Positions 1 through 64,000 of a stretch of DNA of 64,000 nucleotides are shown one piece after another (positions within the stretch are counted from its first letter, which is position 1; each line of letters starts with the position of its first letter). The DNA is from an uncultured candidatus Porisulfidus sp. (GTDB lineage: Bacteria > Pseudomonadota > Gammaproteobacteria > Poriferisulfidales > Oxydemutatoraceae): assembly GCA_965199685.1 (NCBI GenBank), contig OZ241323.1:1221283-1285282 (forward strand), written 5' to 3'. The translations under genes were made by a program, and so were the position numbers. The notes under the pieces were generated by a model. That model worked only from the letters and a program-made list of their open reading frames with translations. It ran no database searches and was not told the origin of the DNA.

Positions 1-3000
1 TCTATAGCATTGCCGTTAGGAAGTCTTCCAACCAAACCGGAGAGTGTACCAATACCGGAAACTTTGCCTATTGCATAACTATTTTCAATCGTTGAATCAC
101 TATTAACACTGACTAAACCGCCGGCAACTTGGTTATTTGCGTTCATACAAGGCCCGAATCCTGTTTCCACATTGCCCGTCGCATAGCTGTTTTTGATTTC
201 GCTCCTTTTCAGTAACTCACCTGAGTTAGTGGAAAATTGATTTCCCACCAAACCACCGACTATGCAAGGTCCTTTGACCTCACCGGTTGCATAACTGTTA
301 TAAACCTTACCACCGTCTATGTTCCTGCCGACCAAGCCGCCTACCCCAACCCGTTTGTTTGATGCCATCCCGGAGTCTTCGGCAATCACGTTGATTTTTG
401 CGTAGCTATTGAGTATAAAACCTTTATTCCAGCCAACCAGACCGCCTATGAATCCTCTACCGCTAGCAAACCCGACATCGCCTCTTATTATTTTATCGGT
501 ATTGCCAGATGCAACATCACCGACCACATAGCTATTGATGATCTCACTACCGCGTTCTGTAGAACCGGCAATGCTACCTACATTTTTAATCCCGATTAGA
601 CCTTTGATTGCCGCATCAATCAATCCCAAGTTTTCAATTCTACCCCTTGAACCAATAACAGAAAATAGACCAATATGGTTTTGATTGCCGACGCTACGGT
701 TTATTTGCATATTGGATATCGTATAGCCGTTGCCGTTAAATACGGCATTAAGCCTATTGATAGGCTGCCAACCGGAGTCGCTTGCATCAAGGAAATCATT
801 CACCGTCCAGCTATCCTTGAGTAGCGATGGATTCGCTGTGCGATAGCTTTCATTCTGGTTGAAATCCAAATCTCTGACCAATTCATAGCCGCGGCATTTC
901 TCTACATCGTTGACCAAAGGACAACCTGCAGTAATTTTAACTGCACTTGCGGTTGTCTTGAAACCGCTGCCGTTCGGCTGATGACGTATCGCATCCAATT
1001 CTTCCAAATAACGAATCTCTATCAAACCATCGCCGTCGTCGTCTATGTCTAGATAGTCTATGACCTCGGACTCAAATTGTTGACGATAACCTTGATTATC
1101 CTCATGCGTGATGATTGCACGATATTGATAATCTCCCTCATTAGGAAGGGTCGGAGATCCGTCCCCGACATTGACCCAGGCTTCTGTGTCGTTAAGCCGA
1201 CGCTGCCATTGTATATGAGTTGCTGCAAGACCACCGTCTTGGTCTATAAACTCGCTGCCATCCTCTCTTTCGAAGCGAATGATATAAGTGTATGCTTTGC
1301 TATTATCCTCAACCAAGCGAACGCGATGCGCAGTATCGTTGTTGCGCCTGGAAATTATCAACGGTAGCGTCTTGCTTAAATACACACCGTCGTTGACGGC
1401 GACTTCGATAATCAATGGTATGCTAAGGCTGTCGGCTTGACCCGGTACCACATCGGCAGGTATTATGAAATCCAATATCGCACTTTGTGTATCAACCGGC
1501 GATAGCACATCGTTGAACTTCAGCACATCGCCTACTGGTTGCCGCCAACTATAACGAGAGAGATCTTCATTCAAAGCATCATTCAAATCAAAGTTATTTG
1601 AGGCTATCAAACGAACACGCTCGCCTTCGGCTACCGTCAACGATGACAGTACGTCTGTTGTGGTCGTCGCCGTCACTCGCCTAATCTCCGATTCCACATA
1701 GCGGACAGAAAAGTTATATGATAATTCGCCGGCATCAGGGTTATGAGTGGTTATGGTGATCTGCGGTGTATCGCCGCCGTTCAATATAAACGATAACGGA
1801 ACACTTGATGAGCATACTAAACCGTCGCTACAAGCAACATCAATCGTCGTATCGGATTGGGTTGATGTGGCATGCAATCGCACCTCTGTTATCCGTGCCG
1901 ACTCAGTGATGAGTTCGTAATTGAAAATCAGCGGATGAAAAGATGGAAATGGTCGGACACCCGACAAAGTCAAACTTCGCAACAAACTCTTCCCTTCGGG
2001 TACGAGTAACCTTGCATTGTTGACGGCTTTCAGTGCTGGATAGCTATTGACATCTGCAAACTCCCAAACATTCGTATCCCAATTTCTATAAACGCCGCTA
2101 TTTATCGGTGAAGTTGGTGAAGTCGGAGTGGACGATTGGAGTATTATTGTGGTTGCAGAAGTACCACCAGCACTCAATGCGACACCACTCACCTCTATAT
2201 CCCAATGACTGTCGCTGACCGTGGCATCGTTGCGAGCGACCAAACCGCCTGCCTTAGACATCGCTCCGATGGCTATAATTTTGCTCACTGCATAGCTATT
2301 GATGATTTCGCTAGAACTTCGGTTTAAGGCAACCAAACCACCGACTCTGTCTCGACCAACTACCGATCCTCTCATATGGCTATTGACAATGCGAGCGCGA
2401 TTATCGCTGACCATCGTGTCATTGATAGCAACCAAACCACCCGCCAATGCCATTGTTAACCTATTCGATAGATTGCCTTTGACTTGGGTTTCCGAGTATG
2501 ACTCGGTAATGGAACCGGCAACATTCCAGCCGACCAAACCGCCTACGATTGCCGATGTGCCGTCGCCTTTCGCCTCCACATAACCGCTAACATAACTGTG
2601 CCTGATATCGCCTGCTCGGTTATGAGCAACCAAACCACCTACGTGTGCACCGCCGACTATATCCACATCGATTAAACCCAGCCCCTCTATTGCAACATCG
2701 GTTTCTCTACCATCTATCACACCAAATAAACCACCGTCACTATCCGGTCTATTAATCCTTAAATTGGAAATCGTATAGCCGTTGCCTTGGAATGTTGCCA
2801 CAAACGGATGTTTTAGTGTCCCTATTGGCTGCCAGCCTGCTCCAGTAGTCCATGCACCGTTTACACTCCCTGCTCGATAATGTGCCGGGTTATCAAAATC
2901 CAAATCTCGCAACAACTCATATCCCTTACAACCAGTCGTCGGACAACCTTTGGCATTTTCTATCAATACACCATCGCCGCTTTGATGCCTAAAACGATTG

Positions 3001-6000
3001 CCATCCAAAGCGTTGCGCATCGCATCCAAATCCTCCAGTGTTAGAAGCTCTATCAATCCATCTTTGTCGGTATCAACATTTCTCGCACCCGAAGAGAAAT
3101 AATCTACTTCAAAGTGATATCGGACGCGCTGATCTCCCGATACTTCAATACTAATCAGGGTCGTGGTGGTGGAACGTAATGCGATCGGCGAGCTGCTGGT
3201 AGCACTTTTTACCGTCTTGTCAAAGCCGTTATCGCTGGCGATGCGAATGATCGCATCCTCATCTAGGGCTTGTGGTATCAAATGTAGGTGTTCTATGTTT
3301 GCATCCAGCTCTACGCCGATGCGATAATGCAACTTGCTCGTATTAAAGCGCGGAGATAGTGTTACAACTTGTGAGATTGCCAAACTTGACAAACCATAAG
3401 ATTGCAAACCAGTGAGCGTGCTTTCGGTAGTGCTGGTATATTTAAGAATCGGGTATTGCTGTGCGTTACCAAAATGCCAATCGCTATCGCTCCACTGGTA
3501 ATAAGCCTTACTTGCATCCAATGATTGATTGTTGCCCGACTGCAGTTGCAAAGTGGTTTTGCCGATGCCGGCGGCGGACCCTCGTAGGTTGCTTGTCGCA
3601 ATATCCCAATAGCTATTTACCGCAACACCTCCAGCATTGTTACCAATTAAACCACCCGTCGCAATTGCATACGAAGCACACACAGGCACACCTGTGCATA
3701 CCACATCTGCAGTCGCATAACTGTTGCGAACCGAACCGCTGTTGTCACCGACCAAACCACCGACAAGTGTGGCACCTTGAATACTCCCGCTTGCATAAGT
3801 GTTTGCAATGGCACCAAGGTTCAAACCGACCAAACCACCGATATTATTATTGCCCAATACACGGCTCAAGCTGTAGCTATTCGCAATCACCCCACTATTT
3901 TCGTTGCGAGCTACCAAACCACCGACCGAAGGACCGCCCGATACGATACCGTAAACATAACTATTAGAAATACGGCCGGTGTTATAGGCAACCAAACCAG
4001 CGACCACACGCTCGCCTGCCACCATACCATTCACATAGCTGTTGTCTATCTCCCCAGCATTATAGGCAGCTAGGGTTCCAATACCCTTGCTACCTGCAAT
4101 CTCTACATCTGATAAATTAACATTCCTGACTCGCGCACTATCGGCTAATGCCGCAAACAGACCGATATTGTCTCTCTTTGATGTGATGCGCAAACCAGAA
4201 ATCTCGTAGCCTAATGCGCGGTTGCCATCAAATATCGCGGTAAAGCATTGGCTTTGCGCATCACCGCAATCGAGTGTCGTTCCATCAATTGCTCCGATCG
4301 GATGCCAATCGTAATCGGAAAGATCTATGCTTGCCGCCAGTTCGTAGCCTTTGCAACCGACATTCGGGGTAGTCGGACATCCCACGGTGATTTTGGTATC
4401 GCTACGACCTGCTTTATAGCCGCTACCATCTAATTGATAACGAATTGCATTCAAATCGTCGGAACTACGAATCTCTATCAAACCGTCGTCGTCTTCGTCT
4501 ATATCGTCGACAGCGATAAAAGGATGTTTGCTTACCAGAACACGATAGTGTGTCATCTCTGCAGTTTCAGATACCAAAGGATCTTCCACTGTCAAGGTCA
4601 GCAAGAACTCATTAATATTGTCTATGGTAAACGTGGTGCCTTGACCGCTTCGTAATTCTTTGCGTGGATTCGTTTTGCTATCGTCGTTGACTATAACCAC
4701 CGCATTCGAGTTAAACGTATACGGAATGATGCTAAATTCACGAGCGTTGCTTTTTACTATCAATTCGTAATTGTACATCTTAGAATCAAAGTCGGGGTTT
4801 AATAACAAAATCTGACTTGTTGAAAGTGCTAGATTTCTTAAACCACTAGGGTGTTGAACCGGCAACAAGGTGCCACACACCGGCATTGCGGTAAGTGTAT
4901 CGTCGGCTGCTTGACATGCTGGGCGAGATATTATATTGGTGGCAGTGGTATATCTTAGTGTCGGATATTGCGAACTACTTCCGGAATACCAATCGCTGCT
5001 ATCCCAGTTGCTATAGATTCCATCTCCGACCACAGGTGTTTGTAGCTCTGTCGTTGCCTTGCCGACACCGTTAGTATTATCTTCGTCATCCATTACTTCA
5101 CTCGTATCAACATCCCAATAACTTTGAACAACAAAGAATGTATTCCAGGTACCACCTATTAATCCTTGACTACTGCCCGATATGTTGCCGATTGCATAGC
5201 CATTGATAATACTGCCACTTACCCAACCGACTAAACCACCGACAAAGCTATCTCCGCTAACCGCACCAGTCGCATAACTATCTTCGATATTTGTCGATGA
5301 AACACCGACTAAACCACCGACATAGTAATTCCCGCTAACCATACCAGATGCATAACTATTGTAGATACTTGAACTCGATTGATTCCCACCGACTAAACCG
5401 CCAACAAAACTAGTTCCGGTGACCTTAACACTTGTGTGGCTATTAACGATTACACCCGAATTACTACCAACCAAGCCACCTGAATACAAATTGCCTCGGA
5501 CATCACCACCTCTCACATAGCTATTGACGATTTCACCATGATTCTCACCCACCAAAGCACCGCTATTAGATTGACCCCTAACATCAACAATAGCATCAAC
5601 ATCCACAGCGAGTAGACCAACATTCTCAATTCTCGCATTATCTGCCAAAACACCGAACAAGCCGATATTGTCAATAGCGGCACCGTTAATCCTCAGATTT
5701 GCTATCGTATGCCCATTTCCATTAAATAAATCTCTAAACGGATTGCTACTATCTCCTATCGGTTGCCAGCCTGCACCGGCTGTCCATGCCGGGTTGGTCA
5801 CACCGCTACGATAGCTGGTAGGATCCTTGAAGTCTAAGTCTCTAGATAACTTATAACCCTTGCATCGCCTCACATTGTCTTTGGTGTCTATAGGACAATC
5901 CTTCAAGGTGGCAGATATCTGCTCCAAAGGATAACGCATTAGATTCAAATCTTCTAGATAATCAATAGGTATGAAACCATCTATTACCGCAATATCGTGC

Positions 6001-9000
6001 AGTAACTGAATCGTATAGGATGTCGGCATACCTTGCGTTGCGGATCTCACCGTAATAACGATGCTGTCTAAACCGTTGCTTAGAGCAAACAATGAACTTT
6101 GCCTACCGCGCATTGATGCACTCAAGCCACTTGCATTGACGGTTATCATATGACTGTCGTAATAGGCAGTGGATGTGGCACGAAATGTGACATCCCCGCT
6201 TGATATGGCAACGACCAAATGGTAGTTATATATTTCAGGATTAAATGCCGGAATCAAGTGTGCATTTTCTGAAAGCTCTATTTGAGCCAAGCTCGCACGC
6301 TGCCCGGGTAGCAAGGCTCCACAATAAGGCATCTCTCTCGGCAATCTTGGTAAATGACTACGACAAACGACCCCTCTATCATGTCTGTCATGCTCAGATA
6401 AGCCTGCAGACAACAACTCATTGTTGCAATCGGATAGTTGCTCAAGCGACGGCTGCTTACATGTCGTATTCTCGTCATCGTCTGTCGCATAAAGCAACAC
6501 CGGATATTGCTTTATATTGCCAAAGTGCCAATCGGCTCTCTTCCATCCAGTGTAGATATCATCCGACGGTATACCAGCCTTGAGTGCCACCGAAGTTGTT
6601 GAGGTTCCGGCAAGTGAGACGGCTCTGGATATCACCGCATCTTTTCTGTAATAACTATTAACAACCGCATGTCCGAGGATGGTTGCTGCTACTAAACCTC
6701 CGGCACTTCCACTACTTGTCTGCACATCACCAGTTGCATAACTATTGTGAATTTTTGCATGATGATTACCGACTAAACCGCCGGCATTTCCATTACTTGC
6801 ATACACATCACCGATCGCATAACTATTAACAATAGAACCATTTTGATTCCACCCGACCAAACCACCGGCAAAAGTATTATTCACTCGTACGTCAACACTT
6901 GTATAGCTATTGACAATCATGCCACCATTGTTTGTGCCGACCAAACCACCACCGTTGTCGCTATTGGCTAAGAGTTTGCCGTTTGCATGGCTATTGATAA
7001 TCGTGCCGGAGTTGTGGCCGGCAATGCTACCGATATTGCTCTGTCCGGCGATATTCATATTCACTAAACCGACATTCTCAACTCTGCCGTAGGTTCCTAT
7101 TACTCCGAATAGACCTACATAGTTGTTGTCTGTGTTTATAGTCAAATTAGAAATCGTATGACCGTTCCCCTTGAATACACCATTAAAAGATTCACTCAAA
7201 TCACCTATCGGTTGCCAATCAAACCCAGCGAGATCTATATCGGCAGTCAATTCATATCCTATGCACCCGTTGGGACAATAGATGGCATCGGTGGTTTCGT
7301 TCTCTTGATAGGCACTACCATCCAAGCGATTGCGGACGACGTTCAAATCCATCGCATCATTAATCTCTATTAATCCATCGCCGTCTCTATCTATGCTCTG
7401 CACTACGGTGCTGAGTCGATTTATGGTGAATTGATATCTGTAGGAATCTCGTTTGTCGCCTTTTACGACTAAACCGATGACCGTGTCGCCGGAGTCGTTC
7501 AACAGAATCGGTATCGTCCATTCGCCACTATCGCTTACTCCTACCAAGCTGCCATCCTTAAAAACTTCAACCATTGCATTTGCATTGGATGCAGTCGGCA
7601 ACAGACGAATGGTACTGCGATCGGCATTGACCAATATATCGTAATCAAATGACGCATGCACAAAGGGACTAGACAGACCAGTGCCTTCGGATAATTTTAG
7701 GCTTTGCAAAAAGCTACCTTGATGACGAAGCAAGCTACTGCAAGCCTTGGGACGCTTCTGAATATCCGCCGCCCCACAATGTGCATCACTATCGGTAGAA
7801 TCGCCACGCAAATTATACTTAATCGCCGGATAATGTTTATCAGTGCCGAAATCCCAGTTAGCGGAATTGCCTAAATTATCGCTAGCCCAGCTCGTATAAA
7901 TACCAGTTGCATCTGTAGGCGATTGAAGCGAGATAGTAGTCATCGGCACTCCTAAAGTCACATCGGTTTTAGAGATGTCTTGGTCCAGATAACTCGCGCG
8001 GACTGTCGGTACCATTATATCGTTCGGATCTTTATTACCACCGAATAAACTCTGCGACATACCAGCTTTAGTTGCCAGAACACTCGCATAACTATAGTTG
8101 ATTTCAATAGCCGAAGAGGTGCGTGCGCCGATTAAACTACCTATGAATCCGTCATCGTGTTGTGCTGTAATCGTTCCGACTGCATAGCTATTGGCAATGA
8201 TGATATCCGCATCCACATTGCCAATCAAACCTCCACCGACTGCCGATTGCTCTTTAACAACGAGATTACCGATGAAATAACTGTTGCTAATTCGTGCAAC
8301 TCCACCGCTGGTTGCAGTAATAGTATTTATCAAGCCAGCGGCAGCGATGTTTCCTTCTATGTCTCCTATCACATAACTATTGCTTATCGTGCATTGCATA
8401 CACGATGTGGCAATTCCGGCAACTACATTTCCTGTGATATCCACACCCGGCAATCCGACACCATCTATATAGGTGGTGCGGCTATCGCTCCCTATGGTCG
8501 CAAAAAGACCTCCACCTCCTCTCACTCTTAAATTAGCAATGGTTTTATTATTACCTTTGAATGTGCCGATAAAATTCCCTACTATAGGTTGCCAGGAACC
8601 TATACCAGTCCAGCGATTCATGTTCACATCAGCATTGCGATAACTGCTGGTATCGTTAAAATCCAAATCCCTTAGCAGTTCATAACCTTTGCATCCTTCA
8701 TTCGGACAACCCGAAGTAACTTTGATCGATTGGGCATCTGCTCTATAACCACTGCCGTCCAACTGATGACGGATCGCATCCAAATCTTCCAAATAATTTA
8801 TATCCACAAGACCGTCACCGTCTTCATCGATGACCCTATGGCTAGAATAGTCCAAATAAAGTGTATATCTGACCCTCTGTGTGCCTCCTACCTCAATGAC
8901 AACTTTTTTTGCCTGATCATTTTTCAGTAAAATTGGCGCACTCGTGTCGTCGCTGTCTAGGGTTTCTCGCATAGTCCCGATAATGCTAATGCGTGCGGTT

Positions 9001-12000
9001 GATTCCATCGCAACCGGAATCAAGCGCACACTCGGATGGTTGCCGATTACTGTGCCGAAATAAATACCGCTTTGGTTGAGCTTTTCAATAGCAATCGGTG
9101 GGTGGAGGCTAATATCGTTCGTTGGCCTCAGGCCACGCAAACCGTAGCGAAAGCCCGGTGATATTAAATCACCGCAGCGCAGTGTCTTCAATGAACCGCA
9201 CTCAAGAATACTCTCAGTTGCGGTGGTATGTTTGAGTATCGGGTACTGATCTATATCACCGAAGTGCCAGTCGCTATCACTCCACTTGTAATAAACCTCG
9301 CTTGCATCCGATGATTGGCTGGTGCCCGATTGAAGCTGTTGCGTGTTTTGCTCGATCCCGTGGTTGCCTCCGCTGGCAATGGTGTCGGTATTCCAATAGC
9401 TGGCGACGATTGTGCCGCTGGGGTTGTCTCCGACTAAACTACCCCCTGTTCCCCCTCTGTTATTTAGTTCACCAATTGCATAACTATTTTTTATAGAACC
9501 TTCGTTATGTCCAACCAAACCACCTACTAAAAATCCCTCAATATTAACTGAGGCATAACTGTTCATAAGCTGTGCTTGCGAGTCATTGCTACCGACCAGC
9601 CCTCCAATAGTGGAACCACCACTTGCCAAAATCTTACCAGTTGCATAGCTATTAGCAATCAAACTCTGATTGCGACCCACCAAACCGCCAAAACGTGAAA
9701 TTCCTGAAACCGGCATTATGAGACCATCGGCATGACTATTGATAATCCTGCCATCGTTATCTCCGACCAAACCACCAAGCAATGAGGCTCCAGAAACTTC
9801 GCTTATCGCATAACTACCGATAATATCTCCACCCGCATTACTCGCAACCAGACCGCCGGCAGTGCCCCCGAACTTTGATTGAACACTGCCGCTAACATAA
9901 CTATAGCCGACCTGCCCTCGGTTGGTGCCGACCAGTCCGGCAACTTTTGCACCACCTTCTATTCTCACATTCAACAAGCCGATATTGCGTATAAGTGCAT
10001 CTGATGATGTAACACCAAATAAACTTTGATTGTCGGCATCGTCTTTGTTTATCTGCAAACCTGATATCGTATAGCCGTTGCCGTCAAAGCTACCGGTAAA
10101 AGGCTTTGTCTCGTTGCCTATAGGAACCCAACCTATATCGCTATCATCGTCGTAATCATCTACCGTCCAAAAAATCCTATTCAATGGATCTAGATAACTC
10201 TCGCGGTCTGCAAAGTCCAAATCCCTAGCCAACTTATAAAAGCCACTTGGTTGCTGGTGTATCGCACGCAAATCTTCCAAATAGTTAATCAACGCGAACT
10301 CTTTGACGGTGATATTTTGATAATCAATGTGTAGTGTATAGCGTACGGTTTGGGTTCCTTGCACTTCAATGTGGATACGTTGGATAGAGTTTTCTTGCAA
10401 AGGGATTGCTTTACTTGTCTCGCCGCTGCGGATACGGTCGTGTGCGATCTCATCATCGCCGATGTAGAAATTAATACGCGCAGTGGGTTCTATCGTCGTC
10501 GGAATAAACCGTATCGTGTTATCGGTACTGCGCAGACTGCCGATATAAATACCGCTGTGGTTTTGTTCCTCAATATTGAACTCAGGAGATAGGGCAAACT
10601 CGGTAGACAAAGCACCACCACCCACCATCTCCAAGTTGCGCAGACCGTAGCGTAAACGTGGTGATATCAACTCACCGCATTGCGGTAATCTCGGCAAACC
10701 GCAGCCATCGCCGTTGGGTCCCGGTGTATATTTGAGTATCGGATACTGTTCGCCGTTGCCGAAATCCCAGTTGGCATCGTCCCATTCCTCGTATATCCCG
10801 ATTGCCGAAGTGGGTAATTGCATTTGTTGCGTGGTCTGCCCGCTGCCATGACGACCTTGCAAACCGCTGGTCTCGGTATTCCAATAGCTCGCACTGATGC
10901 CGCCACCATCGCGAGCAACTAAACCGCCGCCACTTCCTTGCACTCTCCCGATAGCATAACTGTTTGCGATCATCACTTTAGGTAGTGCATTAGTGCCTAC
11001 TAAACCTCCCGATTCAATTTCTCCGACAACGCTACCTGTTGCGTAGCTATTGCTTATAGGCCCTCTGTTGGAACCGACTAAACCACCCACGTTACTATTC
11101 CCCGTCAAATCACCACTGGCAAAACTATTGATAATACGTGCATTGAGATCATTCCTGCCTACAAGTCCACCGACATAATATCGCACTCCCGAAAAACTGC
11201 CATGTGCATGACTATTGATGATTATGCCTAAATTATTGCCCGCTAAGCCACCTACACTTCCTTGAGAGCCTTCATCCTCCAGACTATGAAGCTCACCCAC
11301 TACATAACTAGCGACTATAGCTCCCTCATTGGAACCGGCGAGTCCACCGATGTATTGATTTCCTTCTATCTTGACATACGCCAAACCGATATGTCTTACC
11401 GTAGCCGTAGATGCCAAACCACCGAATAAACCTTGATAGTCGGCCGCATCTCTGTTTATTTGTAAATTCAATATCGTATGACCGTTGCCCTCAAAGGTAC
11501 CGTTAAAGCAGCTACTACGGCTATCATTGCAACCTATATCGACGGCTTTCCCTATCGGCAACCAGCCGGTGTCTGTACTATCTTCGTAATCGGCTACTGT
11601 CCATTTTGTTTTATTGAGCGGGTTGCGGTAGCTCGTATCGGCATTGAAATCTAAATCTCGGACTAATTCGTATTTACCATTTAGCCGATTGCGTATCGCA
11701 TCCAAATCTTCTAGGTAATAAATATCGCTAAAACCGTCATCCTCTTCAACTGTCATAAGCAATAACGGCTCGGATACGACACGATGATCGTGCCCTTGAT
11801 TATCGCGATAATCCAACAATACGCGATAGCTGATATTATCAATTGCCGAGAACACGGCAGATATCTTATAGCGCATTTCTGTGGCATCTTCAATGTCTTG
11901 CCACACTGCCGAATCGGGCAGTGGCTTGTATTGCCATTGATAACGAAGGCTCCTGAGGTCTACACCACCGTCGGGTTCCATAGATAAATCAGCCTCGCTG

Positions 12001-14195
12001 ATATCCGCTGTTATTAGTGTGCCTTGGCGATGGCTCGGGGCAGCTAAGGTGCTTATACTGCCACTATCTGTTTTGATAACCGTCATTGTTGTATTGTGAA
12101 CTGCGGTTGTCCCATCGGCACGCACCTCCGCTTGCAATATAACGAGAGTCTCGTCGACATCTTGGACTACAAAATCGTCGGATATGTCTATGCCCAGTTG
12201 AGCTTGCCTCGTGTTTAAGCCTTTCAATAAATTGGGTTGTGTCGGTGAGACTTGCCGCCAGTGATAACGCACTCGCCGCAAGTCCGGCTCAGATGTTGAA
12301 ACATCGAACGTAATACGCTCACCTTCGCTCACTCTATAATCCGAACGGTCGCTAGTAATTGTTGCGTCCAGGCCGGATTGACGTATTACCCAGATGCGGT
12401 AGTGCCTCGCTATCGTAATCAAAGTCGGTTCTGGAGCTACATTCAAAGTGATTGGCACTGTCTCACCATTGCGAACCGACGGTAAGCTGGTCTCTTCGTC
12501 TTTAAGAACACTAATCGTTTGCGTGCTATTTGCTATCGTAGGGCTGAACCTTATTTGTCTTTTGCTATCGTCTATTAGATTCACACGATAGTTAAAGGTT
12601 TGTGGATTAAACGAAGGAGAAAAAGTCAAACCGTCTAAAACGAGCAAACCCGAGAGCATGATGTGTTGACCCGGCAATAGATGTCCTTTACTAGAACCCT
12701 CGCTGTGTCTGAGTATCGGGTGCTGTTCATTGGTTCCGAACTCCCAATCGTCTGTATCCCATCGTTCAAAGGTCTCACCGAGTGAACCAGGAGTGGTCGG
12801 TGATTTTAGCTGTGCAGTAGTTCGCAGACTACCACCGTCGCTTACTAAAATCCCGGCAACGTCGCTATCCCAATAACTATGTATTACACGCACTGTGGCA
12901 GTATGCCTTGTTTGATGTGCATAATTCCAAGCGATCAAACCGCCTACATGCTCACCGCTCGCCACAACTCGCCCGTTTGCAAAACTGTTAGAGACGATAC
13001 CTTTATTGCTACCGACCAAGCCAGCAACTCTATGCACACCGGATACAAAACCACTAGAGTACGTATTGTGTATCTGACCTTCCTCGTTCCAGCCGACCAA
13101 ACCGCCTACATTACTATTGCCTTCTATGCGATTAACCGTAAAACTATTGGTGATTTCACTATCGTTGTTCCAACCGACCAACCCCCCGACATAAAGATTG
13201 CCCGAAACCGCGCCGCTCGCCCGACTATCGGCGATTCTGCCGCGTTGATGATTCGCACCGACCAAACCACCGCTATACGAACCCTTGCTTATCACCTTAG
13301 CCTCGGCATGGCTTGCACTAATCCGAGCACGGTTGAGACCCACCAAACCACCGATATAATCACGCCCTTTTGCAGTCCCGTCGGTACGACTGTCTGTCAG
13401 CACACCATCAAAATTAAGACCAACCAAGCCGCCGACTTGGCTCACACCCGATAAACTCGTATCGGTAACGCTATACCTGATATTTCCTTCGTTATAACCT
13501 ATTAGACCGCCGAGACTATGACCGCTACTCTCTACATGCTCAAGTATCACATCGCCGTTGAGTATCGTTCCCTCGTTGCTACCGAACAACCCACCTACAT
13601 TGTTACCCGCACCGATCAAGCGACCACTCTCAACACCAATATACGAGATACCTCCGGCGTTGTGACCGGCTAAACTACCAATGTATGAATTCCCTTTGAT
13701 GTTTATTTGCGACAATACCAAATTACTGATTTTGGCTTGTCTCGCCGTCGCCTTGAACAGACCGACATAATCCGACGGTCTATTAATATAAAGATTGGCT
13801 ATCGTATGACCGTTGCCTTCAAACCTAGCGTTAAAGGCATTCAGCCGATTGCCTATAGGCGACCAACCTAAACCGCTAGTCCATGCTTCTTTGTTGGTGA
13901 TATTGCGATAGCTGTCTTCGGAATTGAAATCTAGATTCTTACGTAGCTCGTAGCCGTTGCAACCGCTTTGAGGACACCCTGCAGTGATTTTGATCGCATC
14001 AAAACTTTCTCTATAACCACTGCCGTCAAGCTGATAACGAACCGCATTGAATGCGTCCAAATCGCATAGCTCTATCAAGCCGTCGTCGTCTTGATCTATA
14101 TCGGTAGCATAATCGCATTGCAAACCCTCTTGCGCCGATACTGATCGCAATAATATCGTGGTTAGTATTAATACTAACCCTATGAAGCCCTTCAT
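1..14195 (-). CDS. Giant secreted GLUG-motif repeat protein, paralog A (N-terminal 4,731 codons; stop codon lies left of the window)
   Basis: ATG at 14195-14193 with GGGGGA 8 nt upstream. The frame stays open down to base 3, so there is no in-window stop; this explains its absence from the ORF track, which also shows no competing long minus-strand ORF here. N-terminus MKGFIGLVLILTTILLRSVSA|QEG looks like a Sec signal peptide. Collinear with paralog B at an offset of 40.46-40.50 kb. Nine module starts (DxDxDG-LIEI / LEDLxAIRYQLDGSGY) are encoded near 14.08, 11.72, 10.28, 8.80, 7.37, 5.97, 4.47, 3.05 and 1.04 kb. Each is followed by GNG(H/Y)TIxNL and runs of VGGLVGxNxGxIxNSYAxGxV. Confidence 0.85.
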   Translation of the reverse strand, partial: MKGFIGLVLILTTILLRSVSAQEGLQCDYATDIDQDDDGLIELCDLDAFNAVRYQLDGSGYRESFDAIKITAGCPQSGCNGYELRKNLDFNSEDSYRNITNKEAWTSGLGWSPIGNRLNAFNARFEGNGHTIANLYINRPSDYVGLFKATARQAKISNLVLSQINIKGNSYIGSLAGHNAGGISYIGVESGRLIGAGNNVGGLFGSNEGTILNGDVILEHVESSGHSLGGLIGYNEGNIRYSVTDTSLSGVSQVGGLVGLNFDGVLTDSRTDGTAKGRDYIGGLVGLNRARISASHAEAKVISKGSYSGGLVGANHQRGRIADSRASGAVSGNLYVGGLVGWNNDSEITNSFTVNRIEGNSNVGGLVGWNEEGQIHNTYSSGFVSGVHRVAGLVGSNKGIVSNSFANGRVVASGEHVGGLIAWNYAHQTRHTATVRVIHSYWDSDVAGILVSDGGSLRTTAQLKSPTTPGSLGETFERWDTDDWEFGTNEQHPILRHSEGSSKGHLLPGQHIMLSGLLVLDGLTFSPSFNPQTFNYRVNLIDDSKRQIRFSPTIANSTQTISVLKDEETSLPSVRNGETVPITLNVAPEPTLITIARHYRIWVIRQSGLDATITSDRSDYRVSEGERITFDVSTSEPDLRRVRYHWRQVSPTQPNLLKGLNTRQAQLGIDISDDFVVQDVDETLVILQAEVRADGTTAVHNTTMTVIKTDSGSISTLAAPSHRQGTLITADISEADLSMEPDGGVDLRSLRYQWQYKPLPDSAVWQDIEDATEMRYKISAVFSAIDNISYRVLLDYRDNQGHDHRVVSEPLLLMTVEEDDGFSDIYYLEDLDAIRNRLNGKYELVRDLDFNADTSYRNPLNKTKWTVADYEDSTDTGWLPIGKAVDIGCNDSRSSCFNGTFEGNGHTILNLQINRDAADYQGLFGGLASTATVRHIGLAYVKIEGNQYIGGLAGSNEGAIVASYVVGELHSLEDEGSQGSVGGLAGNNLGIIINSHAHGSFSGVRYYVGGLVGRNDLNARIINSFASGDLTGNSNVGGLVGSNRGPISNSYATGSVVGEIESGGLVGTNALPKVMIANSYAIGRVQGSGGGLVARDGGGISASYWNTETSGLQGRHGSGQTTQQMQLPTSAIGIYEEWDDANWDFGNGEQYPILKYTPGPNGDGCGLPRLPQCGELISPRLRYGLRNLEMVGGGALSTEFALSPEFNIEEQNHSGIYIGSLRSTDNTIRFIPTTIEPTARINFYIGDDEIAHDRIRSGETSKAIPLQENSIQRIHIEVQGTQTVRYTLHIDYQNITVKEFALINYLEDLRAIHQQPSGFYKLARDLDFADRESYLDPLNRIFWTVDDYDDDSDIGWVPIGNETKPFTGSFDGNGYTISGLQINKDDADNQSLFGVTSSDALIRNIGLLNVRIEGGAKVAGLVGTNRGQVGYSYVSGSVQSKFGGTAGGLVASNAGGDIIGSYAISEVSGASLLGGLVGDNDGRIINSHADGLIMPVSGISRFGGLVGRNQSLIANSYATGKILASGGSTIGGLVGSNDSQAQLMNSYASVNIEGFLVGGLVGHNEGSIKNSYAIGELNNRGGTGGSLVGDNPSGTIVASYWNTDTIASGGNHGIEQNTQQLQSGTSQSSDASEVYYKWSDSDWHFGDIDQYPILKHTTATESILECGSLKTLRCGDLISPGFRYGLRGLRPTNDISLHPPIAIEKLNQSGIYFGTVIGNHPSVRLIPVAMESTARISIIGTMRETLDSDDTSAPILLKNDQAKKVVIEVGGTQRVRYTLYLDYSSHRVIDEDGDGLVDINYLEDLDAIRHQLDGSGYRADAQSIKVTSGCPNEGCKGYELLRDLDFNDTSSYRNADVNMNRWTGIGSWQPIVGNFIGTFKGNNKTIANLRVRGGGGLFATIGSDSRTTYIDGVGLPGVDITGNVVAGIATSCMQCTISNSYVIGDIEGNIAAAGLINTITATSGGVARISNSYFIGNLVVKEQSAVGGGLIGNVDADIIIANSYAVGTITAQHDDGFIGSLIGARTSSAIEINYSYASVLATKAGMSQSLFGGNKDPNDIMVPTVRASYLDQDISKTDVTLGVPMTTISLQSPTDATGIYTSWASDNLGNSANWDFGTDKHYPAIKYNLRGDSTDSDAHCGAADIQKRPKACSSLLRHQGSFLQSLKLSEGTGLSSPFVHASFDYDILVNADRSTIRLLPTASNANAMVEVFKDGSLVGVSDSGEWTIPILLNDSGDTVIGLVVKGDKRDSYRYQFTINRLSTVVQSIDRDGDGLIEINDAMDLNVVRNRLDGSAYQENETTDAIYCPNGCIGYELTADIDLAGFDWQPIGDLSESFNGVFKGNGHTISNLTINTDNNYVGLFGVIGTYGRVENVGLVNMNIAGQSNIGSIAGHNSGTIINSHANGKLLANSDNGGGLVGTNNGGMIVNSYTSVDVRVNNTFAGGLVGWNQNGSIVNSYAIGDVYASNGNAGGLVGNHHAKIHNSYATGDVQTSSGSAGGLVAATILGHAVVNSYYRKDAVISRAVSLAGTSTTSVALKAGIPSDDIYTGWKRADWHFGNIKQYPVLLYATDDDENTTCKQPSLEQLSDCNNELLSAGLSEHDRHDRGVVCRSHLPRLPREMPYCGALLPGQRASLAQIELSENAHLIPAFNPEIYNYHLVVAISSGDVTFRATSTAYYDSHMITVNASGLSASMRGRQSSLFALSNGLDSIVITVRSATQGMPTSYTIQLLHDIAVIDGFIPIDYLEDLNLMRYPLEQISATLKDCPIDTKDNVRRCKGYKLSRDLDFKDPTSYRSGVTNPAWTAGAGWQPIGDSSNPFRDLFNGNGHTIANLRINGAAIDNIGLFGVLADNARIENVGLLAVDVDAIVDVRGQSNSGALVGENHGEIVNSYVRGGDVRGNLYSGGLVGSNSGVIVNSHTSVKVTGTSFVGGLVGGNQSSSSIYNSYASGMVSGNYYVGGLVGVSSTNIEDSYATGAVSGDSFVGGLVGWVSGSIINGYAIGNISGSSQGLIGGTWNTFFVVQSYWDVDTSEVMDDEDNTNGVGKATTELQTPVVGDGIYSNWDSSDWYSGSSSQYPTLRYTTATNIISRPACQAADDTLTAMPVCGTLLPVQHPSGLRNLALSTSQILLLNPDFDSKMYNYELIVKSNAREFSIIPYTFNSNAVVIVNDDSKTNPRKELRSGQGTTFTIDNINEFLLTLTVEDPLVSETAEMTHYRVLVSKHPFIAVDDIDEDDDGLIEIRSSDDLNAIRYQLDGSGYKAGRSDTKITVGCPTTPNVGCKGYELAASIDLSDYDWHPIGAIDGTTLDCGDAQSQCFTAIFDGNRALGYEISGLRITSKRDNIGLFAALADSARVRNVNLSDVEIAGSKGIGTLAAYNAGEIDNSYVNGMVAGERVVAGLVAYNTGRISNSYVYGIVSGGPSVGGLVARNENSGVIANSYSLSRVLGNNNIGGLVGLNLGAIANTYASGSIQGATLVGGLVGDNSGSVRNSYATADVVCTGVPVCASYAIATGGLIGNNAGGVAVNSYWDIATSNLRGSAAGIGKTTLQLQSGNNQSLDASKAYYQWSDSDWHFGNAQQYPILKYTSTTESTLTGLQSYGLSSLAISQVVTLSPRFNTSKLHYRIGVELDANIEHLHLIPQALDEDAIIRIASDNGFDKTVKSATSSSPIALRSTTTTLISIEVSGDQRVRYHFEVDYFSSGARNVDTDKDGLIELLTLEDLDAMRNALDGNRFRHQSGDGVLIENAKGCPTTGCKGYELLRDLDFDNPAHYRAGSVNGAWTTGAGWQPIGTLKHPFVATFQGNGYTISNLRINRPDSDGGLFGVIDGRETDVAIEGLGLIDVDIVGGAHVGGLVAHNRAGDIRHSYVSGYVEAKGDGTSAIVGGLVGWNVAGSITESYSETQVKGNLSNRLTMALAGGLVAINDTMVSDNRARIVNSHMRGSVVGRDRVGGLVALNRSSSEIINSYAVSKIIAIGAMSKAGGLVARNDATVSDSHWDIEVSGVALSAGGTSATTIILQSSTPTSPTSPINSGVYRNWDTNVWEFADVNSYPALKAVNNARLLVPEGKSLLRSLTLSGVRPFPSFHPLIFNYELITESARITEVRLHATSTQSDTTIDVACSDGLVCSSSVPLSFILNGGDTPQITITTHNPDAGELSYNFSVRYVESEIRRVTATTTTDVLSSLTVAEGERVRLIASNNFDLNDALNEDLSRYSWRQPVGDVLKFNDVLSPVDTQSAILDFIIPADVVPGQADSLSIPLIIEVAVNDGVYLSKTLPLIISRRNNDTAHRVRLVEDNSKAYTYIIRFEREDGSEFIDQDGGLAATHIQWQRRLNDTEAWVNVGDGSPTLPNEGDYQYRAIITHEDNQGYRQQFESEVIDYLDIDDDGDGLIEIRYLEELDAIRHQPNGSGFKTTASAVKITAGCPLVNDVEKCRGYELVRDLDFNQNESYRTANPSLLKDSWTVNDFLDASDSGWQPINRLNAVFNGNGYTISNMQINRSVGNQNHIGLFSVIGSRGRIENLGLIDAAIKGLIGIKNVGSIAGSTERGSEIINSYVVGDVASGNTDKIIRGDVGFASGRGFIGGLVGWNKGFILNSYAKINVIAEDSGMASNKRVGVGGLVGRNIDGGKVYNSYATGEVKGPCIVGGLVGNQFSTNSGELLKRSEIKNSYATGNVETGFGPCMNANNQVAGGLVSVNSDSTIENSYAIGKVSGIGTLSGLVGRLPNGNAI

Positions 14196-14283
14196 ACTAC
14201 GTTTCCCCCTACATAGCATCTTCTCCCAGCTAAATAAATGACCTATATTTCTATCTGTCTATTTATCGCTACTAAGAAACTCT

Positions 14284-14292
14284 ATTATAGCA
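14284..14292 (-). promoter_or_regulatory. Putative extended -10 promoter (TGCTATAAT) of giant gene A
   Basis: Minus-strand TGCTATAAT lies ~80 nt upstream of the ATG. TGCTATAGT sits at the same distance upstream of paralog B. No convincing -35. Prediction only. Confidence 0.3.
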
Positions 14293-14334
14293 TGCTACCA
14301 AAATGCTTAAAAAATGCTGTCAACGCACCAATCT

Positions 14335-14640
14335 AACCGCTTGCGCCATTCAATTTATGAAAACGGTAGGGGCGGATTTGCATATCCGCCCTACGGTACC
14401 GTTCCGCACAACCGTAACCGCCCTGCGCCACCCAATCACGCACACCACCCTAACGCGTCATCCTTGAAAAATTCCAACCGCCTGCGCCCTCAAATTTACG
14501 AAACTGGTAGGGACGGATTTATATATCTGCCCTACGGTACCGTTCCGCACAACCGTAACCGCCCCGCGCCACCCAATCATGCAAACCATCATTCCCCTCC
14601 TCTGGAGGGGTGTCAGGTCTATGCATTTTGCAATGCATAG
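14335..14640. repeat. Two tandem H-type hairpin repeat units (141-bp period) plus two short palindromes
   Basis: Unit starts (aaccgc) at 14335 and 14476. Hairpin gtaggggcggatttgcatatccgccctac at 14366-14394. Palindromes cccctcc-tct-ggagggg (14594-14610) and ctatgcatt-ttgc-aatgcatag (14619-14640). The same family occurs in the opposite orientation at 32.5 and 36.2 kb. Confidence 0.85.
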
Positions 14641-14775
14641 GTTTAGCAATCATGTTAGGGTTCTGCACAACGTCACGCCGATTGACCCACTGGCTCAATC
14701 GGTAATTTAACATGTCCGTCATAACGCGTTGCGTCTGCACAATCAATACATCGATCTATTTGATTTGTAGTATGG

Positions 14776-16344
14776 TTATGATTTTCCGTACTCAATTTCT
14801 GACTGTTTTATGTCAATACTTTTGTCTTGTTCCTTCGCCTTTGCCTTGAGCCATTGTTCCCATTCTTGATAACGCTCTGCCCTCGGCCCGAGTATCACTT
14901 CGTTAAATTGGAAATTTTCTGGAGCTTCTATATAAAAACACGACATATCATTATCCATATCAACTTTAATTTTAGATACTGAAAATTCATTTTTTTTACC
15001 GTAACGCAATTGAATAGCACGTAACTCCTTTTCTTCACTATAACGTTTTTCTTTAAATAAAAAGCGAATACCATCTAGTAGTTCGCAGACAAGTCGTCGC
15101 AATGCATCCTCTGTTTTGTTTTCTTTTTTGAGTTGATTCTTTACATCATCATTTAACTTATTTTTGTATACAAATTTCTTTAAGGCATTCTTTATTCTCT
15201 CTGCCCATACATATTCTATAAATTTCTCTATATTTTCGAGTTGACCTGATAATTGTTTTAATTTTTCTTTTAGCTTATCATCTAACTCTCCTTGGTAACA
15301 TATTTTATATAATGCCAATTTCTTTTGTGAGACATTCGGGTGTTCTCCCATAAAGCCAAGCTGGAATTGAGTATACTCCGAAAAGCATTGCTTATTATTA
15401 AAAATTAAACAGGCACCAGCCGCTTCTTCGGCATCATGTTTCCCATAAGTCTGCCAAAAAAACCGCTTGTCTTTTTGTTTGTTTTCCTTTTCAATGCCAA
15501 CAAAGCTACCGATGTAAGCAGGTGAACGGTAAGACTTATCTTTATTTTCGTAAAAACACTCTTTTATATTTTTACCTATCGGATATTCTTCATCGATTAT
15601 TTTGAAAAATATTTGCCCTTCTTTTAGGTCATTCATGTGGTCTGTATTGTAAAGCCGAAAGTCACCCTCTGTATTAAAAAGGCTCGCAAGTACATGAAGA
15701 GAGGTATAATGAGCAATTTCAAGGTCTTTTTCACAAAAGAGTTCATATCGTATTACACCAACTGCAATCCACAACATGTTATAGACTTTAAAAGCCTTAA
15801 TTTTTTGATCTTTTCTCAGATCATCCATCACTAAAATCTGTGATACGATATAAACAACTGGTTCGTGGAGTTTATAAGATGAGCCATGTTTTATTGTTTC
15901 CTCAAAGTTATCAAACGCAGGCCAGTATTGTTCCTGCTTAAGATAGATCCAACCAAGGAAGTAATACGCATCTGCGTATTTAGAATTTATTTCTATTGTT
16001 TTGCTAAAGTTTTTTATCCCAAGATCATAGTTATCTTTGCTTTTGTTAAAATCTTTTATTGCAAAATTATCGCTACCTTTTCTATAGTAGATAAGGCCAC
16101 GATGAAAGTGTGCATCTGCATGTTTGGGATTTAATTCTATTGCCTTATCAAAATTCTTAAGCGCAAGGTTAAGTTCTCCTTTTTTTGTGTAGGCAAAACC
16201 TAAGGTATAGTATGCTTTAGCTTTATCATGAGGTTCTTTTTCAAGATTGATAAGTTTAGTGGCTACTGGAATTAATTCATCCCATTTTTCTTCCTTCCAA
16301 AGTTGATTGATTTCTTTCCTAAGGTTTTCTATTTTTTCATTCAT
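14776..16344 (-). CDS. TPR-repeat protein with C-terminal DUF2971-like domain
   Basis: 522-aa ORF. The N-terminal ~170 aa are TPR-like (AKAYYTLGFAYTKKGELNLALKNFDKAIELNPKHADAHFHRGLIYYRKG; YADAYYFLGWIYLKQEQYWPAFDNFEE). The C-terminal part shows DUF2971-like blocks (IAHYTSLHVLASLF..RLYNTDHMNDLKEG; AYIGSF...FFWQTYG...GACLIFN). Family names are from motif memory, not a search. Confidence 0.75.
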   Translation of the reverse strand: MNEKIENLRKEINQLWKEEKWDELIPVATKLINLEKEPHDKAKAYYTLGFAYTKKGELNLALKNFDKAIELNPKHADAHFHRGLIYYRKGSDNFAIKDFNKSKDNYDLGIKNFSKTIEINSKYADAYYFLGWIYLKQEQYWPAFDNFEETIKHGSSYKLHEPVVYIVSQILVMDDLRKDQKIKAFKVYNMLWIAVGVIRYELFCEKDLEIAHYTSLHVLASLFNTEGDFRLYNTDHMNDLKEGQIFFKIIDEEYPIGKNIKECFYENKDKSYRSPAYIGSFVGIEKENKQKDKRFFWQTYGKHDAEEAAGACLIFNNKQCFSEYTQFQLGFMGEHPNVSQKKLALYKICYQGELDDKLKEKLKQLSGQLENIEKFIEYVWAERIKNALKKFVYKNKLNDDVKNQLKKENKTEDALRRLVCELLDGIRFLFKEKRYSEEKELRAIQLRYGKKNEFSVSKIKVDMDNDMSCFYIEAPENFQFNEVILGPRAERYQEWEQWLKAKAKEQDKSIDIKQSEIEYGKS

Positions 16345-16396
16345 CTTTATAAACAGTAGAGGACTCCTTTTGAAGGTATTGTACCAAACCTACAGT

Positions 16397-16514
16397 GGGA
16401 ATGAAGCTTGATGACCTTCCCTATTTTTAAGGTCAAAACTTAAATGGGATTTTTATTTATGAGTCACCTTCGTATCCAATTCTGAAGACCTTAAATAAGC
16501 TAAATTTCCAAGAT
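16397..16514 (-). promoter_or_regulatory. Conserved ~120-bp upstream element, copy 1 (read on minus strand, upstream of the TPR-DUF2971 gene)
   Basis: Its reverse complement shares ordered blocks with 29909-30031: atcttggaaatNtagcttaNttaaggt (25/27), aggtgact, catttaagt, a hairpin (gacctt..aaggtc, 16413-16434) and catt(t)ccc. A putative TGgTACAAT extended -10 lies at 16378-16386, between the element and the ATG at 16344. Confidence 0.5.
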
Positions 16515-16568
16515 TGTGATTCAATGTCAGCTGGTTTTTCAGTTAGTTAGAACAGGACTGTAGCGGTC

Positions 16569-16577
16569 TGATATAAT
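16569..16577 (+). promoter_or_regulatory. Putative extended -10 promoter (TGATATAAT) for the 2-TM/ImmA operon
   Basis: TGATATAAT lies 29 nt upstream of the ATG at 16606. No clear -35 or Shine-Dalgarno. Prediction only. Confidence 0.3.
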
Positions 16578-16605
16578 ACCTCTCAAGTAACCCTGTCTAG
16601 TCAAA

Positions 16606-17007
16606 ATGAAATTGCTTATTCAAATTATTTTAATACTTGTTAGTGCTCCAGTATTAGTGGTTCTAGTATGGTTTTATTCTTTCTCTTGGGAAAATAGTTA
16701 TGGTGAAAAAACGATTTTAATTGACTCTATATCTGCTCAGTTGACCATATTTGAGATGTTACTTGCATTGGCAGGCATTGTAATAGCAATAATGGCGTTT
16801 TTTGGATATCAAAAAATTAAAAAGGATATAACGAATGAAGTCAATAAATCTATTGACGATATTATTTATGAAAAAATAAACTCAGTATTAGACGAAAGAG
16901 GCTATCACCCAACCAAACATGCAACTGATACCGCCTCAAGCATAAAGGCTACTCAACTAAAAACAACTTCAAAAAATAAATTTCAAGACAATGTCGGAAA
17001 TAGCTAA
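16606..17007 (+). CDS. Small membrane protein (two predicted TM helices), unknown function
   Basis: 133 aa. Hydrophobic stretches LLIQIILILVSAPVLVVLVWFYSF and LTIFEMLLALAGIVIAIMAFFGY, then a polar Lys/Ser/Thr-rich tail. The 3' end overlaps the next gene by 17 nt, suggesting translational coupling. Confidence 0.6.
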   Translation: MKLLIQIILILVSAPVLVVLVWFYSFSWENSYGEKTILIDSISAQLTIFEMLLALAGIVIAIMAFFGYQKIKKDITNEVNKSIDDIIYEKINSVLDERGYHPTKHATDTASSIKATQLKTTSKNKFQDNVGNS

Positions 17008-17473
17008 AAACAGAAAATTAGTACTGAATATTGTAAAAGGACAAACTAATCCTCCGGTTTTACTGATGCCTATCGCCAATAAACTTGGAATAGAAGTCTA
17101 CAACGTACGAGGATGGAGCGATAGATTATCAGGAATGATAAGAGAAGATACAGAGGATGGCGGCAAGAGTGGTTATGCTATCTATGTAAATGCTAAACAT
17201 CCCGAAACAAGACGACGGTTCACAATCGCCCATGAAATAGCTCATTACGTACTACACAAAAATCTGATACGCGACGGAATAGTAGACGATACTCTGTATC
17301 GTAGTGGGTTGAGCAACCTCATTGAAATGGAAGCCAACAGGTTCGCCGCAGAGATTCTAATGCCTACACATTTGATTAGGGCAGCGATTAGAAAGGAATT
17401 CTCCATATCAAAATTAGCCAAAAAATTTAAGGTCTCAAACGAAGCAATGGCTATTCGGCTGCAAGCACCTTAA
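16991..17473 (+). CDS. ImmA/IrrE-family (M78) zinc metallopeptidase
   Basis: 160 aa with FTIAHEIAHYVLH (HExxH) followed by EANRFAAEILMP. This is the characteristic pair of motifs of ImmA/IrrE (COG2856) peptidases. Confidence 0.8.
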   Translation: MSEIAKNRKLVLNIVKGQTNPPVLLMPIANKLGIEVYNVRGWSDRLSGMIREDTEDGGKSGYAIYVNAKHPETRRRFTIAHEIAHYVLHKNLIRDGIVDDTLYRSGLSNLIEMEANRFAAEILMPTHLIRAAIRKEFSISKLAKKFKVSNEAMAIRLQAP

Positions 17474-17537
17474 AATTAGCCTCTCGCCTGAATTGAAAAA
17501 TCAATCTCCTCTTACATAGTTGACAGTCTGTTTCATA

Positions 17538-17569
17538 TAAGTTTTAGCCCTAAAAATAGAGGAAGGTCA
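17538..17569 (+). repeat. Partial third copy of the conserved upstream element (hairpin part)
   Basis: taagttttagccctaaaaatagaggaaggtca closely matches (about 26/32, with one 1-nt offset) the reverse complement of 16412-16443. It lies 140 nt upstream of the ATPase gene. A further GGGAAGGTCA occurs at 21641-21650. Confidence 0.5.
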
Positions 17570-17709
17570 CCTCAACCGTTCTGTTTCATTCATTGAAAAA
17601 AACAAGAATGATATACAAAACTAGTATATAGATTACAATGAGGCCCGATCGCATAGTGCATTGCAGTCCATACATACGAGGACAATAAACGAATAGAGAA
17701 ATCCGAATA

Positions 17710-18960
17710 ATGAAAATATCAAAGTTTAAAATTAAAAACATTAAGTGTTTTGAAGAGATTGAAATCCCGTTTGAAAACGACAATAATGATACAACAAACT
17801 GGTCTCTTATCGTGGGAGATAATGGGTCAGGGAAAACAACAATCCTTAGAAGTTTAGCTTTAGGCTTATGTGATAGAGAAGGAGCTTCAGCCCTTCTATC
17901 AGAATTATATGGTGATTTCTTACGACAAGATACAAACGAAGGAGAAATCGAGGTTACATTGAAAGATACGCAAAATAATGAATATACAATTACAACCAAA
18001 ATAGAGGGAGACAATGAGGCAGTTTCTCAAACTACTAATCCTGAAAGTATTCAAGATATCAGAAGAGAAATTTCTGTAGTAGCTTACGGTGCAAGCAGAT
18101 CCATAATGGGTACGGAGTCATACAATGGATATGCTTTAGTTGACTCTCTATATACCCTCTTTAATTATGAGGCCAGCTTACAAAATGCCGAATTAGGAGC
18201 ACGAAGGATTAAAGATCATAAAAATGGTGAATGGGAGAAAACAAAAGAAACCCTCAAAAAAGTTTTAATGTTTGATGAGAAGGACGAAATTTCCTTAGAA
18301 ACGACAGGGCTTTATCTTAAGAAAAGTAATATCGGAAAAATCTCTTTCAACGCCTTAAACGACGGATACCAATCGCTAACCTCTGTTATTCTAGACTTTT
18401 TGAGCTGGAAATTACTTGGTGTGGAAGAGGGTTTTGACTTAAATAATCTCTCGGGTATTTTTATCCTTGATGAAATTGAACAACATCTACATCCACGCTG
18501 GCAAAGAAATATTATTAAACTTCTCTCCGAACAGTTTCCAGATATACAATTTATATGCACTACCCATACACCTATTTGCGCTTTAGGGCTTAATGATTTA
18601 AATTGCGCATCTCAACTCGTTAAGGCCTCTTATGATAACAGCCATAGCAATGTTGATCTTTTCAACTTAAAAGACGAGTTTAAGGGCTACAGAGCCGACC
18701 AAATATTAACCTCAGATATTTTTGGTCTGTCAGATACTAGAAGTATTTCTATTGAAAACAAATTGAACGAATACAGAGAGATTTATCTAAAATCCGAAGA
18801 TGGAAGAAGTGCGGACGAGAAAGATAAGTTGCAGGACATTGAAGAGGAGTTAAAGGATCTTCCTATGTGGGAAAACGAAGAGGACAGAAAGACAAGAGAA
18901 AAAATCATTGAATTATTGAGGAAACGCAAGAACGAAATAGCAAGCTCAGATGGGTTATAA
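17710..18960 (+). CDS. ABC-type (AAA_21/AAA_15-like) ATPase, soluble
   Basis: 416 aa. Walker A GDNGSGKTT, signature-like LNDGYQSL, Walker B IFILDEIEQHLHP, H-loop CTTHTP. No TM, nuclease or other effector motif seen. Confidence 0.8.
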   Translation: MKISKFKIKNIKCFEEIEIPFENDNNDTTNWSLIVGDNGSGKTTILRSLALGLCDREGASALLSELYGDFLRQDTNEGEIEVTLKDTQNNEYTITTKIEGDNEAVSQTTNPESIQDIRREISVVAYGASRSIMGTESYNGYALVDSLYTLFNYEASLQNAELGARRIKDHKNGEWEKTKETLKKVLMFDEKDEISLETTGLYLKKSNIGKISFNALNDGYQSLTSVILDFLSWKLLGVEEGFDLNNLSGIFILDEIEQHLHPRWQRNIIKLLSEQFPDIQFICTTHTPICALGLNDLNCASQLVKASYDNSHSNVDLFNLKDEFKGYRADQILTSDIFGLSDTRSISIENKLNEYREIYLKSEDGRSADEKDKLQDIEEELKDLPMWENEEDRKTREKIIELLRKRKNEIASSDGL

Positions 18961-19051
18961 TGGAATCCGTCCGCGACGTGCATTGGGGAGTCAAACCCTC
19001 AATACACTTTTGGTATGACATTAAAACAATATCATTGATTTCTTAGGCACT

Positions 19052-19315
19052 ATGGCACAACATATTTCAATCATAAACTCGGAGCGGAAAGGCTTACGGA
19101 AAATCGCAAAAAGCCTTACGGAAAAAACCTCAAGAGGGATTTGGGCAGTTGCCGGATCACTGAAATTTGAAGAGCTACCATACCAAGAATACAAGATGAA
19201 TTCTCACGACAGAGTTTTTGTAACCGAACGAAATGTGAACGGACAAAAAGAAAAGTTTGAACTACATTACGATACAAAAGCCAAAAAAATACTAGATATG
19301 TTTCTTGTGAAATGA
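19052..19315 (+). CDS. Hypothetical small protein (87 aa) between the ATPase and the DUF4209-like gene
   Basis: ORF only; no recognisable motif. A 28-codon ORF (18960-19046) starts at a TAATG overlap with the ATPase stop and may be a remnant. Confidence 0.35.
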   Translation: MAQHISIINSERKGLRKIAKSLTEKTSRGIWAVAGSLKFEELPYQEYKMNSHDRVFVTERNVNGQKEKFELHYDTKAKKILDMFLVK

Positions 19316-19325
19316 CCGGAATGCT

Positions 19326-21173
19326 GTGATTGTTCCTATACGCCATAACATTGAACAAAGTAAAGATATGCTACACAATGAAGTCAAGACTTACCTAGAA
19401 AACTTACAACAAGCGCAAAAATTTGATGCACCTGTAGAGCATTCAATTGCTCAAAAAATAAAAGAAATCCTAGAAGAAGATCCAAAATATCAACCAACAG
19501 ACGAAGACAGGGCAGAGCAAATGGCTTTTGACTTTATGGAAAACTATCCAAATAATGATACAGGTTGGAAAACAGATAACGGACGACTAATGTATTACGG
19601 ACCAATGTTTGTACTTCCGGATGATAAAAACCAGATGAGGGAATATCCGAGTATTACACGAGTTAACAAAGAAACATTGGAATACTGGGGAAAACGAGCA
19701 GAAGAGAGTACACATCCAATACTGTCATCTCGTTATGCAGATTTAATTGTTGATTTCTCTCATGAAATTTTAGGAGAAGAAGCAAATATTAATTTTTATC
19801 AAATTGCTATAGACTCTAATGTTGAGATTTGTGAAAAATCTCTTATACCCTTCCCACACAACATGACTAAAGCTAGGCGAGCATTGAAGTTGTCTGATTA
19901 TAAACACGATTCATCCCGAATAAACCAAGTAAAAGATACAATTATAAAATTGGGAAATGAACCCGGATGCAAAGATTTTGCTTTTGAGTTGCTACTTATA
20001 GATTTCCCTAAACAAATAGTTTTCAGTAGAGAAGAAAAAGAAAATCTTATTAAGGAGACGGAAAAATTTCTAGAGGAAATAAAACAAAATCCACACATTG
20101 CGGAACGTTATGTTTCTCTTCTTGCAGAGTATTATGCTAAAGAGAAGGATGAAAATAACCTTATGCGTGTTTTGAATATTTTAGAAAAATCTCTAAAAGA
20201 ACATAGTCAATTAAACTCCGAAGCATTGTTAACGATGAATGCCTATAATCAAATTCAGGAAATATATCGGCACTACGCAAACAGATTTAATGAAGCAAAA
20301 AAAGCTAGCGAAAGAATTAGTAAAGAATTTGGGCAGCTTGATTTGGATATAGATAAATATCTTCAAGACATATCAGTCGAAATAAAAATCGAACAAGAGG
20401 ATATTGATAAAAACATAAATTCTATCTTCGGTGCAAAAAGGAATAACGAACTGGAGACAATAATGGGGAAAATTGCACTTCGCTTCTTACCCCAAAAAGA
20501 TAACATAAAAAAGTCACTATCCGATATTTCTAGTAAATACCCCTTACAATTTTTATGTAGCCAGCAAATTATTTCTGATGAAAATATCCCAATTGCTAAC
20601 CTTGGTTCACTTGAAGACGATTATGATAATCATTTGCAAAACCATACGAAACAATATATTCTGCCTAATTACTTTTTCTTGCCTCCTATAATAGATGAAT
20701 TAAAGAAACATTTCTCGAAACAAGCGATTACCAAATATTTTTGCAAAGCCTATCTTTTTAGAGATAAAGAGAGAAAATATATTGAAAGAGCAATTTCTAC
20801 ATATTGGGAAAATGACTATCTTGTCTTTTCATCTCTATTGGTCCCACTCATAGAGAGTAGTATAAGGAGATTAATTGGGATTTGTGGGGGATCAACTCTA
20901 GAACGAAACCGCACAAAAGGTTATGATTACATTCCACTTCATCACTTACTAGAAAATAACGAAAGTATACTCTCAAAAGTTTTCTCGGAAATTGGCGATG
21001 ATCTATCTTTCTATTTGCGTTTTGTCCTTACGAAAAAGCTAGGCATGAATTTAAGAAATAACTTTGCACATGGAATTGGGCTGAAAGATTTTTTTAGCCG
21101 CAATGTGTCAGACACATTATTTCACATATTAATCTGTTTGTCTTTAGTTGCTAAAAAGGAGGATAATCAATAA
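19326..21173 (+). CDS. DUF4209-like protein with C-terminal HEPN-type Rx4H motif (putative RNase effector)
   Basis: 615-aa ORF with a GTG start at 19326; an ATG alternative exists at 19368. The C-terminus ...FVLTKKLGMNLRNNFAHGIG carries R-N-x3-H. The preceding IESSIRRLIG... helix pattern is reminiscent of DUF4209 (the ERMARD/C6orf70-type HEPN). Assignment from memory. Confidence 0.65.
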   Translation: MIVPIRHNIEQSKDMLHNEVKTYLENLQQAQKFDAPVEHSIAQKIKEILEEDPKYQPTDEDRAEQMAFDFMENYPNNDTGWKTDNGRLMYYGPMFVLPDDKNQMREYPSITRVNKETLEYWGKRAEESTHPILSSRYADLIVDFSHEILGEEANINFYQIAIDSNVEICEKSLIPFPHNMTKARRALKLSDYKHDSSRINQVKDTIIKLGNEPGCKDFAFELLLIDFPKQIVFSREEKENLIKETEKFLEEIKQNPHIAERYVSLLAEYYAKEKDENNLMRVLNILEKSLKEHSQLNSEALLTMNAYNQIQEIYRHYANRFNEAKKASERISKEFGQLDLDIDKYLQDISVEIKIEQEDIDKNINSIFGAKRNNELETIMGKIALRFLPQKDNIKKSLSDISSKYPLQFLCSQQIISDENIPIANLGSLEDDYDNHLQNHTKQYILPNYFFLPPIIDELKKHFSKQAITKYFCKAYLFRDKERKYIERAISTYWENDYLVFSSLLVPLIESSIRRLIGICGGSTLERNRTKGYDYIPLHHLLENNESILSKVFSEIGDDLSFYLRFVLTKKLGMNLRNNFAHGIGLKDFFSRNVSDTLFHILICLSLVAKKEDNQ

Positions 21174-21230
21174 TAAAAATTGATGTCATACTTAAATTTA
21201 GTACTAATACTAATCTGTTCGGTTCTTTTA

Positions 21231-21617
21231 TTATTTGTTAATCAATTTCTCACAAACACTATATGCTAATTCCATAGTAAGTGGTTTTTTAGCGTTTTTC
21301 AAATCCTTCATGGTCTGCTCCCATAAAGAGGATTCAATATATTTAATATAATTGCTTCCTTTTTTAGTTAGTCCAATAATGTTAACAAGACGTATCATAT
21401 TATCAAGAATCTTCTTATCACGAAATTCAGCTTCTATTAAACCCTCCTCCTCAAGCATCTTTGCATGAAAAACTATTTTTCCATCGCTTATATTCTTGAA
21501 ATTTTCTTTTATGGCATCGTTGTTTCTTATATCCGATGGTTCTATGTGTGCTGGATAAGACTCTTTATCGGCAATTATTTTAAGAATAGTTTCTGATAGT
21601 TTTATATCTTCTCTCAT
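21231..21617 (-). CDS. DUF2513-like small winged-helix-type protein
   Basis: 128 aa. The N-terminus MREDIKLSETILKIIADKE and VFHAKMLEEEGLIEAEF resemble the DUF2513 pattern. It lies 83 nt downstream of the Type ISP-like gene on the same strand. Confidence 0.45.
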   Translation of the reverse strand: MREDIKLSETILKIIADKESYPAHIEPSDIRNNDAIKENFKNISDGKIVFHAKMLEEEGLIEAEFRDKKILDNMIRLVNIIGLTKKGSNYIKYIESSLWEQTMKDLKNAKKPLTMELAYSVCEKLINK

Positions 21618-21700
21618 AGTCTTTATTATATTTCAGACGAGGGAAGGTCAATCGCATGGGATTAGGGTTGTTTTCAAGGACTAGCAGAAGTTGGGAATCA

Positions 21701-24700
21701 TCATTCGGGCTCGTCGGCATATTGGTTGTAGCCTAAACCGCATACATGTGGTTCTTGATAGAGAAGCAGGCGTAATTTCTTGAGTTTCTTGGCATCCCAG
21801 CTCATTGCTTTGGCGACGGCTTCATCCCAACGGCGGCGTACTTCACATTCACCGTCTCGAAACTGAGGAACAACCATATCCTTTGTTCGTTCCCAACAAT
21901 TGGCAAGTAGCTTGCATATTCGTTTGTCTTTGATGTTTGGGATACGCAGATTATTTACTTCTGCGACGCTGTAGGAAGGAAAATCTAATGTCCGACCAGG
22001 AACCCTCATCAGTTGTAACCGCCCGACAGTTGAGTTGATGAACACTGCTGCCGCCTTTGCTTCTTTCGAGGAGAGTCCGGTAACTGGTATCCAGCTGTTA
22101 CCCACATATTTTTCGTCACCTGCTACCGCAGTAAGACGTCCTGTGCCAACGCGTTGTCCTGCAGTGATTAACAAATATCCTGCTTTTTGTAATATCTTTT
22201 CCACTTCAGGATAGTTGCTCTCGTTCAAATCTAGTGTTTTTTTATTTCGTTTTTTGGGTATCCAATGTTCATCGGGAACACCAAGAATGAATGTTTGCGC
22301 ATCTGCACTCTTGGATTTTAATATAGGGAGGCTACCGGGAGTATTGGGTTTCACTGATACAAAAGAACCACGCAAAACCCGACCCGCATCCTGTGCTAAA
22401 AGATCAAGTTGTTCTTTAATAGAAAGCAAATTTTGATCATCGTAACAGTAATCGGCAGCAGCTTGCGCCAATTCAGGCGACCGCCAAATTGCAGGAGTCC
22501 AATCGCCAGTTTGAATACGCTCGGCAGGCCAGTGAGAAACTTCTCCCCATCCGTTTGCTATCAATCCCTGCTGACATCGTAGTAAGCATTGATGAAAATC
22601 TGCTACTTCGTCTTCGTCAATAGGCATTCTGTCAAGATTAATGAATCTAGTCGGTGGTTTGGAACCACTGTGCCTTTGCATCACGATGATACTCTCGCTG
22701 ATACTCGTATCTGAGCTCATGTTTATGTTCCTGGGTTGATGTGAGGTCAACACGGTATGTATATGGAAGCGTCGAGCAAGCTCAAGCCTCTCACACTGCC
22801 CAGAAGGTACCGTAAGGGCAACTGCCGGGTTGATCATTGTTAGTATGCCGTTGGTTTGCTTCACACAGTGGTCGGCAAGTCCGACGAAAAGCGGCCCGAT
22901 GGAATTTGCATTTGTAAACTCCATCATATCAGGGTCAGCTTGGATGAGTTTTTGTTTCATTTGGTCGGTGCGATTGCGCAAAGCCTCTTGGATGGTAACA
23001 GGAAACTTTTCACCCATCTTGAAACGGTTGGTAAACGGCGGGTTCATAATGATGATGTGGGCATCCTTAGCGGCATCTACCGCATCTTCCAATTCCACAT
23101 TATCTTCCCAGATCTCTTGAGAGTCTATCGTGTCGTCAGGAAAGTTCAGTTCATCGTCTCTGTCAGCTATTACTTTCTGTGCCAGTAGTTCTAATGTTCC
23201 AGCAGATATTTTATCCGAATTGAACGGATCAGGTCCGTACGGCATCAAGTGTAATCCCATCCTGCGGTAACGTACCTCTCTGTTGCCTGCCGTCAGTTGT
23301 GCTGCTGCAAGTTGTAAGGATACAGGATTGATATCCATTCCCTTGATAGTGTCTTGTACGGCTATTTTCTGAAGTTCGGCAATACGCCTTTCATTCGCGC
23401 CTCTTGCTTTTGCTCTCCTTTTCATATCAGTCATCATTGCGGCAAGCAATGTGCCGCTACCGCAAGCTAAATCAGCCGTTTTGTGTTGCTGCCAAACTTC
23501 AGGGTCGCTCCAGTTCTGTTCTCCGCAGGCATCCAGCGTCAGGCGAGCAGCTAAGGAAGCGGCAGGTGGTCTTGTGAAAAAAGCCCCGTCGCTCGCTTGA
23601 TTACCCATTACTTTATTAAACAAGGGACCGGCATGGTCGGCACCCATATCAGCATAAGTTTCGGCAATACGCTCGGCTTCTGCAGAAATATGACTCAATG
23701 CATTTTCTAATCCACTGATTGTGCCGGTCTTTTCAATCGCATAAATGGCATCAACGGCAGGTTGGAATATTGGGCGGAAATCTATACGCATAATACGCTC
23801 CCATTCCTGTTTTATATTGTGAATAACTTTGGTGCTATTTTTGATTTCGGACAGAGGACTTATGTTCGGCATCCAGCCACCGTCACTGATACGTTGGTGT
23901 AGCATGGCAGCATTCATCATGAGCAAAGCGACTATCGTACAGCCGTCCGCTTGCTCTGAAATGTCTTTTAGGTTATCCAACCCGAAGTGCCGGTTCAGTT
24001 CTTTGGTCAAGTTGTCACTCTCAAGATATCGTGATGCTTCGTTGACCGCGTTCTCCAGCAGGTTTAAATCACGAGCCACACGGTCAGTCCTCAGACCGGA
24101 CTTGCGCAACAGGTTCATCTTGATGGCATCCCCATGTTCACCTAGACCACTCAGCAACAGCAGTTGCTTACCGTACATCTGATCCATTTCTTCACGGGTT
24201 CGCCTTTCTTTCCTCTCTGATGGACGCGGTCGTCGTGTGCCGGCACCTTCGTTGATCATCTTTTTAGCCTTCTTTTTGCTTTTATCATAATCCACTGCGC
24301 CACGTGCTTCACCAGCAGCGGGTTTTTTCCTCGCAACGGTATCTATACGTAGTTCAATCTCGCCATCACTATTCTTTTTACCCGAGATGATTTGTGTAGG
24401 TTCTTCAGCCTTATATTCTGCTTGCGTGTCGCCAATACGATGGAATGCTTTGTTTGATTTGCTTTTTCCTTGCAACATTTTTTCTACTGCTTCTTCTACC
24501 GCACCCGGTGGCCCTTCGTATTCTCGATACTGAATACGATCTTTTTCCTTGTCTCCTTTGCTCACATATGCGACTATTGTTCGGATTTTTTCAGGTTCGC
24601 TCGGAATATAAACCTTTAGAAGATCAGATAGCTCGTCTTCTATACGTTGATCGTGAGCACGCAACGCCAGTAATATTTGCCCAAGTTCTTGCCAACCTTC

Positions 24701-26701
24701 TTCCATGTCACTTGTGCTGAGCCAGCTTTCCGGGTCGGCATCCGGTGGAATCAAAATGGGACAGATGATATAGCCTAGTTCCTTATTCGGTGCAGTCCGC
24801 ATAGCGCGTCCGACAGCCTGAATCACATCAATGGGGCTTTTGCGCGCTTCCAAAAAGGCAACAGCACTCAATGATGGCGAGTCCGTACCTTCTCCGAAAA
24901 TACCGACATTAAGGATACCGTAGGGAGAATCTGAGGTTGCATTGGCGAGTTGTTGTTTGGCTTGATCGCGCTCCACGACATTACTGGTAGCATCAAGGTG
25001 TTCTAATCTGTATTTCTTAGCTTGGCTGCCATCTGCATTATCTTGTAGCCATTCCTGAATCCATTCACGCACAGGCTCAGTTTGCAGTTTCCTAGACATC
25101 TCTTCGGATTTGGCGACGGTATTCAGAAATGCTATGCAAGAATTGATTGGGATGTTGTCTTTTTTGCTGCCTTGGGCAGCCCCTCCCATGGCAAGGGCAA
25201 AAACCAAACCCTTGAGATATTGCGCACTGCTCGGAGCTTTCTTTTTGCTTAATTCGGTTTCGGAGGCTAACTGATTGGCTTGCTTGTAGGCTTCAGGATC
25301 ATTGACACCCAAGGCGATGATACGATAGTCGGATAGCCAACGGTTTTTCACAGCTTCGGGATAACTCTTGCGGTACAACTCAACGCCAAATGTTGATACA
25401 TCATCCATATCTCGCACAATCCAATTATCGTTTTTGTTCTCTTTTAACTCAAAGACTTTGGGTGTGGCTGTCTGATATACCCTATAAGTTACCGGAAATT
25501 CCTTGTTGTTGTGGCACAGAGTAAAATCACGGATTTGTTTTTCCTCTTCATGTGCCTTTTCACGCGCCTTAGCAGTCCTGGACTTTCTACGCCGTAGTCC
25601 GGCAGTGCGATGTGCTTCGTCGGCAATCAGCACCTTTGCCGTGACTTTGGATGATTTTAAGGCATCTGCAACTTTACGCCCACTTTGGTATGTGCCGAAT
25701 ATCACGTTGATAGCATCTTCGTTTTTCCCATCCTTAATCCATTTTGCAATCTCTCTCGAGTCAGTAGTCACTCTACCTTTTAATTCTGTCTCACTGATAT
25801 TGCTGTTGTCTACCGTCGGATTTTCTGAAGTATTAATGGAATCTTCACGATTGGGATCGTAACCAGCTGTTTTATCGGAGCAGACGGCAAGCGGTCTAAT
25901 GCGACCACTGCTATGTTGTAAATATTCACGTCTGATTTGCGCAACAAGCGCAATGGAAGGACATAGAACAATGGCTAATTCACCGGGTTTCGTCAGTTTC
26001 TCCACAATGCGTAACGATATGCGTGTCTTGCCGGTGCCACACGGAAGAATGATTTTACCTCGTGCCTGCCCTTTGGGTAATCCTCCACTATTCGTCCTCT
26101 CGTGTTCCTGTAAAATACGAACACTCTCGGCTACTGCTTCATCCTGCATGGATGTCCTAGTCTGCGGCGGTATATCTGCATCGGAATGAGGTGGTGGGAG
26201 ATTATCGTCCTGAGTTGGCATTGCATCACGAGCTTGACATAAATCTTCATAGATGTTGATAACTTTAAGCGGTTTGGAACGCAAATCAGCGCGGTTCTGT
26301 GCATTAGCGGGAACACGATTGCTACCATTGGTTACAAGCCACAACTCATCCCAGAACTCATGGGTCGTAGATGCAAGAAATTTATTTATTTCATCTGTTT
26401 TTATATTCACTCCCTGTCCTTGTTCATCTAATTTGCGAGCCTTGCACTGGATAGCGATGTGTTTGCCATCGCTACGGCGCATGGCAACAACATCTATGCC
26501 TATATCTTGCTTCGTGATATTTTGGAAACGGGATTGAGTTTTTGCCCAGTCACTCCATAAGGCAGCCTCTGAGATATCCCACTCCTTAATATGAGGTGCA
26601 ACATCAACGGTCAATTGCTCCAGCCATTTGCCGTCTGTTTGTTGCGGATTTCTCTTGTCAAGCTCCTCAAAGGCTCTCTGAATTATCTCAGTGGTTGTCA
26701 T
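21701..26701 (-). CDS. Type ISP-like single-polypeptide restriction-modification enzyme (Mrr-like nuclease + SF2 helicase-like ATPase + N6-adenine methyltransferase + C-terminal target-recognition region)
   Basis: 1,666 aa. PD-(D/E)XK-like DIGIDVVAMRRSDGKHIAIQCK. Helicase motif I LPCGTGKT, motif II LIADEAHR, motif VI QAVGRAMR. Methyltransferase motif I DLACGSGTLL and motif IV IIMNPPF. About 460 aa follow NPPF. The domain order matches LlaGI/LlaBIII-type enzymes. Confidence 0.7.
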   Translation of the reverse strand: MTTTEIIQRAFEELDKRNPQQTDGKWLEQLTVDVAPHIKEWDISEAALWSDWAKTQSRFQNITKQDIGIDVVAMRRSDGKHIAIQCKARKLDEQGQGVNIKTDEINKFLASTTHEFWDELWLVTNGSNRVPANAQNRADLRSKPLKVINIYEDLCQARDAMPTQDDNLPPPHSDADIPPQTRTSMQDEAVAESVRILQEHERTNSGGLPKGQARGKIILPCGTGKTRISLRIVEKLTKPGELAIVLCPSIALVAQIRREYLQHSSGRIRPLAVCSDKTAGYDPNREDSINTSENPTVDNSNISETELKGRVTTDSREIAKWIKDGKNEDAINVIFGTYQSGRKVADALKSSKVTAKVLIADEAHRTAGLRRRKSRTAKAREKAHEEEKQIRDFTLCHNNKEFPVTYRVYQTATPKVFELKENKNDNWIVRDMDDVSTFGVELYRKSYPEAVKNRWLSDYRIIALGVNDPEAYKQANQLASETELSKKKAPSSAQYLKGLVFALAMGGAAQGSKKDNIPINSCIAFLNTVAKSEEMSRKLQTEPVREWIQEWLQDNADGSQAKKYRLEHLDATSNVVERDQAKQQLANATSDSPYGILNVGIFGEGTDSPSLSAVAFLEARKSPIDVIQAVGRAMRTAPNKELGYIICPILIPPDADPESWLSTSDMEEGWQELGQILLALRAHDQRIEDELSDLLKVYIPSEPEKIRTIVAYVSKGDKEKDRIQYREYEGPPGAVEEAVEKMLQGKSKSNKAFHRIGDTQAEYKAEEPTQIISGKKNSDGEIELRIDTVARKKPAAGEARGAVDYDKSKKKAKKMINEGAGTRRPRPSERKERRTREEMDQMYGKQLLLLSGLGEHGDAIKMNLLRKSGLRTDRVARDLNLLENAVNEASRYLESDNLTKELNRHFGLDNLKDISEQADGCTIVALLMMNAAMLHQRISDGGWMPNISPLSEIKNSTKVIHNIKQEWERIMRIDFRPIFQPAVDAIYAIEKTGTISGLENALSHISAEAERIAETYADMGADHAGPLFNKVMGNQASDGAFFTRPPAASLAARLTLDACGEQNWSDPEVWQQHKTADLACGSGTLLAAMMTDMKRRAKARGANERRIAELQKIAVQDTIKGMDINPVSLQLAAAQLTAGNREVRYRRMGLHLMPYGPDPFNSDKISAGTLELLAQKVIADRDDELNFPDDTIDSQEIWEDNVELEDAVDAAKDAHIIIMNPPFTNRFKMGEKFPVTIQEALRNRTDQMKQKLIQADPDMMEFTNANSIGPLFVGLADHCVKQTNGILTMINPAVALTVPSGQCERLELARRFHIHTVLTSHQPRNINMSSDTSISESIIVMQRHSGSKPPTRFINLDRMPIDEDEVADFHQCLLRCQQGLIANGWGEVSHWPAERIQTGDWTPAIWRSPELAQAAADYCYDDQNLLSIKEQLDLLAQDAGRVLRGSFVSVKPNTPGSLPILKSKSADAQTFILGVPDEHWIPKKRNKKTLDLNESNYPEVEKILQKAGYLLITAGQRVGTGRLTAVAGDEKYVGNSWIPVTGLSSKEAKAAAVFINSTVGRLQLMRVPGRTLDFPSYSVAEVNNLRIPNIKDKRICKLLANCWERTKDMVVPQFRDGECEVRRRWDEAVAKAMSWDAKKLKKLRLLLYQEPHVCGLGYNQYADEPE

Positions 26702-26790
26702 AATTTATTTTTGCATACTACACTTGTAGTAAACGCAATTATATATTATACCGAACCTAAGTTTGACAAAGTCGGTAAATGAGACTTCAA

Positions 26791-27609
26791 TTATTTTGTG
26801 TAACTTTGTTTTTTATTGGGGGCGTGCATGTCAACTGAAAGCAATAGCTTGTAAGCTAGGCTTGCTAGAGCGATATAGTGTAGGGCTAGATTCTTTTCTA
26901 TTTTTTGGGGAGGCGAGTGTGCTTTCCCATTTCTAAAATGTTGTATAGCCATAAGTAAAAATCTCACACCTTGAAGAAAATTATCTTGCTCTATTTCTTC
27001 TTTTGTATATCCCCAAATCTTTTCCAAGTTTTTCTTAGAGGAGGCATCAGTTCCTCTTTCGTATCCTGTGATGTCCTTTAATTTTCCAAGAAAAATCATG
27101 TAGGAATTCCATACGGCATTAGAATAGTGTTCATTGTTTAATAACTCCTGTACACCTCTGAAAATATCCTCATGCAGAATAATATCAGTTGTGTTATCCG
27201 AAAATACGGTTTGAGGTGGGTTTTTAATTTCAACTGGCGGTTTGCCTAAAAGTCTGTGGGCAATATTTTGAGCATCTACGATTCGTTTTTCTGGAAAATC
27301 CTTCTTTATTAGTTTTCCCAGATCAATTTCGTGCTTGATGTATTCTATAAATTTAAAGATAGTTTCACCGACTAGTTTGTTATTGCCGTGTAAGAAAAAA
27401 TTGAATACATTATCAGCTTCCTTGGCATATTTGTTAGATTTGTATCCGTATAATAAAGAATAATAATCTCCACGATTTTGATAAATATCAACTCCCAATT
27501 CCTCAAAAAAATGGTACAAATCTCTATTTGTAAAATTTAAGACCCAACCGTCTTCCATTTGAAGTAAAACTTCAAGTGTTCTTTTTTCCTCTAATGTCAA
27601 ATTTACCAT
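26791..27609 (-). CDS. TIGR02391 (Ymh)-family protein, HEPN-like Rx4H motif, with an extra N-terminal domain
   Basis: 272 aa. The C-terminal half LHEDIFRGVQELLNNEHYSNAVWNSYMIF...FLQGVRFLLMAIQHFRNGKAHSPPQ...ALHYIALASLAYKLL fits the Ymh pattern and contains R-N-x3-H. The N-terminal LTLEEKRTLEVLLQMEDGWVLNFTNRDLYHFFEE resembles modules often fused to HEPN proteins (tentative). Confidence 0.65.
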   Translation of the reverse strand: MVNLTLEEKRTLEVLLQMEDGWVLNFTNRDLYHFFEELGVDIYQNRGDYYSLLYGYKSNKYAKEADNVFNFFLHGNNKLVGETIFKFIEYIKHEIDLGKLIKKDFPEKRIVDAQNIAHRLLGKPPVEIKNPPQTVFSDNTTDIILHEDIFRGVQELLNNEHYSNAVWNSYMIFLGKLKDITGYERGTDASSKKNLEKIWGYTKEEIEQDNFLQGVRFLLMAIQHFRNGKAHSPPQKIEKNLALHYIALASLAYKLLLSVDMHAPNKKQSYTK

Positions 27610-27654
27610 GTCCGATATAAAACTATGATAGATAATTGTTCATAACAAAACTAG

Positions 27655-29451
27655 TCAATCATTTAGTTTGCCTTTTAAGAACTCAAATATATTTTTGAAT
27701 TTGGTAATCGTTGTTTTATGAAGTTTAATTTCTGTTCTATGAATGTACAGGTGTTCAATCGCAAGATTGAATTCCTTTTTTTTGTATGCTTTGTGCCCTT
27801 GATAACAAATTTGGATAATACGGATTTTTTCTGTTTCTGAAAACAGGTTCTCTGTTTCAAAATTTTTCCATTTTGAATTTATATTTTCAAGTGTAAAAAT
27901 TTGATTTTTTAAGTCGCAGCCAATGTTTTCTATGTAGCGATTTTTTTCTTTCTCCCCTGCTTCATCAGAGTCGAAAAGGGCAATAAATTTTCTACTCCAT
28001 CCAATGTATAGACGAAAGATATCTTCATAACTACTTGCTCCTACCCCCGGATAAAAGTTTAGCTTATATTGATTATTGAAAATAACTTCTGCAACATATC
28101 TGAATGTGTAATAGTCACATTTTCCTTCAGTAAAAATGAGCAATGGGACTAATTCCAATTTACTGGGGACATAGTCTAAAGCATCTAAAATTGGCTTAAA
28201 GTGATACTCTTGATCAGGATACTGAGCAGCAAAATTTTTATATAAGTCTATGCTAATGTCTGTCTTATTAATGTTCCCTTCTTCCGGCTTATCATAGTCT
28301 ATTGCTTGATTCTTCACAATATAAGTTCCTGCAAGCCATTTAGGATTTATTAAGTGCGGGCTATGTGTTGAATAAATAAGTTTACAATCAGAAAAAGTAT
28401 TTTCTAATGACTCTAAGAGCTTTTGTTGTGAACGGTAATGTAAATTACTTGCTGGCTCATCAAGTAAAAATAGAGTTTCTCCTTTATCGGCTGAGCGGGA
28501 TTTTCTAAATGCCGTGAATATTAAAAAGCTAAAAAACCACCTGAATCCTAGGCTTCTGTCTTTCATTGAATAAATATTGCCTCCTTGTTTAATCTTGATT
28601 TCAAGAAAATACCCTTGGTCTTCACCATACGAAATACTTATCGTTTTTTTCTGTTTTTTACCAAGGATTTCATCCCATTTTTGTAATACTTCTTCATTAA
28701 GTTTTTGTTCCATATTTGAAAGCAACTGTCCTAAGGCTTGTTTGTCTGCTTCATCTTCCTTATTTCGCATTCTTTTTAGCAAGTGTGTTTCTATATTTAA
28801 ATTATCCCCACATGAGGTCAGAATATCTTGCACTACAGCCATGTATCCTTCTAGTTTTGTTTCCGCTCTGTCAAAACTTTCAAGATATATTTTTTCTGGG
28901 AACCCATATAAAAAATTTTTATAGTATAGAATTTTGGGGAAATGATTATCTTCAATAAATGTTAAAAACTCTTGCCATATTTCTTCATCCCAATCAATAA
29001 GATTTATTTTTGCTTCGCTTCCTTTAGGTATACCCCCAAAATCTACACCCCAATAATCTGTAAATGGTTCATTAGGATCAAGCTTTGATTCCTTAAACTT
29101 AAATTCCTTATTTACTTCAATCTTAAGCGGAATATTAGGAGTTTTCAAAGAAAAGTCATAATCTTGTAGATAACTTTTGAAAGCCTCCGTGTCTTTATCA
29201 TCCGCTTCCAATTCTGCTTCAACAGAAATTGTTTCGCTAAACGAGAGTTGCTGATCTTTGGGGATTAGAGTATGGGCATTTTCTTTGTCAATGCCATGTT
29301 GAAAGAAATTAATTGCCTCAAGTATTGATGTTTTCCCGCTTTCGTTTAAGCCCACCAATGTGAAAATATTAATATTAGGCTTTTGATCTAGATTTAATTC
29401 AAGTTCTTTAATCCCTTTGTAGTTTTTGATAGTAAACTTTGTATATCTCAT
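27655..29451 (-). CDS. OLD-family-like ATPase-Toprim nuclease (ABC-type ATPase N-terminal, Toprim C-terminal)
   Basis: 598 aa. Walker A GLNESGKTS, Walker B LFLLDEPASNLH, STHSPH H-loop. The C-terminal LLIFTEGKCDYYTFRY ... ALFDSDEAGEKE supplies the Toprim Glu and DxD motifs. Confidence 0.75.
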   Translation of the reverse strand: MRYTKFTIKNYKGIKELELNLDQKPNINIFTLVGLNESGKTSILEAINFFQHGIDKENAHTLIPKDQQLSFSETISVEAELEADDKDTEAFKSYLQDYDFSLKTPNIPLKIEVNKEFKFKESKLDPNEPFTDYWGVDFGGIPKGSEAKINLIDWDEEIWQEFLTFIEDNHFPKILYYKNFLYGFPEKIYLESFDRAETKLEGYMAVVQDILTSCGDNLNIETHLLKRMRNKEDEADKQALGQLLSNMEQKLNEEVLQKWDEILGKKQKKTISISYGEDQGYFLEIKIKQGGNIYSMKDRSLGFRWFFSFLIFTAFRKSRSADKGETLFLLDEPASNLHYRSQQKLLESLENTFSDCKLIYSTHSPHLINPKWLAGTYIVKNQAIDYDKPEEGNINKTDISIDLYKNFAAQYPDQEYHFKPILDALDYVPSKLELVPLLIFTEGKCDYYTFRYVAEVIFNNQYKLNFYPGVGASSYEDIFRLYIGWSRKFIALFDSDEAGEKEKNRYIENIGCDLKNQIFTLENINSKWKNFETENLFSETEKIRIIQICYQGHKAYKKKEFNLAIEHLYIHRTEIKLHKTTITKFKNIFEFLKGKLND

Positions 29452-29513
29452 ATTGAAATTTTTTTACCTATCCTGTAGTAGTCATAAACCCATACATTCA
29501 GTTGATTTAGACA

Positions 29514-29777
29514 TTATCCATCAGGGTCCTTATTGTATTTGGGACTTTTTCCATTATGTGTTCTACGATAATTTGCAAGTTCCTGTCGTTCCCTCTTTTT
29601 TGCATAATATTCAGTTATATATGCTTCCTTAGAAGTTTTCATGCAATCAAATTTTTTATCCAATCTATGCTCTCTCTCGCGTCGTTCTGGATCGTCGGTT
29701 GTGCCGATGTAGACTATTTCGTTTCCTCTCAATAATATATAAACGTAATAGACGACAATATTTTGTAGTTGCACCAT
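29514..29777 (-). CDS. Small GIY-YIG nuclease-domain protein
   Basis: 87 aa. VYYVYILLRGNEIVYIGTTDDPERREREH matches the GIY-(x10)-YIG...R..EH pattern. It lies 62 nt upstream of the OLD-like gene on the same strand. Confidence 0.65.
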   Translation of the reverse strand: MVQLQNIVVYYVYILLRGNEIVYIGTTDDPERREREHRLDKKFDCMKTSKEAYITEYYAKKRERQELANYRRTHNGKSPKYNKDPDG

Positions 29778-29908
29778 AAGATATTCTCTTTGATATTAAT
29801 TTACCTAAATATAGACACTAGTGCTAAATTTCAAGGCTTTGGTGATAAAAATATGAAATTATTGTATAAACCCTCTTAACGAAAATAATCAGCCAATCTC
29901 GGAATGCG

Positions 29909-30031
29909 ATCTTGGAAATCTAGCTTACTTAAGGTTTTATCAGCATCAGGCACAGAGGTGACTTATATTACAAATCTCATTTAAGTGGAGACCCTCACAA
30001 TGGGTGAAGGTCAGATGAGGTAGCATTTCCC
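29909..30031 (+). promoter_or_regulatory. Conserved ~120-bp upstream element, copy 2 (plus strand, upstream of the Gp37/Gp68 gene)
   Basis: Same ordered blocks as copy 1: 29909-29935 atcttggaaatctagcttacttaaggt; 29956-29963 aggtgact; 29978-29986 catttaagt; hairpin gaccctcac-aatg-ggtgaaggtc at 29990-30012; catttccc at 30024-30031. Confidence 0.5.
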
Positions 30032-30206
30032 TGAATAATGATTTTGAGGCAATTATCAGCCTTATGATGCAATGCCAGATAGGAGACCTATCTTGAAAGT
30101 TGATGTAAAATGCCATGATATATTAGACAAATGAGGTCAAAAGAACGCAAGCTGTTATACTGATTTTCAACGGTTTAACATACATTTCCAGAAAGCGCGA
30201 AGAATA

Positions 30207-31110
30207 ATGGCAACATCAAAAATTGAGTGGACAGAGTTTACTTGGAACCCGGTGACGGGTTGTACGAAAGTATCCTCAGGCTGCAAAAACTGTTATGCCG
30301 AAAGTTTAGCGAAGCGTCTGCGGACAATGCGTGTAGAGGGTTATGAAATGCCGTTCACTAAGGTGCGGGAATTGCCCGACAGATTGGATCAACCGAGACA
30401 CCGAAAATCACCAACCGTCTACTTTGTGAATTCAATGAGTGATTTATTTCATGAAAAAGTTTCGTTTAAGTTTATAGATAAAGTCCTCTCTGTGATTAGA
30501 GATACCAGCCATCATACCTACCAAGTTCTAACAAAACGTCCTCAACGTATGGCACGGTATTTTGCACGCCGAGAAGTCCCTCCCAACATGTGGCTTGGTG
30601 TTTCGGTTGAAGATAAAAAGTATGGCTTGCCGAGAATTCCGATACTGTGCAAGATTGCCACGCAACAAAGATTCTTATCGGTGGAACCTTTATTGGAAGA
30701 TTTAGGCACTATAAACTTGGATGGCATACATTGGGTTATTGTCGAGGGTGAGTCTGGACACAAAGCCAGACCAATGGACAAAGCATGGGTGATTTCAATT
30801 CACAAACAGTGCAAAGCGCAAAAAGTTCCTTTTCTCTTTAAGCAATGGGGACGTGGGATTGTTGAAAAAGTACCATCATGCACCGTAGGGGGTAATTGTC
30901 TAGTGCAGAACCACCACAACCACCCCGTCAGGCTTCGCCTGCCACCCCTCCAAAGGAGGGGAATGTACTAATGCAAACACTTTTTCAACAGCCCCACGTT
31001 GGGGTGAAGATGGAAAGAGTCGTAATAAAAAAGCAAACGGACGAACCCTAAATGGACAGGTCTGGAACGGCATACCTGTAGTAATGCAACGTCGGGTTGC
31101 TGGGAAGTAA
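30207..31110 (+). pseudogene. Phage Gp37/Gp68-family (DUF5131) gene interrupted by a MITE
   Basis: N-terminus MATSKIEWTEFTWNPVTGCTKVSSGCKNCYAE is typical of the family. The annotated ORF (30207-30971) runs into the MITE after ...FKQWGR. Removing 30855-30999 (141-bp MITE + one 4-bp ACGT copy) restores WGEDGKSRNKKANGRTLNGQVWNGIPVVMQRRVAGK*, with the stop at 31108-31110. Confidence 0.8.
30855..30995 (+). mobile_element. MITE copy (subtype a), 141 bp, inside the Gp37/Gp68 gene
   Basis: Ends gggattgttgaaaaa ... tttttcaacagcccc, flanked by direct ACGT (30851-30854 and 30996-30999). Internal palindromes caggcttcgcctg and cccctcc-aaa-ggagggg. Confidence 0.85.
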
Positions 31111-31297
31111 AATTGCCGTTTGATTTTGATATAAGTAGAGAAATTGAATTGTGCAGAACCGCTACAACCACCCCGTCAGATAGAACCGCCGATTGAGCCA
31201 GTAGGTCAATCGGCATTTCAATTTGTCCGACCAAGCGCGTTGTGTCTGCAAAAGTAATTTATTCATTCATTTCGTTTATGGAGATCAACACCAAATG

Positions 31298-31399
31298 GCG
31301 CAAGCGGTTACGGTTTTGCGAGACGATACTTTAGGAAGGGCATGTTAGCCCTCCCCTACCGTTTGCGTAGATTTTATGGATGAATGGATTGTTTGTGCA
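31298..31399 (+). repeat. H-type hairpin repeat unit (stem variant 1)
   Basis: gcgcaagcggttacggttttgcgagacgatactttaggaagggcatgttagccctcccctaccgtttgcgtagattttatggatgaatggattgtttgtgca. It abuts the 3' end of the Rpn-like pseudogene. Confidence 0.8.
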
Positions 31400-31422
31400 G
31401 GACTGCTACAACTACTGCAGGC

Positions 31423-32339
31423 TTAATCGGTAGTTTTACCGTTTAGTTTTTCAATTTCAGGGATAGGTAGACCTGTCACTTCGGAAATCAATGAAACTTC
31501 TAAACCTTTTTGCAACATATTCAAGACGATTTCGCGGTTTATTTTTTCTTTCATTGCTTCTTCCCTCAGCTGGTATTCCCACTCGCGTCTTTGTATGGAT
31601 ATAGCGTTCCACTCGTCTCTTTCCTCTTTGGATACTTCCATTAAATGTTCTAGTGCCATCTTCGTTTCTCCGTCTTGTGATAAATACTCTACTTGCTTGG
31701 GTGTCAATTCTGCCGAGTGTTTAATAATATAGCACCACCTATCTCTCATATCAACTAGTTCAAGGTGGCTCTTGTTAAAGTTTACTAATTCCACGACCAC
31801 CATTTCAAAATCCTTAGTCACTTGCTTACCATGATGCTTCTGCAAGGTCATTTTTACTTCGTTGATATAGTCTCCTTCACCAAACACATCAGCTAGGGTA
31901 AATGCCAGTAAGTAGGTAGGCTTAACTTCAGCATACTTTATTGTCCACGCTTGAGCTGGCGAGTATGCAACTGCCCCCAATAAATCACCATTCTGGTTAT
32001 GAAATGTTCCTCAAAATAGACTTGCATTTCTATGTTGACATTCTCGCCGCTACTGAGTTTGACATTGAGGTCAAGCACCACCTGTTTACCATCGGGTGTA
32101 GCTGATGGAATAGAACTGTCTTGCAGATGTAGCTTATCGTCCGATGGGTTCTGTTGATTGGCGGTATCGGATGCCGTGTTTAGTATATCGGGATTGACTA
32201 ACGATATATCGGTAGCGTCATCGGAGACTGGCAGGAAGCTCTTAATCAATGAAAACAGTAATTGCTTATTGGTTGAGAAGTATCGTTTGAAGAAAACGTC
32301 ATCTGTCAATTTCAAGTATTTAGTATATTTTTGTTTCAT
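31423..32339 (-). pseudogene. Rpn-family (YhgA-like, PD-(D/E)XK) recombination-promoting nuclease/putative transposase, frameshifted
   Basis: Two overlapping ORF-track fragments (31938-32408 and 31423-31980). The N-terminal part MKQKYTKYLKLTDDVFFKRYF...VLDLNV...NIEMQVYFEEHFITRMVIYWGQL stops at 31938-31940. The family continues in another frame (KYAEVKPTYLLAFT...), implying a 1-nt indel near 31940. The likely true ATG is at 32339. The C-terminus LQKGLEVSLISEVTGLPIPEIEKL is typical. Confidence 0.75.
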
Positions 32340-32605
32340 AGTAGGTCCTCTATAAGTTATAGTTGGGAACTTATAGTGTGGACGAGTATTTAGGGGGTCG
32401 GAGAACATTCCGATGAACGGTAGTAAATATTGGATGAGTGGTATGAGGTGACCGAAAACATTATGTTTTAGGCAGTTGTGCGAAGGTGCGGGAAATGGTT
32501 ATCGGTGAATTTGGGGGCGCGGGGCGGTTACGGTTTTGCAGGACGGTACGTTAGGGTGGATATGCAAATCCGCCCCTACCGTTTGCGTAAATTTTATGGA
32601 TGAAT

Positions 32606-32746
32606 GGGGCTGTTGAAAAAGTACCATCATGCACCGTAGGGGATAACTGTCTAGTGCAGAACCACCACAACCACCCCGTCAGGCTGCGCCTGCCACCCCT
32701 CCACAGGAGGGGAATGTACCAATGCAGACACTTTTTCAACAGCCCC
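32606..32746 (+). mobile_element. MITE copy (subtype a), 141 bp, inserted in an H-type unit (stem variant 2)
   Basis: ggggctgttgaaaaa...tttttcaacagcccc flanked by direct GAAT (32602-32605, 32747-32750). Removing it restores the host-repeat string atggatgaatggattgtttgtgc. Confidence 0.85.
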
Positions 32747-32948
32747 GAATGGATTGTTTGTGCGGAACTGCTACAACCACCCTCCGTCAGATAGAACCGC
32801 CGATTGAGCAAGACATATTGCGGATAATCGTAAATCAAGTCATTTTCCTGTTTTCTACAAAAATATTATTAATTGTCACATATAATATAAACAACTTATG
32901 AAACTCTATGCCCTTTAAGATTTATACAAACTGTTTAATAGAATAGTC

Positions 32949-33589
32949 GTGGCTACGATACAAGAAAAAATTATCAAATTAGCAAACATGTATTCTAAAA
33001 CCCTAATAAAAAAAACAAAGAATCGCTTAATCGAAATGAAACAGGATGACTGTTCACATTATTTAATCTATGAAGTGTTAGGAATAAGCTCAGAATAAGC
33101 TCAAAAGAAGGAAAACTTATTGATACTTATCAGAACAAAGGTCGTTTTCTCTATAAATATGCCGGCTCCTTTTTAGAGGAAGCAACAATTTTATGTTTTG
33201 AAGAAAGATTTGAACATACTAAGAGAAAAGTGAAAATTCAAAATAAACTTGGCACGAGACCAAAAACTTTTGAAATTGACTGTGTGGTAGGAAATCAGGC
33301 ATTAGAAATAAAATGGAGAGATGCGACCACTGATGGAGACCATATAAACAAAGAACATATTAGACTACAGAATATTAAAAATGCTGGATACAAACCAATT
33401 CGTATAATGTTTTACTACCCTAACAGAACTCAAGCCATAAGAATTCAAGAAACATTGAAAACAATCTACTTAGGAATAGAAGGAGAATACTACCAAGGGG
33501 ATGAGGCTTGGTCTTATGTCAAAAAGGAAACTGATGTTGACTTGTTTAACATTCTTCAAGAAATAGTAAAAAATAAGACCAAAGAATGA
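32949..33589 (+). pseudogene. Type II restriction endonuclease-like (PD-(D/E)XK) gene disrupted by an 11-bp tandem duplication
   Basis: The upstream frame (GTG 32949 or ATG 32988) ends at TAA 33096-33098, inside the duplicated aataagctcag/aataagctcaa (33083-33093 / 33094-33104). Deleting one copy fuses it in frame to the 33230-33589 ORF, which contains FEIDCVV...ALEIKW (D...ExK-like). Its stop overlaps the methyltransferase start (ATGA). Confidence 0.65.
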
Positions 33590-34802
33590 CTTTTTCATAC
33601 GCAAAGCCATCGTGCTTAATACATGGAGATTGCAAATACGAACTGCAAAAGGTAGCAGAAAATTCTGTTGATTTAATCTATCTTGACCCTCCGTTTTTCA
33701 CGCAAAAAAAACAAACGCTAAAAAACAAGCAAAATAAAGAATACACCTTCAACGATTATTGGGACAATATAGGCACCTACCAAAATTATATTCGGGAACG
33801 ATTAAAGATATGCAAAAAAGTATTGAAAAATACTGGAAGTATTTTTTTGCACTGTGATCGTTCGGCTTCACACTACTTAAGAATTGCTCTTGATGAGGTT
33901 TTCGGTGCCGAAAACTTCCAAAGCGAAATTGTTTGGTTTTACAGAAGGTGGTCTAATGCAAAAAAAGGACTTTTGAATGCACATCAGGTTATTTTCTTTT
34001 ATAGCAAAACTAAAGATTTCAAATTTAACCCTATGTATACAGATTATTCACCCACAACAAATCTTGATCAGATCTTTCAGAGACGAAAGCGAGATGCAAA
34101 TGGAAAAACCATTTATAAAACGCTGGAAAATGGAGACATAGAGCTAGTTGATAAAAAAAGGGAGTGCCTCTCTCCGATGTATGGGATATTCCATATTTGA
34201 ACCCAAAGGCAAAAGAAAGAGTTGGGTATCCGACTCAAAAGCCTATTTTACTTTTAGATAAAATCATTGAGCTTGTCACCGATGAAGGTGATACCGTTTT
34301 AGATCCGTTCTGTGGAAGCGGCACAACACTTGTTGCTGCACAATTTCTCAATAGAAAATATATTGGTATTGATTTATCGAAACAGGCTATTGAACTTTCA
34401 AACATGAGATTGAAACAGCCTATAAAAACAGAATCAAAATTATTAAATAATGGAAAGAATTCTTACATCAATCAAGACCCATCGATTACTTCAATTTTAA
34501 GTAGACTGCAAATTACACCGGTGCAGCGGAATAAAGGTATTGATGGCTTCTTGAAAATAGAAGGCTCTGTTAGACCTATTCCTGTTAAAATCCAACGCGA
34601 CTACGAGACATTAGAAGAGGCTGCACAATTATTGTTACAGGCGGGGCAACGTATACAATATCCCCAAAGAATACTTATTAAAAAAAATAGTTTTCGTTCA
34701 AACGAACTTTTTACTTTCAGTCAAAATTTTCCTAAAGATTTAATAATCATTGATAATGTTGATGAACTAGACAAAGAAAAGTTAATGAGTAATATAAAGT
34801 GA
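33586..34802 (+). pseudogene. Beta-class N6/N4 DNA methyltransferase split by a frameshift in an A7 run
   Basis: The N-terminal ORF has DLIYLDPPFF (motif IV). The C-terminal ORF has VGYPTQKP and VLDPFCGSGTTLVAA (motif I). The frames join if the A7 run at 34153-34159 were A8 (..DKKKGVPLSDVWDIPYLN..). Confidence 0.8.
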
Positions 34803-34958
34803 CTTTATAGAGAGTGCTGAAAAATGGAGCTGCTGTTTGAGCGAGTAGGTCAATTGGCGTGACATTGTGCAGAACTATGGCATATTAGGTAGCCAGGCAT
34901 TACAAAATGCATAGGTCTGACACCCTTCGAGAGGGAGAGGAATAGTCCGCTTGCAGGC

Positions 34959-35291
34959 TTAATCGGCAGTTTTACCGTTTAGTTTTTCAATCTCGGGGAT
35001 GGGTAAGCCTGTCATTTCGGAAATCTCCGAAACCTCTAGACCTTTTTGTAACATATACCAAGCAATGTCTTGAGCTGTGTTTATTGCACCTTCTTCCCTG
35101 CCCATCACCCGATACTCTTTTATGATTTGATCCAGAACTTTTTCTATGCCATGAACTTGAACTTCTTCTCTCAGTTCTTTTTTCAATGCTTTTGTTTCAA
35201 CTTGGCATTTCCATTCATGTCTAGATCGGATTAGGGCGTTCCAATACCCTCTGTTCTCTTGGGATACTTCCATTAAATGCTTTAATGTCAT
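34959..35291 (-). pseudogene. Rpn-family C-terminal remnant (110-aa ORF; degenerate homology continues to ~35430)
   Basis: TLKHLMEVSQENRGYWNA...LQKGLEVSEISEMTGLPIPEIEKLNGKTAD parallels the C-terminus of 31423-31980. Upstream DNA still resembles 31650-31810 but is out of frame. The nuclease N-terminus is absent. Confidence 0.6.
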
Positions 35292-35532
35292 TTTGGTCTC
35301 TCCGTCTTATGATAAATACTTTACTTGCTCGGCTGTCAAATCTGCGAGTGTTTGATAATAACACCACCTATCTCTTGTATCAACTAGCTCAAGGTGGTTT
35401 TTGTTAAAGTTCACTAATTCCACGACTGCCATTTAGGACAAGCCTTAGCTTGCGCGACCTACATACTTACGCTAAGGTTCCATACAATGTTATGCCGTTT
35501 GTTGCCGCTGCAACAAACAGCGGTTCTATTTT

Positions 35533-36000
35533 TCAATAGCCCCAAATTTTAACTTGAGGTTGACGGTATGCCAGCTTTTCCTCACGGGTCCAATCAGGGA
35601 GTCCATTTTTTAGCTGTTCAACATCGCCGACAGTTAAAAGTGTCATTTCGGAAATCTCCGAAACCTCATAACCTTTTTGCAACATGTTCAAAGCAATTTC
35701 TCGAACTTTGTTTGCTGAACCTTCTTCCCTGCCTATAACCCGATACTTTTTTGTGATTCGATCTAGAACTTTTCCTATGCCGTGAGCCTGAACTTCTTCT
35801 CTCACTTCCTCTATTCTCAGTTGATCTTCCCACTCGCGTCTACTTATGGATATAGCGTTCCAACGTTCTCTCTCCTCTTTGGATACTTCCTTTAAGTGAT
35901 CTAATGCCATCTTCGTCTCTCCGTCTTGTGATAAATACGCTACTCGCTCGGGTGTCAATTCCGCCGAGTGTTTAATAATATAGCACCACCTATCCGCCAT
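35533..36000 (-). pseudogene. Rpn-family C-terminal remnant (155-aa ORF) truncated by repeats at both ends
   Basis: It begins at (M)ADRWCYIIKHSAELTPERVAYLSQDGETKMALDHL, which matches residues in the middle of the 31423-31980 fragment. Upstream DNA (36001+) is an H-type repeat. The last codons (KIWGY*) are read from a MITE-end-like tttttcaatagcccc (35529-35543). Confidence 0.6.
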
Positions 36001-36346
36001 ATCAATTAGCTCATGCTAGCCCTCCCCTACCGTTTGCGGAAATTTTATGGATGAATGAGGCTGTTGAAAAAGTATTCCATAGAATTGTAGGGGCGGATAA
36101 TTGAAATGCCGATTGATCTACTGGCTCAATCGGCGGCTTTATTCTGCCCTAACGCAACGTACTTGCACGATTTATACATTCATCCACCAAATTTATGGGA
36201 ACCAAAACCAAGTGGCGCGGGGCGGTTACGGTTTTGCAGGACGGTACCGTAGGGCGGATATGCAAATCCGCCCCTACGGTTTTCATAAATTATATGGCAC
36301 ATAGTGGTTCAATTTGTGCAGACGCAGCGCGTTAGGGAGGGCATGT

Positions 36347-36496
36347 GGGGCTGTTGAAAAATAGAACCGCCGATTGAGCCAGTAGGTAAATCGGCGTAAC
36401 ATTGTTCAGAACCTTAACAACCACCCCGTCAGGCTTCGCCTGCCACCCCTCCAAAGGAGGGGAATGTACTAATGCAGATACTTTTTCAACAGCCCC
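36347..36496 (+). mobile_element. MITE copy (subtype b), 150 bp, in the loop of an H-type hairpin
   Basis: ggggctgttgaaaaa...tttttcaacagcccc flanked by direct ATGT (36343-36346, 36497-36500). The uninterrupted host reads gggcatgttagccc. Confidence 0.85.
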
Positions 36497-36778
36497 ATGT
36501 TAGCCCTCCCCTACCGTTTGCGTAGATTTTATGGATGAATGGATTGTTTGTGCGAAGATAATGCGTTGGGGTGGTTATCGTAAATTTGGTGACGCAAGCG
36601 GTTACGGTTTTGCGAGACGGTATTTTAGGGAGGGCATGTTAGCCCTCCCCTACCGTTTGCGTAGATTTTATGGATGAATGGATTGTTTGTGCAGACGCAG
36701 CGCGTTCAGGTGGTTATCGTGAATTAAGGGCGCGGAGCGGTTACGGTTTTGCGAGACGGTACTTTAGGGAGGGCATGT

Positions 36779-36928
36779 GGGACTGTTGAAAAATAGAACC
36801 GCCGATTGAGCCAGTAGGTCAATCGGCGTAACATTGTTCAGAACCTTAACAACCACCCCGTCAGGCTTCGCCTGCCACCCCTCCAAAGGAGGGGAATGTA
36901 CTAATGCAGACACTTTTTCAACAGCCCC
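36779..36928 (+). mobile_element. MITE copy (subtype b), 150 bp, in the loop of an H-type hairpin
   Basis: gggactgttgaaaaa...tttttcaacagcccc flanked by direct ATGT (36775-36778, 36929-36932). Confidence 0.85.
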
Positions 36929-36997
36929 ATGTTAGCCCTCCCCTACCGTTTGCGGAAATTTTATGGATGAATGGATTGTTTGTGCAAGGACGACGCG

Positions 36998-39900
36998 TCA
37001 GGGTAGGAGGCCTTCAAGGAATACTCTAACTTGTACGGCAATTGTTGATGGTTGATCCATTGAAGTTCTTACAACATCTCTAGATCTCACGACATTATAG
37101 ATAAATTGTTGCGGTGCCGATACTGCCGGAGATGCAAGCCTCCGCTGCCTATAGCCTTGCTTGTCGGTATAATCAACCAACACGCGATAGCGGTCGCCTA
37201 TGATGCCCTCGACGGTATAGCTCGCATCGGTGGCATCATCAATATCCACCCAGCTACCCAGCAGTTCCTTTTGCCACTGGTAAGCTACTATGGGAGCAGG
37301 GTTTATTCCGTCCGAGTCCGACGACAGATCTATATCTTCAATGGTGTATGTGAAATCATTCAGCGTAGGCGCAGGAACCGATATGAAACCATTATTCTCT
37401 TTGACTATCGTTAGCTGTGCCGTTTTACTCACAGCACTTAAGCCATCGTTAACCGTCAAGACTATCTCTACATCGTCGGTGCTTTGCATTTCGCCAAGTA
37501 GATTACTCGGTATACTAAATGCATACCTCAGATCGTCACGACCCACCACCGTGCCGGTGCTTACCTCCAAATCCGGCAATAAATTTGGAATCGTAGTCAG
37601 ACTATAACTTAACTCATCTCCCTCGGGATCTTCTATAGCAACATTCAATACAAGGGTTTCACCTTCTACGATTGAAGCAGGTGCATTAATACTTATTCTC
37701 GGCAAACGATTATTGCTTATCGTCAATTTATAGACAATGGGTTCTTCTGTCCCTATTGAATTACTTGCCGCAACACCAATAACCGTAGATGTAGGATCGG
37801 AAGTATTTAGCGCAATAGTATAGCTAGCATTGTTTGCTGGCAAGACTTTGCCGTCGGCTACGATGCTTGCGTCAGGATTAGCTGCTGTCGGGGTGATTTT
37901 CAGTTCGCTGGCATCGGCATGAACGGACACCGTATAAGTATTAATCGCAGGATTGAAATCAGGAGAAAGATGAAAATGTCCTGCCTCCACATCCTGTTCC
38001 AGCTTTAGATCTCGCAAGCCGATACGCTGATGAAGCAGTAATCTACCGCAGTCTGGCAACGGCATGGAAGTGCCACATGTGTTATCGTGATATTTTAGTA
38101 GCGGATATTCTTCGGAGCTACCGAAATCCCAATCGTCGGCACTCCAATCCGCATAAATGTCGGTTTCGATCATCGGCATTTTCAAGTCTTCAGTCGTCTG
38201 AGCGATGCCACCTCCCGGAGAATTCATCTGCCCACTCGTATTGATATCCCAATAACTATTAGCCACGACTAGGCTGGATGATTGTCTTCTACCGATTAAA
38301 CCACCTGCATAGCTTACATCGTTGTCGCTTTGTATCTCAAAGGCTACTTTTACTTCAGCAGTTGAGTAGCTGTTACTAACTCTGCCGCCGCCCCATAATA
38401 CACCAAGCAGACCTCCGACAGATCGTTCTCTCTGACTTATGCTAACTGAACCTACTACATAGCTATTGCTAATGGAACCTTGATTCTCGCCCACCAGACC
38501 TCCTGCCTCCCGCTGTGCCGAAACATCGGCAACCGCATAACTTTTGCTGATGCCACCAAAGTTTATGCCACAGATGCCACCTATCCACCGCATACCCGTA
38601 ACATCACCATATACATAACTATTTATGATAGACGAACCCGATGCGCTTTCGCCGGTTAAAAGACCTATAACACTATTCTGCCCTACAACCTTGCCTCCGA
38701 TGACATAGACATTTATTAATTCCCCTTCGTTGCGACCGACCAGACCACCAACCCTAGAATTACCTGTTACTTCTATTGCCGATAATCCGAGATTGCGAAT
38801 GGTGCCGGTATTCCCGGCAAACAAGCCTACTTCATTTATGGTGTCTCTGGTGACTCGCAAGTTAGAAATACTATATCCATTGCCGTCAAGAATACTACTG
38901 AAACAGTTGCTGTCCGAGTCACTACAATCATTGTTAATAACAGTACCTATAGGTTGCCAACCTGCTCCGACTGTCCGAGCCATCTTATTGCGCGTTGAAC
39001 CATAGCTTGCATCGTCTAGAAAATCCAAATCTCTCACCAATTCATAACCTGTGCATTGGTCGGCTGGACAACCAGTAGTAACCTTGCTCGCTGTAGAACT
39101 TGCACGGTAGCCGCTGCCGTCCAGTTGATAACGAATCGCATTCAGATCTTCGAGAGTCTCGATTTCTATTAAGCCGTCGTTATCTTTGTCTTTATGCATA
39201 GCGATGTCGGCATATAGCGGTGCATCGTAGTGGATGTTTGTCTGGTGACCCTGTCCATCAATATAGCTTATAGAAAACCGATGTTGTGTGTTGCGAACAT
39301 CTGCGGGTGGCGTATGATTTTTTTGCTTTGCATCGGGCACTGCTACGAATATACCGTTTTGTTTCCGCAACCACTGATAACCAATATCGGCTAGAGGTTC
39401 TCCATCTATATCGCCCGACAAATCGCTTGCCGAAAGCGTCTCGCTATTTATCCATTTCACGGCACTCTCGGAATTTCCATTGTTGATTTTCCTCACCAAC
39501 AATGGCACTTCCCTGCTTACCACAGATGCCGGATTATTGCGCTCACTCAGTTCCAGTCTTAGGATCACCGTGCTATCGTTCTCATCTCTTGCGATAAAAT
39601 CGGCAGGTACCGTAAACCCTACGGTAGATGTAGTTTGTATCTGCGACAGTAAGGATTTCCCAGATACTTGACTCCACCGGTAATCCAGTCGCGAATTATT
39701 CTGCCCGAAACTCGTTGAAGCATCCACGCGAAAAACATCCCCTTCGTCTAAGGTGAGAATATCTCCTCTGGTTAATTTGATAGGCGCACTATCATTGACT
39801 ATTGTGAGTATATGTAGCTGAGGTGGGTACTTTAAGTACGCCTGCATTTGATAACTTGCGCCTCTATTATTCCCTTCTGCGGTTTTAATCTGAAGTTTGA

Positions 39901-42900
39901 ATGGGTCCCTTACACTAATTTGCACGGCACCGTCCGATTGCTGGGTTAGAGGAGATCCGTTATCTTTACGAATCGTTATTGCGGTATCTTCGCCGGCATT
40001 AGCGGCGATTTTTATAACCACTGGTGCTATCTCGGATTCAATCATCGCTTCGTAGTTAAACCTATTCGGCATAAAGCCTGGAGTCAACCGCACCTCTCCT
40101 GAATTGACTGATAGACTAAGCCTATTCAACAAAAGTGCATCGGCAATTTGACCGGACAATAGAGCATCACAACTCGGCAATGCTGTTTCGATATCTGTGT
40201 CACAACCCGGGTCATTGCTATCCAGTCCAATCCCATACTTGAGTGCCGGATATTGCGAACTGGTACCGAAGTCCCAATCGGCAACATCCCAATTTACATA
40301 AGTTTTACATACATCTTTGGACTTTGACTCATCTGCGGAACGCTCAGGACATGTATCCAATTCGGTATTCGGAGCAATAGGACTTCTAAGATTAGCTTGT
40401 AATCTTGAATTGTTGAAATTCAAATTTTCGCTTGTTCCGAAACATATCTCAACAAAAGCGGGAGTAAGAATAAACCTACAATTCGAATCATAGTTCCAAT
40501 AACTATTGATGGAGGCAAACCCTGCGCCAACCAAACCAGCCAGTGTACCTTCACCGGAAATTTCACCTAAGGTATAACTATTTTCAACCGTTGAATTAGT
40601 ATTCCTACCGACCAAACCGCCGGCAATTTGGTTGCTTGCGTTTACACATGCTCCGAATCCTGTTTCCACATTAGCTGTTGTGTAGCTGTTTTTGATTTCG
40701 CTCCTTGTCAGCAAGCTACCAAAGTTGGTAGAAAATTGATTCCCTGCCAAACCACCGACTATACAAGGTCCTTTCACCTCACCAGTTGCATAGCTGTTAT
40801 AAACCTTGCCACCGTCTATGTTCCTGCCGACTAAACCGCCTACTCCGACCCGCTTATTTGATGCCATTCCGGAATCTTCGGCAACCACATTAATCTTCGT
40901 ATAACTATTGAGGATGAAACCTTTATTCCAGCCAACCAAACCGCCTATGAACCCTCTACCGCCACCAAACCCGACATCACCTCTTATTATTTTATCGGTA
41001 TCTCCAATAGCAACATCACCAACCACATAGCTGTTCACGATTACACTACCGCGTTGTATGGAACCGGCGATGCCACCTACATTTTTGATCCCGACCAGAC
41101 CTTTGATCGCCGGATCAACCAATCCCAAGTTTTCAATTCTACCGCTTGAACCGATAGCAAAAAATAGACCAATACGGTTTTGATTGCCGACGCTACGGTT
41201 TATTTGCATATTGGATATCGTATAGCCATTGCCGTTAAATACAGCATTAAGCCCACTTATAGGCTGCCAACTGGAGTCGCTTGCATCGGTGAAATTGCTT
41301 ACCATCCATTGGTTTTTGAGTGCGGATGGATTCGGTGTGCGATAGCTTGCATCGTCGGCAAAATCCAAATCGTTCATCAGTTCATAACCTCTGCAACCAT
41401 CGCGAGGACAACCTGTAGTAATTTTAGCCGCACTCGCAGTTGCTTTATAGCCGCTGCCGTCCGGTTGATAGCGTATCGCATCCAGGTCTTCCAAATAACG
41501 AATCTCTATCAAACCATCGCCATCGTCGTCTATGTCTAGATAGTCTATGACCTCGGATTCAAGTTGTTCGCGATAACCTTGCTGGTCTTCATACATAGCG
41601 ATTGCACGATATTGATAATCTCCTTCGTCAGGAAGGGTATACGAAGACTCGCTCCCGACATTGACCCAACCTTCTGCATCGCCACGCCGACGCTGCCATT
41701 GTATATAGGTTGAGGCAAAACCACCGTCGCGGTCTATAAACTCGCTACCGTCGCTTCGTTCAAATCGAACGGTATAAGTTAGTTGATTACTAGATCTAAG
41801 CAAACGAATACGACTGGCGGCATCGTTGTTTTGTTTGGAGACTATCAACGATATCACTTCGCTTAGATACACATCATCGTTCACGGCAACTTCCACGATC
41901 AACTGCACAATGTGGCGATCGTTCTGCTTAGATACGACATCAGCAGGTACTGTAAAATCCAATACAGCACTTTGTGTGTCAACCGGCGATAGTGTATCGT
42001 TGAACCTTAGCGCATCGCCAGCCGATTGCCGCCACCTATAACGATATAAGTGTTCTTTCAAACCGAAATTATACGAAGTCATTAAACGAACACGCTCGCC
42101 TTCGGCTACCGTTAACGGTGAAGATATTATTGTTGTAGTTGTTGCCGTCACTTGTCTGACCTCGGATTCGACATAACGTACCAAGAAGTTATAGGATAAT
42201 TCGCCAGCCTCAGGGTTATACGTGGTTATGGTAATTTTCGGTGTGCGGCTACCATCCAATACAAACGATGCCGGAATACCCGACGAACACACTAAACCGT
42301 CGCTACAAGCAACATCAATCGTCGTACCCACTTGGGTTGATGTGGTATCAATCTGCACTTCGGTCATTTGCCCTGATTCGGCAATGAGATCGTAATCAAA
42401 AATGAGCGGATGAAAGGGCGGGAATAGTCGGACACCCGATAAGGTCAAACTTTGCAACAAACTTTTTCCCTCGGGAGCGAAGACTGGCGCATTAGTGATA
42501 GCTTTCAGCGCAGGATAGCGATTTGCATCTGCAAACTCCCACACACGGGCATCCCAGTTTCTATAGATACTGTTTGTCGGCGAAGTCGGCATAGACGATT
42601 GAAGTATTATTGTGGTCGCAGCGCCACCACCGGCACTTGATGTAATACCGCTCGCCTCTGTATCCCAATAACTATCGTTGACCGTTGCATCGTTGATGGC
42701 GACCAAACCACCAGCTTTAGACATCGCTCCGATGGCTATCGCCCTGCTCACCGCATAGCTGTTGATGATTTCGCTAGAACTTTGGTTTGACGCAACCAAA
42801 CCACCGATGCTACCCGATCCGATTACCGAACCTATCGCATAGCTATTTTCAATGCGACTGCGATTGTCGTTGACGGCAACCAAACCACCTGCCAATACCG

Positions 42901-45900
42901 TCGGCAATCTATCGGACAGACTGGTTTTAACTTGTGCCATCACATACGATGCAGTAATTATACCGTCGTCATTCCTACCAACCAGACCGCCTACGATTGC
43001 CGATCCATTTCTGCCTTTTGCTGCCACATAACCGGTAACATAACTTTGGTTAATATTGCCTGCTCGGTTATAACCAACCAAACCGCCTACATGCTCACCA
43101 CCAACTATATCCACATCGGTTAAACCGAGACCTCCTATTACTGTATCGGCATCTCTACCGTCTATCACACCGAATAAGCCACCGTCGCTATCCGATCTAT
43201 TCATCCTTAAATTAGAAATCGTATAACCGTTGCCTTTGAATGTTGCCACAAACGGATGCCGCAATGTCCCTATCGGCTGCCAGCCTGCCCCAGTAGTCCA
43301 TGCGGTGTTCACACTTCCTGCTTGGTAATGTAAAGGATTGTCAAAGTCTAAATCTCTTAGCAACTCATACCCCTTACAGCCAGTTATTGGACAACCCTTG
43401 GCATTTTCTATCGCTACATCGCTGTTGTTTTGATGTCTCAGGCGGCTGCCGTCCAAAGCGTTGCGCATCGCATCTAAATCCTCTAGCGTTAGAATCTCTA
43501 TCAATCCATCTTTGTCGGTATCAACGTTTCTTTTAGCACCGGAAGAGAAATAATATACCTCAAACCAATATCGGACGCGCTGCGCTCCCGATACTTCAAC
43601 GCTAATCATAGTCGTAGCAGTGGAATGTAATGCAATCGGCGAGCTACTGGTACCGCTTTTTACCGCCTCGTCAAAGCCGCTATCGCTGGCGATGTGAATG
43701 ATCGCATCCTCATCCAGTGCATCCGGTATCAAATGTAGATGTTCTATGTTCGCATCCAGTTCTATGCCGATGCGATAATGCAATTTGGTCGTGTTGAAAT
43801 GCGGAGATAGCATCACAACCTCTGCGATTGCCAAACTTTCCAAACCATAAGAGTGCAAGCCGATGAGTGTGCTTTCAGTACTACCGGTATATTTAAGGAT
43901 CGGATATTGTTCTGCGTTGCCGAAATGCCAATCGCTATCACTCCACTTGTAATACGCCTTGCTTTCATCCGACGATTGGCTGATGCCCAATTGCAGTTGC
44001 CGAGTTGTCTTGCCGACACCGCCAGCCGATCCTTGTATGTTGTCTCGTATGTCGCTCGTCTCAATATCCCAATAGCTATTTACCGCAATACCACCAGTAG
44101 CATTACTACCGATTAGACCCCCACTAGCCACCGTATACGAGACACATTCAGGCACACCCGCGCATACGATATCTGCAGTTGCATAACTATTGCGAACCAA
44201 ACCGCTGTTCTCACCAACCAAACCACCGATAAGTGTGATCCCCTCAACATGACCGCTTGCATAAGTGTTGGTAATAGTGCCTAGATTCAAAGCAACCAAA
44301 CCACCAATGCCAGTATCACCCGATACACGGTTCAAGCTATAGCTGTTTGCAATCACCCCTCTACTTTCGTTGCGAGCAACCAAACCACCGACTGAGCGTT
44401 TGCCCGATACCATACCGTAAACATAACTATTAGAAATACGGCCAACGTTATGGGCAACCAAACCACCGATATCGCGTTCTCCTACCACCATGCCATTTGC
44501 ATAGCTGTTGTCTATCTCTCCAGCATTATAGGCAGCTAGACTCCCGACACCAAAGCGACCCTCAATATCCACATCTGCCAAATGAACATTCTTGACTTGC
44601 GCACTATCGGCTAATGCCGCAAACAGACCTATATTGTCTCGCTGCGAGGTTGCGATGCTCAAACCAGAAATCTCGTAGCCTGATGCTCGATTGCCGTCAA
44701 ATGTTGCTGTAAAGCATCGGCTTTGCGTATCACCACAATTGAGCATCGTGGCATCAATCGCTCCGATCGGGTGCCAATCGTAACCGGAAAGGTCTATGCT
44801 CGCTGCCAGTTCGTAGCCTTTGCAACCGACGGTCGGGGTAGTCGGACACCCTAAGGTGATTTTGTTATCTCTACGACTCGCTTTATAACCGCTGCCGTCC
44901 AATTGATAACGAATCGCATTTAGATCCTCGGCACTGCGAATCTCTATCAAACCATCATCGTCTTCGTCTATGTCGTTGACCGCAACAAAAGGATGTTTGA
45001 TTACCATAACACGATAGCGTGTCGTTTCTGTAGTTGCAGATACCAAAGGATCCTTCACTGTTAAGGTCAGCAAGTACCCATTGATGTTGTCTATGGTAAG
45101 CGTAGTGATTTGACCGCCACCTAATTCTTTGTTCGGATTCGTTGCACTATCGTCGTTGAGCGTAATCACTGAGTTTGAGTTAAAAGTATACGGAATGATG
45201 CTAAACTCACGCGCATCGCTTTTTACTATCAACTCGTAATCGTATATCCCGGAATTAAAGTCAGGTCTTAATAGCACAACCTGACCGCTTCTACTTGAGC
45301 GCGCCAAATTACTTAAACCGGTAAGCTGCTGAGCCGGCAACAAGGTGCCACACACTGGTATTTCGGCGCGTATATCATCGGCTCCGCGACATGCTGGGCG
45401 GGTAAGCACATTGGTAGCACTGGTATATCTCAATACCGGATATTGCGAACTACTTCCGGAATACCAATCGCCGCTACTCCAGCCACTATAGATTTCAGTA
45501 CCAATCGCAGAGGTTTGCAGCTCTGCCGTCGTCTTGCCGATAACGTTGCTATCAAAATTGTCATCTCCCACTTCGCTCGTAGCGACATCCCAATAACTCT
45601 GAACAGCAAAGAGTTCATTCCAGACACTGCCTATTAATCCTTGACTACTGCCCGATATTTTGCCGATTGCATAGCTGTTGATAATGCTACGATTTACCCA
45701 ACCTGCTAAACCACCTACAGAACTAACTCCGCTAACCGTACCAGTCGCATAACTATTGCTGATATTTGTGAATGAAACACCGGCTAAACCACCTACATAG
45801 TCATTCCCGCTAACTGCACCAGTCGCATAGCTATTGTAGATACTTGAACCCGATTGATTCCCACCAACTAAACCACCGACAAAATTAGTTCCGGTAATCT

Positions 45901-48900
45901 CAACACCTGTGTGGCTATTAACGATCGCACCCGAATTCCTACCGACCAAGCCACCTGAATACAAACTGCCTCGGACTTCACCGCCTATTACATAACTATT
46001 GACGATCTCACCAAGATTCTCGCCTACCAAAGCACCACTATTAGATTGACCCCCAACATTAACAATAGCATTAATATCTACATTGAGTAGACCAACATTC
46101 TCAATTCTTGCACTTGTTGCTATGACACCGAATAAACCGATATTATCAGTAGTGACACCATTGATCCTTAAGTGTGATATCGTATGTGCATTTCCAGCGA
46201 ATAAATCACTAAACGGATTGCTACTATTTCCTATCGGCTTCCAGCCTGCACCAGTTGTCCATGTCGGGTTAATCACACCGCTACGATAACTCGCAGGATC
46301 CTTAAAGTCTAAGTTTCTAGTTAGTTTATAACCATTGCATCGCCTCACATTGTCTTCGCTATCTATAGGACAATCCTTCAAAGTGGTGGATACCCGCTCC
46401 AAAGGATAACGCATCAAGTTCAAGTCCTCCAGATAATCAATTGATATCAAACCATCTCCTACCGCAATATCGTGCAATACCTTAATCGTATAGCGTGTCG
46501 GTACGTTGTGACTTGCGGATCTCACCGTAATAACAATGTGGGCTAAATCGTCGCTTAGAGTGAACAAGGAACTTCGCCCACTGCTCGTTGATGAATTCAG
46601 ACCATCTGCTTTTACGCTAATCGTATCGCTACCGTAATAGGCAGTCGGTGTAGTACGGAATGTAGCACCCCTACTTGATGTGCCAACAACTAAATCATAA
46701 TCGTATATCTCAGGATTAAATTCAGGCAACAAATGTGCATTTTCTGAAAACTTCATTTGGATCAGACCCGCACGCTGTCCGGGTAGCAAGGCTCCGCAAT
46801 AGGGCACATCTTCTATCAATCTCGGTAAATGGCTATTACATATAACCGCTTTATCATTCTCCGACAAATCAGACAATCTGCTATTGCAAGCGGATAACTG
46901 CTCAGGCGATGGCTGCATGCATGCCATATTGTCGTTATCACCTGTCGCATAAAGCAAGACTGGGTATTGCTCTGTGTTGCCGAAATGCCAATCCGCCCGA
47001 TCCCACCCGGTATAGATATCATCTGACGGCACACCAGCCTTAAGTGCCCTCGCAGTTTTATCAATGCCTATAAGTGAATCGGTTCCAGAGATCACTGCAC
47101 CTGCTCTGTAATGACTATTGGCAATTGTATGTCCGAAGCCGCTTGATGATACTAAACCTCCCACATTGCCATTGCCTACCCGCACCTCACCCGTTGCATA
47201 ACTCCTGTCAATTCTTGCATGATTATTACCGACCAAACCGCCCGCCCCACCACTATTTATCTGCACATCGCCGAATGCATAGCTATTCACGATAGAACCA
47301 AATACTTGATTCCAGCCGACCAAACCACCTGCGAGACCATTCGCATCTACATCAACATTTGCATAGCTATTGACGATTGTGCCTTGCCTATTTCTACCGA
47401 CCAGACCGCCACCGTTATTGCCTTTGGCTGAAAGCCTACCGCTTGCATAGCTATTGATAATCGTGCCGAAGTTGTGGCCGGCAATGCTACCAACATCGCT
47501 ATGCCCGACGATGTTGACATTCACTAGGCCGACATTCTCAACTCTGCCACGATTGCCGATCGCTGCGAATAAACCCACATCGTTGGTACCGATTGCCTCT
47601 AGAGTCAAATTGGAAATCGTATGACCGTTGCCTTTTAATATACTGGTGAAAGGTTTACCAAGACTACCTATGGGCTGCCAATCGATCTCGGCAAGGTCTA
47701 TATCGGCAGTCAACTCGTATCCCGTACAACCGTCAAAACAATATATCACATCGGCAGTTTCGCTTTGCTGATAGGCACTGCCGTCCAAACGATGACGGAT
47801 GGCATTCAAATGCATCGCATTACTAATGTCTATTAATCCATCGCCGTCCTTATCTATGCTTTGGGCTACGATGTTGAGACGATTGACGACGAATTGGTAT
47901 CGGTAAGAATGTCGATTGCCTTCTGTTACGACCAAATTGACGACCGTATTGCCGAAGTCATTCAATGGAATCGGCACCGTCCATTCACCGCTATCGGTCG
48001 CTCCAATCGGATTACCATCCTTAAAAACTTCAATCATTGCCACTGGATTAAACGCAGTCGGCAATAGACGAATGGTACTCTGGTCGGCATTGACTGATAT
48101 ACCATAATCAAATGACGTAAATGCAAAAGGACTAGACAAACCTGCGCCTGCAGATAATTTCAAGTCTTGCAACAGGCTACCTTGATGACGAAGCAAAGTG
48201 TGGCAAGCAGCGGGACGCTCTTGCATATCTGCAACATCGCAATGTGCATCACCATCAGTGGCATCTGCTTGCAAATTATACTTAATCGCTGGGTATTGCT
48301 TATCGCTACCAAAATCCCAATTTCCGCTATCCCAGTCTTCATAAATGCTATCGCTTGGTGTCGTTGGTGATTGCGATTGAAGCGCAACGGTACTCTTGAG
48401 TTCACCTAGTGTCACCTTAACCTGCGAGATATCTTCGTCCAAATAACTGGTGTTGACGGTCGGTGCTAGTTTGTCGCTCGGGTCTCTATTACTATCGAAT
48501 AAACCTTGCGGCACGTCGGCTTTAGTTGCCGAGACACTCGCATAACTATAGCTGATTTCAATAGCCGATGATGTGCGCACACCGATTAAACCACCAGTGA
48601 ATCCGTCATCGTGTTGTGCTGTAATGGTGCCAACCACATAGCTATCGGAAATGATGGTATCGGAGTCTACATCACCGATCAAACCTCCGCCGACTGCCGA
48701 CCGACCGTTAGTCATAAGATTACCGATAAAATAACTGTTGCTAATTCGTACGGGATCTCCACTCGATGCAGAAATAATATTTATTAAGCCGGCAGCAGCG
48801 GTGTTTCCTTCTATGTTTCCTATCACATAACTATTGCTTATCGTACATTGCTTACACGATGTGGCAATTCCGGCAACTACATTCCCTTTGATATCCACAC

Positions 48901-51900
48901 CCGGTAATCCGATGCCATCTATATGGGTAGCACGATCATCGCTACCTATCGCTACAAAAAGGCCTCCGTTCCGTCTCACCCTTAAATTGGCGATCGTTTT
49001 ATTGTTGCCGTTGAACATGCCGACAAAAGTCCCTGCTATAGGTTGCCAAGCATCTGCACCGGTCCAGCGATGCATATTCGCATCGGCATCGCGATAACTG
49101 CCAGTGTCATTAAAATCTAGATCCCTTAGTAATTCATAACCCCTGCATCCTTCACTCGGACAACCGGAAGTAATCTTGATCTCTCCGACATTCGCTCTAT
49201 AGCCGCTGCCATCCAACTGATAACGGATCGCATCCAAATCCTCTAAATAATTAATATCCACAAGACCGTCGTTATCTTCATCAATAACTCTATGATAAAA
49301 GTAGCTCAGATAAAGCGTATATCTGACTGTCTCTGTGCCTTCTACTTCAATGACAACTTTTGTTGCCTTATCATTTTTCAGCGAAATCGACGCGCTCATA
49401 TCGTCGCTGTCTATGGTTTCTCGCATAGTCCCCATAATGCTGATACGAGCGGTCGATTCCATCGCCACCGGAATTAACTGCACACTAGGAACATCGCTGA
49501 TGACTGTAACGAAATAAATACCGCTTTGGTTGAGCTTTTCAATGTCAATCGGTGTAGAGAATGTCGCATCACTCACTGGTGTCAAACTACGCAAGCCATA
49601 GCGCAAACCCGGTGATATTAAATCGCCGCATTGTGGCATTCCTGATGAACCACACGCGAGAACACTTTCGGTTGCCGTGTGTTTAAGTGTCGGATACTGA
49701 CTTATATTACCAAAATGCCAATCGCCATTGCTCCATTTGTAATAAGCATTGCTTGCATCCGATGATTGGCTGGTGCCTGATTGAAGCTGTATGGTGTTTT
49801 GTCCAATCCCGTGGTTGGACCCGATAGCAATGGTATCGGTATTCCAATAACTGGCAGCGATTCTGTCAATGCCTTCGCTGATTCCGACCAAACTACCTCT
49901 GTTTCTGCTTCCTCTCTCCAGCTCACCGACCGCATAGCTATTTTTTATAGAACCTGTGTTATATCCAATCAAACCACCTGCTATGGCTCCCTCAATACTA
50001 ACTGAAGCATAACCGTTAATAATCTTTGCGCTCCAGTCATTCTGACCGACCAACCCACCAATAATAGAGTTATTATTTGTTAGAAGCCTGCCGGTTGCAT
50101 AGCTATTAGCAATTAGACTGCGATTATAACCCACTAAACCACCGAAGCTCGATCCTCCTGAGGCCGATGTCAAGACGACACTATCGGCATGACTATTGAT
50201 AATCGTGCCACGGTTATCTCCAACCAGACCACCGATTGATGAAACTCCGGAAACTTCACTTATCGCATAACTGCCGATAATATTTCCACCGGCGTTAATT
50301 GCAACCAGACCACCGGCAATATCGCCAGGCTTTGATGCAATACTGCCGCTAACATAGCTATAACCGACTTGCCCTTGATTGGTGCCGACCAGTCCGGCAA
50401 CTTTTCCACCCCCTTCTATTCTTACATGCAACAAGCCGACGTTGCTTATCAGTGCATCGGATGATGTGACACCAAATAAACCTTGATTTTCGGTAGTGTC
50501 TCTGTTTATCTGCAAACCCGATATCGTATAGCCGTTGCCGTCAAAGCTACCGGCAAAAGGCTTTGTCTCGCTACCTATAGGCACCCAGCCTGTATCGCTA
50601 GCATCGTTGTAGTCGTCTACTGTCCAAAAAATCCTATTCAACGGCTCTAGATAGCTCTCACGGTCTGCAAAATCCAAGTCTCTAACTAACTTATAGGAAC
50701 CTCTCGGTTGATGATGTATCGCACGCAAATCCTCCAAATAGTTGATTGGCACAACGCTATCGGCGGCAGTATTTTGATAATTAATATATAGCATATAGCG
50801 TACAGTTTGAGTTCCTTGCACCTCCATGTGGATACGCGTGGTAAAGTTTTCTTGCAAAGAGATTGCTTTACTCGTCTCGCCGCTGCGGATGCGGTCGTAC
50901 GCAGTCTCATCGTCGCCGATGTAGAAACTAATATCTGCGGTGGGTTCTATCGCCGTCGGAATCAACCTTATTGTGCTATCGGTACTGCTCAAGGTGCCAA
51001 TATAAATACCGCTTTGGTTTAGTTCGGCTACATCAAATTTGGGAGATACGGTAGCACCGTCCGTCACCACTAAACTGCGCAGACCGTAGCGCAAACGTGG
51101 CGATAACAACTCGCCACACTGCGGCAATTCTGACGGCAATCCCGACATACTGCACCCATCGCCGTCGGGTCCTGGCGCATATTTGAGTATCGGATACTGC
51201 TCGCTGCTGCCGAAATCCCAATCATCATCACCCCACGCTTCGTATATTCCGATTGCCATTGTTGGTAATTGCATTTGTTGCGTAGTCTGCCCGCTGCCAT
51301 GACGACCTTGTAAACCGCTGGTCTCAGTATTCCAATAGCTTGCACTGATGCTGCCGTTATTGTCACCGACCAAACCGCCTCCGCTTCCTTGCACCTTCCC
51401 GAGAGCATAACTGTTTGTAATTCTTGACGCAGACATTTGATTGGTGCCTACTAAACCACCCGCGCTACTTCCGCTAACATTGCTCGTTGCATAGCTGTTG
51501 CTTATAGACCCTTCGTTAGTGCCGGTTAAACCACCTACAGGAAAACTACCCCTAAGATCACCGCTAGCATAGCTATTGATCACGCGCGCGCCGACAGCAT
51601 TCCAACCTATAAGCCCACCGATATAGCCCGATTGGCTTTCCAAAATCCGAGTGGTTGCATGACTATTGATTACTAACCCTAGATTAGTGCCGACTAAACC
51701 GCCTAAATTACTCGTATTCAAGCCTCGCCTTAAAATGACTGAGCTGACATAGCTATTGATTATTTTACCGTTGTTCTCCCCGACGATGCCACCTACCAGA
51801 TTACTTCCCGAAAACTCCCCAACCGCATAACTATTGACGATAGTACCTATATTACGACCCACAAAGCCACCGATATATTTCCTCCCTTCTATCTTTACAT

Positions 51901-54691
51901 CAAGTAAACCAACATTTCTTATCACCGACTCAGAGCTTAGAAAGGCAAATAAACCTTGATAGTCGTCAGTGTCTCTGTTTATTTGTAAATTGAATATCGT
52001 ATAGCCGTTACCCTTAAATACGCCGGTGAAATGATTTATCAGAGAGCCTATAGGCAACCAACCGGTGTCGGCACTATTCTCGTAATCGGCTACCGTCCAT
52101 TTCGTTTTATTGAGTGGGTTGCGGTAGCTCGCATCAGAGTTGAAATCCAAATCCCGGACTAATTCGTATTTGCCATTTAGTTGATAGCGTATCGCATCTA
52201 AATCCTCTAAGTAATAAATATCTCTGAAACCATCATTCGGCACGATATTCATAACCGATAATGGCTCGGATACGATACGATGACGATGGTTCTGCTTATC
52301 GCGGTAATCCAACCATACGCGATAGCTGATATTATTGATTTCCGACAATAACTGAGATATCTCATAGCGCATTTGCATCGCATCTTCAATATCCTGCCAT
52401 ATTGCCGAATCGGACGGTAGCTTGTACTGCCATTGATAGCGAAAGCTACTAAGATCTACACCACCGTCGGGTTCCATAGATAAATCGGCTTCGCTCATAT
52501 CTGCCACCGCTAAAGTGCCTTCGCGATAGATCGGAGCAGCTAAGGTGCTTAAGCCACCGCCATTTGTTTTGATAACCGTCATCGTTGTATTGCGAATTGC
52601 AGTTACCCCATCGGCACGCACTGCTACTTGCAACACAACGGGAACCTGAGCGAAATCTTGAGCTACAAAGTCGTTGGGTATATCTATGCTCAATTGAGCT
52701 TGCCGAATATTTGAGTCTTTCAATAAATCAGGTTGTGTCGGTGAAACTTGATGCCAGCGATAGCTCACTCGTCGCAGATCCGGTTCAGAAGTTGAAACAT
52801 TAAACGTAATACTTTGCCCCTCATCCACCCTATAGTCTGAACGGTCGCTACTAATCGTGGCTTCCAAGCCGGAACGACGTATTACCCAAATGCGGTAGTG
52901 CCTCGCTATCGTAATCAACGTAGGTTCAGGGGCTATATTCAAAACGATCGGTACTGTCTCGCCGTTGTTAACCGATGGCAAGCTAATTTTTTGATCTTTA
53001 AGAACACTAATCGTTTGTGTGCTATTCGCTATCGTAGGACTGAGTCTTATTTCTGTTATGTTGTCGTCGCTCAGGTTCATACGATAATCAAAAGTTTGTG
53101 GATTAAACGCACGAGATAAAGTCAATCCATCTAAAACAAGCAAACCCGAGAGCATGATGTGTTGACCCGGCAATAGATGTCCCTTATTAGAACCTTCGCT
53201 ATGCCTGAGTATCGGGTGTTGCTCGCTGGTGCCGAAATCCCAATCGTCCGAATCCCATCTTTCAAAGGTCTCACCTAGTAGACCGGGAGCAGTCGGTGAC
53301 TTTAGCTGTGCGGTAGTTCGCAAACTACCGCCAGCACTTACTAGAATCTCAGCAGCCTCGCTATCCCAATAGCTGTGTATTACACGCACCATAGCAACAT
53401 GCCTTGTTTGGTGTGCATAATTCCAACCTACCAAACCGCCGACATGCTCACCGCTTGCTACAACTTGCCCGTTTGCAAAACTGTCGGAGACGATACCTTT
53501 ATTGCTGCCAACCAAGCCACCAACTCTATGCACACCGGATACAAAACCACTAGAGTATGTATTGCTGATTTGACCCTCTTCGTTCCAGCCGACCAAACCG
53601 CCTACATCGCTATTGCCTTCTATGCGATTAACCGCAAAACTATTGCTGATTTCACTATCTTTGTTCCAGCCGACTAGACCTCCAGCATAAAGATTACCTG
53701 AAACCGTGCCGCTCGCCCGACTATCAATGATTCTACCGCTTTGGTGATTCGCACCGATCAAGCCACCGCTATACGAACCTTCGCATATTACTTTGCCTTC
53801 GGCATGGTTTACACTAATCCGTGCACGATTGAGACCGACTAAACCACCGATATAATCACGCCCTTTTGCAACTCCTCTGGTTCTATTATTTGCCAGCACA
53901 CCGTCGGAATTGATACCGACCAAGCCACCAACTTGGTTCGTACCTGATAAACTCGTATCGGCAACGCTATACCTAATATGCCCTTTGTTATGACCCACCA
54001 GACCACCTAGACTATGCCCATTGCCCTCTACATACTCAAGCATCACATCACCGTTGAGTATCGTCCCTTCGTTGGCACCAAACAACCCGCCTACATTGCT
54101 GCCCATAGCAATTAGGCGACCGCCTTCCACCCCAATATAAGTGATACCTCCGCCGTTATGACCGGCTAAACTACCAACATAAGAATTCCCTTTGATGTTT
54201 ATTTGCGACAATACTAAATCACTGACTTTGGCTAGCTTTGTCGTCGCTTGGAATAAACCGACATAATCCGATGGCCTGTTGATGTAAAGATTGGCTATCG
54301 TATGACCGTTGCCTTCAAACCTAGCAGCAAAGAAGTTCAACCGATCGCCTATGGGCAACCAACCTAAACCGCTAGTCCATACTTCTTTGTTGGTAATATT
54401 GCGATAGCTATCGTCAGAATTGAAGTCTAGATTCTTACGTAGCTCGTAGCCATTGCAACCGCTTTGAGGACACCCTGCGGTGATTTTGACTGCATCAAAA
54501 CTTTCTCTATAACCACTGCCGTCAAGTTGATAGCGGATCGCATCCAATGCGTCCAAATCGCATAGCTCTATCAAGCCATCGTCATCTTGATCTATATTAG
54601 TAGCATAATTGCATTGAAAACCATCTTGCGCCGATACCGGGCGCAATAATATTATGGTTAGCAGTAATAAAAATCTTACGGATCCCCCCAT
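36998..54691 (-). CDS. Giant secreted GLUG-motif repeat protein, paralog B (complete, 5,897 aa)
   Basis: Single ORF from ATG 54691 to TGA 36998-37000. Signal peptide MGGSVRFLLLLTIILLRPVSA|QDG. Ten module starts are encoded near 54.58, 52.22, 50.74, 49.27, 47.84, 46.44, 44.96, 43.50, 41.52 and 39.18 kb. Dozens of VGGLVGxNxGxIxNSYA units; SYWDxETSG; WDFG..QYPxLKY; cadherin-like LxLSxxxLxPxFxPxxxxY units; Ig-like YRWxQ and YQWQ units. Confidence 0.9.
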   Translation of the reverse strand: MGGSVRFLLLLTIILLRPVSAQDGFQCNYATNIDQDDDGLIELCDLDALDAIRYQLDGSGYRESFDAVKITAGCPQSGCNGYELRKNLDFNSDDSYRNITNKEVWTSGLGWLPIGDRLNFFAARFEGNGHTIANLYINRPSDYVGLFQATTKLAKVSDLVLSQINIKGNSYVGSLAGHNGGGITYIGVEGGRLIAMGSNVGGLFGANEGTILNGDVMLEYVEGNGHSLGGLVGHNKGHIRYSVADTSLSGTNQVGGLVGINSDGVLANNRTRGVAKGRDYIGGLVGLNRARISVNHAEGKVICEGSYSGGLIGANHQSGRIIDSRASGTVSGNLYAGGLVGWNKDSEISNSFAVNRIEGNSDVGGLVGWNEEGQISNTYSSGFVSGVHRVGGLVGSNKGIVSDSFANGQVVASGEHVGGLVGWNYAHQTRHVAMVRVIHSYWDSEAAEILVSAGGSLRTTAQLKSPTAPGLLGETFERWDSDDWDFGTSEQHPILRHSEGSNKGHLLPGQHIMLSGLLVLDGLTLSRAFNPQTFDYRMNLSDDNITEIRLSPTIANSTQTISVLKDQKISLPSVNNGETVPIVLNIAPEPTLITIARHYRIWVIRRSGLEATISSDRSDYRVDEGQSITFNVSTSEPDLRRVSYRWHQVSPTQPDLLKDSNIRQAQLSIDIPNDFVAQDFAQVPVVLQVAVRADGVTAIRNTTMTVIKTNGGGLSTLAAPIYREGTLAVADMSEADLSMEPDGGVDLSSFRYQWQYKLPSDSAIWQDIEDAMQMRYEISQLLSEINNISYRVWLDYRDKQNHRHRIVSEPLSVMNIVPNDGFRDIYYLEDLDAIRYQLNGKYELVRDLDFNSDASYRNPLNKTKWTVADYENSADTGWLPIGSLINHFTGVFKGNGYTIFNLQINRDTDDYQGLFAFLSSESVIRNVGLLDVKIEGRKYIGGFVGRNIGTIVNSYAVGEFSGSNLVGGIVGENNGKIINSYVSSVILRRGLNTSNLGGLVGTNLGLVINSHATTRILESQSGYIGGLIGWNAVGARVINSYASGDLRGSFPVGGLTGTNEGSISNSYATSNVSGSSAGGLVGTNQMSASRITNSYALGKVQGSGGGLVGDNNGSISASYWNTETSGLQGRHGSGQTTQQMQLPTMAIGIYEAWGDDDWDFGSSEQYPILKYAPGPDGDGCSMSGLPSELPQCGELLSPRLRYGLRSLVVTDGATVSPKFDVAELNQSGIYIGTLSSTDSTIRLIPTAIEPTADISFYIGDDETAYDRIRSGETSKAISLQENFTTRIHMEVQGTQTVRYMLYINYQNTAADSVVPINYLEDLRAIHHQPRGSYKLVRDLDFADRESYLEPLNRIFWTVDDYNDASDTGWVPIGSETKPFAGSFDGNGYTISGLQINRDTTENQGLFGVTSSDALISNVGLLHVRIEGGGKVAGLVGTNQGQVGYSYVSGSIASKPGDIAGGLVAINAGGNIIGSYAISEVSGVSSIGGLVGDNRGTIINSHADSVVLTSASGGSSFGGLVGYNRSLIANSYATGRLLTNNNSIIGGLVGQNDWSAKIINGYASVSIEGAIAGGLIGYNTGSIKNSYAVGELERGSRNRGSLVGISEGIDRIAASYWNTDTIAIGSNHGIGQNTIQLQSGTSQSSDASNAYYKWSNGDWHFGNISQYPTLKHTATESVLACGSSGMPQCGDLISPGLRYGLRSLTPVSDATFSTPIDIEKLNQSGIYFVTVISDVPSVQLIPVAMESTARISIMGTMRETIDSDDMSASISLKNDKATKVVIEVEGTETVRYTLYLSYFYHRVIDEDNDGLVDINYLEDLDAIRYQLDGSGYRANVGEIKITSGCPSEGCRGYELLRDLDFNDTGSYRDADANMHRWTGADAWQPIAGTFVGMFNGNNKTIANLRVRRNGGLFVAIGSDDRATHIDGIGLPGVDIKGNVVAGIATSCKQCTISNSYVIGNIEGNTAAAGLINIISASSGDPVRISNSYFIGNLMTNGRSAVGGGLIGDVDSDTIISDSYVVGTITAQHDDGFTGGLIGVRTSSAIEISYSYASVSATKADVPQGLFDSNRDPSDKLAPTVNTSYLDEDISQVKVTLGELKSTVALQSQSPTTPSDSIYEDWDSGNWDFGSDKQYPAIKYNLQADATDGDAHCDVADMQERPAACHTLLRHQGSLLQDLKLSAGAGLSSPFAFTSFDYGISVNADQSTIRLLPTAFNPVAMIEVFKDGNPIGATDSGEWTVPIPLNDFGNTVVNLVVTEGNRHSYRYQFVVNRLNIVAQSIDKDGDGLIDISNAMHLNAIRHRLDGSAYQQSETADVIYCFDGCTGYELTADIDLAEIDWQPIGSLGKPFTSILKGNGHTISNLTLEAIGTNDVGLFAAIGNRGRVENVGLVNVNIVGHSDVGSIAGHNFGTIINSYASGRLSAKGNNGGGLVGRNRQGTIVNSYANVDVDANGLAGGLVGWNQVFGSIVNSYAFGDVQINSGGAGGLVGNNHARIDRSYATGEVRVGNGNVGGLVSSSGFGHTIANSHYRAGAVISGTDSLIGIDKTARALKAGVPSDDIYTGWDRADWHFGNTEQYPVLLYATGDNDNMACMQPSPEQLSACNSRLSDLSENDKAVICNSHLPRLIEDVPYCGALLPGQRAGLIQMKFSENAHLLPEFNPEIYDYDLVVGTSSRGATFRTTPTAYYGSDTISVKADGLNSSTSSGRSSLFTLSDDLAHIVITVRSASHNVPTRYTIKVLHDIAVGDGLISIDYLEDLNLMRYPLERVSTTLKDCPIDSEDNVRRCNGYKLTRNLDFKDPASYRSGVINPTWTTGAGWKPIGNSSNPFSDLFAGNAHTISHLRINGVTTDNIGLFGVIATSARIENVGLLNVDINAIVNVGGQSNSGALVGENLGEIVNSYVIGGEVRGSLYSGGLVGRNSGAIVNSHTGVEITGTNFVGGLVGGNQSGSSIYNSYATGAVSGNDYVGGLAGVSFTNISNSYATGTVSGVSSVGGLAGWVNRSIINSYAIGKISGSSQGLIGSVWNELFAVQSYWDVATSEVGDDNFDSNVIGKTTAELQTSAIGTEIYSGWSSGDWYSGSSSQYPVLRYTSATNVLTRPACRGADDIRAEIPVCGTLLPAQQLTGLSNLARSSRSGQVVLLRPDFNSGIYDYELIVKSDAREFSIIPYTFNSNSVITLNDDSATNPNKELGGGQITTLTIDNINGYLLTLTVKDPLVSATTETTRYRVMVIKHPFVAVNDIDEDDDGLIEIRSAEDLNAIRYQLDGSGYKASRRDNKITLGCPTTPTVGCKGYELAASIDLSGYDWHPIGAIDATMLNCGDTQSRCFTATFDGNRASGYEISGLSIATSQRDNIGLFAALADSAQVKNVHLADVDIEGRFGVGSLAAYNAGEIDNSYANGMVVGERDIGGLVAHNVGRISNSYVYGMVSGKRSVGGLVARNESRGVIANSYSLNRVSGDTGIGGLVALNLGTITNTYASGHVEGITLIGGLVGENSGLVRNSYATADIVCAGVPECVSYTVASGGLIGSNATGGIAVNSYWDIETSDIRDNIQGSAGGVGKTTRQLQLGISQSSDESKAYYKWSDSDWHFGNAEQYPILKYTGSTESTLIGLHSYGLESLAIAEVVMLSPHFNTTKLHYRIGIELDANIEHLHLIPDALDEDAIIHIASDSGFDEAVKSGTSSSPIALHSTATTMISVEVSGAQRVRYWFEVYYFSSGAKRNVDTDKDGLIEILTLEDLDAMRNALDGSRLRHQNNSDVAIENAKGCPITGCKGYELLRDLDFDNPLHYQAGSVNTAWTTGAGWQPIGTLRHPFVATFKGNGYTISNLRMNRSDSDGGLFGVIDGRDADTVIGGLGLTDVDIVGGEHVGGLVGYNRAGNINQSYVTGYVAAKGRNGSAIVGGLVGRNDDGIITASYVMAQVKTSLSDRLPTVLAGGLVAVNDNRSRIENSYAIGSVIGSGSIGGLVASNQSSSEIINSYAVSRAIAIGAMSKAGGLVAINDATVNDSYWDTEASGITSSAGGGAATTIILQSSMPTSPTNSIYRNWDARVWEFADANRYPALKAITNAPVFAPEGKSLLQSLTLSGVRLFPPFHPLIFDYDLIAESGQMTEVQIDTTSTQVGTTIDVACSDGLVCSSGIPASFVLDGSRTPKITITTYNPEAGELSYNFLVRYVESEVRQVTATTTTIISSPLTVAEGERVRLMTSYNFGLKEHLYRYRWRQSAGDALRFNDTLSPVDTQSAVLDFTVPADVVSKQNDRHIVQLIVEVAVNDDVYLSEVISLIVSKQNNDAASRIRLLRSSNQLTYTVRFERSDGSEFIDRDGGFASTYIQWQRRRGDAEGWVNVGSESSYTLPDEGDYQYRAIAMYEDQQGYREQLESEVIDYLDIDDDGDGLIEIRYLEDLDAIRYQPDGSGYKATASAAKITTGCPRDGCRGYELMNDLDFADDASYRTPNPSALKNQWMVSNFTDASDSSWQPISGLNAVFNGNGYTISNMQINRSVGNQNRIGLFFAIGSSGRIENLGLVDPAIKGLVGIKNVGGIAGSIQRGSVIVNSYVVGDVAIGDTDKIIRGDVGFGGGRGFIGGLVGWNKGFILNSYTKINVVAEDSGMASNKRVGVGGLVGRNIDGGKVYNSYATGEVKGPCIVGGLAGNQFSTNFGSLLTRSEIKNSYTTANVETGFGACVNASNQIAGGLVGRNTNSTVENSYTLGEISGEGTLAGLVGAGFASINSYWNYDSNCRFILTPAFVEICFGTSENLNFNNSRLQANLRSPIAPNTELDTCPERSADESKSKDVCKTYVNWDVADWDFGTSSQYPALKYGIGLDSNDPGCDTDIETALPSCDALLSGQIADALLLNRLSLSVNSGEVRLTPGFMPNRFNYEAMIESEIAPVVIKIAANAGEDTAITIRKDNGSPLTQQSDGAVQISVRDPFKLQIKTAEGNNRGASYQMQAYLKYPPQLHILTIVNDSAPIKLTRGDILTLDEGDVFRVDASTSFGQNNSRLDYRWSQVSGKSLLSQIQTTSTVGFTVPADFIARDENDSTVILRLELSERNNPASVVSREVPLLVRKINNGNSESAVKWINSETLSASDLSGDIDGEPLADIGYQWLRKQNGIFVAVPDAKQKNHTPPADVRNTQHRFSISYIDGQGHQTNIHYDAPLYADIAMHKDKDNDGLIEIETLEDLNAIRYQLDGSGYRASSTASKVTTGCPADQCTGYELVRDLDFLDDASYGSTRNKMARTVGAGWQPIGTVINNDCSDSDSNCFSSILDGNGYSISNLRVTRDTINEVGLFAGNTGTIRNLGLSAIEVTGNSRVGGLVGRNEGELINVYVIGGKVVGQNSVIGLLTGESASGSSIINSYVYGDVTGMRWIGGICGINFGGISKSYAVADVSAQREAGGLVGENQGSISNSYVVGSVSISQRERSVGGLLGVLWGGGRVSNSYSTAEVKVAFEIQSDNDVSYAGGLIGRRQSSSLVVANSYWDINTSGQMNSPGGGIAQTTEDLKMPMIETDIYADWSADDWDFGSSEEYPLLKYHDNTCGTSMPLPDCGRLLLHQRIGLRDLKLEQDVEAGHFHLSPDFNPAINTYTVSVHADASELKITPTAANPDASIVADGKVLPANNASYTIALNTSDPTSTVIGVAASNSIGTEEPIVYKLTISNNRLPRISINAPASIVEGETLVLNVAIEDPEGDELSYSLTTIPNLLPDLEVSTGTVVGRDDLRYAFSIPSNLLGEMQSTDDVEIVLTVNDGLSAVSKTAQLTIVKENNGFISVPAPTLNDFTYTIEDIDLSSDSDGINPAPIVAYQWQKELLGSWVDIDDATDASYTVEGIIGDRYRVLVDYTDKQGYRQRRLASPAVSAPQQFIYNVVRSRDVVRTSMDQPSTIAVQVRVFLEGLLP

Positions 54692-54779
54692 ACTACGTTT
54701 CCCCCTCTACATAGCATATTTCTAATTAGCTAGATAAATAACCTCTATCCCTAGCTATTTATTTTCATAAAGCTTTTTT

Positions 54780-54788
54780 ACTATAGCA
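54780..54788 (-). promoter_or_regulatory. Putative extended -10 promoter (TGCTATAGT) of giant gene B
   Basis: Same motif and same ~80-nt distance to the ATG as upstream of paralog A. The last ~30 nt of both leaders are near-identical (atgctatgtag(a)gggggaaacgtagtATG). Confidence 0.3.
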
Positions 54789-54883
54789 TATTTTAGGCTG
54801 TTGTAAATAGAACCGTCATTCCATAAACTTAACCGCTTGCGTCATCAAACTTATGTTAACCAACCGTAGGGGAGGGCTAACAT

Positions 54884-55033
54884 GAGGCTGTTGAAAAATA
54901 GAACCGCCGATTGAGCCAGTAGGTCAATCGGCGTAACATTGTTCAGAACCTTAACAACCACCCCGTCAGGCTTCGCCTGCCACCCCTCCAAAGGAGGGGA
55001 ATGTACCAATGCAGATACTTTTTCAACAGCCCC
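54884..55033 (+). mobile_element. MITE copy (subtype b), 150 bp, in the loop of an inverted H-type hairpin
   Basis: gaggctgttgaaaaa...tttttcaacagcccc flanked by direct ACAT (54880-54883, 55034-55037). The uninterrupted host (reverse orientation) reads gggctaacatgccctcc, as at 55114-55130. Confidence 0.8.
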
Positions 55034-55059
55034 ACATGCCCTCCCTAACGCGTTGCATC

Positions 55060-55217
55060 TGCACACACAATCCATTCATCCATCAAATTTCTGGTTACCA
55101 ACCGTAGGGGAGGGCTAACATGCCCTCCCTAAAGTACCGTTCTGCACTACTGTAACCGCCACGCGCCATCAAATCACGGTTACCGTAAGCGAGATGGATG
55201 AATGGATTGTTTGTGCA
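55060..55217. repeat. H-type unit bounded by 24-bp inverted repeats (MITE-like complete form)
   Basis: tgcacacacaatccattcatccat (55060-55083) and atggatgaatggattgtttgtgca (55194-55217) are inverted copies (23/24). They flank the gtaggggagggctaacatgccctccctaa hairpin. Confidence 0.7.
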
Positions 55218-55487
55218 AGGACAGCGCGTTGAGGTGGTTTTTGATATTTAATGAATCAGTTGACCATTTCTGTGGATTGTATTTAATGTATTTCCATTTT
55301 TCATAAGTGTTCCTCGTTAATTAAAAATATTGGTTAAATGTGTATATTAAAAATTTATCAGGATAATGGGTTATTCATTTGGCAATTTGGTGAACGGTAG
55401 TAAATAAACGACGAGTGGTTTACATACGCGTTGTGTCAACACATTATATCGTGCAGGTACCCAGTAAATGGTTTGTATGATTTGGGG

Positions 55488-55589
55488 GCGCGAGCGGTTA
55501 CAGTTTTGTAGGACGGTACTTTAGGGAGGGCATGTTAGCCCTCCCCTACCGTTTGCGGAAATTTTATGGATGAATGGATTGTTTGTGCA
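55488..55589 (+). repeat. H-type hairpin unit abutting the stop codon of giant gene C
   Basis: gcgcgagcggttacagttttgtaggacggtactttagggagggcatgttagccctcccctaccgtttgcggaaattttatggatgaatggattgtttgtgca. The same arrangement occurs at the 3' end of paralog B (36930-36986). Confidence 0.8.
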
Positions 55590-55600
55590 AGGACGACGCG

Positions 55601-58600
55601 TTAGCGTAAGAGGCCTTCGAGGAGTACTCTGACGTTTATGAAAATACCCGGTAGCCGATCCACTAAGTCTCTTACAACATCTCTAGATCTCTCAACGTTA
55701 TAAATGAATTGTTGCGGTGCCGACACTGCCGAAGATACAAGCCTCTGATGCCTATAGCCTTGCTTATCAGTATAACCAACCAACACGCGATAGCGGTCGC
55801 CTATAATACCTTCAACGGTATAGCTTGCGTTAGTGGCACCATCAATATCCAGCCAACTGCCGAATAACTCTTTTTGCCACTGGTAAGCTATCTGAGGGTT
55901 AGGATTTATTCCATCTGCATCCAACGATAGAGCTATATCTCTGATGGTGTATGTGAAATCATTCAGCGTAGGTGTAGGAATCGATATGATACCGTTGTTC
56001 TCTTTGACTATCGTTAACCGTGCCGTTTCACTGACAACATTTAAGCCATCGTCAACCGTTAAAACTATCTCTACATCGTCGGTGCTTTGCATTGCACTGA
56101 GTAAATCATTTGGTATGTTAAGTGCATACCTCAGATCGGCACGACCCACCACCGTGCCAGTACTTACCCCCAAATCCGGCAATAGATCTGGAATCATGGT
56201 CAGACTATAACTCAACTCGTCTCCCTCAGGATCTTCTATAATGGCATTAAACGCAAGGGTTTCACCTTCCGAGATTAAAGCAGGTGCGTTAATGCTTATC
56301 CTCGGCAAACGATTACCGTTTATCGTCAATTTATAGACAACAGGATCTTCTGTCCCCATTGAATTACTCGCTGCAACACCAATAACCGTAGATGTAGGAT
56401 CAGAAGTATTTAGCGCAATAGTATAGCCGACATTGTTTGCTGGCAAGACTTTGCCATCGGCTATGATATTCGCATCAGGATTAACCGCTATTGGGATAAT
56501 TTTCAGCTCACTGGCATCGGCATCAACCGACACCGTATAGGTCGTAACCGTAGGATCAAAATCAAGAGAGAAATGTAAATGCCCATTCTGTTCCAGCCTT
56601 AGATCTCGCAAACCAATACGCTGATGGAGTAATAATTCGCCACAATCCGGGGACGGCATAGAAGTGCCACATGTATTATCGTCGTATCTGAGTACTGGAT
56701 ATTCCTTGGAACCACCGAAATCCCAATCGCCAGTATCCCAGGTGTAATAAACATCGCCTACCATTGTTCCTGGTGCAGTCGGCATTTGCAATTCAGCCTT
56801 AGTCTTAGCGATGCCACCTCCCGGAGAGTTCATCTGTCCGCTCGTATCAGTATCCCAATAGCTATTAGTGACAGCTTGACTAGAGTGTCTTCTACCGATT
56901 AAACCACCTACATAGCGTTCATCATTGTCCCTTTGTATATCAAAGGTTACTTTCACCTCAGCAGTCGAGTAGCTATTCTTGACACTACCACCCACCCATA
57001 ATGTACCGACTAGACCTCCCACAGCTTGTCCTCTCTCACTTATACTAACCGAACCTGCTACATAGCTATTGCTAATAGGAGCTTGGTTCTCACCGACTAG
57101 ACCTCCTGCATGCTGCTTTGCTGAAACATTGGCAACCGCATAGCTATTGATAATTTCACCGCGGTTTGCGCCACAGATGCCACCTACCCATCGCATACCT
57201 GTGACAGTACCATACACATAACTATTGATAACCGACGAACCCGGCATATTCTGACCAGTTAAAAGGCCTATAACATCATTTTGCCCTACAACCTTGCCTT
57301 CAATGACATAAACATTTATTAGTTGACCTTCGTTGCGGCCGACTAAACCACCGACACTGGTGTCGCCTGTTACTTCTATTGCCGATAATCTGAGATTACG
57401 AATGGCGCCGGTATTTACGGCAAACAAGCCTACTTCATTGATGGTGCCTCTATTGATTCGTAAATTGGCAATGCTATATCCGTTGCCTTCAAAAATACTG
57501 CTGAAACAGTTGCTGGCCGAATCGCTACAATCATTGTTAGTAATAGTACCTATAGGTTGCCAACCTACCCCACTCGTCCAAGTTGCTCTGTTGGGTAGCG
57601 AACTATAGCTTGCCTCGTCTAGAAAATCCAAATTCCTAACCAATTCATAGCCTTTGCATCCATCATCAGGGCAACCTGCGGTAATTTTGCTCGCTGTGGA
57701 ACTTGCACGGTAACCGCTGCCGTCCGGTTGATAACGAATCGCATGGAGATCTTCGAGGGTTTCAATTTCTATTAAGCCGTCACCGTCTCTGTCTCTATGC
57801 GTAGCGATGTCTGTAAACATTGGTGCATCGTAGTCAATGTTTGTATCATAGCCTTGTCCATCGGTATAGCTTATAGAAAGCTTGTGTTGTGCGTTGCGAA
57901 CATCTTCGGGAGGCGTGTAGCTCTTTTGGTTTGCACCGGGTATCTCAAAAAATATAGCGTTTTGTCTCCTTGACCACTGATAGTTAATATCGGTCAAAAC
58001 TCCTCCGTCTATATCATCCAAATCGCCTAACGAAAGCGTCTCGCTAGTTATCCATTTCACCGCCCCCCCGAAGTTTCCATTGTTGACTTTCCTCACCAAT
58101 AACGGCACTTCCCTGCTTACCACAGATGCCGGGTTATTGCGCTCACTCAGTTCCAGTTTTAGAACGACTATGCTATCGTTCTCGTCTCTAGCAATAAAAT
58201 CAGTAGGTATCGTAAACTCTAAGATAGATGCATTTTGTATCCCCGACAGCAAAGGTTTCCCTGATACTTGACTCCATCGGTAATCCAGTTGCGAACTATT
58301 CTGCCCGAAACTCGTCGAAGCATCCAAGCGAACAACATCTCCTTCGTCAAAGCTTAGGATATTCGCTCTAATTACTTCGCTAGGAGTGCTACCACTGACT
58401 ACTTTGGATATTTGAGGCTGAGGCTGATATTCTAGGTGTACTTGTATTTGGTAGCTCGCCTCCCTCTCATTTCCGCTTGCGGTCTTAATCTCAAGGTTGA
58501 ATGAGTCATTCGTACTAATCTGCACACTGCCATCCGATTGTTTGACTAAGGGTGTGCCACCGTCTTTACGAATCGTTATTTCGGCACCTGCGTCAGCATC

Positions 58601-61600
58601 AGTAGCAAGTTTTATAACTACTGGTAATACTTCGGGTTCAATCACTGCTTGGTAATTAAATCTACTCGGTAGAAAGCTTGGGGTCAACTGCACATTTCTT
58701 GAATTGGCGGATAAGCTAAGGTTATTCAATAAAAGTGCATCGGCAATCTGACCGTTCAATAGCGCATTACAACTTGGCAATTCGGTCTCGGCATCGTTGT
58801 CGCAACCCGGGTTTTCGGTATCCGATCCGATGCCGTATTTGAGTGTTGGATATTGCTGATTTGTGCCGAAATTCCAATCAGCAGTATTCCATCTGCTGAA
58901 GATCGGACAATTGTAACTGCCATTGGCAAGATTTACACACGATACGATAGCACTTGGTCTGGTGGTAGATCTGAGAGAATTCTCAGGCCTTGCTTCCAGA
59001 AGGGTTATAGTATTAGCCCTTCGTGAATAACAATACATACCTGAAGGATTGCCGGTCTCATAACTACAATTAGCATCAAAGTTCCAGTAACTATTTTTCG
59101 GGTTTGCAGTAGAAGTATCACCGGTAGGGGATACTTGGCCAACCAAGCCACCGGAGCGTGCGCCGCCACCGGAAACTGCACCTAGCGCATAACTATTTTC
59201 AATTGTTGAGCTATCGTTGTTAGCGATTAAACCACCAACCCATTTGTTGTCTGAGTTAGAGCATGTTCCGAACCCTGTCACCACATTACCTCTTGCATAA
59301 CTGTTTTTGATTTCGCTATTGCTAGCTTGATTCCCCACCAAACCTCCGACTTGGCAAGGTCCTTTCACTTCACCAGTTGCATAGCTGTTATGGACTTTAC
59401 CCGAGAAGTTCCTGCCGACTAAACCACCTACTATTGCTCGCTTATTCCTTGCTAGAAGTGTGTTGGAGTCATCAGCAATCACATTGATCTCCGCATAACT
59501 ATTGAGTATATCGCCTAAGTTATGGCCGACCAAACCTCCTATAAATCCAACTCCAACATCGCCACTTATTATTTTATCAGTATTCCCAGCTACGACATCG
59601 CCGACTACATAGCTATTCAAAATTACACTTTTACTATCTATTTGACCGGCAATACCTCCTACATTTTTATTCCCAGTCAGACCTTTGATCGCCGCATCCA
59701 AAAGACCCAAGTTCTCAATTCTGCCGGCTGCGCCTATTTGGGAAAACAAACCTATATTTTTTGTATTGCCGACACTACGGTTTATTTGCATATTGGATAT
59801 CGTATAACCGTTGCCATTAAATACGGCATTAAATGTTCCACCTATAGGCTGCCAACTAACATCGCTAGCATCGGTGAAATCGCTGGTGAGTTCGCTCACC
59901 GTCCAACTATTCTTCAGTACAGAACGTGCGGCTTGATCCGATGTACGATAACTGGCATCATCGGTGAAATCCAAGTCGTTCATCAATTCATAGCCTCGGC
60001 ATTCCTCTACATTATTGACCACCGGACAACCTGCAGTTACTTTGTCCGCACTTGCGGTTGCTTTATAGCCGCTGCCGTCTAACTGATGACGTATTGCGTT
60101 CAATTCCTCCAAATAACGAATCTCTATCAAGCCGTCACCGTCTTCGTCTATGTCTAAATAGTTTATGACCTCTGTTTCAAATTGTTGGCGATAATCTTGG
60201 TTGTCCTCGTAAGTAGCAAGGGCGCGATATTGATAAGCTCCTTCGTTAGGAAGGGTATACGGAGACCCGCTCCCAACATTGACCCAATCTTCTGTAGCGT
60301 TGCGACGACGCTGCCATTGTATATGGGTTTGAGCAAAGCCTCCGTCGCGGTCCACAAACTGGCTACCGTCCTCTCTTTCAATTAGGATGATATAAGTGTA
60401 TAGTGTTTTATGTCTGATTAAGCGAATACGATCGGCAGTGTCGTTGTTGCGTTTGAAAACTATTATCGGTACCGCTTTGCTTAAATACATGTCTTCGTTC
60501 ACAGCGACTTCCAGGATTAACTGCACAGTGCGGCTATCGTCTTGCTTAGATACGACATCAATAGGTGCGGTAAAATCCAACATGTTACTTTGTGTGTCAA
60601 CCGGCGATAGTAAATCGTTGAATCTCAGCACATCGCCTTCCGATTGCCGCCATCTATAGCGATAAGAATTTTCATTCAAACCGAAATTATACAAAGTGAT
60701 TAAACGAATACGCTCACCCTCGGCTACCGTTAATGGCAACGATGTGGTTGTTGTAGTCGTTTCCGTCGCTTGCTTAATTTTCGATGTAGCGTAGCGGATG
60801 GAAAAGTTATACGCTAATACTCTGTCATCAGGTGTACGGGTACTAATAGTGATTTCCGGCGTATAGCTACCATCCAATATAAACGATGCCGGAATACCCG
60901 ACGAACATACTAAACCATCGCTACAAGCAACATCAATCGTCGTACCCACTTGGGTTGATGTGGTATCAATTTGTACCTCCGTCATCTGCTCCGATGCGGC
61001 TATGATATTGTAGTCAAAAATCAGCGGATGAAAAGACGGGAATAAGCGAACATTGTTTGATAGAGTCAAACTTTGCAACAGACTCTTCCCTGTGGGAGCA
61101 AGTAGCGGTACATTGGCAATCGCTTTCAGTGCCGGGTAGCGATTCGCATCTGCAAACTCCCATACATTGGTATCCCAATTTCTATAAATACTGTTTGGCG
61201 GTTCAGTTGGCGTAGATGTTTGGAGTATTATCGTGGTCTCAGAAGTGCCACCGGCACTCGATGCGACACCACTCGCCTCAATATCCCAATAACTATCATC
61301 AACCGTTGCGTCGTTTTGAGCTACCAAGCCACCCGCTTCAGACATCGCTCCAATGGCTATCGCCTTGCTCACCGCATAGCTATTGATGATTTCGCTAGAT
61401 CCTTGGTTGGAAGCAACCAAACCACCAACACTGTCCTGACCAATTACTGATCCTATCGCATAGCTATTTTCAATGCGAGCACGATTATCGTTTAGAGCAA
61501 CTAAACCACCTACCAATGACGTTGTCAATCTATTTACCAGATTGCATCTGACTTGAGTTTCCGAGTATGACTCGGTGATGGAACCGCCAACATTCCTGCC

Positions 61601-64000
61601 GACTAAACCGCCTACGATTGCCGATCCATTTCTGCCTCTTGCTGCCACAGAGCCAGTGACATAGCTCTTGCTAATATCGCCTGCTTGGTTATAGCCGACC
61701 AAACCGCCTACATGCGTACCTCCGACTATATCTACATTGCTTAAACCAAGCCTTTCTATTGCAACATCAGTTTCTCTACCGTCTATCATGCCGAATAAAC
61801 CACCATCACTGTCTGGTCTATTCACCCTTAAATTAGAAATCGTATAGCCGTTGCCTTGGAATGTTGCCACAAACGGATGCCTTTGTGTCCCTACCGGCTG
61901 CCAGCCTGCCCCAGTAGTCCATGCGCTATTCACGCGCCCCGTTCGGTAATGTGCCGGATTGTCAAAGTCCAAATCGCGCAACAATTCATATCCTTTGCAT
62001 CCGGTTATTGGGCAACCTTTAGCATTTTCTATCGCTACATCGTCATTGTTTTGATGTCTCAGGTGGCTACCGTCCAAAGCGTTGCGCATCGCATCTAAGT
62101 CGTCCAGTGTTAGAATCTCTATCAATCCATCTCTGTCGGTATCAACATCTCTCTTAGCACCGGAGGAAAAATAATCTACCTCAAAGCGATATTGGACACG
62201 CCGATCATCCGTAACCTCTATGGTAATCACGGTCGTATCAGTGGAATGTAGCATAATTGCCGAACTGGTGGTGCCGCTCTGGACCGTCTTGTCAAAGCCG
62301 TTATCGCTTGCAATTCGAATGGTTGCACTCTCGTCCAGTGCATTCGGTACCAAACGTAGATGTTTTATGTTGGCATCCAACTCTACGCCGATGCGATAAT
62401 ACAATTTAGTCGTATTGAAGTCCGGAGATAGTGTTACTACCTCTGCGATTGATAAACTTTCCAAACCATAAGACTGCAACTGGGAAATACCTCCTTGCAT
62501 TGTACTACCGGTATATTTAAGAATCGGATATTGATATACATTGCCGAAATGCCAGTCGCTATGGTTCCATTTGTAATATACTTTGCTGGCATCCAACGAT
62601 TGACTGTTGCCCGATTGCAGTTCTAAGGTTGTCTTGCCGATACCACCGGCCGATCCTTGTATGTTGCCTCGTATGTTGCTCATCTCAATATCCCAATAGC
62701 TATTCACCTCAATACCACTGATGCTGTTGCCGATCAGACCACCGCTAGTCACCGTATACGGGACACATTCAGGCACACCCGTACACACTATATCTGCGGT
62801 CGCATAACTGCTGATAACCGAACCTCTGTTCTCACCGACCAAACCACCAATGCGCGCGTTGCCTTCAACAATACCGGTTGCATAAGTGTTTGTAATAGAA
62901 CCAAGGTTAAGACCAATTAAACCGCCGATGCTGTTGTCGCCCAGTACACGGTTCAAGCTATAGCTATTTGCAATCATCCCTCCGCTTTCGTTGCGAGCCA
63001 CCAAACCACCGACTGAGCGTTTGCCCGATACCACACCATAAGCATAACTATTAGAAATGCCACTAACATTATATGCAACCAAACCGCCGACATCACGTTC
63101 TCCGATCACCGTACCATTTGCATAGCTGTTGTCTATCTCTCCAGCATTATAGGCAACTAGAGTCCCGACACCACTGTTACCCATCACCTCTACATTCGCC
63201 AAATCGACATTTATGACTTGCGCACCGTCAGCTAATGCCGCAAACAAGCCGACATTGTCGGTATCGCTGCTATCAATGCGCAGATTGGCAATGGTATGAT
63301 TGTTGCCGTTGAATATTCCGCTAAAGCATCTATTGCTCGGATGGCTACATTCATCGGCATCGCCGTTCAATTCAATATATCCTATCGGTTGCCAGTTGGC
63401 AAAACGAACATCGTCAGCAAGATCTAGATCTTGCATCAATTCATAGCCTATGCAACCAGTCTCAGGACACCCTTGGGTGATTATGATATCGTTGAGACTC
63501 GCTCTATAACCGCTACCGTCTAGTTGATAACGTATTGCATTCAAATCGTCTAAACTACGAATCTCTATCAAACCGTCATCGTCTTCGTCTATATCGTTGA
63601 CGGTAATAAGAGGATGTCTGCTTACCTCAAATTGATAGAGTGTCGTTCTCGTAGTCATAGATGTCAGAGGTTCCTCCACTGTCAGCGGCAACAAAGAATT
63701 ATTGAGATCGTCTATTATTAGGGTAAGGGTATTACCGCTTTGTAATTTTCTCGTTCCGTTTTTATCGCTGATCAAGATCACCGCCTGCGGGTTAAACGTA
63801 TGCGGAATAATACTAAACTCACGCGTGTTACTCTTTAATATCAACTCGTAATTATATATTCTGGAATTAAAGTCGGGGATTAGCTGAAAAACCTGACCGG
63901 CACTATTGGAAAGTGCCAGACTTCTTAAACCAACGAGACGTTGCCCTGGCAACAAAGTACCACATACTGGTATTTCGCTATCTATGCCCCCGACTGCTTG
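55601..64000 (-). CDS. Giant secreted GLUG-motif repeat protein, paralog C (C-terminal 2,800 codons; start lies right of the window)
   Basis: Stop TAA at 55601-55603. The frame remains open beyond the ORF-track start (63955 is TTG within ...EIPVCGTLLPGQRL, homologous to the interior of B) up to base 64000. Collinear with B residues ~3100-5897. Module starts near 63.58, 62.13, 60.14 and 57.78 kb. Confidence 0.85.
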   Translation of the reverse strand, partial: QAVGGIDSEIPVCGTLLPGQRLVGLRSLALSNSAGQVFQLIPDFNSRIYNYELILKSNTREFSIIPHTFNPQAVILISDKNGTRKLQSGNTLTLIIDDLNNSLLPLTVEEPLTSMTTRTTLYQFEVSRHPLITVNDIDEDDDGLIEIRSLDDLNAIRYQLDGSGYRASLNDIIITQGCPETGCIGYELMQDLDLADDVRFANWQPIGYIELNGDADECSHPSNRCFSGIFNGNNHTIANLRIDSSDTDNVGLFAALADGAQVINVDLANVEVMGNSGVGTLVAYNAGEIDNSYANGTVIGERDVGGLVAYNVSGISNSYAYGVVSGKRSVGGLVARNESGGMIANSYSLNRVLGDNSIGGLIGLNLGSITNTYATGIVEGNARIGGLVGENRGSVISSYATADIVCTGVPECVPYTVTSGGLIGNSISGIEVNSYWDIEMSNIRGNIQGSAGGIGKTTLELQSGNSQSLDASKVYYKWNHSDWHFGNVYQYPILKYTGSTMQGGISQLQSYGLESLSIAEVVTLSPDFNTTKLYYRIGVELDANIKHLRLVPNALDESATIRIASDNGFDKTVQSGTTSSAIMLHSTDTTVITIEVTDDRRVQYRFEVDYFSSGAKRDVDTDRDGLIEILTLDDLDAMRNALDGSHLRHQNNDDVAIENAKGCPITGCKGYELLRDLDFDNPAHYRTGRVNSAWTTGAGWQPVGTQRHPFVATFQGNGYTISNLRVNRPDSDGGLFGMIDGRETDVAIERLGLSNVDIVGGTHVGGLVGYNQAGDISKSYVTGSVAARGRNGSAIVGGLVGRNVGGSITESYSETQVRCNLVNRLTTSLVGGLVALNDNRARIENSYAIGSVIGQDSVGGLVASNQGSSEIINSYAVSKAIAIGAMSEAGGLVAQNDATVDDSYWDIEASGVASSAGGTSETTIILQTSTPTEPPNSIYRNWDTNVWEFADANRYPALKAIANVPLLAPTGKSLLQSLTLSNNVRLFPSFHPLIFDYNIIAASEQMTEVQIDTTSTQVGTTIDVACSDGLVCSSGIPASFILDGSYTPEITISTRTPDDRVLAYNFSIRYATSKIKQATETTTTTTSLPLTVAEGERIRLITLYNFGLNENSYRYRWRQSEGDVLRFNDLLSPVDTQSNMLDFTAPIDVVSKQDDSRTVQLILEVAVNEDMYLSKAVPIIVFKRNNDTADRIRLIRHKTLYTYIILIEREDGSQFVDRDGGFAQTHIQWQRRRNATEDWVNVGSGSPYTLPNEGAYQYRALATYEDNQDYRQQFETEVINYLDIDEDGDGLIEIRYLEELNAIRHQLDGSGYKATASADKVTAGCPVVNNVEECRGYELMNDLDFTDDASYRTSDQAARSVLKNSWTVSELTSDFTDASDVSWQPIGGTFNAVFNGNGYTISNMQINRSVGNTKNIGLFSQIGAAGRIENLGLLDAAIKGLTGNKNVGGIAGQIDSKSVILNSYVVGDVVAGNTDKIISGDVGVGFIGGLVGHNLGDILNSYAEINVIADDSNTLLARNKRAIVGGLVGRNFSGKVHNSYATGEVKGPCQVGGLVGNQASNSEIKNSYARGNVVTGFGTCSNSDNKWVGGLIANNDSSTIENSYALGAVSGGGARSGGLVGQVSPTGDTSTANPKNSYWNFDANCSYETGNPSGMYCYSRRANTITLLEARPENSLRSTTRPSAIVSCVNLANGSYNCPIFSRWNTADWNFGTNQQYPTLKYGIGSDTENPGCDNDAETELPSCNALLNGQIADALLLNNLSLSANSRNVQLTPSFLPSRFNYQAVIEPEVLPVVIKLATDADAGAEITIRKDGGTPLVKQSDGSVQISTNDSFNLEIKTASGNEREASYQIQVHLEYQPQPQISKVVSGSTPSEVIRANILSFDEGDVVRLDASTSFGQNSSQLDYRWSQVSGKPLLSGIQNASILEFTIPTDFIARDENDSIVVLKLELSERNNPASVVSREVPLLVRKVNNGNFGGAVKWITSETLSLGDLDDIDGGVLTDINYQWSRRQNAIFFEIPGANQKSYTPPEDVRNAQHKLSISYTDGQGYDTNIDYDAPMFTDIATHRDRDGDGLIEIETLEDLHAIRYQPDGSGYRASSTASKITAGCPDDGCKGYELVRNLDFLDEASYSSLPNRATWTSGVGWQPIGTITNNDCSDSASNCFSSIFEGNGYSIANLRINRGTINEVGLFAVNTGAIRNLRLSAIEVTGDTSVGGLVGRNEGQLINVYVIEGKVVGQNDVIGLLTGQNMPGSSVINSYVYGTVTGMRWVGGICGANRGEIINSYAVANVSAKQHAGGLVGENQAPISNSYVAGSVSISERGQAVGGLVGTLWVGGSVKNSYSTAEVKVTFDIQRDNDERYVGGLIGRRHSSQAVTNSYWDTDTSGQMNSPGGGIAKTKAELQMPTAPGTMVGDVYYTWDTGDWDFGGSKEYPVLRYDDNTCGTSMPSPDCGELLLHQRIGLRDLRLEQNGHLHFSLDFDPTVTTYTVSVDADASELKIIPIAVNPDANIIADGKVLPANNVGYTIALNTSDPTSTVIGVAASNSMGTEDPVVYKLTINGNRLPRISINAPALISEGETLAFNAIIEDPEGDELSYSLTMIPDLLPDLGVSTGTVVGRADLRYALNIPNDLLSAMQSTDDVEIVLTVDDGLNVVSETARLTIVKENNGIISIPTPTLNDFTYTIRDIALSLDADGINPNPQIAYQWQKELFGSWLDIDGATNASYTVEGIIGDRYRVLVGYTDKQGYRHQRLVSSAVSAPQQFIYNVERSRDVVRDLVDRLPGIFINVRVLLEGLLR

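What the first reader, a model, noticed from the sequence alone, without database searches (positions are those of the whole stretch)
17710..21173. Candidate undescribed defence module: ABC-type ATPase + small ORF(s) + DUF4209/HEPN-like protein
Seen: the 416-aa ORF has Walker A GDNGSGKTT, LNDGYQSL, Walker B IFILDEIEQHLHP and CTTHTP, with no effector domain. Its stop overlaps (TAATG, 18958-18962) a start that opens only 28 codons. Next come an 87-aa ORF and a 615-aa ORF ending in ...LGMNLRNNFAHGIG (R-N-x3-H). Known: Rx4-6H, often RNxxxH, is the catalytic signature of HEPN RNases. DUF4209 is the domain of eukaryotic ERMARD/C6orf70, which comparative analyses place in the HEPN superfamily. ABC-ATPase + effector pairs are a recurrent anti-phage layout (Septu, Gabija, PARIS, Lamassu). 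Inference: an ATPase sensor coupled to a large HEPN RNase, an Abi-like system. I cannot match this pairing to a named system from memory. The 28-codon coupled ORF may be the stump of a lost third component.
Basis: partly seen in the sequence, partly recalled or inferred. Interest (0 to 1): 0.7.

Follow-up and report, generated by a model that had tools for sequence, protein, structure and literature searches.

The report
Orphan Septu ATPase beside HEPN gene
The three reading frames exist, but they are three separately mobile pieces of a defence island (a Septu ATPase that has lost its nuclease partner, a small uncharacterised protein, and a stand-alone DUF4209/HEPN gene that usually travels with restriction-modification systems), not a new ATPase-plus-RNase defence module.

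Summary
The proposed module does not hold up.

- **ATPase (17710-18960):** this is PtuA of the known Septu system. Close relatives (81-82% identical) are followed by an overlapping intact PtuB HNH nuclease. In the window PtuB is deleted.
- **28-codon ORF:** it is neither a gene nor a PtuB stump. It lies in the conserved non-coding leader of the 87-aa gene.
- **87-aa ORF:** a real but undescribed small protein family (55 clusters). Elsewhere it sits beside PLD nucleases, DNA methylases or Gabija, without PtuA.
- **615-aa ORF (true start probably ATG 19368, 601 aa):** it matches Pfam DUF4209 and PADLOC candidate PDC-S39, with an invariant Rx4H motif. Seventeen of 22 other loci place it beside restriction-modification genes. 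None of 27 has PtuA, and none of 61 PtuA-like loci has DUF4209.
- **Breakpoints:** homology breaks at 18950-18952, 19317-19326 and 21200-21214 show separate cassettes.

The pairing recurs only in one orthologous contig. The most likely function of the DUF4209 protein is an R-M-associated HEPN RNase that acts as a back-up, abortive-infection defence. This is inferred, not shown. One oddity remains: orphan PtuA is still under purifying selection.

The parts
17710..18960 (+). PtuA, the ABC-type ATPase of a Septu system, here without its PtuB nuclease (orphan). The last 4 codons (SDGL) are new: the ancestral TGA stop became TCA.
   Evidence: PADLOC PtuA models up to 3.9e-66. NCBIfam PtuA 3.3e-34, below its cut-off. 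Best PDB sequence matches are PtuA and retron Ec78/Ec83 PtuA. Relatives L030 and L106 (82% and 81% aa) carry an overlapping intact PtuB. dN/dS is 0.23-0.25, the same as for intact copies.
18950..19051 (+). Conserved non-coding leader of the 87-aa gene. It has a TATAAT-like box at 18956-18961 and a hairpin at 18978-19007. It contains the chance 28-codon ORF (18960-19046). The junction with the PtuA block is at 18950-18952.
   Evidence: The alignment with L029, L031, L032, L106 and L107 shows the leader conserved in L106 and L107, where the 87-aa gene is not adjacent to PtuA or PtuB. L106 lacks the ATG, and a 28-nt indel breaks the frame in L029, L032 and L106. There is no similarity to PtuB genes (z about 0). 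blastn breakpoints are.
19052..19315 (+). 87-aa protein of an undescribed small family (N-terminus MAQHISIINS invariant). It is a satellite of R-M and defence loci; function unknown.
   Evidence: 37 homologues at 49-99% identity, all about 87-90 aa. 55 clusters among 1.84 billion representatives. No Pfam, PADLOC or NCBIfam hit. AF2 mean pLDDT 80 with order beta-alpha-alpha-beta-beta-beta-beta, and no Foldseek match in the PDB. Differences by codon position are 8/3/11 and dN/dS is about 0.5. Neighbours elsewhere are PLD nuclease, methylases and GajAB.
19326..21200 (+). Self-contained DUF4209 / PDC-S39 gene cassette. The CDS is most likely 19368-21173 (601 aa). It has an N-terminal alpha-helical repeat domain and a C-terminal HEPN-type domain.
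   Evidence: Pfam DUF4209 3.6e-9 at residues 509-603. PADLOC PDC-S39 6e-29. About 300 full-length homologues at 50-55% identity across phyla. The same cassette alone, 85% nt identical, is in L001 from exactly 19326 to 21200. In AF2, residues 110-340 are confident helical repeats and the C-terminus is below pLDDT 50.
21054..21071 (+). Rx4H motif (R577-N-N-F-A-H582 in 615-aa numbering), the predicted HEPN catalytic signature.
   Evidence: R577 and H582 are invariant and N578 nearly invariant in 25 diverse homologues. The motif's role is taken from PMC3710099.
21231..21617 (-). DUF2513 protein. It travels with the large R-M enzyme in relatives.
   Evidence: Pfam DUF2513 6e-7. The same gene sits next to the R-M enzyme in L030, L031 and L106.
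21701..26701 (-). 1666-aa single-chain restriction-modification enzyme (Mrr-like nuclease + SF2 helicase + N6 methylase). It is the R-M neighbour of the DUF4209 gene.
   Evidence: Pfam Mrr_cat_2, ResIII, Helicase_C, weak N6_Mtase/Eco57I. PADLOC REase_MTase_IIG 1.7e-88 and REase_MTase_I 5.6e-56.

Best explanation
The stretch 17.7-21.2 kb is a mosaic of three independent defence-island pieces, not one system.

1. **PtuA.** This is the ATPase of a Septu system. Its HNH nuclease partner PtuB was first truncated and then fully deleted when a small cassette became joined to the end of ptuA.
2. **The 87-aa cassette.** It consists of a conserved leader plus an 87-aa protein of unknown function. Elsewhere that protein accompanies PLD nucleases, methylases or Gabija. 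The 28-codon ORF is a chance ORF in the leader.
3. **A single-gene DUF4209/PDC-S39 cassette.** It was inserted between the 87-aa gene and the DUF2513 + R-M enzyme block.

**Mechanism (inferred, not shown).** The DUF4209 protein is a stand-alone HEPN-type RNase. Its N-terminal helical-repeat domain would keep it latent. It would be switched on during phage infection, plausibly when the neighbouring restriction-modification system is challenged or blocked, and would cut cellular RNA to abort the infection. This is the logic known for PrrC.

PtuA cannot cut anything without PtuB. It remains under purifying selection, so it probably still does something, for example with a PtuB made from another Septu locus of the same genome. 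What that is remains unknown.
For: **Identity of the parts.**

**Intact PtuA-PtuB in close relatives.** L030 and L106 have it at what is partly the same chromosomal site. L029 and L032 keep only nucleotides 1-182 of ptuB, joined to the same 87-aa cassette.

**Block boundaries.**
- PtuA homology ends at 18952.
- 87-aa cassette homology runs 18950-19317 in L107, and to 19315 in L029, L032 and L106.
- DUF4209 homology to L001 runs 19326-21200.
- DUF2513/R-M homology starts at 21214.

**No co-occurrence.** There is no PtuA in 27 DUF4209 loci and no DUF4209 in 61 PtuA-like loci, of which at least 15 have a PtuB-like HNH gene directly downstream.

**DUF4209 sits by R-M genes in 17 of 22 loci with usable flanks.** It is usually co-directional and 2-50 nt downstream of a methylase or R-M gene. 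The partners include:
- EcoRI-type, D12, C5 and N4/N6 methylases;
- TaqI, EcoRV, EcoRII and MutH-like nucleases;
- type I HsdR/M/S;
- PLD-SNF2 with an Eco57I-type methylase.

Anantharaman 2013 already noted that the family 'occurs in R-M related operons'.

**Other points.**
- Distant plasmid homologues are solitary genes.
- There are no phage or viral-contig copies.
- R577 and H582 are invariant.
- The PrrC precedent is described.
Against: - The RNase activity and the defence role of DUF4209 are untested. PDC-S39 is only a 'phage defence candidate'.
- The HEPN fold was not confirmed here. The AF2 C-terminus has pLDDT below 50, and hhalign against the window's Ymh protein found nothing.
- In the window the DUF4209 gene is not in an operon with the R-M enzyme. 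The two are convergent, with DUF2513 between them.
- Orphan PtuA has dN/dS 0.23-0.25, like intact copies at 0.21. This is unexpected for a useless remnant.
- In both orphan lineages PtuA and the 87-aa gene are followed 52 nt later by a predicted nuclease: DUF4209 here and a PLD nuclease in L029 and L032. This leaves room for a functional link.
- Second copies of all three genes exist on the same 2.88-Mb contig (P0121, P0245, P0003). Their arrangement could not be retrieved.
Confidence: 0.72

Rival explanations
1. Effector-swapped Septu. After losing PtuB, PtuA now works with the downstream genes. The 87-aa protein would act as an adaptor, and a replaceable nuclease would be the effector: the DUF4209 HEPN RNase here, a PLD nuclease in L029 and L032.
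For: - All genes are co-directional. Gaps are small (52 nt between the 87-aa gene and DUF4209), and no terminator-like site is predicted between them.
- Orphan PtuA is under the same purifying selection as intact copies, although PtuB was already broken before the window and L029 lineages split (shared junction).
- Two orphan lineages have the parallel layout PtuA, 87 aa, nuclease.
- Some ABC ATPases of defence systems are known to pair with many effectors (PADLOC-group preprint).
Against: - No PtuA in 27 DUF4209 loci and no DUF4209 in 61 PtuA-like loci.
- The 87-aa gene, the PLD nuclease and DUF4209 each occur without PtuA elsewhere.
- Homology breakpoints fall exactly between the genes.
- In L106 an intact PtuAB lies 5 kb from the 87-aa gene, so the present adjacency arose by deletion.
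- All supporting loci come from one lineage.
Confidence: 0.1
2. Decaying locus. PtuA is a non-functional leftover on its way to loss. Only DUF4209 and the R-M enzyme matter, and the apparent constraint on PtuA comes from recombination with intact Septu copies in the population.
For: - PtuB is lost.
- The same island holds other broken genes: a split PDDEXK_2 gene, a truncated ApaLI nuclease and a split methylase.
- Several PtuA paralogues at 81-91% identity exist in the same or related genomes and could act as donors for gene conversion.
Against: - The 416-codon frame is intact with all ATPase motifs.
- dN/dS is 0.23-0.25 between orphan copies that diverged to dS 0.19-0.35 after PtuB was broken.
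Confidence: 0.1
3. The DUF4209 protein is not a suicide RNase. Instead it is an accessory or regulatory factor of restriction-modification systems (for example controlling their expression or establishment), using its HEPN-like domain only to bind RNA or nucleotides.
For: - It has tight operon-like placement downstream of many unrelated methylases, and divergent placement next to LexA-peptidase-methylase fusions.
- It shows unusually high sequence conservation for a defence effector: 50-55% identity across phyla and 71% mean column identity.
Against: - The catalytic-type R and H of the Rx4H motif are invariant.
- It also occurs as a solitary gene far from any R-M system (L001 and plasmid copies).
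- PADLOC lists it as a single-gene candidate enriched in defence contexts.
Confidence: 0.08

Closest known systems
Septu (PtuA ATPase + PtuB HNH nuclease), including the PtuAB effector pair of retron Ec78/Eco7
   Same: The 416-aa protein is a clear PtuA: PADLOC 3.9e-66, and its best PDB matches are 8ee4 PtuA and the retron Ec78/Ec83 PtuA chains. Relatives 81-82% identical carry the canonical overlapping PtuB.
   Different: PtuB is absent from the window, so the defining nuclease is missing. No retron reverse transcriptase or ncRNA was found (Rfam scan). PtuA is nevertheless kept under purifying selection.
DUF4209 / C6orf70 (ERMARD) family of the HEPN superfamily, which corresponds to PADLOC candidate PDC-S39
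   Same: Pfam and PADLOC matches, an invariant Rx4H, fusion to helical (TPR-like) repeats, and association with R-M operons. All of this is as described by Anantharaman et al. 2013.
   Different: Nothing essential differs; this is an ordinary full-length bacterial member. In the window it is convergent with its R-M neighbour rather than in an operon with it. No member has been tested experimentally, as far as the searched literature shows.
PrrC / RloC anticodon nucleases
   Same: The logic is the same: a HEPN-type RNase genetically tied to a restriction-modification system, latent until the phage interferes.
   Different: In PrrC the ABC ATPase and the nuclease are one polypeptide embedded in a type I hsd operon. 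Here they are separate genes of separate origin. The DUF4209 protein has a helical-repeat N-domain instead of an ATPase, and its partners are R-M systems of many types.
Two-gene ABC-ATPase + effector systems (Gabija, PARIS, Lamassu, HEC-01 to HEC-03)
   Same: An ABC-type ATPase lies upstream of a predicted nuclease in a defence island.
   Different: Those pairs are conserved across lineages. This one is not.

Membership tests
Septu | PtuA: ABC-type ATPase matching PtuA profiles, with intact Walker A/B, signature and H-loop motifs | tested here: met
   PADLOC PtuA 3.9e-66. PDB phmmer hits to PtuA chains at about 1e-16. Motifs fall on invariant columns. The NCBIfam PtuA equivalog scores 118.7 bits, below its 500-bit cut-off, so this is a divergent subfamily.
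Septu | PtuB: HNH nuclease gene adjacent to, and usually overlapping, ptuA | tested here: not met
   There is no HNH ORF in 18950-19326 in any frame. The spacer has no similarity to PtuB genes. PtuB is present in relatives L030 and L106 and truncated in L029 and L032.
Septu | Anti-phage activity that depends on both proteins | not testable with these tools
   Needs cloning and phage challenge.
HEPN superfamily (DUF4209/C6orf70 family) | Match to the family profile above the curated threshold | tested here: met
   PF13910: 37.0 bits against a cut-off of 22.3, residues 509-603. 40.1 bits for the C-terminal fragment alone.
HEPN superfamily (DUF4209/C6orf70 family) | Conserved Rx4-6H motif | tested here: met
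   R577 and H582 are invariant and N578 at least 90% conserved in 25 homologues from many phyla.
HEPN superfamily (DUF4209/C6orf70 family) | Four-helix up-down HEPN fold | tested here: inconclusive
   The AF2 model is all-helical there, but pLDDT is below 50 for residues 510-615. Foldseek returned only generic helical-repeat matches. hhalign against the window's Ymh protein was negative.
HEPN superfamily (DUF4209/C6orf70 family) | Metal-independent RNase activity | not testable with these tools
   Biochemistry needed.
PADLOC PDC-S39 (single-gene phage defence candidate) | Match to the PDC-S39 profile over most of its length | tested here: met
   PDLC05012 at 6e-29, residues 105-584 of the protein against positions 85-574 of 615 in the profile.
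PrrC-type R-M-embedded anticodon nuclease | ABC ATPase and HEPN nuclease in one polypeptide, embedded in a type I hsd operon | tested here: not met
   The genes are separate and of separate ancestry. The neighbouring R-M is a single-chain Mrr-helicase-methylase on the other strand.
Proposed new ATPase + DUF4209 module | Conserved co-occurrence of the two genes in independent lineages | tested here: not met
   0 of 27 DUF4209 loci and 0 of 61 PtuA-like loci. The only repeat is the orthologous locus L031.

The most novel reading that the evidence does not exclude
Orphan PtuA has been re-partnered. After PtuB was lost, the ATPase is retained because it now controls whichever nuclease lies downstream of the 87-aa gene: the DUF4209 HEPN RNase in this genome, a PLD nuclease in relatives. 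The 87-aa protein would be a new adaptor. That would be a natural example of effector swapping in Septu, and the first functional context for both DUF4209 and the 87-aa family.
Probability: 0.1. Interest if true: 0.65.

Novelty: new member of a known kind. Interest (0 to 1): 0.3.

Why it matters
As a claim of a new defence system it does not stand, and that is the main result. Three things remain useful.

1. It gives a documented case of a Septu ATPase kept under normal purifying selection long after its nuclease was lost. This raises the question of whether PtuA has a PtuB-independent role or works in trans.
2. It adds fresh neighbourhood evidence that full-length DUF4209/PDC-S39 proteins are satellites of many unrelated restriction-modification systems. 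The evidence is 17 of 22 loci. This makes the family a good, still untested candidate for a PrrC-like back-up RNase.
3. It identifies a small, rare and unannotated protein family (87-90 aa) that recurs beside PLD nucleases, methylases and Gabija.

Tried and rejected
1. **The 28-codon ORF as a PtuB fragment.** I first read this ORF and the start of the 87-aa ORF as an out-of-frame remnant of the PtuB HNH motif, because of apparent matches such as DVHWGVKP to DVEHFRPK. I rejected this for three reasons. The same DNA is the conserved leader of the 87-aa gene in L106 and L107, where that gene is not next to PtuA or PtuB. It has no DNA similarity to PtuB genes (z about 0, against z of 35-55 for the true remnant in L029). 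The N-terminus MAQHISIINS is invariant across the whole 87-aa family.
2. **Structural confirmation of HEPN.** The AF2 model is of low confidence in the C-terminal third. Foldseek gave only generic alpha-solenoid hits. hhalign against the window's Ymh protein found nothing. A relaxed Pfam scan added no other HEPN family.
3. **Fold of the 87-aa protein.** The model is confident, but no PDB match has E below 0.1. My guess of a RelE/ParE-like fold is therefore unsupported. Distant family members have no Pfam domain.
4. **Rfam scan of 14-36 kb.** Nothing relevant and no retron ncRNA.
5. **Promoter and terminator scan.** Counts were no higher than in shuffled sequence.
6. **Contexts of P0121, P0003 and P0254.** These are not on record.
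7. **Phage and viral collections.** No DUF4209 relatives.
8. **Metagenome scan with the PtuA profile.** It returned mostly distant relatives (23-40% identical). It therefore tests the broad family rather than the close clade.


Full report
**Observation.** The ATPase motifs, the TAATG overlap and the LGMNLRNNFAHGIG motif are all present. The region lies in a low-G+C island (32-37% against about 45-48% outside). The island runs from about 14.7 to 35 kb between giant ORFs and is full of defence-type genes.

**The ATPase is Septu PtuA.**
- Pfam gives AAA_21/AAA_15/SMC_N.
- PADLOC gives dozens of PtuA models, the best at 3.9e-66 over residues 2-385.
- NCBIfam's retron-Ec78 PtuA model hits at 3.3e-34, below its equivalog cut-off.
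- The best matches among solved structures are PtuA (8ee4) and the retron Ec78/Ec83 PtuA chains.
- Of 749 homologues, the closest (81-91% identity) come from one group of metagenome assemblies.
- In two of them, L030 (82%) and L106 (81%), ptuA is followed by an overlapping 241-250-aa gene with CCYCE...DVEHFRPK...NLLISCK(T/K)CN motifs. The L030 copy matches PADLOC PtuB at 8.8e-56. These are intact Septu systems.

**PtuB has been lost in the window, and the 28-codon ORF is not its remnant.**
- In L029 and L032 (85-86% PtuA), only the first 182 nt of ptuB survive (Smith-Waterman z of 35-55 against intact ptuB genes). They are joined to a block that carries the 87-aa gene.
- In the window and its orthologue L031 even that remnant is gone. 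PtuA-block homology ends at 18952, and homology to the solitary 87-aa cassette of L107 starts at 18950.
- The ancestral TGA stop of ptuA is TCA in the window. The frame therefore runs four more codons, ending at the TAA (18958-18960) that overlaps a TATAAT-like box of the cassette (18956-18961). This creates the 'TAATG coupling'.
- The roughly 100 nt between 18950 and 19051 are conserved in L106 and L107, where the 87-aa gene is not next to PtuA or PtuB. They include an 11-bp hairpin (18978-19007 in the window, weakened there by one mismatch).
- The 28-codon frame is not kept. L106 lacks the ATG, and L029, L032 and L106 have a 28-nt indel.
- The leader has no similarity to ptuB (z about 0). 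I had first read it as a decayed HNH motif and withdraw that reading.

**The 87-aa ORF is a real, undescribed small protein.**
- It has 37 homologues at 49-99% identity, all about 87-90 aa, with an invariant MAQHISIINS N-terminus.
- An exhaustive profile search finds only 55 clusters among 1.84 billion representatives, nearly all 85-105 aa.
- There is no hit in Pfam, PADLOC or NCBIfam, even for distant members.
- Substitutions between copies fall 8/3/11 by codon position, and dN/dS is about 0.5.
- AF2 gives a confident small alpha/beta fold (pLDDT 80) with no PDB match.
- Its neighbours elsewhere are:
  - a PLD (NgoFVII-like) nuclease in three independent settings (L029/L032; L044 with an N6_N4 methylase; Roizmanbacteria contigs L033-L040 with a RadC-Dam methylase and an AlwI fragment). 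The PLD proteins themselves are 63-73% identical;
  - an Eco57I-type methylase followed by GajA-GajB (L041 and L042);
  - DUF2513 plus the large R-M enzyme (L106);
  - nothing in particular (L107).

  It is therefore a satellite of R-M and defence loci, not a Septu component.

**The 615-aa ORF is an ordinary full-length DUF4209 / PDC-S39 protein.**
- Pfam DUF4209 matches residues 509-603 at 3.6e-9, and PADLOC PDC-S39 matches at 6e-29.
- About 300 homologues of about 600 aa share 50-55% identity across Aminicenantes, Patescibacteria, Atribacterota, Ignavibacteria, Gammaproteobacteria and an archaeon.
- All of them start at the residue aligned with M15, so the CDS is probably 19368-21173.
- R577 and H582 are invariant.
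- The only paper in the library that mentions DUF4209 is Anantharaman et al. 2013. It places the family (C6orf70) in the HEPN superfamily, predicts it to be catalytically active, notes fusion to TPR repeats, and says it 'occurs in R-M related operons'.
- PDC-S39 appears in the literature only as PADLOC output. PDCs are 'phage defence candidates' of unconfirmed function.
- AF2 gives confident helical repeats for residues 110-340 but low confidence for the C-terminus. The HEPN fold therefore rests on the profile, the motif and the 2013 analysis, not on my model.

**Is the ATPase-DUF4209 pairing conserved? No.**
- A scan of one genome per species found 28 DUF4209 loci. tblastn with the window's PtuA finds nothing in any of them.
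- A metagenome scan with a PtuA profile gave 61 loci. None has DUF4209, while at least 15 have a PtuB-like HNH gene just downstream.
- The arrangement PtuA, 87 aa, DUF4209, DUF2513, R-M recurs only in L031, which is 89% identical in DNA over window 17507-26744. It is the orthologous locus of a close relative.
- The DUF4209 gene alone, 85% identical in DNA from exactly 19326 to 21200, sits in a MAG labelled Candidatus Porisulfidus with no PtuA or 87-aa gene nearby (L001).
- L106 shows an ancestral-type layout: PtuA, PtuB, ornithine decarboxylase, DUF3326, lipase, 87 aa, DUF2513, 257 aa, R-M. The window can be derived from it by a deletion from ptuB up to the cassette, plus insertion of the DUF4209 cassette between the 87-aa gene and DUF2513.

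**What DUF4209 does associate with.** In 17 of 22 loci with usable flanks the neighbours are R-M genes of many kinds, usually co-directional and 2-50 nt upstream:

| Loci | R-M neighbours |
|---|---|
| L003, L005, L006, L013, L022 | EcoRI-type methylase with or without GmrSD_N-HNH |
| L008, L009, L011 | TaqI nuclease with a LexA-S24-methylase fusion |
| L017 | LexA-S24-C5 methylase |
| L012 | PLD-SNF2 helicase with an Eco57I-type methylase |
| L019 | EcoRV with a D12 methylase |
| L026 | C5 methylase with EcoRII |
| L016 | N4/N6 methylase |
| L007 | MutH-like nuclease |
| L027, L028 | type I HsdM/S or HsdR |
| L020 | a C5 methylase near tandem DUF4209 copies |

Distant plasmid homologues are solitary. 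There are none in phage or viral collections. In the window the nearest R-M is the 1666-aa Mrr-helicase-methylase enzyme at 21701-26701, convergent with DUF4209 and separated from it by DUF2513.

**Mechanism.**
- *Shown:* domain content, motif conservation, R-M association and independent mobility.
- *Inferred:* the DUF4209 protein is a latent HEPN RNase whose helical-repeat domain senses infection or failure of the linked R-M system. It then cleaves RNA to stop growth, by analogy with PrrC, which is held inactive by EcoprrI until the phage peptide Stp blocks restriction.
- PtuA alone has no nuclease. In Septu and in retron Ec78 the PtuAB complex is the effector, and recent work reports tRNA-Tyr cleavage (abstracts).
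- Orphan PtuA nevertheless shows dN/dS of 0.23-0.25 between copies that diverged after PtuB was broken. This equals the 0.21 seen between intact copies. This is the one observation my main explanation does not account for. Action in trans with another Septu locus, a PtuB-independent role, gene conversion from intact paralogues, or re-partnering with the downstream nuclease are all open.

**Verdict.** The domain calls are right. The proposed new module is not supported, and its parts belong to known or already listed kinds. Interest is modest. The open points are the retained orphan PtuA, the untested R-M-linked DUF4209 family, and the new 87-aa family.

Noticed in passing
window 26791-29451 (- strand): A 598-aa AAA_15/AAA_21 ABC-type ATPase (PADLOC AriA 1e-26, AbiLi 3e-17, Old 7e-17) is followed 45 nt later by a 272-aa TIGR02391/Hypoth_Ymh protein. 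Ymh is a HEPN family in Anantharaman 2013, and this protein contains RNGKAH. This is an actual ATPase + HEPN-like gene pair in the same island, just downstream of the 1666-aa R-M enzyme on the same strand. Whether the pair is conserved was not checked.
   Followed up: partly
window 16606-17473 (+): A 133-aa membrane protein overlaps a 160-aa ImmA/IrrE (M78) metallopeptidase (PADLOC CapP 1e-31) just upstream of ptuA. It is not part of the PtuA block, since homology to L031 starts at 17507. A 3' fragment of the same peptidase gene lies after the 87-aa gene in L106 (13414-13494).
   Followed up: partly
window 18950-19051; L029, L031, L032, L106, L107: The leader of the 87-aa gene in this lineage has a TATAAT-like box and an 11-bp hairpin (GTGCATTGGGG / CCCCAATGCAC) followed by CACTTTTGG. 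RNAfold z is -2.0 to -2.7 in L031 and L107 and -1.4 in the window. It could be a terminator/attenuator or a small RNA. No covariation is available. Distant family members lack this leader.
   Followed up: partly
L029 and L032; L033-L040; L044: A PLD (NgoFVII-like) nuclease of about 305 aa and the 87-90-aa protein recur as neighbours in three unrelated settings. The PLD proteins are 63-73% identical and the small proteins 58-68% identical to the window's 87-aa protein. This is a possible two-gene unit of its own.
   Followed up: partly
DUF4209 family; L013, L020: Full-length DUF4209 proteins are unusually conserved for a defence-island gene: 50-55% identity between bacterial phyla and an archaeon, and 71% mean column identity. 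L020 carries three or four tandem, partly broken copies. L013 has a 965-aa version with a C-terminal extension.
   Followed up: no
L008, L009, L011, L017: DNA methylases fused to a LexA DNA-binding domain and an S24 self-cleaving peptidase domain lie divergently next to DUF4209 genes. This is an odd architecture that suggests damage- or signal-controlled methylation.
   Followed up: no
window 31423-32408, 33230-34802: Decayed genes in the same island: a PDDEXK_2 gene split into two ORFs, an ApaLI-type nuclease reduced to its C-terminal 119 aa, and an N6_N4 methylase split into two overlapping ORFs.
   Followed up: no
window 14300-14770: Short repeats of about 100 nt are shared in many copies with L001, L106 and L107 (blastn 74-93% identity). 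They look like a multi-copy repeat element of this lineage at the edge of the island.
   Followed up: no
window 36998-54691 and 55601-63955 (- strand); 1-14000: Giant ORFs of 5897 aa and 2784 aa flank the island. The first 14 kb has almost no ORF over 100 aa in the list. It may belong to another giant ORF running off the window, since L030 has a 5891-aa gene ending at the homologous position.
   Followed up: no
L029 and L032, upstream and downstream of PtuA: In the sister lineage the orphan PtuA block sits between an MNT/HEPN-type (NTase_sub_bind + Polbeta) pair and a HerA-SIR2 system (PADLOC HerA 2e-246, SIR2 9e-74). This is another dense defence island.
   Followed up: no
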